From the NCBI GenBank assembly GCA_016699935.1, contig CP064992.1, forward strand, positions 870,001-902,000: 32,000 bases of DNA. Reading direction: 5' to 3'. The notes under the pieces were generated by a model. That model made no database searches and was not told where the DNA came from. It saw nothing but the letters and a program-made list of their open reading frames with translations. Position 1 is the first letter of the stretch. The number at the start of each line of letters is the position of its first letter. This document shows, piece by piece, positions 1 to 32,000 of the stretch. Both the position numbers and the translations under genes were made by a program. The DNA comes from Candidatus Saccharimonadota bacterium. Lineage in GTDB: Bacteria > Patescibacteriota > Saccharimonadia > Saccharimonadales > UBA4665.

Positions 1-659
1 GATGCAAACACAAAACCACTTCCGTCCACGATGCCACCGCAGCCGAGACCCTCGATTTTTACTACCGACGGCTCGATAGCGCGGAGCATGGCGGTGAAAC
101 TCTCAGGCTTAGGCAATGTATGCCGCGCATCTGGTGAAGGTTCTCTCCCAGCAAAAACCTCTGGGGATTGATTGGGGTCTATCAGCGAGTTGAGGCTTCG
201 GAGGAGAGTTGCAGCTGGGGGGAGTTCCCCGTTTAAGGTACCAAGGATATGCGAGTTTTTTAATTGAGCTTGGAGGCTGCTGGGTGGCGCTAGCGCGAAG
301 AGGGCGCTTGCTAACCAAATACCCAGCAGGAGCGTGACGACTGACATTGCAGCACCGATGACATTATCCATACGCTGCACGGTGTGATTACGTACGGCTA
401 GTTTGAGCCGAACTGCGAGTATTTCACCTACGGTCATGAACGCAAAACACGTAGTGAGCAGGACGGCCAAGCCTGCGAGTGGTTTAGAGGGTCCGCTCAC
501 GTGATCCATGGCGAGTGTAGATAGCCATGAACCCGGAAATAGCCCAATTATGAAAGCAATCGTCGAAACAAATTGCCGCAAAAAACCGATTTGATACCCG
601 CGTAGTAACGCTCCTATGGCAAGAAGTACAATGACAATATCGACAAGTGGTATATTCAT
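1..659 (-). CDS. CvpA-family membrane domain fused to a trypsin-like serine protease (MarP-like). Only the 5' part is present because the gene runs off the window start.
   Basis: Absent from the ORF track because there is no stop in the window. Manual translation from ATG 659..657 stays open to base 1: MNIPLVDIVIVLLAIGALLRGYQIGFLRQFVSTIAFIIGLF... (CvpA-like TM helices), then ...AMLRAIEPSVVKIEGLGCGGIVDGSGFVFA (start of a chymotrypsin-fold domain). Confidence 0.75.
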   Translation of the reverse strand, partial: MNIPLVDIVIVLLAIGALLRGYQIGFLRQFVSTIAFIIGLFPGSWLSTLAMDHVSGPSKPLAGLAVLLTTCFAFMTVGEILAVRLKLAVRNHTVQRMDNVIGAAMSVVTLLLGIWLASALFALAPPSSLQAQLKNSHILGTLNGELPPAATLLRSLNSLIDPNQSPEVFAGREPSPDARHTLPKPESFTAMLRAIEPSVVKIEGLGCGGIVDGSGFVFA

Positions 660-671
660 AACCGCTGACAC

Positions 672-1577
672 CTAGTGTAGCGCGTTTTTGGCAGTTTTGG
701 CAGAGCTTGCCCGAATAATCCGTTCTTTCGCGTGTAGACCAACGGCTAGAACAAATAACAACCCCAGAAACAGAATATAAGCTGCTCTGTCTACTAAACT
801 TGCTGCGACAATGTCGGATGTAGCGACGCCATGGATGCTTTGCGAAAATAGCAGGAAGGCTTCGCGGATACCTATACCATCTGGAGTTACCGAAACAAAC
901 AGCGCAAAGTTAGCTGCGCCCGTATATGACAGTGCTTGACCGAGTGAGACGTCGGTACCGCTGGCTCGAAGCGTTAGGTAAAACCTTACCGTTAGGAATA
1001 ATATTTGCAGTACGGTGAAGATGACAACGCCTGTCATGAGGGGTGCTGTGAGGATGAGGTGCTTTGATTCTGAGCTGTGTTTTTTTGAAATCGTATGAAT
1101 CACAAGAGCGCTTGATCCAACTGCGGCCATCACCGCCAGGGCTGTTTGCCACCATGGTCGTGTGCCGACTGCCAGGCAGAATGCGCTCAGTACTGCGAAG
1201 ACAGCATAGGCAACGAGGGTGACGAGTACGTACCGCTTGAGCGGTAGCCCGTGCTTAGCCTTCAAGTAGGCGGCGCGGACGCCTGGCCCGCTTTGCAAGG
1301 GTCCGAAAAAGTTCGCTATAGATGAATATATGGTTAGCAACATGTTTTCGGTAGCCGGAAGGCGGATGCCAACCATGCGGACGAGGACTTGGTACAGTCC
1401 GATGAGTGCAGCCATACCACCGATGTTTGCGAGCAGTATCGCAGCTAGCCAAGCTGGATTGGTTGCCTTGAGCTGCGTAATTTGATCGGGGTGAGTTTTA
1501 ATATACCAGATGAACGCGGCAATGGTTGCCAGCAGAACCGTACCGACTGCCCAGCTTCGCACCATTCGCTTATTCAT
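672..1577 (-). CDS. Polytopic membrane protein, flippase-like / lysyl-PG-synthase TM-region (UPF0104-like)
   Basis: Intact 301-aa ORF that is hydrophobic throughout with multiple TM helices. It is adjacent to GT-C and GT2 glycosyltransferases. A gatact box lies 5 nt upstream of the ATG. Confidence 0.55.
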   Translation of the reverse strand: MNKRMVRSWAVGTVLLATIAAFIWYIKTHPDQITQLKATNPAWLAAILLANIGGMAALIGLYQVLVRMVGIRLPATENMLLTIYSSIANFFGPLQSGPGVRAAYLKAKHGLPLKRYVLVTLVAYAVFAVLSAFCLAVGTRPWWQTALAVMAAVGSSALVIHTISKKHSSESKHLILTAPLMTGVVIFTVLQILFLTVRFYLTLRASGTDVSLGQALSYTGAANFALFVSVTPDGIGIREAFLLFSQSIHGVATSDIVAASLVDRAAYILFLGLLFVLAVGLHAKERIIRASSAKTAKNALH

Positions 1578-1622
1578 ATGCTAGTATCGTACCACTGCTT
1601 GACTGCGCTATACTACCTTGGA

Positions 1623-3127
1623 ATGAAGAAAAACCGTACCAAGCAGTTCCCCGAGGTTGTCGTGACCCTAGTCGCATCTTCGTGGTTTTGGCGGATCATG
1701 CTTGGGCTGTTTATTGTGCAAGCAGTCTACATTGCTCTTGTGGGGCGGTTTTCGATGGCGTTTGATGAGCATTTTCGTTTGGCCGCTATCCAAGAATATG
1801 CCAAAGTACTATTCCCCTGGCAGGTGACGCAGCCGCCAGGTCCAGCCGAACTGAGCGCGTTTACCGCAGATGGCTCGTACCTCTACCACTACCTGATGAG
1901 CTGGCCATATCGGTTGATGACGCTTGTGACTAGTTCGACGACCGCACACATTGTCATGATGCGACTTATCGATGTTGGGCTGGTCGTAGCAGGCTTTATG
2001 GTGTTTCGTCGTCTACTTTTTGAACTGCGGGTGAGTAAGGCTGCGGCACAGGTTATTCTGGGGCTCATACTGCTCATGCCAATGACGCCTTTTTTGGCAG
2101 GACAGCTCACCTACGATGCATTGTTTTTCACCATGTGTGCCGTAACCATGTTGCTGCTATTTCGCCTTGCACGCATGCTCTACGGGTCGCATATGATTCC
2201 GTTGCCGCTCATGCTTTGGACGGGTACAGCCGTGTTAGTGACACTCCAGATAAAGTACGCGTTTTTCCCGGCTGTGCTGGGGGCGGTGCTGTATATGACT
2301 AGTTTGGTTATTTGGTTATGCAGAGCGAAAAAGCTTTCCGTGGCGCGTATGTGGAAACTATGGATTGTGTCGGCAAAAAGTGGTGCCGGCATGGTTGCAT
2401 TAGGGGTGTTTCTGCTTTGCGGCGTATTGTTTGTGCAGCGCTATGGGATGAACTATCTTCAGTATGGCAGTCTGGTTCCGGAGTGCCCTGCTGTGCTTGG
2501 ACACGAGCGGTGCCTGGGCTTTGCGCCGTACGGGCGTGACGCAGAGATTCGTGAAATGGGTTGGTATAGCTCAATATCTTCTGAGCAAAAAGTTGAGTAT
2601 GTAAAGGTTTGGTATGAAAAAATGGTGTATGAATCGTATTTTTCGGTCGGGCCGAAAGAGATTGCGTATCCTACGGCTGATCCACTCCACGTTCCTTACG
2701 TCACTGGCAGGGTGCTTGCCGCGCTGGCGGTTGCTATCATCGTCATTCGCATACCGTGGATATTACGGAGTGGCGTGTATGCTCAGCTCGCATTCGCAGT
2801 ATTAGCTACCTATACCGCATTTCTCTTTTGAAAAACTACGGTGCATTTCTATCAACTGCGGTACCACTTTCTATTCACGGCCGCTATATGCTGCCCTTTT
2901 TGCCCTTAGCAGGGTACCTTGTTTACGTGGGCGTGCAACCATTTTTGCGGCGAGCAGTTGTACGAAAGGTAGTGACATTGGTGATAGGTCTGCTGTTGGT
3001 GGGGAGTCTGTGGGGCGGTGGTATGACTGCGTACATTATCCGCTCATCAGACGCTTGGTATTGGCCGAGCGCTCAGGGTGTAAGCCGAGACGTGCGAAGT
3101 GTGCTGTGGCCCTTCGTTATCCGTTAG
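1623..3127 (+). CDS. GT-C fold membrane glycosyltransferase (PMT/ArnT-like), with one frameshift near 2826-2835
   Basis: ORFs 1482..2831 and 2756..3127 join across a T4/A5 run. The likely start is ATG 1623 (MKKNRTKQF), with TATACT 8 nt upstream. The first loop carries a DE motif (AFDEHFRLAAIQEY). The protein has many TM helices, and the C-terminal part reads NYGAFLSTAVPLSIHGRYMLPFLPL. Confidence 0.6.
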
Positions 3128-4089
3128 TTGCGGGGGTAGCGGAGGCGTTTGACGTCTTCGTAGGTTTTTTTTCGTTGGTGCCTTGCAGACGTACCAGCAT
3201 GTCGGCAACGAGACCAAGTGACCAAAAGAATATACCGAGGGTCGTCAGGTATAGACCGGCGATGCCGAAGGCCTTATAGGGTGTTATAGTGCCAGTTTGT
3301 ACCCAGTGCCAACCGGCAATGATGATACCGAGCATACCCACGGCAAATGGGATGAAGCCAACAGAGAAGAAAAAGCGCAATGGGGCGAAATCGCGGTAGG
3401 CGCGGAGAATGTTCAGGCTACTTATGGCGATGTAGCTGACAAGGCTTTTCACGACGCGAGACTTTCGGCCTTTGAAGTAGGTAACATGAGTCGGGATTGT
3501 GCGAATACGCATGCGTTTGGCGGCAATGATCTGGAACGACTCCTGGGTGTAGGTGTGGGTGCTGTTGAGATTGAGCGCAAAAAGGGCGCGGCGATTGTAA
3601 GCACGAAAACCACAGGTAACGTCATTGAAACGTTGCTTGAGAAATTACTGACCACACGGGCGCCTAACTTGTTGCCGTAGTACTTGCCTGCTGGCATGTT
3701 TTCTGGCCGACGTTGCTCGCCAGTCGCAGGGTCGGTAAAACGGTCTGCTGCAACGAAATCAGCCTCACCAGCGATGACCGGTCCAGCGATGTTCGGGATG
3801 TCTTCTGGGCGGAATTGAGGTCGCCGTCGATGTTTACGAGCACGTCAGCCCCGCGCTCTAGGGCGATATCTATGACTTCACGGAACCGGAAAGCGAGTCC
3901 CTTCCTGCGCCGTCACTGTAGACGATAGCGCCAGATTTTAGCCTTTTCGGCCGTTCCGTCCGTGCTGCCATCGTCGACGATGCAAATATCGAGCTCGCTA
4001 ATACCATCGTACTTTTTAGGGATGCGCTTGACAAGCTCGGCAATCGTCTCGGCCTCGTTTTTACATATAGAAACAACGACTAATTTCAT
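3117..4089 (-). pseudogene. GT2 glycosyltransferase (polyprenyl-phosphate sugar synthase, GtrB/DPM1-like), with at least 3 frameshifts as assembled
   Basis: N-terminus is MKLVVVSICKNEAETIAELVKRIPKKYDGISELDICIVDDGSTDGT, with SD agaggag upstream of ATG 4089. The middle fragments lie in other frames (..VNIDGDLQFRPEDIP..). The C-terminal ORF 3117..3512 has two TM helices typical of GtrB-like enzymes. Confidence 0.75.
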
Positions 4090-4161
4090 GGATACTCCTC
4101 TGCTGCTCTTTATCATATCACCGACAGTAGTAAAATGTGCCGACATTTTTTGGGGAATTTT

Positions 4162-4189
4162 AAAAAGCACTCCCGGAGGAGTGCTTTTT
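4162..4189. terminator. Bidirectional intrinsic terminator downstream of the RRM protein gene
   Basis: aaaaa-gcactcc-cgga-ggagtgc-ttttt: a perfect 7-bp GC-rich stem flanked by A5 and T5. Confidence 0.65.
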
Positions 4190-4203
4190 GTTGCCGTTCG
4201 TTA

Positions 4204-4467
4204 TTAGCGGCGGTTGTCTTCGCGTGGGCGAGCTTCGTTGACCACAATATTGCGGCCATTCATTTCGCTGCCGTCCAACTTAGCGATAGCGGCTTTCGCA
4301 GCAGCATCATCTTCGAACTCAACGAAACCAAAGCCCTTAGAGCGGTTGGTGTCGCGGTCTATGATGACCTTGCTGTAAGCCACTTCACCGAATTCGCTGA
4401 AGAGGTCTTTTAGTTGTTGGTCGTCGATTGCCCACGGCAGTGAGCCGACAAATAGTTTGGTTGCCAT
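4204..4467 (-). CDS. RRM-type RNA-binding protein (RNP-1/RNP-2 motifs)
   Basis: RNP-2 is KLFVGSL and RNP-1 is KGFGFVEF. This is an 87-aa single-RRM protein with a short basic tail. Confidence 0.9.
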   Translation of the reverse strand: MATKLFVGSLPWAIDDQQLKDLFSEFGEVAYSKVIIDRDTNRSKGFGFVEFEDDAAAKAAIAKLDGSEMNGRNIVVNEARPREDNRR

Positions 4468-4702
4468 TAAATGGAACCCTTTCTTTCGGTTGTCGCTGAA
4501 GGTAATCCCGAAAGAACGGTCTTAGCTGCGCCTTGCATCGAACATAACTTATTAATCTTTCTAGAACCTGAATTGCCGGGCTTATGACCGGCCACCCCTT
4601 TTTCGCAGCCTTCTAGTACTGGTGAGCATAGCATTATTTACGACAGAATACAATGAGATTTGTTTACTAGAACGGTTTAATGCGTAAGCCCATACTACAG
4701 AT

Positions 4703-4948
4703 ATGGATGTAAACTCACTCACACAAGACCTAACCAATAATGTGACCTCAAATGTCTCAGATTCACTTGTCGCCTGGGTACTGGTGCCCTCCATCATCAT
4801 CACGGTACTGTTCCTTGTAGTGTTTATTGGGAGTATCATTCGCCGCCGCCACATCGAAAACGCCATCTTCGAAATCCGCAACATCCTGGGCGAGATGCGC
4901 GATGCGCAAATATCATCCGCGCTTGAGGCGACTGAGCGGCCTAAGTAA
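4703..4948 (+). CDS. Small single-pass membrane protein, hypothetical
   Basis: 81-aa ORF with one clear TM helix (LVAWVLVPSIIITVLFLVVFIGSII) followed by RRRH. A catact box lies 6 nt upstream of the ATG. Confidence 0.45.
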   Translation: MDVNSLTQDLTNNVTSNVSDSLVAWVLVPSIIITVLFLVVFIGSIIRRRHIENAIFEIRNILGEMRDAQISSALEATERPK

Positions 4949-5193
4949 CCCGTCAGCCAATCATAATTGTATTCTGCTCTATTTCATGAGAACTGGGAGC
5001 GACTGATAGAATATAACCAAAACAAAAAGCGTAACCAAGCCACCGCTTACCAGTCGTTCTTTGGGAATACGGTTGAAGTGCGCAACGAGATTGTGTGGCG
5101 GTGTAATTCCATGGTCGCAAAAGTTGTTACACTAAAGTTAGCATAACTGTTTAAAAGATTCTGTAAAAATTTTCTCAGCAAAGCATAAGGCTT

Positions 5194-5457
5194 GTGGTGT
5201 ATAGTGCAAGTAATGCGCATGACAAGCTGCCGGTGCGCCCACGTAAACTAACGATCGTCGAAAGGAACTCTCGCCCTATGAAACGATTACCACATATCAA
5301 ACAGCTTAAACGGCTCAACATTCTCCATCGCCCTACCGCTGTTCAAGACCTTACATCCGAAATCGGAAGCGAAGATTACAATGACACATGGCTGTTTGAA
5401 GCCGAGAAACTCGAAATCAAACGCCTCCGTCGCTTCCGCCAGCAACTGGCATCCTAG
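5194..5457 (+). CDS. Small basic hypothetical protein (start uncertain; internal ATG at 5278 has an aaaggaa SD)
   Basis: ORF only; I recognise no family. Confidence 0.25.
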   Translation: MVYSASNAHDKLPVRPRKLTIVERNSRPMKRLPHIKQLKRLNILHRPTAVQDLTSEIGSEDYNDTWLFEAEKLEIKRLRRFRQQLAS

Positions 5458-5500
5458 AAGGACCTGTCTCGCCGTTTTGTAGTATCCAAATGCTACAGTT

Positions 5501-6170
5501 TCAGATCTCTTTTGCCTTGTCTACTAAGCTTTGACCGCCACGCTCTAGCCAGCGATCATAGGTCGGGCTTGACGCCGCGTTTCTTTCGCGCCACATATTG
5601 AAGGCGTCTCGGCTATAGATGACAGTTTGGGTGTCGCGTAAGCCCTTGCCGGTAAATACACTATTGGCAGCACCAGGGCCACCATTGTATCCAGCGGCCA
5701 TGAGCTCGGTCGTTTGTAGCCACGACGGTCCTTGGTCGGGCAAACAAAATTCATTTCGTAAATATGCCAAATAGGCTGTACCAAATTCGATATTGGTTGC
5801 AGGGTCCCAAATGTCATAATTGTTTTTGGGAGTTTTGAGATGTTTTTGGCTATTTCCTGCGCCGTAGCTGGAGTAATTTGCATGAGCCCTTCAGCTTGGC
5901 CACTGTCGGCTTTACGGTAACCGCCCGACTCCAGCGTCATAATAATGGCGATAAAATTGGGGTCGATATTGTATGTTTCTCCCATTTGGTTGATGGTTGA
6001 TTGCCAATGTTTAACTGTTTTGGGTAACCACGGCGCTGTTATGCCTGCTTCGTTATACACCACTCCGACTTGATGATTATGCATTTGCACCGTACTCCCC
6101 AGGCCAACCCTACCAAAACAGCTCCAGCCGCGAAGGACAAAAGCTGCTTTTTTGTAACTGCTATCTTCAT
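5501..6170 (-). CDS. Lytic transglycosylase (SLT domain) with an N-terminal membrane anchor; about 2 frameshifts
   Basis: SLT motifs are present: IMTLESGGY...AEGLMQITPATAQEI, then (in the other frame) AYLRNEF...ELMAAGYNGGPGAA. An N-terminal anchor MKIAVTKKQLLSFAAGAVLVGLAWG starts at ATG 6170 in a third frame. Confidence 0.75.
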
Positions 6171-6241
6171 AACCCTATAATATCACTTCGACCTAGCTTC
6201 AAACATCGTTACTTGACATGTAATCTTGCCAGCTTTTCTCG

Positions 6242-6247
6242 TATAAT
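6242..6247 (+). promoter_or_regulatory. -10-like TATAAT, 6 nt upstream of the EamA ATG (leaderless-type arrangement)
   Basis: cttgccagcttttctcgTATAATtgggtgATG. It is near-identical in layout to the purC upstream region. Confidence 0.45.
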
Positions 6248-6253
6248 TGGGTG

Positions 6254-7107
6254 ATGAATTGGGTCACCTGGTCTTTGATAATGTTTGGTTCTTCGGTCGG
6301 GTTGTATCTGGTGGTACGAAAATCAGCGCTCAGCGGTGTGCCAGAGGCCTACACGAATCTGGCCATGTTTGCACTGCCACTTTTTGTCTATACTGGCCTA
6401 GCTTTAGAACAACAGACAACATTTGATATGTCAGCCTGGCAACTCGGCCTAATCGTGGTTGCTGCAATCGTTTTTGCTTACGGCGGTAATACTACTTCCT
6501 GCGAGCCATCCGAATCGCGCCTAACCCTGGTTATAGTCTGGTCTTATCAAAGAGCTATGTTTTGTTTACGACGCTTTTTGCGGTACTTTTTTGCAGGCAG
6601 AATTGTCGGCGCGTAAGGCGCTGGCTATCGGTTTGATTGTAGCGTTTTCTGCCCTAATTATGGTCGACCGTAAGCACGCAAAACACGTGCCAAATCATCG
6701 ATGGGTGCGTCTGTCGCTAGCATCATTCTTTGCCTGGGGCATGCTATCGATCAGCTCAAAATATCTGTTTTCATCGGTCTGGCGACACTGGCATTTCTAG
6801 TCGTGCTGTATGCGATTGTCACCTATGCATCTTCGCTACCAATTACCGCGAAGTGAAGAAAATCGCTGGACTGCATAGAAATTTCACTTGGTTATTGCTA
6901 GCAACAGGGGTGTTTTCGACACTTTTAACCTGGGGCAATTTGAAGCAATTCGTTTGGCGCCAAATTTGGGCTATGTCAATGCGATCAATGCTGCTTCAAT
7001 ATCAGCTGTAACTATCTTGGCTGTTGTGCTTTTAAGGACGAGCTAACACGCCGAAAAGCGTTTGGGGTTTTTGTGTCACTGCTGCCCTAATTTTGCTTAT
7101 CGTTTAA
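6254..7107 (+). pseudogene. EamA/DMT-family transporter, with at least 3 frameshifts as assembled
   Basis: ORFs 6251..6616, 6591..6800 and 6730..7011, plus a tail ending VTAALILLIV*, are all hydrophobic TM segments that join into a roughly 280-aa 10-TM protein. Confidence 0.6.
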
Positions 7108-7245
7108 TCGCGGCGCACACCCCGACAGTAAGGTCGTAGGAAGTTTAATTGAGGGACTTGGGAGAGTGGCAAAAAGGATGCAAACATTCACCTGGCCAGC
7201 TAATTCTCAGCTTGTTTTCAGAGAGTTGAGCAAATATACAAGCAT

Positions 7246-8544
7246 ATGACAGAAAATATCAAAAGACGTTGGCTAGTTGGGCTAATGGTGGTGAGCATGC
7301 TACCACTGCCCTTCTTTGTGAAGATGCCTACCTGGAGCATTTCATCGTCGGTGTGGTTATATGTCTCGGCGGTTGCTGGATATATCGGCCTAGTCATGTT
7401 GCTCTGGATGTATATACTCGGGACAAAAACGGTTATGGGGCTGTATTTTCGTGATCTTGCGCCAGTTCTGAGTATCCACAAATGGCTGGGTAAATACGGA
7501 ACGTTACTGATATTTCTCCATCCGTTGGCGGTCGCTTTTTCGTACGGTGGGGAGATTGTAGACTATATTATCAAGCCGAACCTTGCTATGAGTTTTGAGC
7601 GGAGCGTGACATGGGGGCGGTTTGCGCTATATGCGCTTGGAATAGTCTGGCTGACCTCAGCTCTGGTGCGCGGTCGAATTGCCTTTCGGCCCTGGAAGTA
7701 TATCCATTATTTAGCGTACCTAGCATTGCCACTGGCGTTGGTACATGTGCCTAGTATTGGTAGCTCGTACCGTGCGCTAGATGCACCTAGAATATATTTT
7801 ATTAGTGTACTGTTTCTGCTGGTTCTCTTCAGCATATTACGGCTGCGGCACCTTTTTAGGCTGGGGCGAGCGAAATATAGTGTTACGAAACATACCGAAA
7901 TATCACCAAATGTCTGGCTGATTGCCCTCAAACCGACTGGCCGAATTCTGACGCCTCGAAGGGGTCAGTATGTTTACCTACAATGGTCGCTACTGGGTGA
8001 AGAGCATCCGTTTAGCGTGCTACAAACGGATTCTGAAACGGGCGAACTGACCATTGCCTACAAAACGCGCGGGTTGTGGACGCGTAAACTAACCGCACTA
8101 AGGGACGGCGATGAGCTCTTTCTCGATGGTTCGTACGGCGAGTTTATGAGCGACATTTCACTTGGGAACACCAAACCAACGGTGTTTATTGCGGCTGGGA
8201 TTGGTATAACGCCTTTTGTCGAGCAGTTGCTAGCTGCGTCCAAGAGCGAACAGTGGCTGTTCTATGCAAACCAACGGCCAGAATCTGCTACATTTCATCG
8301 CCAGTTTCGTCAACGTCTAGGGGACCGTTATGTCTCTATTTTCAGTCGAGTCGATACCCCCGCCAGCTTCTGTGATGAACGCGGCCATATGAGAGGTGAT
8401 GTCATTGCGAAATATCTAACTAGTCCTGCTGATTACCACTTCTACATATGCGGCAGCGAAGGTTTCATGCATACCGCTGAAACTTCGTTGCAGCAACTGG
8501 GTATCCCCTCAACCCAAATCCACACCGAAGCCTTCGGCTGGTAG
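7246..8544 (+). CDS. NOX-family flavocytochrome: ferric-reductase-like bis-heme TM domain plus FAD/NAD(P)H-binding dehydrogenase domain
   Basis: Intact 432 aa. There are two His pairs in TM helices: HKWLGKYGTLLIFLH (His residues 14 positions apart) and HYLAYLALPLALVH (13 positions apart). FAD motif HPFS, nucleotide-binding motif AAGIGITPF, and C-terminal YICGSEGF are present. Confidence 0.85.
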   Translation: MTENIKRRWLVGLMVVSMLPLPFFVKMPTWSISSSVWLYVSAVAGYIGLVMLLWMYILGTKTVMGLYFRDLAPVLSIHKWLGKYGTLLIFLHPLAVAFSYGGEIVDYIIKPNLAMSFERSVTWGRFALYALGIVWLTSALVRGRIAFRPWKYIHYLAYLALPLALVHVPSIGSSYRALDAPRIYFISVLFLLVLFSILRLRHLFRLGRAKYSVTKHTEISPNVWLIALKPTGRILTPRRGQYVYLQWSLLGEEHPFSVLQTDSETGELTIAYKTRGLWTRKLTALRDGDELFLDGSYGEFMSDISLGNTKPTVFIAAGIGITPFVEQLLAASKSEQWLFYANQRPESATFHRQFRQRLGDRYVSIFSRVDTPASFCDERGHMRGDVIAKYLTSPADYHFYICGSEGFMHTAETSLQQLGIPSTQIHTEAFGW

Positions 8545-8570
8545 CTATCGCTGTTAAGTCGTTGTATACT

Positions 8571-8795
8571 ATGATTATGAAACAGTCAACATACCAAACA
8601 GTTGTATATCAGGAAGGCAGCTACTATGTGGCGCAGTGTTTGAACGTCGATGTCTCTAGCTTCGGCACATCGCCAGATGAGGCACTTTTAAACCTTCACG
8701 AAGCACTCGAGCTATATTTTGAAGATACAACAACCTCTATGGCTTCTGATGTGAAAACACCCTCATTGCACACGCTTCGTTTGAATCATGCCTAA
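8571..8795 (+). CDS. hicB: HicB-family antitoxin
   Basis: ..YQTVVYQEGSYYVAQCLNVDVSSFGTSPDEALLNLHEALELYFED matches the HicB N-terminal fold pattern. TATACT at 8565-8570 suggests ATG 8577 may be the true leaderless start. Confidence 0.75.
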   Translation: MIMKQSTYQTVVYQEGSYYVAQCLNVDVSSFGTSPDEALLNLHEALELYFEDTTTSMASDVKTPSLHTLRLNHA

Positions 8796-8988
8796 ACTCC
8801 CCTCCTCGAAACAAATTATCCGCACACTTGAACGGCAAGGCTTTGTCTTTGTTTCACAGCGCGGAAGCCATGCAAAGTATCGGCTAGGTCAGCACACGGT
8901 CATTGTACCGAGCCCGCGCAAGGAAATTCCACTTGGCACCTTTCGTTCAATCGTCCGTCAATCCGGCCTAAGTGCAGAAGATTTCTAG
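8788..8988 (+). CDS. hicA: HicA-family mRNA interferase toxin
   Basis: MPKLPSSKQIIRTLERQGFVFVSQRGSHAKYR... is the YcfA/HicA signature. It overlaps hicB by 8 nt. Confidence 0.85.
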   Translation: MPKLPSSKQIIRTLERQGFVFVSQRGSHAKYRLGQHTVIVPSPRKEIPLGTFRSIVRQSGLSAEDF

Positions 8989-8999
8989 CAGTAGTTTCG

Positions 9000-9745
9000 T
9001 CAGCGAAGCGGGCTTTCACTGCGTATTTTCTTTTGCCAGCCAGCATCGACTACAATAGTTTGAGCAGTTATATGTGGTGTTTCAGCCAAAAATAAAAAGG
9101 TTTTGCCGATTTCTTCAGCCGCAACCCATTCTTTCAGTAGAGTCATGTCAAGACTTTTGGGCGTACTCAGGACTTACCCCGTTCCACGCGGGTGTTTTTG
9201 TTGTACCAGGAGCCACAGCATTACAGCGGATGCGTGGTGCCAATTTTTCGGCGAGCGATTGGGTTAGGGCTGATGATCGCCGCTTTCCCCGCGGAATAAA
9301 GTGGCAGTACAGGGCTTGCGCCGTAGGACAATCCGTAAATTGAACTCGTAAACAAGATGCTTCCGCCGTCATTGATACTTGACTCAAACTCTTGTGCGCA
9401 CAAGGCTGCACTTGCAGAAGTTATGGGTGAGGCTAGTGAGTATGTCAGAAGCGGTCCACTCGCCAAAAGGTTTTTCGTCTGGCATGCCAGCATTGCACAC
9501 CAGTACGTCGATATTGCGATTGCCAAGTGCCTTACGAAGATCATGAATTCCTGTTTCTGTGAATATGTCTGCCTGGACGGTTTCTACTTTGACGCCGCAT
9601 TTTTGGTAGCAACTGCCGTAGCTTCAGCTGCGACCGTGTCGGATAGAAAATTTAGAATGATATCGTAACCTGCCTCGGCAAAAGCATGCGCTGTCGCTGC
9701 GCCGATACCTTTGGCCGCCCCGGTGATTACTGCTAGTTTAGCCAT
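9000..9745 (-). pseudogene. Short-chain dehydrogenase/reductase (FabG-like), with at least 4 frameshifts as assembled
   Basis: N-terminus is MAKLAVITGAAKGIGAATAHAFAEAGYDIILN (TGxxxGIG). Middle fragments include ..NAGM.. and ..YSAGKAA.. (the YxxxK motif). The C-terminus is ITAQTIVVDAGW. The pieces are scattered over three frames. Confidence 0.75.
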
Positions 9746-9751
9746 GGATTT

Positions 9752-10202
9752 TCAGCTCCTGTCGTGGGTTGTCGGGGTAGTTGACGGTGTCAAAAGGACA
9801 AAAGACTCAACTTTAATGCGGTAGAAGCGATGCGGGCGGTCGAGATGTGCCATGAAATCTTTCACCTGTTTTAGGCTAAAGACGCGACCGACGTAATGCT
9901 TCATAGCCACGGCGATATCTTTCGGATTTGTAAGTTGCTCAGCTGTGCCCTCCAGTTGTAGCCCGCGTGGTTTGTCGGCCGGTGTTTGGGGCAGACATAT
10001 TGACGCTGCAACATGTGGGTTTTGCATGACTTCTATGGAATGGCGCCTGGTTGTGGCGGAAAACCAATAAATATTTTGGTCTTTGTCGGCCGCAAACCAG
10101 ACATTACATACCCAAGGCTTGCCATCCTTCCCCACTGTCGCCAGCTGCATCAACTTGGCTTCTTTTAAGTATTCTTTAATAATTTTTTTCCAGGTCAGGC
10201 AT
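9752..10202 (-). CDS. Pyridoxamine-5'-phosphate-oxidase-fold FMN-binding protein, with one frameshift in the T7 run at 10183-10189
   Basis: LMQLATVGKDGKPWVCNVWFAADKDQNIYWFSATTRRHSIEV.. is present. Adding one base to the run gives MPDLEKKIIKEYLKEAKLMQLAT, starting at ATG 10202, which overlaps the upstream stop (TGATG). Confidence 0.75.
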
Positions 10203-10878
10203 CACTCCTCCTCGCTAGTCTTAAGATTACATCGGCCACCTAGTGCAAGTAAACCCTTTTCGCCGGGTCGGGTGTAAAGGACTGAGTTTCTACCATGGTG
10301 GATTTCGAGTGGTTTTCTCATTTGTGCGGAAAGTAACATAGCACCAGAACCATTCGATTCAGCTTCTGGTATACCCCAGTCTGGTGCAAAAGTACGCATA
10401 CGGATTCGTCCAGCAAGTTCGTCTTCCCAAGCCCAAATGATTGTGTGTTGCCAGTCATTAGTTTCGGCCAGTTTCACTTCGTTTACATTGTTTACAGAGG
10501 TGAATTGCTCGATTTTCCACTCGGGAAGTCTGGAAGTATTTTTCGCAGCCATGTTATATCGCCCTCCTGCCAAGTCTCAACATGGCCTGCTCCGCATGTG
10601 ATGTTATTTGGCACATAGCCAAGCAATTTGCCCAGCAACCATGCGGTCCCAACCATCGGCTGCCCCGCAAAAGGTACTTCGCCCGTCACGGGGTTGTAAA
10701 ACGTCACGCGAGCCGGATCAAATGATTCGACAAATGAAGTCTCTGCATGTCCGTAACTAGTGGCCAGTTCCATCCGAGCAGTTTCATTTATGTCGTTTTC
10801 GCGATCATCAACTACCGTCAGCCAATCACCTCCATCACCTGCTGAATCTACAAATACAGCTAACTGATAAGCTTTCAT
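10202..10878 (-). CDS. PhzF-superfamily isomerase-like protein (short), with one frameshift near 10540-10570
   Basis: ORFs 10492..10878 and 10202..10573 join. Recognisable segments are ..GHAETSFVE..VTFYNPVTGEVPFAGQPMVGTAWLL.. and ..RMRTFAPDWGIPEAESNGSGAMLL. Confidence 0.55.
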
Positions 10879-11369
10879 ACTTGCGCTTTAGCGAGCTGTT
10901 GTATTATCTGAACATTGGTCAGTTTTTGGAGCTCTTTCGGGTCTAGCACGAGTTTGCTGGTACGATTGCCGCCACCCATGACTACTTTTTCTTGCTCAAG
11001 TACTCGGCTATCGATGTAAATGGGTAGATTTTCTGGGGTGCCGATGGCGACCACGCCTCCTATCTCCATGCCAGTAAGTGCGCGTGTGGTTTCGGCATCG
11101 GCAAACGAAGCACGTTTGACGCCCAATAGCTCGCATACCTTTTTATTGACATCCAGGCGGGTTGTCCCTAGCACGACACAGACAGCGTATTTGACCGGTT
11201 CGGTTTTCTTCGATGCGACGAGGATGGTATTGGCCGCTTGCTCAAGCGTGAAGCCGTAATGCTCGCAGAACGCTGCCGTGTCAGCTAACTCTGGGTCGCA
11301 GGCGAGCGTTTCACTCCGGATGCCATATTTTACAAGGGTGGCTTTCACCTGAGATGATACTTCAGTCAT
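10875..11369 (-). CDS. YbaK/ProX-type aminoacyl-tRNA deacylase domain protein
   Basis: Intact 164 aa. ..ANTILVASKK..KYAVCVVLGTTRLDVNKKVCELLGVKRASFADAETTRALTGMEIGGVVAIG.. is typical of the YbaK/EbsC fold. Confidence 0.8.
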   Translation of the reverse strand: MTEVSSQVKATLVKYGIRSETLACDPELADTAAFCEHYGFTLEQAANTILVASKKTEPVKYAVCVVLGTTRLDVNKKVCELLGVKRASFADAETTRALTGMEIGGVVAIGTPENLPIYIDSRVLEQEKVVMGGGNRTSKLVLDPKELQKLTNVQIIQQLAKAQV

Positions 11370-11708
11370 ACTTTGACCCTGACGAATATAAATTCATTTT
11401 CTTGGTCTGTTGGGTTTGATATTTTGTGCTGTGTGTCGGCCGGAAAATGAAAACATCACCAGCTTCGTAGCCGTATTCGCCGTCTTCGTCGTGAACTAAA
11501 CCCGTGCCTTTCACGACTACCATTATTTCCTCGACACCTGGGTGTTCGTGCCAGTCATACATCCCGCCAGCCGGCATATAGCCGTGCGTCATCATCTCAA
11601 ATGCAGTACTACGAAGGTGTTTTGACGAAGCGTAGATCTTCCTCTGCCCGCTGCCACCATGCGCTACTTCTTTGTATAAACTATCCCCGTGCGTTTGATG
11701 ATTTTCAT
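11366..11708 (-). CDS. Cupin-domain protein, with two frameshifts
   Basis: The core is WHEHPGVEEIMVVVKGTGLV...GDVFIF. A corrected C-terminus reads PADTQHKISNPTDQENEFIFVRVKV*. The N-terminal piece MKIIKRTGIVYTKE starts at ATG 11708. There are ATGA overlaps with both neighbouring genes. Confidence 0.7.
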
Positions 11709-12703
11709 AAATTTTTAATCTCTTCCCAGAGTTCTCTGGGGATATCTATTTCATTGGCATCAGTGCGCTGTTTAGCCAATTCGCCAGCCTTCTCCCCGGG
11801 AATTCTGATAGTTTCACCAAAGAGCGCATTTGTTGCGTGAATACGCTCTAGCAAGGTTGTGTTTGCTTGTTTAAAATTAATGTTTCCAGATGTTTGTCTC
11901 GGGTCAATGACTAGTATTATTCCACCCCTCTCCATCATTTTCCTACCAAATTGACTACCATTGCCTTTTGTGTCTACAAACATGTTTTCCATCCCGACTA
12001 GAGAACCACAGAGTATCTCAATCATGAGCGCGAGCGCAAAACCTTTGTAGTCGCCCATGGGCATAACGGAATGAGCAAGTTTAGGGTCGCGGGTTATTTG
12101 ACCACTAGTATCGTAATACGTATCTTCTGGCAGCTCGGTGCCATATTTGTTGGCCAAACGCACTTGCCCCCAGGCTCTCTTTGCTGTTGCCAGGTCGACC
12201 ACAAGTGGTTCTTTTTCTGTGGGTATGGCATAGGCGATAGGATTTGTACTGACCACAGGATCATAACCACCTGGTGGCGCTACGCCTGACCCGCCGCCAT
12301 CGTTCATGACAATTGCGAAGTATCCTTGACGTGCAATGTATTCAGCAATCGCACCAGGGCGAAGCCAGCTATCCATATTTTTGACTAGAGCTGTTCCTAC
12401 TATTGCTTTTTTCGCCCGTGTGATAGCTTCGTCGGCTGCTCGTTTGCCTACTATATTTCCAGAGTGTGATTTTGCGTCAATAATAAAAACCGCCTGAGTC
12501 TCAGCTAAAACTTCTGGCGCCGATAGTCCTGAAAAATCTTGAGCTATGAAGCCGGAGAAACTAGCAAGACCATGGCTAACATGTCCGCGCAATTCCCCTC
12601 CCAGAAACATGTCTATTATAAAGGGGATATCCGCATCGCTATACTCTTTTGCCCGAAGCGCATTAGTCATTACCTCTTTTAGAGTTGAAATTGAGATTTT
12701 CAT
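11705..12703 (-). CDS. Ldh_2-family (malate/L-lactate dehydrogenase type 2) oxidoreductase
   Basis: The ORF is intact. The likely start is MKISISTLKEV at 12703, because the longer ORF runs through an upstream palindrome. ..GGELRGHVSHGLASF.. and the overall length are typical of Ldh_2. Confidence 0.75.
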   Translation of the reverse strand: MKISISTLKEVMTNALRAKEYSDADIPFIIDMFLGGELRGHVSHGLASFSGFIAQDFSGLSAPEVLAETQAVFIIDAKSHSGNIVGKRAADEAITRAKKAIVGTALVKNMDSWLRPGAIAEYIARQGYFAIVMNDGGGSGVAPPGGYDPVVSTNPIAYAIPTEKEPLVVDLATAKRAWGQVRLANKYGTELPEDTYYDTSGQITRDPKLAHSVMPMGDYKGFALALMIEILCGSLVGMENMFVDTKGNGSQFGRKMMERGGIILVIDPRQTSGNINFKQANTTLLERIHATNALFGETIRIPGEKAGELAKQRTDANEIDIPRELWEEIKNL

Positions 12704-12745
12704 ACACTCATTATCCCACATACTTACCATTCGTCTATCAAAATT

Positions 12746-12767
12746 AAACTGTACGGCCGTACGGTTT
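12746..12767. repeat. CGGCCG-centred palindrome, copy 1 (aaactgtacggccgtacggttt)
   Basis: It sits within the larger near-perfect palindrome 12741-12772, 38 nt upstream of the Ldh_2 start. Confidence 0.8.
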
Positions 12768-12830
12768 AATTTGCCCATACCACTATCGAATCGGAAAACA
12801 AGTTTTTTGAATCCATCAGATATAAATAAT

Positions 12831-12852
12831 AAACTGTACGGCCGGACGATTT
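12831..12852. repeat. CGGCCG-centred palindrome, copy 2 (aaactgtacggccggacgattt, degenerate)
   Basis: Same left arm as copies 1 and 3. It lies just downstream of the apbE stop. Confidence 0.65.
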
Positions 12853-12871
12853 AAAAATTAGGATATGAATA

Positions 12872-13840
12872 TTAGTTAGAATGGGATAGTTGAGATGAGT
12901 TGAGGAGGATGGTTTTAAGGCCGTACTTTTGGGTTAGGGCTTCGTCGAGCTCTGGGGCGATGAGGAGGATGGTGGCGCAGGCATCAGCGATGAGGGCGGA
13001 TTTAGCGCGGACATAGGTGCTATTGATGTCGGCCGAGGTGGCGGGCGCACTCGTGCGTGGATCGATGATATGCTGCTGGTTTTTGCCCTGGTGTTGCCAG
13101 GTGCGCTTGCGGTTGGAACTCACGGCCAGTGCCCCGTTCTGGATGCGGGTCGTGCCAATAGACGTGCATGAGTCTAGCGGATGCTCAAGAGCGAACTCGA
13201 GTGGCATTGGTGCATTGACTAGAATATCTCCGCCGCCGTTTATGATGAAGTGTTGCTTGCCACTATCTTTCAGAAGGTCGCCGACGCTGTCTATAAGCCA
13301 GCCTTTGCCAAAGCCACCAAAGTCAAGACTAATTCCACCCGGGATACGTATTTCCACAGGGGTAAGCTTCACCTCACCCCAAAATGAAGCAGATATTCTG
13401 CCCTCGCCTGTCTTGCCGTAGCCACGACGCACAAGCTCGCCGCCAACCGATATATTGAACACGCCGCCAGTTATATCTTGGAGGTTACCTGCGAACTCTA
13501 GCATTGCCAGCATCTCTACGGGTGGGGCCATGAGTCGCTTATGCAGGTTGAGCTGGCCGAGCAGCGAGTCATCCGAGAATCGAGTATACTGGCGCTCAAA
13601 CACTCTGATGGTATTCACGATGGAGGCTTTGATTTCGTCTGTGAGCGCATCGTCGAGTGTTTCTATCCACCAGTGCGTACCGAGTGCATCCAGCTCGAAT
13701 ATACTTGAACCGTTTAAGCAGGCGGGTGCATTTTGGGATTTCTTCAGACCCTTCCCCTTCGTGTTCGACTGCCAAAAATAAACTGTACGGCCGTACAATT
13801 TAAAATGACAGAGTTTTAGGCTACTATCGTCGAGATTCAA
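12872..13840 (-). CDS. apbE: FAD:protein FMN transferase (ApbE family); start uncertain
   Basis: ..ALGTHWWIE.., ..DFGGFGKGWLIDSVGDLL.., ..IINGGGDI.. are present. The track start 13840 is a TTG and the reading frame runs through palindrome copy 3. ATG 13731 would fit after a 1-nt correction in a C run. Confidence 0.8.
   Translation of the reverse strand: MNLDDSSLKLCHFKLYGRTVYFWQSNTKGKGLKKSQNAPACLNGSSIFELDALGTHWWIETLDDALTDEIKASIVNTIRVFERQYTRFSDDSLLGQLNLHKRLMAPPVEMLAMLEFAGNLQDITGGVFNISVGGELVRRGYGKTGEGRISASFWGEVKLTPVEIRIPGGISLDFGGFGKGWLIDSVGDLLKDSGKQHFIINGGGDILVNAPMPLEFALEHPLDSCTSIGTTRIQNGALAVSSNRKRTWQHQGKNQQHIIDPRTSAPATSADINSTYVRAKSALIADACATILLIAPELDEALTQKYGLKTILLNSSQLSHSN
13780..13801. repeat. 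CGGCCG-centred palindrome, copy 3 (aaactgtacggccgtacaattt)
   Basis: On the minus strand it is followed by atttttgg, a terminator-like context downstream of the FMN-binding protein gene. Confidence 0.8.
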
Positions 13841-13890
13841 AATCTATACTCCATACCCTATACTCCATACTTAATACTTAATAGTCCTCT

Positions 13891-14390
13891 TAACTCCTAG
13901 CTTTGGCTTGGTTTGCGATGTTAGCTAATGCGTTCTGGAAACCCTCGGTGGTTAGTGATGCCCCGCCGACCCGGCTGAGTGAGATATCAGCAAGAGGTTT
14001 ACCAACTACCACAGCTTCAATATCAGCATCGAACCAATCAACAAAATCCCCGATTCGCGGTCTTGGTATTTATGAACACTGTTCACAGCAGAAACAAGTC
14101 CGTTTTTACCGTTACGTTGACAGTGATGTCATTACTAAATCCTTTGGGGACACTGTAGCTTGAGGTGGCATTGTAGCTGCCGTTTTTTTCTTTGAGTTTG
14201 TTGCTGCCGTTGTACTGGTAGCTGTGACGGTTGGTGTGCTTGGGGTTGAAACTGGTTGGGAAGTGGTGGTTTTGGAAACCGTTTGATTTTTTGGCGTGCT
14301 ACTTATTAACACAAAGGTACTTATGCTCAAAATAGCTGTAATTGCTATCGCCCCGACTATAGCTGGTGTCGATGTGTTTGTTGATTTCAT
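13891..14390 (-). pseudogene. Membrane-anchored FMN-binding (FMN_bind) domain protein, with at least 3 frameshifts as assembled
   Basis: The N-terminus has a TM anchor plus a Thr/Ser/Pro-rich linker (ORF 14112..14390). Manual translation downstream gives GSYNATSSYSVPKGFSNDITVNVTVKNGLVSAV...DFVDWFDADIEAVVVGKPLADISLSRVGGASLTTEGFQNALANI. The frame breaks fall at the T7 run (14174-14180), the T5 run (14103-14107) and a C4 run. Confidence 0.65.
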
Positions 14391-14396
14391 GTCGGT

Positions 14397-14402
14397 AGTA
14401 TA
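14397..14402 (-). promoter_or_regulatory. -10-like TATACT, 6 nt upstream of the FMN-binding protein ATG
   Basis: Minus strand reads cttgcTATACTaccgacATG. Confidence 0.4.
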
Positions 14403-14460
14403 GCAAGCCCTTCCTGAAGCCTAGCTGAGGAAGCTTGCTTGCGCCAGGTGGACGATAGTG

Positions 14461-14466
14461 TAGTAT
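14461..14466 (+). promoter_or_regulatory. -10-like TAGTAT, 6 nt upstream of the thrC ATG
   Basis: gtgTAGTATaaatgtATGaag. Confidence 0.4.
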
Positions 14467-14472
14467 AAATGT

Positions 14473-15759
14473 ATGAAGTTTGTGAGTTTGGGAACCCAGA
14501 AGACGTAGTCTCCTTCAAGAAGCGCTCTCCCGCGGTATTCCGGCCGATGGCAGTTTATACTACCCTATCGAGATCCCGCCCCTTACCAATCAACAGATTG
14601 CATCTTTGCCGACGCTTGATAACAAAGCAATTGATCATTTGATTCTGAAGGCATGGCTTGGCGATGAAATACCCACCGATGACCTGGCTCGTATTGTCGA
14701 TAACGCAGCGACATTTGAGACGCCCTGTGTGCCCGTCGTCGATAAGCATGTTTAGAGTTATTTCACGGTCCGACGATGGCATTCAAAGATGTGGCAGCCC
14801 GCTATTTGGCGGCACTTATGGGGTATTTCAATGCTAAAACCGGTAAAACTTCAACGGTGTTGGTTGCAACCAGTGGCGACACTGGTGGCGCGATTGCCCA
14901 TGGGTTTGGTGATGTAGCCGGTACCAAGGTTGTTGTCTTGTACCCCAAGGGCCGCGTCAGCCAATTGCAGCAAGAACAATTGCGACGGGTGGCGAACAAT
15001 GTCCATACACTTGAGGTTGATGGTGACTTTGATGCTTGCCAAGCGCTGGTAAAGCAAGCTTTGGCCGATAGGGCTTGCGGAGCCAGGTTGGTCTAACTTC
15101 GGCCAATTCAATTACGGTCGGGCGGTTATTGCCCCAGACGTTGTACTACGCGCGGGCATATGCTCAGCTCGGTGGTCGGAATGATTTGCGCTTTGTCGTA
15201 CCGAGCGGAAACCTTGGGAACATTACTGGCGGAGTCCTTGCGCAGCAGATGGGTATACCGATAGCTTCATTCCTGGCTGCCAATAATGCGAATAATGCCA
15301 TAGAACAGGTATGCGCACGAGGGTAGATTTACGCCATTTGAGGCCGTGCCGACCATGTCAAATGCCATGGATATCGGAGCGCCAAACAACCTGCCTCGTC
15401 TGCAGCGGATTTTCAGGAGTGATCTAGATGCCTTCAGGGCAGACATCAGGACCGCACAGGTTACAGATGAACAAACCGTTGCCACTATCAAGAAAGTCTA
15501 CGAAGACACTGGCTACTTGCTTGACCCGCACACGGCTGTGGCCTGGTGCGCCAGCGAGCAAAATCCAGACGGCAATGTACACGATGTCATTGTATCAACT
15601 GCCGCACCTGAGAAATTTGCCGAAGAAATTCAACGCGACACAGGCATCGTAGTTGATAACACTAGCGAACCAGCCAAGCTCCGTCAAACTCCCGAGCGCT
15701 TCACTTCAATTTCCAATTCCCTCGCTGAACTACGTACATTCATAATGCATAACTCATAA
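14473..15759 (+). pseudogene. thrC: Threonine synthase, with at least 5 frameshifts as assembled
   Basis: Fragments in three frames read VSFKEALSRGIPADGSLYYP, ELFHGPTMAFKDVAARYLA (PLP lysine motif), VATSGDTGGA, LTSANSITVGRLLPQ, VPSGNLGN and SNAMDIGAPNN. Confidence 0.85.
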
Positions 15760-15776
15760 TTCAGCATTCACCGTAT

Positions 15777-16611
15777 ATGTATCACCCCATAAACCCCGAC
15801 AAACCCATCCGCATAGCAGTTATGGGGTTAAGCGGTGTCGGTAAAACAACCCTAGCCCGCTGCCTGCCAAGTAGCCGTTGGTTCCTCTATTCTGCTGATT
15901 ACCGTATTTGGACACATTATTTAGGTGATGAGTTAAATGATTATCTAAAAAATTGGCCATGGAGCATCCTTTACTACGAGATTTGCTAAGGCACGATGCA
16001 ATAACCGTCGAACACCGGGTGCATTTCACTAATTTGTTGGCTACAACAGATTATATGGGTATGCTAGGTGACCCAAAAGCTTTACGGATCGACCCTTCAG
16101 GACTTTACGGCTCGAATGGCATCCCACGCTAATGCAGAAATTGCTTCAACCCTAGATATTGTGCACTTTATCAAACGCGCGGAAGACCTGTATGGGTATC
16201 CTCATTTTATCGCTGATCTAACAGGTAGCTTGTGTGAGGTTGTTGAGCCTAATGACCCATGTGATCCTGTCCTTAAAATGCTTGACGAAAATGTTACGTT
16301 AATTTACATCCAAGCAAGCAAAGAACACGAAGAAACACTCAGATTAAGAAATGTGTCCGATCCAAAGCCCTCTATTACCGACCGGATTTTATTGCAGAAG
16401 AGCTACCTGGCATATTAGATCAATTTGGGGTTGAAGACGTTTCGAAAATAGCACCAGAAGAAGTCGGCGCCTACCTTTATCCTCGCCTATTGGCGCACAG
16501 GGTTGAACGTTATGAAGCTATCGCAGCCAAACATGCCCTAACGCTTACTATGGAAGAAGCCGCCGCCATCCGTTCTGAGGCCGACCTGCTTGAGCGATTA
16601 ACCAAACGTTA
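15777..16611 (+). pseudogene. P-loop NTPase of unknown function, with at least 3 frameshifts as assembled
   Basis: Walker A motif is IAVMGLSGVGKTTLA. Fragments 15777..15989 and 16068..16418, plus a tail ending ..AAIRSEADLLERLTKR*, join into about 275 aa. Confidence 0.5.
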
Positions 16612-17163
16612 AGCGGTGGTTGAAGTCTGCAGAGTAATTTTGTAGATTGAGTAGAGTAAGAGTGCGCTGCCGAGGAGGCTGAAAGCGGCGCCAATGTTGT
16701 GGACTGCGGTCAATGAGGTTGCACCAAATGTGGCGAGAAGCGGGCCAAGTAGTGATGTCCCGCAGGCGGCGCAGCCACTGCTTAGTATGCCAAGCGTGGC
16801 AGCAAGGCCGCTTGTGCCAGTCGCGCGTGCCGAGGCGGTTTTGCGCCGAAGTGCGTAAACAAGTACGGCAATGTTTACCCCGAACAAAAATGCCAATGAG
16901 ATGACACTGACAGAGAGCAAACTGTCAAATGAGGTGAAAAGTGCTTCGTAGCCATAGCTAAAAAATCGCAGTTTTTGCCACGGCGACATATCGGGGTTAG
17001 TCAGTATGTACCCGACGAGTTGGTAGTTGAGCGACCAGATGATGACGGTGAGCATGAGGAACGCAGCGGTGACAGCCAGTAACGTATATGGCGGCTTTGT
17101 TCCAATTATGCGAAGCGTGTTCTTTGTAGCCAGTTTTAGTTTCAGTGAAAGAGGCAGTTTCAT
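16609..17163 (-). CDS. Four-to-five-TM membrane protein with an intramembrane CAAC (CxxC) motif; hypothetical
   Basis: Intact 184 aa containing ..LGILSSGCAACGTSLLGPLL... Its start lies 5 nt downstream of the DsbA-like stop. Confidence 0.55.
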   Translation of the reverse strand: MKLPLSLKLKLATKNTLRIIGTKPPYTLLAVTAAFLMLTVIIWSLNYQLVGYILTNPDMSPWQKLRFFSYGYEALFTSFDSLLSVSVISLAFLFGVNIAVLVYALRRKTASARATGTSGLAATLGILSSGCAACGTSLLGPLLATFGATSLTAVHNIGAAFSLLGSALLLYSIYKITLQTSTTA

Positions 17164-17168
17164 AGGTA

Positions 17169-17865
17169 CTATTGGACTTCCAGTAGTGCTTTATAGATGT
17201 TGTAGGGTTGCGGGCCGACGACTTTTTGGCCACCGATGATAATTGTGGGAGTACCCTGCACAGAGTCGCCTGCGGCTTTGTCTACGGCTGTATTGTAGGC
17301 GTCAGCATGAGTGCGGCCACCCGCGCAGGTCGTAAATGAAGTTGCGTCCAGGCCAGCTTCGCCGGCGAGTTGACCGAGCTTTCAGGACTAAAGAGCTTGC
17401 GCACGGTAGCGTCGGTGTCACCCTTGCTGAGGAAGTTTTCCCACATGTAGCTAAACATTTTGTCATGATAAGCTGTAAATTTGCCCTGCTCTGCCGCACA
17501 GAATGATGCATACAGTGCCAGACCAGAATCTTCACCAAAAGTGGGAATGGCCGGTAGATGATTTTTGCTTTGCCGGTGTCGACCCAGTCACGGCGGATAT
17601 CTTTACCAGCCTTTTCGTGTAGTTCGTTGCACTTTGGGCACTTGTAGTCGCCGTACTCGACGATAGTAATAGGCGCACTGGCCTTACCAATTACAAGTTC
17701 AGTCGGTGTAGCATTTGGTTTGGCCTCATAAACATTTGACGTTAAAGATGGTGTGTTTGTTTCATTTTGCTTAATAGGTATAGTGGAGTCTTTGCCGCTA
17801 AAAACCAGAAAAACCCCTATGACAGCAAGTATTACCAAAAACATCACAATAATCATTTTTTTCAC
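17169..17865 (-). pseudogene. DsbA-family thioredoxin-fold protein with an N-terminal anchor, with at least 3 frameshifts as assembled
   Basis: MKKMIIVMFLVILAVIGVFLVF anchor, EYGDYKCPKCNELH (CxxC) motif, and a C-terminus in other frames reading ..LAGEAGLDATSF..VQGTPTIIIGGQKVVGPQPYNIYKALLEVQ*. Confidence 0.8.
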
Positions 17866-17909
17866 TAACTTAGTATATCATTACCTCAATAACTACTTCC
17901 TTAACGCCA

Positions 17910-18030
17910 GACCCACACTCACTTTCTGGGTGTTATCTTGAGCGAAGTCGAAAGATCCCCTTAGAAATGCGTTTAAGAGATCCCTCCACTTCGGTCAGGA
18001 TGACAACGGGATAAAAAGTGAGTGTGGGTC
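17910..18030. repeat. 121-nt MITE-like element: 15-nt terminal inverted repeats enclosing two opposed hairpin units
   Basis: gacccacactcactt ... aagtgagtgtgggtc. The inner units are tgttatcttgagcgaagtcgaaagatcc and gatccctccacttcggtcaggatgaca, the same unit family as the purL insertions. Confidence 0.75.
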
Positions 18031-18054
18031 AGCTGTCACACCTTACACTAAAAT

Positions 18055-18076
18055 AGATTGTGCGGCCGCACAGTCT
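18055..18076. repeat. CGGCCG-centred palindrome, copy 4 (agattgtgcggccgcacagtct)
   Basis: Same geometry as copies 1-3, with symmetric (compensatory) A>G / T>C changes in the arms. Confidence 0.7.
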
Positions 18077-18086
18077 AAAATCAACC

Positions 18087-18202
18087 TGAGTCTCAAAACC
18101 CCAGGTTGTTATCCCAGCGAACGCTGGGATTCGGATAAATGGACTGGATTCCCGCCTTCGCGGGAATGACAAAAGTACTAGTAGGTCCAGTTTTGAGACT
18201 CA
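18087..18202. repeat. 116-nt MITE-like element: 13-nt inverted repeats enclosing two hairpin units
   Basis: tgagtctcaaaac ... gttttgagactca. The inner hairpins are atcccagcgaacgctgggat and attcccgccttcgcgggaat (the latter extends to ..ggaatgaca). Confidence 0.75.
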
Positions 18203-18228
18203 AGTAAAATCGGTGTTTCATTTTAGCG

Positions 18229-19996
18229 TTAAGGGGTATCTTGGGAGAGGATGAGAACGGCGTAAGCAGGAGATTCAGGGTGGCGATGCGAAATTCATCC
18301 GTCGTGATTTCGTGTATGTCGGCTTCGTGGAAATCGGGGCTGTAGCCTTTCAGGTGCTGTTGAAACGGACTTGCCAGGTGCCGGGGAGTGGCAACTGCAT
18401 TTGGTAGTTTTCGTGGGCTTGATCACCGAAATTGACTATGATGAAGACATCATCACCTGCTCTTCCCCTGTCCCAGCGATGGTACCCGAGCACGCCATTG
18501 TTGTCGTCTTGGTGAAAAACAGCTGTACTTTGCCCGAGCAGCCCTGCAGTATTACCATGTCGGTTGAGGCGAAGATCTATCAAGTGACGATGTGCCAGTA
18601 CGAAACCATCGTATTTTTCTGCTTTTACCCACTCGAGCTCCTGCCAATCGTTAAAGCTCCCTTCTTGCAAAAATTCTTGACCCTGCAACAGCATGGGTAT
18701 GCCCGGTGAAGTAAGCATTACAGCGTCGGCTAGCAGTGATTGTTCGCGGGCATGTATATCGGCCGCATCGCCCGAGCTAGCCGCTTCGTTCAGTCGAACG
18801 GAACCGTTGGCGGCGGTGTCGTGCGAATCGCTAAAGATTATTTTTTCGTAAGCGTTGCCGTTGTAACGGCGCTCTAGTTCGTAGCGGACTCCCGCCAGTG
18901 TACGCCCACCGCGTAGACCTAGGCCGTCACGCAGAGCGTGCGGAAAACCTAGTTCCCACTGGGCATCAAAGGCGCAGCCTTGCTCAGTGCGCGGTTTGGT
19001 GAGGTAGGCGCTATTAGCACAGTCTTCGGCAATCATGATAGCCGATGGTTTGATTTTGTGCGCCAGCTCCACGATATCTTGCAGTAGGTACCAAGCATGG
19101 GATATGTCGTGAGCGGGATCGTTATCGTGACCTTCGGTGTTGCGCATGTATGTGGTGCTATCGACTCTCAAGCCATCAAGTCGATATTCACTAAGCCACA
19201 TCGTGACATTGTCTAGTATAAATTGACGTACTTCAGGCCGGCCATAGTCGGGTCGTCCACCCCAGGGTGTGTCGCCACGGACGTCATTGTAAAAATATAT
19301 GCCACCCCGGCCGTTTTCACTCCATCCGTCAAATTGCCAGAGGTCGGTTTCACCCGAGAAGTGGTTGTAGACGACATCGAGGATGACGGCAATGCCTTTT
19401 TTGTGGCATTCGCGAACGAACTTTAGTAGCCCATGCCGTCCGCCGTAGGCGTTTTCGACCGAGAACAAGTGGTTTGGCGCATAGCCCCAGCCGTACCCGT
19501 GTGCCATACTCGTCACCGGCATCAGCTCTATGACGTTGACGCCGAGCTCTTTTAGGTAGTCTAGTTTTTCCAGCGCATCATCGAAGCTGCCTATGGTCGC
19601 TGCATCGGGTCTGTTGAATGTACCGACATGGAGTTCGTAAATGATTTGCTCTTCTGGTGGAGCAGGCGAAAAGCTATCACCTTCCCAGTCAAAATTGGGG
19701 TCAATGATGACCGAGGCGCCATTATCTGAAGTCGTCAATTGCTGAGCGCGCGGATCGTTGCGCGTCAAGACCTGGCCGTCAGCCGTGGTAATCAGGTAAA
19801 CATAGTTTTGTCCGGACTCGATATTTTTAAGTCGAAGTGACCAGTAGCCGTCGGACTCGCTTGCCATGGCAAGTTCTTTGCCTGCGGCGACAGTTCCAGC
19901 TAACGCAACAGAGCGAGCAAATGGCGCCCACACCCGAAATTCTGTGTATTCCCCATGCCCAGTCACCCCCAAATTCTTTTTAAGCTGATGCGTCAT
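18229..19996 (-). CDS. GH13 alpha-amylase-family enzyme with an N-terminal CBM48 (branching-enzyme / TreZ-like). It has an in-frame TGA at 18350-18352 plus one later frameshift.
   Basis: FRVWAP...YWSL..Y.Y is CBM48-like. The catalytic regions are VIYELHVGTF, GWGYAP, AVILDVVYNH, LDGLRVD, MIAEDC and FSDSHD. After the TGA the same frame continues KGYSPDFHEADIHEI.. and ends ..PAYAVLILSQDTP* at 18229. Confidence 0.85.
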
Positions 19997-20015
19997 TGCT
20001 CTCTAGTATGAAAGC

Positions 20016-20331
20016 ATGAGCGGTTTTAGGCAACCCCAGATTAATGCGGGCTTTCGCGCCCGCACAGCGACCAGGACCTTTTGCTGCCAAAAGGTCCTGG
20101 ACCTAAAACCAGGCCAAAGACTTCACCTCTTGGTCAGCTCTTGTCAGTTCTATAACCAACACGACAACTCGTTCGCCCTGGATTGCCACCGGCAATCCAG
20201 GCCTCTCTCAGACAAGTCGTGCCGCCTGCCGGAAGTTGTAGAGCCTGACAACATCTGAGCCAGGAGTCTCCGCATGGCCATCATTAGTTAATGTCGCTTA
20301 CACGACAAATATTTGCGGCCTTAAGGCCGCA
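20016..20331 (+). ncRNA. Element A: hairpin-rich structured element paralogous to 30130-30505 (candidate ncRNA; strand tentative)
   Basis: Hairpins: gcgggc/gcccgc (20046-20063), ccaggacctttt/aaaaggtcctgg (20071-20100) and cctggattgcc/ggcaatccagg. A conserved 3' block spans 20232-20331 and ends in gcggccttaaggccgc. A TAGTAT box lies at 20004-20009, and a strong terminator follows at 20342-20375. Confidence 0.4.
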
Positions 20332-20341
20332 TGGAATAATT

Positions 20342-20375
20342 AAAACTATTCTCGGATTTATTTCGAGAATAGTTT
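20342..20375. terminator. Strong bidirectional intrinsic terminator (13-bp perfect stem), downstream of purH and of element A
   Basis: aaaactattctcg-gatttatt-cgagaatagtttt. Two further hairpins (20401-20422 and 20428-20455) sit between it and the purH stop. Confidence 0.7.
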
Positions 20376-20459
20376 TATAAGTTCCCAGGAAAGAGCAGCC
20401 GGAGCTGCGGCTATGCAGCTCCGCGCGATGAGAGAACCTATCTCGGTTCTCTCATTATC

Positions 20460-22092
20460 CTAGTGGCCGAAGAAGCCGCGGCCTAGTTTGTCGGGGAGCA
20501 TGGTGGTAGAGACGTTACGATCGGCGAGGGTTTTCACGACTTCTGGGTCTTTGACGGAGCCAGATGATGTCAGGATGGTGGTTATGCCGGCGTCGGCCAG
20601 TACTAGTGGGCCGTCGGGGAATGGGAAGAAACTGTCGCTGTAGGCTGTGGCACCCTTTAGGTCGTGGTCACGGCTGGTTGCGCGGGTGACGGCAAGTTTG
20701 GCTGCCCCTACCCTGTCTTGCTGGCCAACCCCATTGCCGAGCATGCGGCCGTCTTTGACTATGCAAATGGTGTTACTATTGCTGGTGCTACCGACTGCCC
20801 AGGCTTGTACCATGTCGCGTTGTTGCTGTTCAGTGACGGTGCCATTTTGTTCTATGTAGTCGGCCTTCAGGTCGACAACAAAGGTGTAATTTGGCTGTAC
20901 TAGCATACCACCGCGAACATTGCGGTAGATTGGCGCGGTTTCGAGGGATTCTTTTGTAAGCGTTGCCAGGGCTGGGTTGGTCACGATGCGCAGTTTTGCC
21001 CGACTCAATATTTCCATAGCTTCGGGTGTCACTTCACTGCCGACTACGCCGTCCAACAGGCGGTTTTGACCGTCTGGCATATGGTACTGCATGAGAGCCG
21101 TCGCAACACTGGCATCGATGACGCCATTTAGCATGACGACACCGCCGAAGATGGCTATTTCGTCGCCCTCTAGCATTTTCTGGACTGCTTCTACAGCTGT
21201 GTCAGCCACCCCTGCCCCGCAAGCATTGCCGTGCTTGACACCTACGGCAATGGCTGGGACTTTGCCGAAATTCTCCTCAAACCCAGCGGCGATGTGCGTG
21301 ACGGTTTGTAGCAAACGGTGCATGTCAGTTTCGTTGATATAGCTCAGCTCCCACCCTTTTGGTGGGTAAACTGGTCAAGCCCAAGTGGGTCGGTGGCCAC
21401 GCGGTTATCGGCGTATAGCCCAGCTGGGGTTTGCCAAGGGTTCTCGCCGTATTTGGTGGGTGCAACACGGCGGCCAATCCAGCCAGCGACTTCATCACCA
21501 CCATGGTAGCGGGCAGAAATCATAATGTAGCGGGCGCATTCGTACTCGGCGATGGCACAAAGTTCGTCTCGGAAAGCTTTTTCGTCGGGTTTACCATCTG
21601 TTAACCAGGTCTGTAGCACTTCACTTCGTTGGTCAGCGCGAGATAGCACAATGCGCCGGGCTTTTGCTCCGGCTCGCAGCATGGTCGGACCACCGATATC
21701 GGTTTTTCGATGACACTTTGCAAGGTGGCAGTGCCGCTGGCAATCTCTTCCTCTAGTGGGTACATATCGACTGCCACGAGGTCGATGAATGGAATGCCGC
21801 GCTCTTTAAGCTCGGCTAAATCTTCTGGCTTCTCGGCATCGGCCAGCAAGCCACTGTGAATTTCTCTCGATAGCGTCACGACGCGGTGCCCAAGTATTGC
21901 CTCCCCGCCAACCAGCTCTGCGACATCCGTAACCGGCACGCCAGCCTCGGCAACGACTTTCGCCGTGCCACCCGACGATATGATATTCCAGCCCAGCTCA
22001 TGCAAGCCCTTGGCAAACTCGGCTATCCCGGTTTTGTCGTACACGGAAAGCAGTGCGTTCTGGTTTGTTTTTAGTAAGTGGTCGATAGACAT
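20460..22092 (-). CDS. purH: Bifunctional AICAR transformylase / IMP cyclohydrolase (PurH), with two frameshifts (T5 run at 21703-21707; about 21345-21360)
   Basis: N-terminal MGS-like domain reads ALLSVYDKTGIAEFAKGL..ISSGGTAK..DLVAVDMYPL..(TDIGGPTMLRAGAKA after correction). The C-terminal AICARFT domain reads ..VGVKHGNACGAGV...AYSDSFFPFPDG...RGFFGH. SD aaaggag lies upstream of ATG 22092. Confidence 0.9.
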
Positions 22093-22133
22093 AGTGCTCC
22101 TTTAACTTGAGAATGATTAGTGATTTTTCAATG

Positions 22134-22879
22134 CTACACGTTTACTTGTGTGTGCTTGTTTATCGTGTGTATCTGTACATCTTGGTTAGTTAGGCTAAAG
22201 GCCATAACTGCCACAGCGACGCGCGTATCGGGGTTGAGGCTATTCCAAAGCAGATTCGCCATATCTTCAGCATTCCCCATGAGTGGCAAAACAAATGGGT
22301 CTTCGTTGTAAGGCGATAGAATACCGCTATCTTCTCCTTGGTAGGTGTGGATTGCGCGTCCGATGCCGTCATGCAGAGGTAACTCATTTCCATCGAGTGT
22401 ATCGTATCGCCAGGTTTTATGAATCGCTTCGTCTCCGACTTTCTTGACAATAGAAATGCCCGCAACTTTTTGTCCAATCTCTACGAAACCAGAGATCCTG
22501 GGTGTGTAGTTAGGACTATCCGGTTCATACAATAAAGTAATCGCGGCGTCTTCAAATGATTTTCCGCAGCGAAGATACCTACCAAAAGTATCTGTCTGGT
22601 TGCCGTTTGAAACTACAACGCTGTCGTCGAATCTTCGAATAGCATCATAGATTGTGAGATCAGGATCACCAACTCCTTGGCCGGGATCGTGCGGTGCGGT
22701 GCTCTAATGTTGTCTTGAGTATCTAGTATTCGGTTTTGCGATCCCGCACTACGGCCACCGATACAATAGCCAATAATTGCCACATCGTCGTAGTAGCCTA
22801 CAACGAGTAAGCGGCCTGGATATGGGTTAGCCCGTAATATGTCCAAGTTTGTTTCTGGTGAGCTAACATATTGAGACAT
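22134..22879 (-). CDS. purO: PurO-type (archaeal-like) IMP cyclohydrolase family protein, with one frameshift near 22705-22715
   Basis: YPGRLLVVGYYDDVAIIGYCIGGRSAGSQNRIL, then (after the shift) DPDLTIYDAIRRFDDSVVVSNGNQTDTF..LLYEPDSPNYTPRISGFVE. SD aaggagag lies upstream. Confidence 0.65.
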
Positions 22880-22894
22880 TTTATCTCTCCTTGA

Positions 22895-25800
22895 TTATGA
22901 ATTATTAATCTTTACCGCCCACTCATATGCATTCATGAACATATGCATCCAAGGTGACGCTACGCCCCAATCGGCGGGGTGCCAGGAAAGCTGGCGGGTT
23001 AGGAAGGCGCGTTCGGGGTGAGGCATAATGATGGTGGCGCGGCCATCTGGTGTGGTTAGGGCTGTGATGCCATGTGGCGAGCCGTTGGGGTTGGCTGGAT
23101 AGGCTTCGGTGGGGTTGTGCTGGCTGTCGACGTATTGCGCAGCGACGAGGCCGTTTTTCACCGCATTTGCCCTTTCTGCATCTGTAGTAAACATCGCATA
23201 ACCTTCACCGTGAGCGGTCGGAATCGGCAGGACTGAACCCTCCATGCCAGCGAAAAATATGGACGGCGTTTTGTTTAGCCGGACTTGCGGTAGTCGTGCC
23301 TCGAACCGCTCACTACGGTTCTGGAGGAAGCGCGGCCAGGCTTCTGCACCAGGGATAAGTTCTTTGAGCTCAGAGAGCATTTGGCAGCCGTTGCAAACAC
23401 CGAGGCTAAAGGTATCGGGACGTTCGAAGAATGATTTGAACTGGGCGCGAAGTTTTTTGTCAAAAAGTATGGTCTTGGCCCAGCCACCGCCAGCGCCCAG
23501 AACATCGCCGTAGCTGAAGCCACCACAAGCGACCAATCCGACAAAGTTATCGAGATTAGTATTGCCGGCAATTATGTCATTTAGGTGGACATCGACAGCT
23601 GTGAAACCGGCGCGGTCAAAGGCGGCGGCCATTTCTATTTGGCCGTTAACGCCTTGTTCGCGGAGGATGGCGACCCGTGGACGATCCTTTTTCGATTTTC
23701 GAAGAGGGGCTCGCCCCTCTTGAGGTGAACTCATCGCTTCGCTCGAGTCCAGCCTCCACTCCCCCGCTCGCTGCTCGCTCGCGCAGCCGCTACGCAGCGG
23801 TTCGGCCGCTGTCGCGGCCTCAGAGACACTGGCGCTCGAAGCCTGAGCGTCTTGTGTCCGTGCTGTATCTTCGCTCGCGCCGCCGCTACGCAGCGGTTCG
23901 GCCGCTGTCGCGGCCTCATTTGTTTGATTTCTTAATGCAGCTACTCTTATCTCATAACTCTTATCTCTTAACTCTAGCAATGGGTTTAGCCCCGGATCGT
24001 CGTCATTACGTATGGCGGTATATTCTTCTTCGGCGCAGGCGGGATTATCGCGCAATTTTTGTATGCGGTAACTTGTCTCGGCCCACCACTGTTCCAGCTG
24101 CGCCCGAGTATTTTTGTAGACCACTTTCTGGCCGTCTCGGAATATAACATCCTGTGTTTTTGATGGTACTCCTACGACATACGCATTTTCACCAAACACC
24201 TGGGATACGGTTTTTGCATCTGATGATTTCACCTGGATGACGACACCGAGCTCTTCATTGAAAAGCTTTGCTATGGTCTCCTGCCTTGTCATTCCTGCCG
24301 AAGTGGAGGAATTTTCTTTTAATTTTTCAGAAGATCTTTCGATTACTCCTTCGGCTTTGCTCAAGATGACAGTACTAGGAAGTGTAGTGAGGTCTATGTC
24401 GAGGCCGCAGCGGCTGGCAAAGGCCATTTCGCACAGGGTTGTGAAAAGACCACCATCGGAACGGTCGTGGTACGCCAGAAGGTAGTTTTTAGTTTTTCGT
24501 TTGTAGAGGGCGGCCGCAAAGTTTTTCAAAATGGCTGGGTCGGCGTCGGGAGTTTCGCCGCCAAGTTCGTTGTAGACCTGCGCAAATGCGGAGCCTCCCA
24601 GTCTTGTGTGCCCACCGGAAAGATCAACGAAAAGCAATACGGAATCCTCTGTAGTATCGAGCTGCGGAGTTAACGTTTTCGTTACGTCGCTTACGGGGCT
24701 AAAGCCGGTGATAATGAGGCTGAGGGGTGAGGTGACTGATTTGGCTTTGTCGCCGTCTTGCCAGGTGGAACGCATACTTAGGGAATCTTTGCCGACCGGT
24801 ATGGTGATGCCGAGGGCGGGACAGAACTCTTCGCCTACAGAGTAGACAGTGTCGTAAAGTGCCTGATCTTCTTCACCGTGACCAGCGGCTGCCATCCAGT
24901 TGGCTGATAGTTTTATGTCACTGAGCTTTTCGATGTCTGCTGCTAGCATATTGGTGATGGTTTCGGCGATAGCCATTCGACCCGAAGCGGGTGCGTTGGT
25001 GACAGCGAGTGGGGTACGTTCTCCCATAGCCATAGCCTCGCCGTGATCGCTGTCGAAGCCGACGGCAGAGACGGCGACATCACTGACTGGCACTTGCCAC
25101 GGACCGACCATTTGGTCTCGGGCGATTAGCCCGGTGACGGTTCTATCGCCAATGGTGATGAGAAATTTCTTACTGCCCACGGCTGGTATATGCAAAACGC
25201 GCCTGGCGGCTTCTTCGAGGTCGATATTTTCCAGCCAGCTATCCTTTGACGTCATTCTGAGCGAAGTCGAAGAATCTACCAGTTCGTTGTTTTGTGAAGA
25301 TCTTTCGACTGCGCCTTCGGCTTCGCTCAAGATGACAGTGGTGGCGATAGGGCTGGGCGCGCGGGTGAATTCGCGGGTCATTTTGGGCGGTTTGCCGAAG
25401 AGCGTGCTCATAGGCAAATCGACAGTGTTATTTTCAAGTAAACTATCGTGGACAACGAGCCGATCTTCGTCCACCGCCGTGCCGATGATACTGTAAGGGC
25501 AGCGCTCCCGCTCGCACAATGCAGTGAACTCGGCGACATCTTTTCGTGGAGACCTATGACATAGCGCTCTTGGGCTTCGTTGCACCAAATTTCCATCGGT
25601 GACATGCCAAGGTCGGCATTGTTGATTTCGCGCAGTTCTACGTGGGCACCAAGTCCGGCATCGTGCACCAGCTCTGGTACGGCGTTGCAGTAGCCACCGG
25701 CACCGATATCGTGAATCATGACGATGGGATTTTCTGCACTGGCCCAACAGGCGTCAATAACTTCTTGGGCTCGGCGTTCCATCTCGCCATTGCCACGTTG

Positions 25801-27174
25801 GACAGATGCGAAGTCTAGGTCGGCGCTACTGGAGCCAGTTTGCATGCTACTTGCAGCTCCACCACCCAGACCGATTAGCATAGCTGGACCACCCAAGATG
25901 ATGATTTTATCGCCAGGTTGCAATTTGCCCTTCTGGACATGCTGATCACGGATGTTACCTAGGCCACCGGCAATCATGATAGGCTTGTGATAGCCACGGA
26001 CTTCGTGGCCATCACTTTGCTCGTACGTTCTGAAGTAGCCTGCGAGGTTGGGACGGCCGAATTCATTGGCAAAGGCTGCTCCTCCCAATGGTGCTTCGAG
26101 CATTATCCCCAAAGGCGAGGTAATGCGGTCGGGTTTGCCGTAAGGCTTTTCCCACGGTTGTGTTGCATCGGGAAGTTGCAGGTTTGAAACGCTAAAACCG
26201 GCTAGCCCCATTTTGGGCTTAGCACCGCGGCCAGTGGCGCCTTCGTCACGGATCTCGCCACCCGTGCCAGTGGCGGCTCCAGGAAACGGTGCAATTGCCG
26301 TCGGGTGATTGTGCGTCTCGACCTTGATAACAGTGTGGATTGGTTCCTGTGTGTAGCTGTACTCGTGTGAATCTGGGTTTGGGAAGAACCGCCCAGCAGT
26401 CGGGCCAGCCAGCACAGCGGCGTTATCCGAATAAGCGCTTAGTACATTCTCGCCACCCCATTCAAAGGTGTTACGGATCATTTTGAATAAACTTTTGGGT
26501 TTCTGGCCGTCTATGACCCAGTCGGCATGGAAAATTTTGTGGCGGCAATGCTCGCTGTTTACCTGGCCAAACATCATCAGTTCAGCGTCGCTGGGGTTAC
26601 GACCAAGCTCGGTGTAGGCGGCAACCAGATAATCGATTTCGTCGGCGCTGAGCGCCAGGCCCTGCTCGGTATTGGCCTTTTCGAGAGCTTCTTTGCCACC
26701 TCTCAGTACGTCGACAATGATGAGCGGTTTTGGTTGCGGGTCAGCGAAGAGAGCTTCGGCTGCCTCGAGCGAGTCGAGCACGGCTTCTGTCATGCGGTCG
26801 TGGAGGAGCGGCGCCACCATGTCACGCTTAGCAGAGTCTATGTAGTAAACAATACCGCGCTCAATCCGATTTACCTGGTTTAGTCCGGCGTTATGAGCGA
26901 TGTCGGTCGCCTTGCTCGACCACGGTGAAATGGTACCCGGACGTGGTACAACCAAATACATTACCCCTGACCTCTTACCAGTGTACGGTGTATCGTAAGT
27001 CAGTAATTTGGTAAGTTCAGCTTCATCATGGGCAGAAAGCTTTGATGCTACATCGACAAAGTGGACAAACTCTGCGCTCACGTTGCGCACATTTTTGTCG
27101 ACAGCCGCTAGGAGTTTGAGCAAACTATTTGCTTTAGAATCGGATAACGCGTTTATTCCTTTATAAACCTGCAC
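22895..27174 (-). CDS. purL: Large single-chain FGAM synthase (lgPurL: N-domain, synthetase and glutaminase). It has one frameshift at the T4 run 25541-25544 and carries three repeat-derived in-frame insertions.
   Basis: [104 protein letters not shown] and MPHPER are present. The GTG start at 27174 overlaps the purM stop. Confidence 0.9.
23775..23918. repeat. Two 48-nt direct repeats (23775-23822 and 23871-23918; 1 mismatch) separated by 48 nt, inside the purL linker
   Basis: tcgctcgcgc[a/c]gccgctacgcagcggttcggccgctgtcgcggcctca. Each repeat contains the small hairpins ccgct/agcgg and ggccgc/gcggcc. It translates as [12 protein letters not shown][G/C]ASE, twice. Confidence 0.85.
23941..23977. 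repeat. Single CTCTTA/TAAGAG-family arm inside the purL coding sequence
   Basis: ctactcttatctcataactcttatctcttaactctag. It translates (minus strand) as [13 protein letters not shown]. Confidence 0.75.
24288..24370. repeat. Double-hairpin palindromic element inserted in-frame in purL (copy 2)
   Basis: gtcattcctgccgaagtggaggaatt...gatctttcgattactccttcggctttgctcaagatgac. It translates as [28 protein letters not shown]. Confidence 0.8.
25251..25337. repeat. Double-hairpin palindromic element inserted in-frame in purL (copy 1; 87 nt = 29 codons)
   Basis: gtcattctgagcgaagtcgaagaatc...gatctttcgactgcgccttcggcttcgctcaagatgaca. It translates as [29 protein letters not shown]. Confidence 0.85.
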
Positions 27175-28271
27175 TAGCGCACCTCCAGCGTCTCACCGCC
27201 AAACGTGATATTAACGGGTTCAATCACAACCTGCTTTGGCCCGGTCTCTACCACGCCACCTTGCCATGCTTTTATACCACATTTTTGAGCGATTTCTATG
27301 GTCTGGATGGCCTGATCTGCCGGTACAAATACGGCATACCCCGCGCCCATATTATAGTTGTGATACATATCTTCAATGCTGTTGCCTGAATGTTCTTGTA
27401 TGAATGCAAAAACAGGTTGAGGCGTACCGATATCTGTCATTCGATATGTTAGCTTTGGTTTGCCGCGCATGAGTTTGCGCCAACCATGCCCAGTAATATT
27501 TGAAACATAGTGTAAGTCAATATTTTTCGCAAATAGTTCCTGCAATACTTCTGCGTACAAGATTGTTGGTTGTAGCAGTGCCACACCAAACTCATTACCA
27601 TCTGATAATTTAGTGTGGTAGCCATCCGGAAGCTGCTCGGCAATTTGTCGTGTCATGCTTATACCATTGGCATGTACACCGCTCGATTCAAGGAGGATAA
27701 TGGCATCGCCGGCAGCTAAGTTGGCATCTTGCACTATTCGACTTTTAGGTGTGATAACGCCAAATCCACTGCCTGCAAATTCAAGTGCGCCGGGAGTAAC
27801 AATACCTGGTAGTGATTGCGTCTCACCTCCGCCCCATACCACGCCAGCCTTGTCACACGCCGCACGCCAGCCTTTTATAAAGTCGGTTGTCAGTTTGTTG
27901 TCGGCTAGCCAATCGTATGATTGTGCCGACCAATAGGCGTTTAGTACAACTGGTTTCGCACCAACGCTAATCAGATCATTTATCACTGTTGCCACCGTGT
28001 CTTGCGCAATTGCAGCGAAATACGATGTGCCGGTGTCTTGGTAAACTTTCTGAGCGATTAAGCTTTTTGTCCCTAAGCCTTCTTGTACGAGCGCACCATA
28101 ACGATCTCCCATATCAAACACATAAGCTGACTCACCACGCGTGCCAGAAACTTCGCTGTAGCCATATGGCATATTGCTTGCCGTAGCCAAACCTTCTTTT
28201 TGAGCCAGAACCTTAGCCGGGTCGGCCAGATCATAATTTACCGATGCGTAGTAATCAAGTTTTTTCGTCAT
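27174..28271 (-). CDS. purM: AIR synthase (PurM-family) protein
   Basis: The ORF is intact. The likely start is ATG 28271 (MTKKLDYY), which forms an ATGA overlap with the purE stop. PurM-like N- and C-domains are present (..GGETQSLPG.., ..SSGVHANG.., ..NITGHGW.., ..[10 protein letters not shown]..). It is divergent from E. coli-type PurM. Confidence 0.75.
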
Positions 28272-28789
28272 GATTTGTTCTCCTTTAGATATGTTTCCCA
28301 ACCTTCGGTTTGGAGTTTGGCGTCGGTTTTGAGGACGCTGTCGTGTTGTTTTTGGCGAAAAGTTTCGTAGCGGGTTGCGAGGTCAGTATCCATGAGGGCC
28401 AGGATTTCTATGGCCAGCAAGGCACCGTTACGGGCGCCGTTTTCGGGCATGGTTGCCAGTGGTATACCCGGGGGCATCTTTATACTGGACCAAAATGCTT
28501 CGTGGCCGTGATGGTCACGCTTCACAGGTATGGCTATGACTGGTAGTGTGGTGTGGCTGGCTGTCATACCGGGCAAATGCGCCGATCCGCCTGCTCCGGC
28601 GATGATGACCTTGAGTCCCCGTTCGGCTGCTGAGCTTGCGTAGGCACCCATTTCCTCTGGTGTACGGTGTGCAGAAATAACCCGAACCTCGTAGGCTACG
28701 TTAAATTCGTCTAGCAGCTTTGCGGCTTCGCTCATGATATCGAGGTCACTATCCGACCCCATGATGATTCCTACTAATGGCTGGCTCAT
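28268..28789 (-). CDS. purE: N5-carboxyaminoimidazole ribonucleotide mutase (class I PurE)
   Basis: VGIIMGSDSDL, ISAHRTP, IIAGAGGSAHLPGM are present. Intact 173 aa, next to purK. Confidence 0.9.
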   Translation of the reverse strand: MSQPLVGIIMGSDSDLDIMSEAAKLLDEFNVAYEVRVISAHRTPEEMGAYASSAAERGLKVIIAGAGGSAHLPGMTASHTTLPVIAIPVKRDHHGHEAFWSSIKMPPGIPLATMPENGARNGALLAIEILALMDTDLATRYETFRQKQHDSVLKTDAKLQTEGWETYLKENKS

Positions 28790-28806
28790 ACAGCCTCCTT
28801 TCCTTT

Positions 28807-28897
28807 TAGAGTTATGAGATAAGAGTTATGAGTTAAGAGCCCAAGCCAGTAAGGTACTATACTTTTCTTATCTCTTATCTCATATCTCTTAACTCTA
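28807..28897. repeat. TAAGAG-family inverted-repeat element in the purK-purE intergenic spacer
   Basis: The left arm is tagagttatgagataagagttatgagttaagag. The right arm is cttatctcttatctcatatctcttaactcta. The spacer is 27 nt. Confidence 0.8.
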
Positions 28898-28904
28898 GTT
28901 CCCC

Positions 28905-30049
28905 TCATATGCTCAGTAGCCCCCGTGCTTTCACGGCGTTTTCACGTACTGTTTGCAAGTCCAGCCCGGTGACTGTGATATGCCCCATTTTGCGGTCGAC
29001 TTTGGTCGGGCTTTTGCCGTAAAGGTGCAGGCTTGCACCTGGTATGGCCAATACATCAGAGGTTCCTTTCACCTGGGTTTCGCCGTCGCGTTCGCCGAGG
29101 ACGTTAATCATGACAGCGGCTGGCACTAGTAGCGATGTGTCGCCTAGTGGCAGTCCGGCAATGGCGCGAATGTGCTGCTCGAACTGGCCTACGCGGCAGG
29201 CTTCGGTGGTATAGTGGCCGCTATTGTGGACGCGCGGAGCTATTTCGTTGACTAAAACGTCGCCGTCTTTGGTGAGAAACATTTCTATACCGAATGTGCC
29301 GGCACCACTGAGAAATTCGGCGACTTGCCGAGCGATGGCCTCAGCTTTTTGCGTGACCTCGGCCGAAACTGGGGCTGGCACGAGCACCTCGGTGCAAATA
29401 TTGCGTTCGTGGATAGTCTGAACGATGGGGTACAGGGCTACATTACCGTTCATGTCGCGGGCGACCATAACGGCTAATTCGCGCTCGAAGTCGATCAAAC
29501 CTTCGGCGTAGAGTGCTTTGCCCTCAAACTTACCAAGCGCTACGTCCAGCTCGGCCTGGGAGTGGACGACCATGTTGCCCCGACCATCGTAGGCGCCGTG
29601 CCGAGTTTTGATTATCATGGCACCGCCAAATGTGGCAAGCGCATCCCGGGCGGAGTCTGCCCCTGTTATTTCGGCAAATGGGGCTAAAGGCACGCCTTTT
29701 TCTAGCAAAAATTGTTTCTGGGCGTATTTGTCCTGAATAAGACGAATGGTGGACGGTGAAGGATTTATGACTGCCCCGCTCTGTTCGATCTTGGCCAAGG
29801 CATCGGCGTCAAGATGTTCGATTTCGACTGTGATGTAATCTGCTCTAGCGGACAACTCCTAAGTGCTTTTTCGTCGTATAAATTGGCGACAATTTGGCGG
29901 GCCCCAACTTGCTCGGCCGGACAATGTTCGCCTGGGTCGACAACTACAACATCAAAGCCGAGAGGTTTGGCGGCGAGAGTTAGCATGCGACCTAGCTGGC
30001 CTCCGCCGACAATACCAATGGTAGGTTTTTTTGCCGCTCCCTGTTCCAT
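28905..30049 (-). CDS. purK: N5-CAIR synthase (PurK, ATP-grasp), with one frameshift near 29858
   Basis: IGIVGGGQLGRML, YITVEIEHL, ATP-grasp core and ..NEIAPRVHNSGH.. are present. ORFs 29765..30049 and 28905..29855 join. Confidence 0.9.
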
Positions 30050-30056
30050 TACTTAC

Positions 30057-30062
30057 AGCATA
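30057..30062 (-). promoter_or_regulatory. -10-like TATGCT, 7 nt upstream of the purK ATG
   Basis: Minus strand reads atttcctgTATGCTgtaagtaATG. The layout parallels the purC and EamA upstream regions. Confidence 0.4.
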
Positions 30063-30129
30063 CAGGAAATATGGGGGTCGCACAATGGGCGTAAAAATGA
30101 AAGTGGTATGACAAATAGTATATAGTGTA

Positions 30130-30505
30130 TTGTCCGACGGATGGCAGTTCTCGGACTGCCAAGCCGACCAACTTTGGGCAGCCAAAGTTGGACAAAGCTG
30201 CCGGGGAGAATGCAAACGACCGGCTTACTTGAAATTTCTTTTGACCTGTTTGGTTCCTGCGAAACTCCCCGCCTTTGGCGGGGTCAAACATTCTCGTCAC
30301 GCATGCAGTCAAAAGAAATTTCAAATCAGTCGTTATGCATCCCCGGGTTTCAGCGACCCAACCCCGATTGCTTCGAAGTGAGCACTCACTGCAGACCGAT
30401 AATTACGAAGTTGTAGAAGCCGACAACATTCTGGCCGGGAGCCTCCGCATGGCCCCCACTAGTTACATCGCTAACGCGATAATAATTAGCGGCCTTACGG
30501 CCGCA
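30130..30505 (+). ncRNA. Element B: hairpin-rich structured element paralogous to 20016-20331 (candidate ncRNA; strand tentative)
   Basis: Hairpins: ggcagt/actgcc (30143-30160), ccaactttgg/ccaaagttgg (30168-30191), the long-range pair ttgaaatttcttttgac/gtcaaaagaaatttcaa (about 30228-30324) enclosing ccccgcc/ggcgggg, and a conserved 3' block at 30407-30505 ending in gcggccttacggccgc. TAGTAT/TATAGT boxes lie at 30116-30126. Confidence 0.4.
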
Positions 30506-30538
30506 CTCTTATCTCATATCTCTTAACTCTTAACTCTA
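30505..30538. repeat. Single CTCTTA-family arm directly after element B
   Basis: actcttatctcatatctcttaactcttaactcta. Confidence 0.7.
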
Positions 30539-30655
30539 TCTTGACTCTTCTCTTGACTCTTACCCCCATTTGGCTCGTTGCAAGTTGATTGTTTCTTGAT
30601 CTTGCACGTTGATCTTTCTTGATTCGTGCCTCATGACTCTTGCCAGGTTTTTCTG

Positions 30656-30661
30656 TATACT
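30656..30661 (+). promoter_or_regulatory. -10-like TATACT, 6 nt upstream of the purC ATG (leaderless-type)
   Basis: cttgccaggtttttctgTATACTggaagcATG. Confidence 0.45.
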
Positions 30662-30667
30662 GGAAGC

Positions 30668-31623
30668 ATGAAACATATTCTTGAGGGGACGGATTTCAAG
30701 CTGCCGGGTTGCCAGGCGGTTTTACCATGGCAAAGTGCGCGATGTCTATGACTTTGGCGACCGGCTTATGCTGGTGGCCAGTGACCGCTATAGCGCATTT
30801 GACCGGATATTGGCAGGGGTGCCCAACAAAGGTGCGCTACTAACGGCAACGAGCCAGTGGTGGTTCGAGCAGACCGCTTCGATAGTGCCAAATCACATCA
30901 TTTCTTACCCTGACCCAAATGTGGCATATTGTAAAAATACGAAGTTATCCCGCTAGAAATGGTGGTGCGAGGCTATATAACGGAGTTACCAACACCTCTC
31001 TGTGGCACACCTATTCGAACGGACAGCGCGATTACGGCACCTTTCAGCTTCCTGACGGGCTAAAAAAGAATGATAAACTACCCGAGCCAGTGCTGACCCC
31101 AACTACCAAGTTTGAGATACATGACCGCAATCTTACTCCGGCCGAAGCACTTACAGAAGGGCTTTTGAAGGATGAAGTTTGGCAACGTGTTAGTGACTAT
31201 GCCCTGCAACTTTTTACTTTTGGCCAGAAGGTGTCCGAAGCCAAAGGGTTGCTGCTGGTCGACACTAAGTACGAGTTTGGTCTGACGCCACAAGGTGAGA
31301 TTATTCTAATAGATGAAATACACACGCAAGATTCATCGCGCTATTGGCTGACAGAAAGCTACCAACAGCGGATTGACGAGGGTGTCGAACCAGACAATTA
31401 CGACAAAGAATATCTGCGGTTATGGTTCAAGGAGCGTTTCGACCCTTATGCAGATACGCCTGCACCAGAAGTACCAGCCGAGATCATCGAAGAGTTGGAG
31501 CGCCGATACCGGTTTGTTTACGAAAGTTTGGCTGGCCAGGCGTTTGAAGAACCCGATACAACGGACATTGTGAAGCGGATTGAAGCAAATGTACTGCGTA
31601 CACTGGGACAACATGAGAGTTAA
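30668..31623 (+). CDS. purC: SAICAR synthetase (long form), with two frameshifts (about 30710 and about 30950)
   Basis: YHGKVRDVYDFGDRLMLVASDRYSAFD, LEMVVRGYITG (after correction), LLLVDTKYEFG and IDEIHTQDSSRYW are present. The stop codon lies inside a TAAGAG repeat arm. Confidence 0.9.
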
Positions 31624-31705
31624 GAGTTATGAGATAAGAGATAAGATTTGTGCTTCGCACAGCGTATTCCCTATCTTACTCCTTAACTCTTATCTCTTAA
31701 CTCTA
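31615..31705. repeat. TAAGAG-family inverted-repeat element overlapping the purC stop codon
   Basis: The left arm is gagagttaagagttatgagataagagataag. The central hairpin is tgtgc-ttc-gcaca. The right arm is cttactccttaactcttatctcttaactcta. Confidence 0.8.
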
Positions 31706-31722
31706 ACCGCTAAGGAGCATGC

Positions 31723-31830
31723 ATGAGCTTGCAGCCACTAGATTTACCTACCCCAACTAAAGAAGGAGAAATGAAAAAAATTACCCATTACCCTGTCGCC
31801 TGTCACCATACATTTACCATTATCCATTAG
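31723..31830 (+). other. 35-codon ORF whose first 12 codons duplicate the purB start (relic or leader ORF)
   Basis: MSLQPLDLPTPT-KEGEMKKITHYPVACHHTFTIIH*. SD aaggag lies upstream. The first 36 nt match 31924-31959 with 5 mismatches. Confidence 0.3.
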
Positions 31831-31923
31831 CCATGAATCCCGGGCCAATAGTGACAGGTTAATTGCGTATATTAGGCCACAGGCCACAGGTTACAAGCCA
31901 ATCTTCCCGGAGGGGAGCTTCTC

Positions 31924-32000
31924 ATGACTCTGCAACCACTAGATTTACCCACCCCAACTGACGACAACCGTTTCAATGCGGTTGATCCGCTCGATGGCCG
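31924..32000 (+). CDS. purB: Adenylosuccinate lyase, 5' end (runs off the window)
   Basis: MTLQPLDLPTPTDDNRFNAVDPLDGR resembles the E. coli-type PurB N-terminus (..AVSPVDGRY..). SD ggagggga lies upstream, and the gene follows purC. Confidence 0.65.
   Translation, partial: MTLQPLDLPTPTDDNRFNAVDPLDG

Follow-up and report, generated by a model that had tools for sequence, protein, structure and literature searches.

Palindromic repeats that colonise genes in frame have hitherto been seen as a hallmark of Rickettsia. The free-standing pur operon of a Saccharibacterium raises the question of whether two palindromic segments lying within its purL gene belong to the ancestral enzyme, or are copies of a repeat family that entered the gene and were kept there. 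The window, that is, the whole stretch of 32,000 nucleotides that was analysed, contains the following features that bear on this question.

22895 to 27174, minus strand: large-type purL (FGAM synthase), assigned from ORFs, translation, homologues and Pfam domains.
25541 to 25544, minus strand: A4 homopolymer at which the purL frame shifts by 1 base, located by comparison of ORFs and translation.
25250 to 25338, minus strand: element E1, occupying site 1; termini TGTCAT...ATGAC, 86-nt core GTCAT..ATGAC, 29-residue peptide.
24287 to 24371, minus strand: element E2, occupying site 2; 83-nt core GTCAT..ATGAC, 28-residue peptide.
23684 to 23980, minus strand: site 3, where about 86 aa of composite sequence are inserted in frame into the linker preceding the glutaminase domain.
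17931 to 18005, plus strand: element E3, intergenic, of the same family as E1 and E2, with a 73-nt core.
18107 to 18171, plus strand: element E4, a hairpin between genes that belongs to a sister subfamily, TGTTATCCCAGCGAACGCTGGGAT...CCCGCCTTCGCGGGAATGACA.

As assembled, purL consists of two ORFs, 25408-27174 and 22895-25747, and not of the single reading frame assumed in an earlier, sequence-only reading of this DNA. The ORFs are split by a 1-nt frameshift at the A4 run, and one A added at 25541-25544 gives an intact PurL of 1426 aa. Because at least 8 genes of the window (dsbA-like, amylase, hyp278, purC, purH, purK, purL and thrC) switch frame relative to intact orthologues, the purL frameshift is probably an assembly indel; since the assembly is indel-rich, the exact lengths of the elements are also somewhat uncertain. 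The closest PurL homologues were those of Candidatus Saccharibacteria/Saccharimonadales, at identities of 79% or less, and the Pfam domains followed the order FGAR-AT_N, linker, AIRS_C, FGAR-AT_PurM_N-like, AIRS_C and GATase_5. Identities of 0.86, 0.91 and 0.51 at codon positions 1, 2 and 3, respectively, indicate that purL is under strong purifying selection. To call it an essential enzyme in a Saccharibacterium is an assumption.

Inspection of the sequence located both purL elements where they had been reported, at 25251-25337 and 24288-24370. Translation bore out that the two lie in frame within the minus-strand large purL and that the first comprises 87 nt, or 29 codons. The coding (minus) strand of E1 reads cTGTCATCTTGAGCGAAGCCGAAGGCGCAGTCGAAAGATC...GATTCTTCGACTTCGCTCAGAATGACg and that of E2 reads TGTCATCTTGAGCAAAGCCGAAGGAGTAATCGAAAGATC...AATTCCTCCACTTCGGCAGGAATGACA. 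Their description as double hairpins was incorrect, as each element forms one long imperfect hairpin of two inverted arms, one of them with a 12-nt extension. E2 is degenerate or chimeric, with a left arm of the E1 type and a right arm of the CCGAAGTGGAGG type. The intergenic copy at 17931-18005, which had been assigned to the same unit family, is real; its 73-nt core is not divisible by 3 and contains stops in 5 of the 6 frames. E4 shares one spacer with E3. The window therefore holds two intragenic and two intergenic copies, and more intragenic copies were found in relatives. Members of the family have a total length of 63-110 nt, TGTCAT...ATGACA termini and inverted arms of 16-40 nt.

When up to 3 mismatches were allowed, the window contained 6 occurrences of the 16-mer GTCATYCTGAGCGAAG where 0.32 were expected; none of 100 shuffled sequences contained it 6 times or more. 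A 22-mer of the other arm type was present 3 times (0.00 expected). Folding of the E1 mRNA strand gave -32.1 kcal/mol (z = -4.0) and that of E3 -37.6 kcal/mol (z = -5.2); E2, at -20.5 kcal/mol (z = -1.3), folded barely better than shuffled sequence. Rfam covariance models at the gathering score produced 0 matches in the window, and five loci with canonical copies yielded only sub-threshold matches to miRNA-like hairpins. No direct repeat indicative of a target-site duplication flanked E1, E2 or E3, and the element boundaries could not be fixed, as the flanks of filled and empty sites differ too.

A third and larger in-frame repeat insertion, overlooked in the sequence-only reading, lies at approximately 23684-23980. 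Site 3 has 106 residues in the window, compared with a mode of 20 in the alignment of PurL homologues. It carries one arm of an AGAGTTA/AGAGATA heptamer-repeat family (23943-23976) and two copies of a 48-nt GC-rich unit bearing a palindrome (23775-23822 and 23871-23918). The folding z-score of the region was -3.95, and the AlphaFold2 pLDDT was about 29 over fragment residues 547-617.

The window PurL was aligned with 120 homologues (121 sequences in all). Site 1 had a modal length of 26 residues, found in 108 of 121 sequences, against 59 in the window; site 2 had a modal length of 14 residues, found in 105 of 121, against 45 in the window. The mode was exceeded by more than 8 residues in 10 sequences at site 1 and in 8 at site 2, the window included. 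About 90% of the 121 sequences thus lacked extra residues at both positions, as expected from the proposal that the segments are insertions, and this proposal was upheld by the site lengths together with patchy occupancy and identity of the arms at the DNA level.

Occupancy varied among relatives with 79-82% amino-acid identity. In the codon-level alignment, L003 and L004 were empty at site 1, and L002 and L004 were empty at site 2. Where sites were filled, L002 carried the same 86-nt element; the elements of L001 and L005 were of other subfamilies, that of L005 also being read in a different phase. The trio P0008, P0012 and P0026 (about 90% nucleotide identity) had site 1 filled in P0008 only and site 2 filled in P0008 and P0026 only. 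The site-1 inserts of P0001, P0005 and P0010, which form the nearest clade to the window, were all 86 nt long and similar in peptide pattern. Unrelated palindromes also occupied the same sites in relatives, e.g. the 24-nt GACAAGGACAGTCCTTGTC in P0012. One site hosts different subfamilies and reading phases, and probably different orientations, across genomes. Among the relatives examined there was no clean pair of a filled and an empty site; where close relatives differ in the element, the flanking linker differs as well, so some of the patchiness may be due to recombination that exchanged whole segments. Nine of 12 copies over 137 kb lay in purL, in loci that had been picked by their similarity to an element-bearing query.

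The left arm of E1 was identical to the site-2 arm of L005 at 39 of 39 nt, and the arms of E1 and of the site-1 element of L002 matched at 37/39 and 26/26 nt. Four-fold degenerate sites of purL between genomes were saturated, with identities of 0.35-0.43. Since arms are 95-100% identical while four-fold sites are saturated, they must be elements at the DNA level, with no origin in ancestral protein sequence. All 10 intragenic copies, from six genomes, were open in the frame used, and the same DNA motif in different phases gave different peptides (VILSEA, CHSRAGGNP and SSRAQSRDP).

According to Pfam, E1 is located between AIRS_C(1) and FGAR-AT_PurM_N-like, and E2 lies inside AIRS_C(2), following the LDIDL strand. 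In the AlphaFold2 model, the E1 peptide (fragment residues 67-99) was coil with a pLDDT below 50, the means of 10-residue blocks in E2 were 52, 50 and 67, and many flanking core blocks reached 90 or more. The model and the domain boundaries are consistent with the earlier idea of surface linkers: E1 would sit between subdomains and E2 in a loop, both as low-confidence, exposed coil protruding from a confident core.

Taken together, E1 and E2 are probably in-frame colonising copies of a short, non-autonomous palindromic family that purL tolerates. They would have landed in purL after the core of the gene had formed. Their persistence there would be due to an added length that preserves the reading frame, to an arm sequence that is stop-free in several of the six frames, and to structurally permissive positions, one in a linker between subdomains and one in a surface loop. 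The elements would be transcribed and translated within PurL, each adding about 30 hydrophilic residues predicted to be disordered, and PurL presumably keeps its activity with the inserts translated. Movement may have occurred by transposition in trans, by recombination between relatives or by gene conversion from other copies.

The hairpins could instead be kept for a role at the RNA or DNA level, in ribosome pausing at subdomain boundaries that aids co-translational folding of this four-domain enzyme of 1300 aa, or as RNase or regulatory sites, with the peptide as a by-product. We consider this unlikely. Arm nucleotides are conserved far beyond neutral expectation, third codon positions included, and the 16-mer is common to many phyla, as such a role would have it; recent spread or gene conversion also accounts for the arm conservation. 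All three insertion sites are located at or close to boundaries of domains or subdomains, but this location is expected without any function because tolerated insertions survive in permissive linkers. The occurrence of several unrelated palindromes at the same sites in relatives (GACAAGGACAGTCCTTGTC in P0012) and the strong structure of the site-3 insert also speak for selection on a hairpin, whereas the inserts are missing in about 90% of homologues, close relatives included, and E2 has lost most of its pairing. It is much less probable still that the inserts arose in place as ordinary protein sequence, as loop extensions of PurL specific to the lineage, with no mobile element. The shared length and peptide pattern in P0001, P0005 and P0010 could reflect a single old event of this kind. 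However, the inserts are palindromic, one DNA motif is read in different phases as different peptides, the same sequence is also intergenic, and an arm recurs at another site of another genome with 39 of 39 nt where neutral sites are saturated; these last two sequence observations already contradict loop extension.

Decay of purL to a pseudogene, with the inserts as junk in a dead gene, is improbable. Many Saccharibacteria are without de novo purine synthesis, purL is frameshifted in the window, and purH, purK and purC are interrupted as well. Against this, the non-purine genes for the amylase, the dsbA-like protein and thrC switch frame too, no in-frame stops occur, and the aligned pieces are mostly about 60-94% identical to orthologues, which is the pattern of assembly indels. 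Relatives have intact purL genes of 1314-1499 aa with the same kinds of insert, the codon-position identities suggest strong purifying selection, and both inserts and the entire sequence between them are in frame. The pseudogene was therefore rejected as the main explanation, as the frame switches fit assembly indels. Least credible of all is that repeat-induced chimeras were joined into purL by the assembler, a possibility already raised in the sequence-only reading. The window assembly is visibly error-prone, but 6 of 7 independent assemblies from three sources carried elements at the same sites, and flanking purL continued in frame in each. The exception, L004, was empty at sites 1 and 2 and shared the site-3 insert. 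Records from NCBI, JGI and ENA contained such elements within intact purL genes.

Tolerated in-frame colonisation by a palindromic family, the preferred reading, had been likened to the Rickettsia palindromic elements (RPE). RPE-derived peptides also come from arms ending in GTCAT...ATGAC. RPE are palindromic repeats found between genes and in frame within unrelated metabolic genes (Ogata et al. 2000 Science 290:347; 2002 Genome Res 12:808), and their insertions are predicted to be compatible with the three-dimensional conformation and function of the protein, both as recounted in PMC10969869. The present elements likewise are short, dispersed palindromes, both intergenic and intragenic, that add a peptide and leave an open frame intact, and their predicted disordered loops are comparable to the predicted fold-compatibility of RPE inserts. 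They differ from RPE in their host, a Saccharibacterium of the candidate phyla radiation and not Rickettsia; in length, 63-110 nt against about 150 bp; and in affecting one gene at three sites, with different subfamilies at the same sites in sister genomes. On this analogy, the purL inserts are read as an RPE-like colonisation, in frame, of a gene in a new lineage by what appears to be another family of hairpins, the likeness being one of behaviour and not of membership in the RPE family.

Bacterial MITEs that fuse in frame include ERIC, BOX, Coxiella QMITE1/2 and Anabaena MITEs (PMC10969869, PMC5896051). Like these, the present elements are small, have terminal inverted repeats, contain no transposase ORF, form stable stem-loops and have many copies, with occasional intragenic ones that preserve the frame. 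Unlike them, they have no evident target-site duplication, TA ends or cognate insertion sequence; they are at the small end of the MITE range, for which the Coxiella paper gives 100-400 bp as typical, and their arms are common to many phyla whereas QMITE1 was reported to be genome-specific (PMC5896051). Similarities to the REP/REPIN repeats mobilised by RAYT are the imperfect palindromes, similar size, mostly extragenic location and absence of a visible target-site duplication; REPs are extragenic by definition, however, and the present family has copies inside purL. Well-known REP heads differ from the present TGTCAT/ATGACA termini. Small QMITE2 copies of Coxiella have been called "essentially REP elements" (PMC5896051). 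Nematomorpha mitochondrial genes also contain inverted repeats with both arms translated, but those are organellar and longer (up to 284 bp), and the opening of the abstract of PMC6649704 describes no dispersed family with additional copies between genes.

Scanning a genome collection with the terminal 16-mer gave hits in Acidobacteriota, Bacteroidota, Nitrospirota, Verrucomicrobiota, Chloroflexota, Bacillota and candidate-phyla-radiation genomes among at least 120 matches listed, a result that shows breadth and not counts. A metagenome scan with the extended E1-type arm detected 18 contigs, mostly GC-rich and, judged by eye, not recognisably of this lineage; almost none of these copies lay in credible genes. 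A protein search with the concatenated E1 and E2 peptides returned no candidates. A profile of 7 peptide sequences searched against 1.84 billion proteins had 19 matches, mostly short ORFs read across repeats, and is unusable as a census; one match, judged by eye, was a fragment of an AMP-binding-type enzyme whose readable sequence ended just past the element. An NtrC-type regulator of Bacteroidales (L054) was considered as an in-frame case and set aside as ambiguous; a Pfam AAA_lid_14 match at 318-388 spans the stretch, and AVILSE is apparently a native motif in sigma-54 activators. Neither the arm sequence nor its typical translations brought up anything relevant in full-text literature searches. 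A topic search that combined the candidate phyla radiation, MITEs and palindromes turned up no earlier account, and no description of the multi-phylum distribution of the terminal motif was found.

It is conceivable, though doubtful, that TGTCAT...ATGACA hairpins form one pan-bacterial, sequence-conserved class that homes to, or is retained at, hairpin-bearing or end-like sites. Particular inter-domain linkers in large enzymes would, in that case, pass through one subfamily, orientation and phase after another, and the mRNA hairpin might aid expression or co-translational folding. If true, this would be an undescribed and widespread remodelling of protein linkers, beyond a lineage-specific curiosity. 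The spread of the terminal motif over many phyla merits a census of its own.

The same behaviour in the pur operon of a Saccharibacterium would make the phenomenon more general than Rickettsia. Sister genomes with filled, empty and differently filled sites provide a natural series for element movement and enzyme tolerance. For annotators, the case is a warning that proteins of the candidate phyla radiation can owe differences in length to repeats. As for an autonomous partner, no transposase ORF of at least 100 aa was present between inverted units 2 kb apart in L042. These units flank a PEBP-like ORF and a CxxCH-rich, multihaem-like ORF, as judged by eye from their translations.

The sequence-only reading had placed two repeats in-frame within purL, one of exactly 87 nt at 25251-25337 (E1) and one at 24288-24370 (E2), and an intergenic copy of the same family at 17931-18005 (E3). 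The coordinates and in-frame reading of E1 were confirmed, E2 was found in-frame with a slightly wider span, and E3 is real. Each element was described there as a double hairpin and is instead a single long imperfect hairpin. The features concerned are as follows.

Features of the window bearing on the purL insertions
22895-27174, minus strand: large-type purL, assembled as two overlapping ORFs (25408-27174 and 22895-25747)
25251-25337, 87 nt, in minus-strand purL: E1, with TGTCAT...ATGAC ends, inverted arms and a 29-residue reading
24287-24371, in minus-strand purL: E2, with TGTCAT...ATGACA ends, inverted arms and a 28-residue reading
23684-23980, in purL: composite insertion at site 3, in-frame, about 86 aa, before the glutaminase domain
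17931-18005, intergenic: E3
18107-18171, intergenic: E4, a sister element 100 nt beyond E3

The arm motif occurs six times in the 32 kb against 0.32 expected, a count reached by 0 of 100 shuffles, and a second arm type occurs three times against 0.00 expected. The coding-strand RNA of E1 has a folding energy of -32.1 kcal/mol (z = -4.0), and the E3 RNA one of -37.6 kcal/mol (z = -5.2). The arms of E2 have diverged and its fold is no better than that of shuffled sequence (z = -1.3). Both purL elements carry a 12-nt extension on one arm only, which in E1 is CCGAAGGCGCAG.

The assembled purL gene is broken by a 1-base shift at the A4 run 25541-25544. Adding one A there restores a protein of 1426 aa, whose sequence across the junction presumably resembles that of other PurLs at the same point. 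Among database proteins it is most similar, at up to 79% identity, to phosphoribosylformylglycinamidine synthases from Candidatus Saccharibacteria/Saccharimonadales. Compared with intact orthologues of a relative, at least eight window genes switch frame within 14487-31998: thrC (14487-15756), dsbA-like (17172-17850), amylase (18270-19996), purH (20463-22092), purK (28908-30049), purC (30635-31611), hyp278 and purL. None has internal stops, and the aligned pieces are mostly about 60-94% identical to the orthologues. Such switches mark an indel-rich assembly rather than pseudogenes; because so many genes share them without internal stops, assembly error is a likelier source of the purL frameshift than gene decay.

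Alignment of the restored PurL with 120 homologues indicates that E1 and E2 are insertions, as had been proposed, with most sequences having the modal length at sites 1 and 2.

Segment lengths in the 121 aligned PurL sequences
Site 1 (E1): mode 26 residues in 108/121; window 59; more than 8 over the mode in 10 sequences including the window
Site 2 (E2): mode 14 residues in 105/121; window 45; more than 8 over the mode in 8 sequences including the window
Site 3 (before the glutaminase domain): mode 20 residues; window 106; more than 8 over the mode in 20 sequences including the window

DNA of seven relatives was taken from NCBI, JGI and ENA assemblies, and codon alignments joined the window with the first five (L001-L005). 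Site 1 is empty in L003 and L004 and filled in the window, L001, L002 and L005; site 2 is empty in L002 and L004 and filled in the window, L001, L003 and L005. The 86-nt element of the window recurs at site 1 of L002 in identical phase. Both sites of L001 hold another subfamily (GTCATCCCGAGCGCAGTCGAGGGATCC) in two reading phases, VIPSAVEGS and SSRAQSRDP, and site 1 of L005 holds a third type (TGTCATTCCCGCGCAGGCGGGAATCC), displaced by 1 base and read as CHSRAGGNP. The site-1 copy of L001, also 86 nt, has its 12-nt extension on the opposite arm and is probably in the opposite orientation, since it aligns slightly better with the reverse complement of E1 (0.64) than with its forward strand (0.58). 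Among three PurL homologues of about 90% nucleotide identity (P0008, P0012 and P0026), site 1 is occupied in P0008 only and site 2 in P0008 and P0026; site 2 of P0012 (locus L144) holds an unrelated perfect palindrome of 24 nt, GACAAGGACAGTCCTTGTC, which translates as TRTVLV. The same palindrome is found at site 2 in P0005, P0006 and P0025, where the TGTCAT element is absent. No target-site duplication or clean element boundary was definable by comparing the alleles of the trio. Filled and empty alleles differ in the surrounding linker as well, and recombinational segment exchange may therefore contribute to their patchiness. The relatives are polymorphic at the purL sites for occupancy, subfamily, phase and, probably, orientation.

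Comparing purL of the window with that of relatives gives identities of 0.86, 0.91 and 0.51 at the three codon positions and 0.35-0.43 at four-fold degenerate sites. These values show that the protein is under strong purifying selection and that neutral sites are saturated. All 39 nt of the E1 left arm match the left arm of the site-2 element of L005 (39/39), and E1 differs from the site-1 element of L002 by 2/39 mismatches in the left arm and 0/26 in the right. Between the arms, the loop sequences have diverged. Such conservation lies, by these comparisons, far above the neutral level. It is incompatible with ordinary protein-sequence evolution and marks E1 and E2 as DNA-level elements. Near-identical arms over saturated backgrounds leave three explanations: the elements spread recently, they were converted by other copies of the family, or selection acts on the sequence itself as DNA or RNA. 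As for the fate of the inserts, the used frame is free of stops in 10/10 intragenic copies examined. Several other frames of these copies are open too, E1 being open in three of its six frames. The 73-nt core of E3 is not divisible by 3, with stops in five of six frames, and E4 (63 nt) is open in three of six. Translation is the likeliest fate, since splicing or bypass would leave no reason for the frame and its openness to be preserved.

We mapped Pfam boundaries on the 882-aa C-terminal PurL fragment.

Position of the inserts in the PurL fragment
Residues 70-98: E1, between the first AIRS_C and FGAR-AT_PurM_N-like (124-283)
Residues 392-419: E2, within the second AIRS_C (311-465)
Residues 522-617: site 3, directly before GATase_5 (621-875)

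The alignment with Salmonella PurL structures begins just past site 1, at chain residue 636, and is interrupted between 918 and 921 at site 2 and between 1028 and 1044 at site 3. In an AlphaFold2 model (63 sequences, pTM 0.78), the E1 region (residues 67-99) is coil with pLDDT below 50, the 10-residue block means of E2 are 52, 50 and 67, and residues 547-617 of site 3 have pLDDT of about 29. Many blocks of the flanking core reach 90 or more. As a prediction, the model agrees with the surface-linker placement suggested earlier and with the inserted peptides being disordered exposed loops.

A scan of the terminal motif GTCATYYTGAGCGAAG over one genome per species gave at least 120 matches. Those listed include Acidobacteriota, Bacteroidota, Nitrospirota, Verrucomicrobiota, Chloroflexota, Bacillota, Planctomycetota, Omnitrophota, Gracilibacteria, Patescibacteria and another Saccharimonadales genome, so that the spread of the motif appears to be cross-phylum. 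Among loci of the matches listed, 43/134 units are paired with a second arm no more than 260 nt away, and many paired units are canonical 65-90 nt hairpins, such as GTCATCCTGAGCGAAGCGAAGGATCT...AGATCCTTCGCTTCGCTCAGGATGAC, mostly intergenic. Within 137 kb of Saccharimonadales DNA, 9/12 copies lie in purL, a biased sample because the loci were picked by similarity to element-bearing PurL. The hairpins matched no Rfam family, and full-text literature searches brought up no publication on the element sequence or on the peptides it usually encodes. In a Bacteroidales MAG (L054, 2764-2840), an NtrC-type regulator has a canonical hairpin in-frame between its AAA+ lid and its Fis-type HTH. The first arm of the hairpin overlies an AVILSE stretch, apparently a native motif of sigma-54 activators, inside the Pfam AAA_lid_14 match; the hairpin may be an insertion or a mere coincidence with native sequence.

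Rickettsia palindromic elements (RPEs) are palindromic repeats of about 150 bp found in-frame in unrelated metabolic genes, and their insertions are predicted to be compatible with protein conformation and function (PMC10969869). The purL elements match this summary in behaviour. They are not classed as RPE members, because their host is a candidate phyla radiation bacterium, they are shorter and the likeness shown is one of behaviour. The proposal of RPE-like in-frame colonisation is essentially right, as is the observation behind it. The elements also fit the broader class of bacterial MITEs with occasional in-frame fusions (PMC10969869, PMC5896051). That membership is incomplete because neither a target-site duplication nor an autonomous partner element was found, for example none between the two inverted units in locus L042. 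The purL case is a new instance of an already known phenomenon; what is added to the sequence-only reading is the host lineage, the third composite insertion, a frameshift that probably stems from assembly, polymorphism among relatives, arm conservation, predicted peptide disorder and the occurrence of the terminal motif across phyla.

The site 3 insert contains one arm of an AGAGTTA/AGAGATA heptamer family and a 48-nt GC-rich unit present twice, 96 nt apart. This stretch has strong predicted secondary structure (z = -3.95), and related inserts occur in L004/P0003 and others. The heptamer family forms a second set of hairpins with inverted arms of about 30 nt in pur operon spacers (28805-28897, 30491-30538 and 31616-31719), the arm inside purL lying at 23943-23976. 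Short palindromes of a third family (TAAACTGTACGGCCGTACAGTTTA) at 12730-12769, 12815-12854, 13764-13803 and 18039-18078 are apparently intergenic or near gene ends, with one copy between E3 and E4. A 59-nt direct repeat, 80% identical, is shared by the amylase/purH spacer (20232-20290) and the purK/purC spacer (30407-30465).

Relatives have two further PurL insertion sites in the N-terminal half, after QPWE and within YEQ..GYHKP. The inserts of P0008, P0011, P0012 and P0016 have the peptide DFLxEERTEPxxNTxKxVPExKNSL in common and so may belong to another repeat family, and at the position equivalent to QPWE P0010 carries an insert of a different kind. Window PurL has no N-terminal-half inserts of these kinds.

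Directly downstream of purL, the ORF at 22134-22532 matches profile positions 101-187 of PF07826, the IMP cyclohydrolase-like family, and L002-L005 have at this position a 23S rRNA intervening-sequence-protein gene (PF05635). The window purM (27177-28271) is 50% identical to that of L003, against mostly about 72-94% in the main aligned pieces of neighbouring pur genes, and may be a replacement by a foreign copy.

What the first reader, a model, noticed from the sequence alone, without database searches (positions are those of the whole stretch)
30130..30505. Two paralogous 320-380 nt hairpin-rich elements with compensatory stem changes (candidate undescribed structured RNA)
Elements A (20016-20331) and B (30130-30505) are in the same orientation and share one architecture.
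- Both start with a 6-bp hairpin carrying a similar 6-nt loop: gcgggc-tttcgc-gcccgc in A and ggcagt-tctcgg-actgcc in B.
- A conserved single-stranded joiner follows: aCAGCGACCA in A and aAGCCGACCA in B.
- Next is a 10-12-bp hairpin with a conserved loop (GCTGCC / GCAGCC) followed by GGAC.
- A long-range stem then encloses a GC hairpin: cctggattgcc/ggcaatccagg in A and ccccgcc/ggcgggg in B.
- The last roughly 100 nt form a 3' block that is about 75-80% identical over its first ~70 nt. It contains gaagttgtagaRSCYgacaac and gccRggagYctccgcatggc. Two more hairpins follow: tgtcg/cgaca in A versus atcgc/gcgat in B, and the conserved gcggccttaMggccgc.

The stems differ in sequence but keep their pairing, while loops and joiners stay conserved. 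That pattern points to selection on structure rather than on a protein. Each copy is preceded by a TAGTAT/TATAGT box, and A is followed by a strong terminator. I do not recognise either copy as any known RNA family.
Basis: seen in the sequence. Interest (0 to 1): 0.72.

Follow-up and report, generated by a model that had tools for sequence, protein, structure and literature searches.

The report
Modular hairpin RNA elements in Saccharibacteria
Both stretches are real copies of an undescribed, lineage-restricted family of hairpin-built non-coding elements in a Saccharibacteria (TM7) genome; their folds are kept by compensatory mutations, but they behave like shuffled accessory modules, not two copies of one housekeeping RNA gene.

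Summary

I found homologs only in Saccharibacteria: five further lineages with full "type-A" copies, plus fragments.

**Structure.** On six type-A copies, a 77-pair structure is 92% paired, against 84% in shuffles and 31-42% with slid partners. 23 pairs change on both sides; 0 of 500 shuffles reach this. It consists of a 13-bp hairpin, a ~170-nt rod with a near-invariant base and a variable tip, and two 3' hairpins.

**Constraint.** Flanking synonymous sites are saturated (41-48% identity). The orthologous element keeps 78%.

**What it is not.** It matches nothing in Rfam, phages or plasmids, and has no protein relatives or codon periodicity.

- The central ~200 nt of A and B are unrelated rods.
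- B is a chimera: a type-B rod plus an orphan 3' arm of a type-A rod. Its ortholog lacks that arm.
- The TAGTAT box before A belongs to the divergent amylase promoter.
- Presence is patchy among close relatives, and a 5' module is swapped between strains.

**Verdict.** This is a new family of modular structured intergenic elements, probably RNA from the + strand. Its function is unknown.

The parts
20046..20063 (+). A: H1 hairpin (GCGGGC-UUUCGC-GCCCGC)
   Evidence: Read. The homologous hairpin keeps pairing through changes: L014 GCAGGC/GCCUGC and L173 GUGGGC/GCUCAC, which has a G.U only on the + strand.
20064..20070 (+). A: joiner ACAGCGA (shared motif GCGAC / GCCGAC)
   Evidence: Conserved between type-A and type-B copies.
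20071..20100 (+). A: P1, 13-bp hairpin with a tetraloop
   Evidence: Helix 1: 7 of 13 pairs change on both sides. L024 carries a wholly different but perfectly paired stem.
20101..20111 (+). A: conserved single-stranded linker ACCUAAAACCA
   Evidence: AAACCAGGCC is invariant in six copies.
20112..20279 (+). A: type-A rod. Contains P2 GGCC:GGCC, P3 CUCUUGGUCAG:CUGAgCCAGGAG, P4 UUGUCAGUUCUAUAAC:GUUGUAGAGCCUGACAA, P5, an 11x14 internal loop and the P6 GC hairpin at 20177-20201.
   Evidence: RNAalifold and pair counts. Covariance model R1 scores 192 bits. The base of the rod is nearly invariant; the tip varies with compensatory changes and is replaced in L014.
20232..20279 (+).
   Evidence: 38 of 51 columns are invariant in six full copies. 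It pairs with 20112-20156.
20292..20307 (+). A: P7 hairpin (UGUCG/CGACA)
   Evidence: Helix 7: 2 pairs with double changes, 81% paired.
20315..20330 (+). A: P8, a palindromic GC hairpin GCGGCC-UUAA-GGCCGC that looks like a terminator in both directions
   Evidence: It is flagged as terminator-like on the minus strand.
20004..20033 (-). Context, not part of the element: amylase promoter. -35 TTGCCT is at 20033-20028 and -10 CATACT at 20010-20005.
   Evidence: Conserved in L169, L170, L172, L173, L179, L180 and L181 whether or not an element is present. The promoter assignment is an inference.
20344..20377 (.). Context: bidirectional hairpin between A and purH
   Evidence: Present with compensatory changes in L169, which has no type-A element.
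30097..30126 (+). B: sigma-70-like promoter match ATGAAA-18-TATAGT directly upstream
   Evidence: This is a consensus match only, and it overlaps a TATACT on the minus strand facing purK.
30143..30160 (+). B: H1 hairpin (GGCAGU-UCUCGG-ACUGCC)
   Evidence: The same hairpin sits 5' of type-A copies in L175 and in L024, as GGUAGU with a U.G only on the + strand. The L165 version is GCAGGU-UCCCGC-ACCUGC.
30168..30191 (+). B: P1, 10-bp hairpin
   Evidence: The L165 version CUCAUUUUGU/ACAAAAUGAG is fully compensated.
30201..30346 (+). B: type-B rod, unrelated in sequence to the type-A rod. It has a long helix, a 21x24 internal loop and the CCCCGCC/GGCGGGG hairpin at 30267-30283.
   Evidence: Fold. 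The ortholog L165 7060-7390 keeps the rod base and has a compensated distal helix: UUCUUUUGAC:GUCAAAAGAA becomes AUUCUCUCAG:CUGAGAGAAU. A 5' fragment lies in L169.
30407..30454 (+). B: orphan 3' arm of a type-A rod. No 5' arm is present in B.
   Evidence: Matches the type-A profile only from model position 175 onward. It agrees with 34 of 38 family-invariant positions. It is absent from the L165 ortholog.
30467..30480 (+). B: P7 hairpin (AUCGC/GCGAU)
   Evidence: It is homologous to P7 of type-A copies.
30489..30504 (+). B: P8 hairpin GCGGCC-UUAC-GGCCGC
   Evidence: Terminator-like on both strands.
30505..30563 (+). Heptamer tandem repeats (CTCTTAT / CTCTTAA / CTCTTGA) following B
   Evidence: TRF period 7. 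Heptamer arrays of different sequence follow the copies in L017, L024, L002, L173 and L165.

Best explanation
A and B belong to a Saccharibacteria-restricted family of modular, hairpin-built intergenic elements. They are most likely expressed as highly structured + strand RNAs of about 290-370 nt.

Each unit has a shared 5' module (H1 hairpin, GCGAC-type joiner, P1 hairpin), a central rod of about 150-170 nt, and a shared 3' tail (P7 and the GC hairpin P8, which probably ends the transcript). The rod comes in at least two unrelated types. Each type has a sequence-invariant imperfect duplex at its base and a freely co-varying tip.

A is a complete type-A unit. B is a type-B unit that carries the orphan 3' arm of a type-A rod, most simply through recombination with a type-A allele.

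The elements are accessory. They are kept under constraint where present, but they are gained, lost, truncated and re-assorted by recombination at intergenic hot spots.

Proposed working (inferred, not shown): the RNA folds into a chain of stable hairpins. The conserved duplex at the rod base, with its invariant U.G and bulge, is the functional site, serving as a binding or processing platform for a protein. P8 and the rod also act as transcript-end or insulating structures between neighbouring transcription units.

In behaviour they are closest to ERIC-, BOX- or RPE-type palindromic intergenic elements, not to a housekeeping RNA.
For: **Shown: structure**
- On 6 type-A copies, 92.1% of cells pair, against 83.8% shuffled and 31-42% slid.
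- 23 of 77 pairs change on both sides, against 10.0 in shuffles (0 of 500 reach the observed value). This includes the long-range P3 helix.

**Shown: constraint**
- Four-fold sites of the flanking amylase and purH genes are 41-48% identical between the window and L173.
- The element at the same site is 78% identical, with an almost invariant rod base.

**Shown: not coding**
- A translated multi-frame bait finds nothing among 5.8 billion proteins.
- There is no codon periodicity: 14/16/20 and 18/19/26 variable columns by codon position.

**Shown: not a known RNA or mobile-element end**
- No Rfam match.
- No match in phages or plasmids.

**Shown: modular and mosaic**
- A and B share only the 5' module and the 3' ~100 nt.
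- The B ortholog lacks the block.
- L173 and L175 encode the identical amylase protein but carry different 5' modules on an otherwise identical rod.
- Half-rods occur in B and L025, and a type-B 5' fragment occurs in L169.

**Shown: accessory**
- The purH|amylase site holds type-A (window, L173 lineage), a type-B fragment (L169), unrelated heptamer-repeat hairpins (L170/171, L180/181) or a small ORF (L172, L179).
- The purC|purK spacer is only 60 nt in L177.
- Other copies sit next to unrelated genes.

**+ strand favoured**
- An invariant U.G in P3, and U.G alternating with U-A in P4.
- G.U pairs in the H1 variants of L173 and L024, and in P1 of L014.
- A promoter-like site directly 5' of B.
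- On the minus strand, P8 plus a T-rich tail would stop transcription before the rod.

**Repeat-rich background**
- The same genomes carry several other hairpin and heptamer repeat families, some of them inside purL.
Against: - Copy number looks low. The 19-base pattern hit one contig in each of three MAGs. Only 2 JGI metagenome contigs matched. The model found no extra copy in 259 kb of related loci. Classical repeat families have tens to hundreds of copies.
- No target-site duplication and no transposase were found next to any copy.
- Conservation beyond synonymous saturation, together with a low copy number, is what a host-beneficial RNA gene would also show.
- Transcription, transcript ends and strand are not demonstrated.
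- Only six full type-A sequences exist, and L017, L024 and L173 are close to each other. Only two type-B copies exist.
- The proposed protein partner is pure inference.
Confidence: 0.5

Rival explanations
1. A dedicated, host-beneficial, trans-acting structured non-coding RNA gene. Type-A is the functional gene, present once per genome. B, L025 and the L169 fragment are relics or a second RNA. It would work as a protein-binding or sequestering RNA through the invariant duplex at the rod base.
For: - Strong covariation and constraint.
- One pattern hit per MAG.
- Own promoter-like site for B and terminator-like P8.
- Conserved unpaired linkers and a small three-way junction.
- The fragments differ from the family at 4-5 of the 38 positions that define family invariance in the six full copies. 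This comparison is circular, so it is only a weak signal.
Against: - Absent from the same site in relatives whose amylase is 83-89% identical. The pattern scan also returned no hit in the complete genomes CP064993 and CP065016; whether these are in the scanned GTDB species-representative set was not verified.
- Gene contexts differ in every lineage.
- The distal half, including the internal loop, is replaced in L014.
- The 5' module is swapped between strains.
- Fragments are common in a very small sample.
Confidence: 0.3
2. A DNA-level mobile element: a non-autonomous MITE or an IS200/IS605-type palindrome-associated element. The conserved rod arms or terminal hairpins would be recognised by a transposase acting in trans, and 'covariation' would only reflect the need for matching ends or hairpin-templated repair.
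For: - The rod has conserved ~45-nt inverted arms and a variable interior.
- Two rod types sit in one scaffold, with fragments and chimeras, patchy presence and intergenic hot spots.
- A possible ACCA/ACCA 4-bp flank occurs in L017.
- An IS200-like Y1 transposase is present in relative L179.
Against: - Low copy number.
- The flanks of the rod (P1, P7, P8) travel with it, so the rod alone is not the mobile unit.
- The ACCA repeat is not kept in the other copies.
- The ends of the L179 IS200 are unrelated.
- An invariant U.G, a bulge and a nested long-range helix with an asymmetric junction fit a folded single strand better than paired transposon ends.
- No similarity to anything in plasmids or phages.
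Confidence: 0.12
3. A cis-acting leader or a type I toxin mRNA. The conserved AGGAG-N7-AUG inside the 3' block would be a ribosome-binding site and start codon sequestered in the rod. It would control a short peptide, or attenuate a downstream gene such as purC after B.
For: - AGGAG and AUG are invariant and both lie inside helices P3 and P2.
- The short ORFs in B and L024, read by eye, are hydrophobic (25 and 23 aa).
- A weak Thr_leader-like Rfam match was found: 26 bits against a cut-off of 55.
Against: - The ORF is 5 aa in A and L173, 10 aa in L014, and frame-shifted in L017. There is no conserved peptide (read).
- No codon periodicity.
- Downstream genes differ or are convergent.
- purC has its own promoter-like site after B.
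- The purC|purK spacer is 60 nt in L177.
Confidence: 0.04

Closest known systems
ERIC / IRU elements (enterobacterial repetitive intergenic consensus). Comparison from my own knowledge of the literature, not tested here.
   Same: - Imperfect palindromes in intergenic regions.
- Strongly conserved in sequence across species.
- Hairpin kept by compensatory substitutions.
- Present or absent at orthologous sites.
- Variants with internal insertions or deletions.
   Different: - ERIC is about 127 bp and a single hairpin, present in tens to hundreds of copies in Enterobacteria and Vibrio.
- Here the units are 285-375 nt, with several hairpins and two rod types.
- Copy number is apparently low, the sequence is unrelated, and the host is a candidate phyla radiation (CPR) bacterium.
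BOX elements of Streptococcus pneumoniae, BIMEs of E. coli, and Rickettsia palindromic elements (own knowledge)
   Same: - Mosaic units assembled from a few hairpin-forming modules, with module content varying between copies.
- The host genomes also carry hairpin repeats inserted in frame in genes, as seen here in purL.
   Different: - Those families are high-copy and short.
- No sequence relation.
- The long rod with a nested long-range helix and an invariant base has no counterpart there.
Orphan large structured bacterial RNAs (OLE, ROOL, GOLLD, HEARO, raiA)
   Same: - More than 200 nt and multi-helix.
- Supported by covariation.
- Lineage-restricted, with unknown or recently emerging function.
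   Different: - No Rfam match to any of them.
- Much narrower distribution (8 copies found).
- Simpler rod-plus-hairpins fold.
- Mosaic and unstable loci.
6S RNA
   Same: - A rod of about 170 nt closed by its own ends, with a large internal loop.
- Two versions in one genome, as in Bacillus.
   Different: - No match to Rfam (which holds the 6S family) even at E<=10 on 400-nt pieces.
- The conservation pattern is inverted: the base is invariant while the loop region is variable and is replaced in L014.
- Absent from close relatives at the same site.
hok-type type I toxin mRNAs
   Same: - RNA of 300-400 nt with a ribosome-binding-like motif buried in a long-range helix.
- Patchy, decaying chromosomal copies.
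   Different: - No conserved toxin ORF.
- No codon periodicity.
- No evidence for an antisense RNA.

Membership tests
Any Rfam 15 family | Score at or above the family's gathering threshold | tested here: not met
   0 matches in the whole window. At E<=10 there is nothing in A or B within an 11.5-kb stretch. On 400-nt pieces the only matches were a Thr_leader match at 26 of 55 bits and four weaker (14.8-16.8 bits) miRNA/sRNA hairpin matches over the terminator hairpin after A; B had none.
6S RNA | Conserved central bubble flanked by helices; match to the 6S model | tested here: not met
   No 6S match. The internal loop and terminal hairpin are replaced by a different hairpin in L014, while the closing helices are the conserved part.
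6S RNA and other housekeeping RNAs | Present in essentially all members of a lineage, usually at a stable locus | tested here: not met
   Absent from the purH|amylase site in L169, L170, L171, L172, L179, L180 and L181. Whole genomes could not be searched.
MITE (non-autonomous DNA transposon) | Terminal inverted repeats | tested here: inconclusive
   The rod arms are ~45-nt imperfect inverted repeats. However, conserved hairpins P1, P7 and P8 lie outside them in every copy.
MITE | Target-site duplication flanking the element | tested here: not met
   ACCA...ACCA occurs only in L017. The other copies have ATCA, ACTA, ACTC or ACTT.
MITE, ERIC, BOX and REP-type repeats | Many copies per genome | tested here: inconclusive
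   Two copies in the 32-kb window. One pattern hit per MAG. Two JGI contigs. No further copy in 259 kb of related loci. Complete genomes were not searchable.
ERIC-like palindromic intergenic element | Intergenic imperfect palindrome whose hairpin is kept by compensatory change, with presence or absence at orthologous sites | tested here: met
   for compensation. for patchiness.
IS200/IS605-derived palindrome-associated element | Subterminal hairpins recognised by a Y1 transposase encoded in the genome; insertion next to a fixed tetranucleotide | tested here: inconclusive
   A Y1 transposase gene is seen only in relative L179, and its flanking hairpins are unrelated. No gene among the 20 window ORFs scanned against Pfam is a transposase. 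The target motif was not tested.
Type I toxin-antitoxin mRNA | Conserved small hydrophobic ORF | tested here: not met
   The ORF from the conserved AUG is 5 to more than 30 aa with frame changes. No periodicity. No protein relatives.
Protein-coding gene | Homologous proteins; excess variation at third codon positions | tested here: not met
   Compare amylase identity by codon position: 0.87 / 0.91 / 0.47.
Structured non-coding RNA (generic) | Transcript with defined ends | not testable with these tools
   Only promoter-like and terminator-like matches are available.

The most novel reading that the evidence does not exclude
Type-A, and perhaps type-B, is a new class of about 280-nt structured RNA specific to a clade of epibiotic, reduced-genome Saccharibacteria. 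Its invariant, pseudo-symmetric duplex (UUGU...ACAA on both arms, an invariant U.G, and a buried AGGAG/AUG) would be the docking site for a dedicated protein. The RNA would be exchanged between strains as a cassette, making it a mobile RNA-protein system rather than a passive repeat.
Probability: 0.15. Interest if true: 0.75.

Novelty: new member of a known kind. Interest (0 to 1): 0.45.

Why it matters
I found no report of such an element in four full-text literature searches, and the window has no Rfam match.

This family gives a clean, covariation-supported example of a structured element that is under constraint yet shuffled between strains. It could become a marker for recombination and strain dynamics in Saccharibacteria from wastewater and soil.

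If the conserved duplex has a protein partner, it would open a new RNA-protein system in organisms that are hard to culture.

If the family is only repeat-like, it still documents, together with the heptamer arrays and the in-frame hairpin inserts in purL, that these small genomes are rich in hairpin-forming repeats.

Tried and rejected
**Known RNA family.** Four Rfam searches gave nothing usable.

**tRNA or tmRNA, and island integration into an RNA gene.** ARAGORN finds nothing. I considered the 10-kb pur operon as an island flanked by a complete type-A element and a 3' fragment of one. I rejected this because purK...purH-amylase synteny holds in relatives without the elements and the B ortholog lacks the fragment.

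**Protein-coding.** A 678-aa concatenated bait of all open frames from A, B, L002, L017, L024 and L165 gave no hit. There is no codon periodicity.

**Viral origin.** Two scans of viral contigs gave only chance matches; none scored with the profile. Phages and plasmids gave no match.

**Common neighbouring gene.** None. Neighbours are an HD-domain protein, malic enzyme, a NYN-domain protein, a metallo-beta-lactamase-fold protein, a Vut_1 transporter, an amidohydrolase, and the pur and amylase genes.

**6S-like reading.** Rejected on the conservation pattern.

**PurR-box or LexA-box resemblance.** GCAAACG and TTGT-N8-ACAA were noted from memory only. They were not tested and not pursued.

**A sigma-70 promoter 5' of type-A copies.** None is shared.

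**Extending the window.** Failed because the window's own proteins are not on record, probably owing to frameshifts.

**Literature.** Four searches found no description of such an element in Saccharibacteria or other CPR bacteria.

Full report
**1. Setting**

The window comes from a Candidatus Saccharibacteria genome. The amylase-family and PurM proteins are 100% identical to proteins on a 1,226,308-bp NCBI contig named Candidatus Saccharibacteria bacterium.

A and B bracket a purine-biosynthesis cluster on the minus strand:
- A (20046-20330) lies between the start of an alpha-amylase-family gene (ATG at 19996, minus strand) and the stop of purH (20460, minus strand).
- B (30143-30504) lies between the start of the purK-purE-purM-purL operon (30049, minus strand) and purC (30681, plus strand).

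Several genes are broken into pieces: purH, purL, purK, purC and a DsbA-like gene. The amylase is 548 aa against 586-590 aa in relatives. The assembly therefore probably carries indel errors.

**2. The observation**

Every hairpin and motif in the finding is present at the stated places.

- The shared 3' part is 80% identical over 101 nt, E 6e-18.
- The block motifs occur nowhere else in the window, with about 0 expected.
- Both elements fold much better than shuffled sequence on either strand.
- The central ~200 nt of A and B do not align.

**3. Homologs**

An exact-pattern scan of 185,579 species genomes gave 23 loci. Only three are real, one contig each from two Saccharibacteria MAGs (L002, L014) and one MAG labelled only 'bacterium' (L017). 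A JGI metagenome scan gave one full copy (L024) and one half copy (L025).

Fetching the contigs of close relatives through their amylase and PurM proteins gave the same intergenic sites in eleven further loci. Viral contigs, phages and plasmids hold nothing related. A covariance model of the rod found only the eight known copies in 259 kb of related DNA.

**4. Anatomy of type-A**

On six full copies (A, L173, L017, L024, L002, L014), RNAalifold gives the following:
- P1: a 13-bp hairpin.
- A conserved linker, AAAACCA.
- A rod closed by P2 (GGCC:GGCC), continuing through P3 (CUCUUGGUCAG : CUGAgCCAGGAG) and P4 (16 pairs).
- A small side hairpin in a conserved CGCCUGNCGG loop.
- P5, an 11x14 internal loop and the GC hairpin P6.
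- Then P7 and the palindromic GC hairpin P8.

Support is strong:
- 92.1% of cells pair, against 83.8% in shuffles and 31-42% with slid partners.
- 23 of 77 pairs change on both sides, against 10.0 in shuffles. No shuffle out of 500 reaches any of the five measures.
- The long-range P3 helix co-varies: UCAG:CUGA, UGAAG:CUUCA and UGAAC:GUUCA.

The base of the rod (P2-P4) is almost invariant on both arms. The tip varies, and in L014 it is replaced by a different hairpin.

**5. Type-B and the nature of B**

B has the same 5' module and 3' tail as type-A, but a different rod (30201-30346).

Its ortholog at the same purC|purK site in L165 (PurM 87% identical) keeps the rod base and has a fully compensated distal helix.

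That ortholog lacks the 48-nt block. In B the block has no partner arm. B is therefore a chimera of a type-B unit and the 3' arm of a type-A rod. A second orphan 3' arm is in L025, and a type-B 5' fragment sits at the purH|amylase site of L169.

**6. Constraint versus instability**

Between the window and L173, four-fold degenerate sites of the flanking genes are saturated (41-48% identity). The element at the same site is 78% identical. Some form of selection, or later transfer, is therefore needed.

The same site in relatives whose amylase is 83-89% identical holds several different things:
- a type-B fragment (L169);
- unrelated long hairpins built from heptamer repeats (L170/171, L180/181);
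- a small ORF (L172, L179).

L177 has only 60 nt between purC and purK.

L173 and L175 encode the identical amylase protein yet differ by a clean swap of the 5' module. L175 carries the B-like GGCAGUUCUCGGACUGCC hairpin and a different P1, on an otherwise near-identical rod.

The other copies lie next to unrelated genes.

**7. Strand and expression**

Wobble pairs favour the + strand:
- an invariant U.G in P3;
- U.G alternating with U-A in P4;
- G.U in the H1 variants of L173 and L024, and in P1 of L014.

Against this, there are three single A.C cells.

A sigma-70-like match (ATGAAA-18-TATAGT) lies directly 5' of B. No shared promoter was found 5' of type-A copies.

The TAGTAT before A is conserved in relatives without the element. 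It fits the -10 (CATACT) of the amylase gene on the other strand, with a TTGCCT -35 placed 17 nt away. This promoter assignment is an inference.

On the minus strand, P8 is followed by a T-rich tail and would stop transcripts before the rod. Transcription itself is untested.

**8. Not coding**

- A bait made of all open frames found nothing among 5.8 billion proteins.
- Variable columns are spread evenly over codon positions.
- The conserved AGGAG-N7-AUG opens ORFs of only 5 to about 35 aa, with frame changes.

**9. Interpretation**

The data fit a family of modular, structured, probably transcribed elements. They are under constraint where present, but they are accessory and are re-assorted by recombination.

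They behave most like ERIC-, BOX- or RPE-type palindromic intergenic elements. They differ in being longer, multi-hairpin and apparently low-copy.

A dedicated trans-acting RNA gene remains a serious rival. Low copy number, constraint and the conserved linkers all fit it.

A purely DNA-level transposon end, a leader, or a toxin mRNA are less likely.

Function is not established. The invariant imperfect duplex at the rod base is the best candidate for the functional site.

**10. Verdict**

- The finding is real and is not explained by any known family.
- Interest is moderate. This is a new, narrowly distributed family of a familiar general kind, with an unresolved and testable question about what binds the conserved duplex.

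Noticed in passing
window 13844-13883, 15738-15763, 23943-23976, 28805-28897, 30505-30563, 31616-31719; L170 9790-9930; L180 1860-2040; L173 9470-9530: Tandem arrays of 7-nt units are common in intergenic DNA. The unit sequence differs from place to place (CTCTTAA, ATACTCC, AATTCCA, ACCAAGC and others). Arrays often occur as inverted pairs that form long hairpins after genes. A literature search returned a paper on TAACTGA heptamer repeats in Beggiatoaceae (PMC4679880). I did not read it.
   Followed up: partly
window 23700-23920, 24286-24373, 25251-25339; L165 14377-14443; L169 6729-6800; L014 802-867: Short hairpin-forming repeats lie inside purL, of the GTCATYCTGAGCG...GAAGGATC kind and a GC-rich kind. 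In L165 and L169 purL is called as one intact gene of 1385 and 1336 aa, against 1281 aa in L177. The same repeat also sits next to the type-A copy in L014. This looks like in-frame repeat insertions in a housekeeping enzyme.
   Followed up: partly
window 30507-30537 and 31616-31646: The heptamer array just after B is 94% complementary to the array just after the purC stop, so the two bracket purC (pair I4).
   Followed up: no
window 12730-12769, 12815-12854, 13764-13803, 18039-18078: Four copies of a 40-nt palindromic, terminator-like repeat (TAAACTGTACGGCCGTACGGTTTAA) (family D2).
   Followed up: no
window 20460-22092, 22895-27174, 28905-30049, 30681-31623, 17302-17865, 18350-19996: purH, purL, purK, purC, a DsbA-like gene and the C-terminus of the amylase are split or truncated relative to intact orthologs. 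This probably reflects indel errors of a long-read assembly rather than pseudogenes. Two exact-protein look-ups for window ORFs failed, although two other window proteins are on record at 100% identity.
   Followed up: partly
L172 9369-9701; L179 9427-9825: At the purH|amylase spacer, two relatives carry small ORFs (110 and 132 aa) with no Pfam match in place of any hairpin element. The spacer is a hot spot of variable content.
   Followed up: partly
L179 19294-19722: An IS200-like Y1 transposase gene is present in a close relative. Its flanking hairpins are unrelated to the elements studied.
   Followed up: partly
window 20262-20276 and 30437-30451: An invariant AGGAG followed 7 nt later by AUG lies inside the conserved block and is buried in helices P3 and P2. 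The ORFs that follow are 5 aa in A and 25 aa in B and are not conserved.
   Followed up: yes
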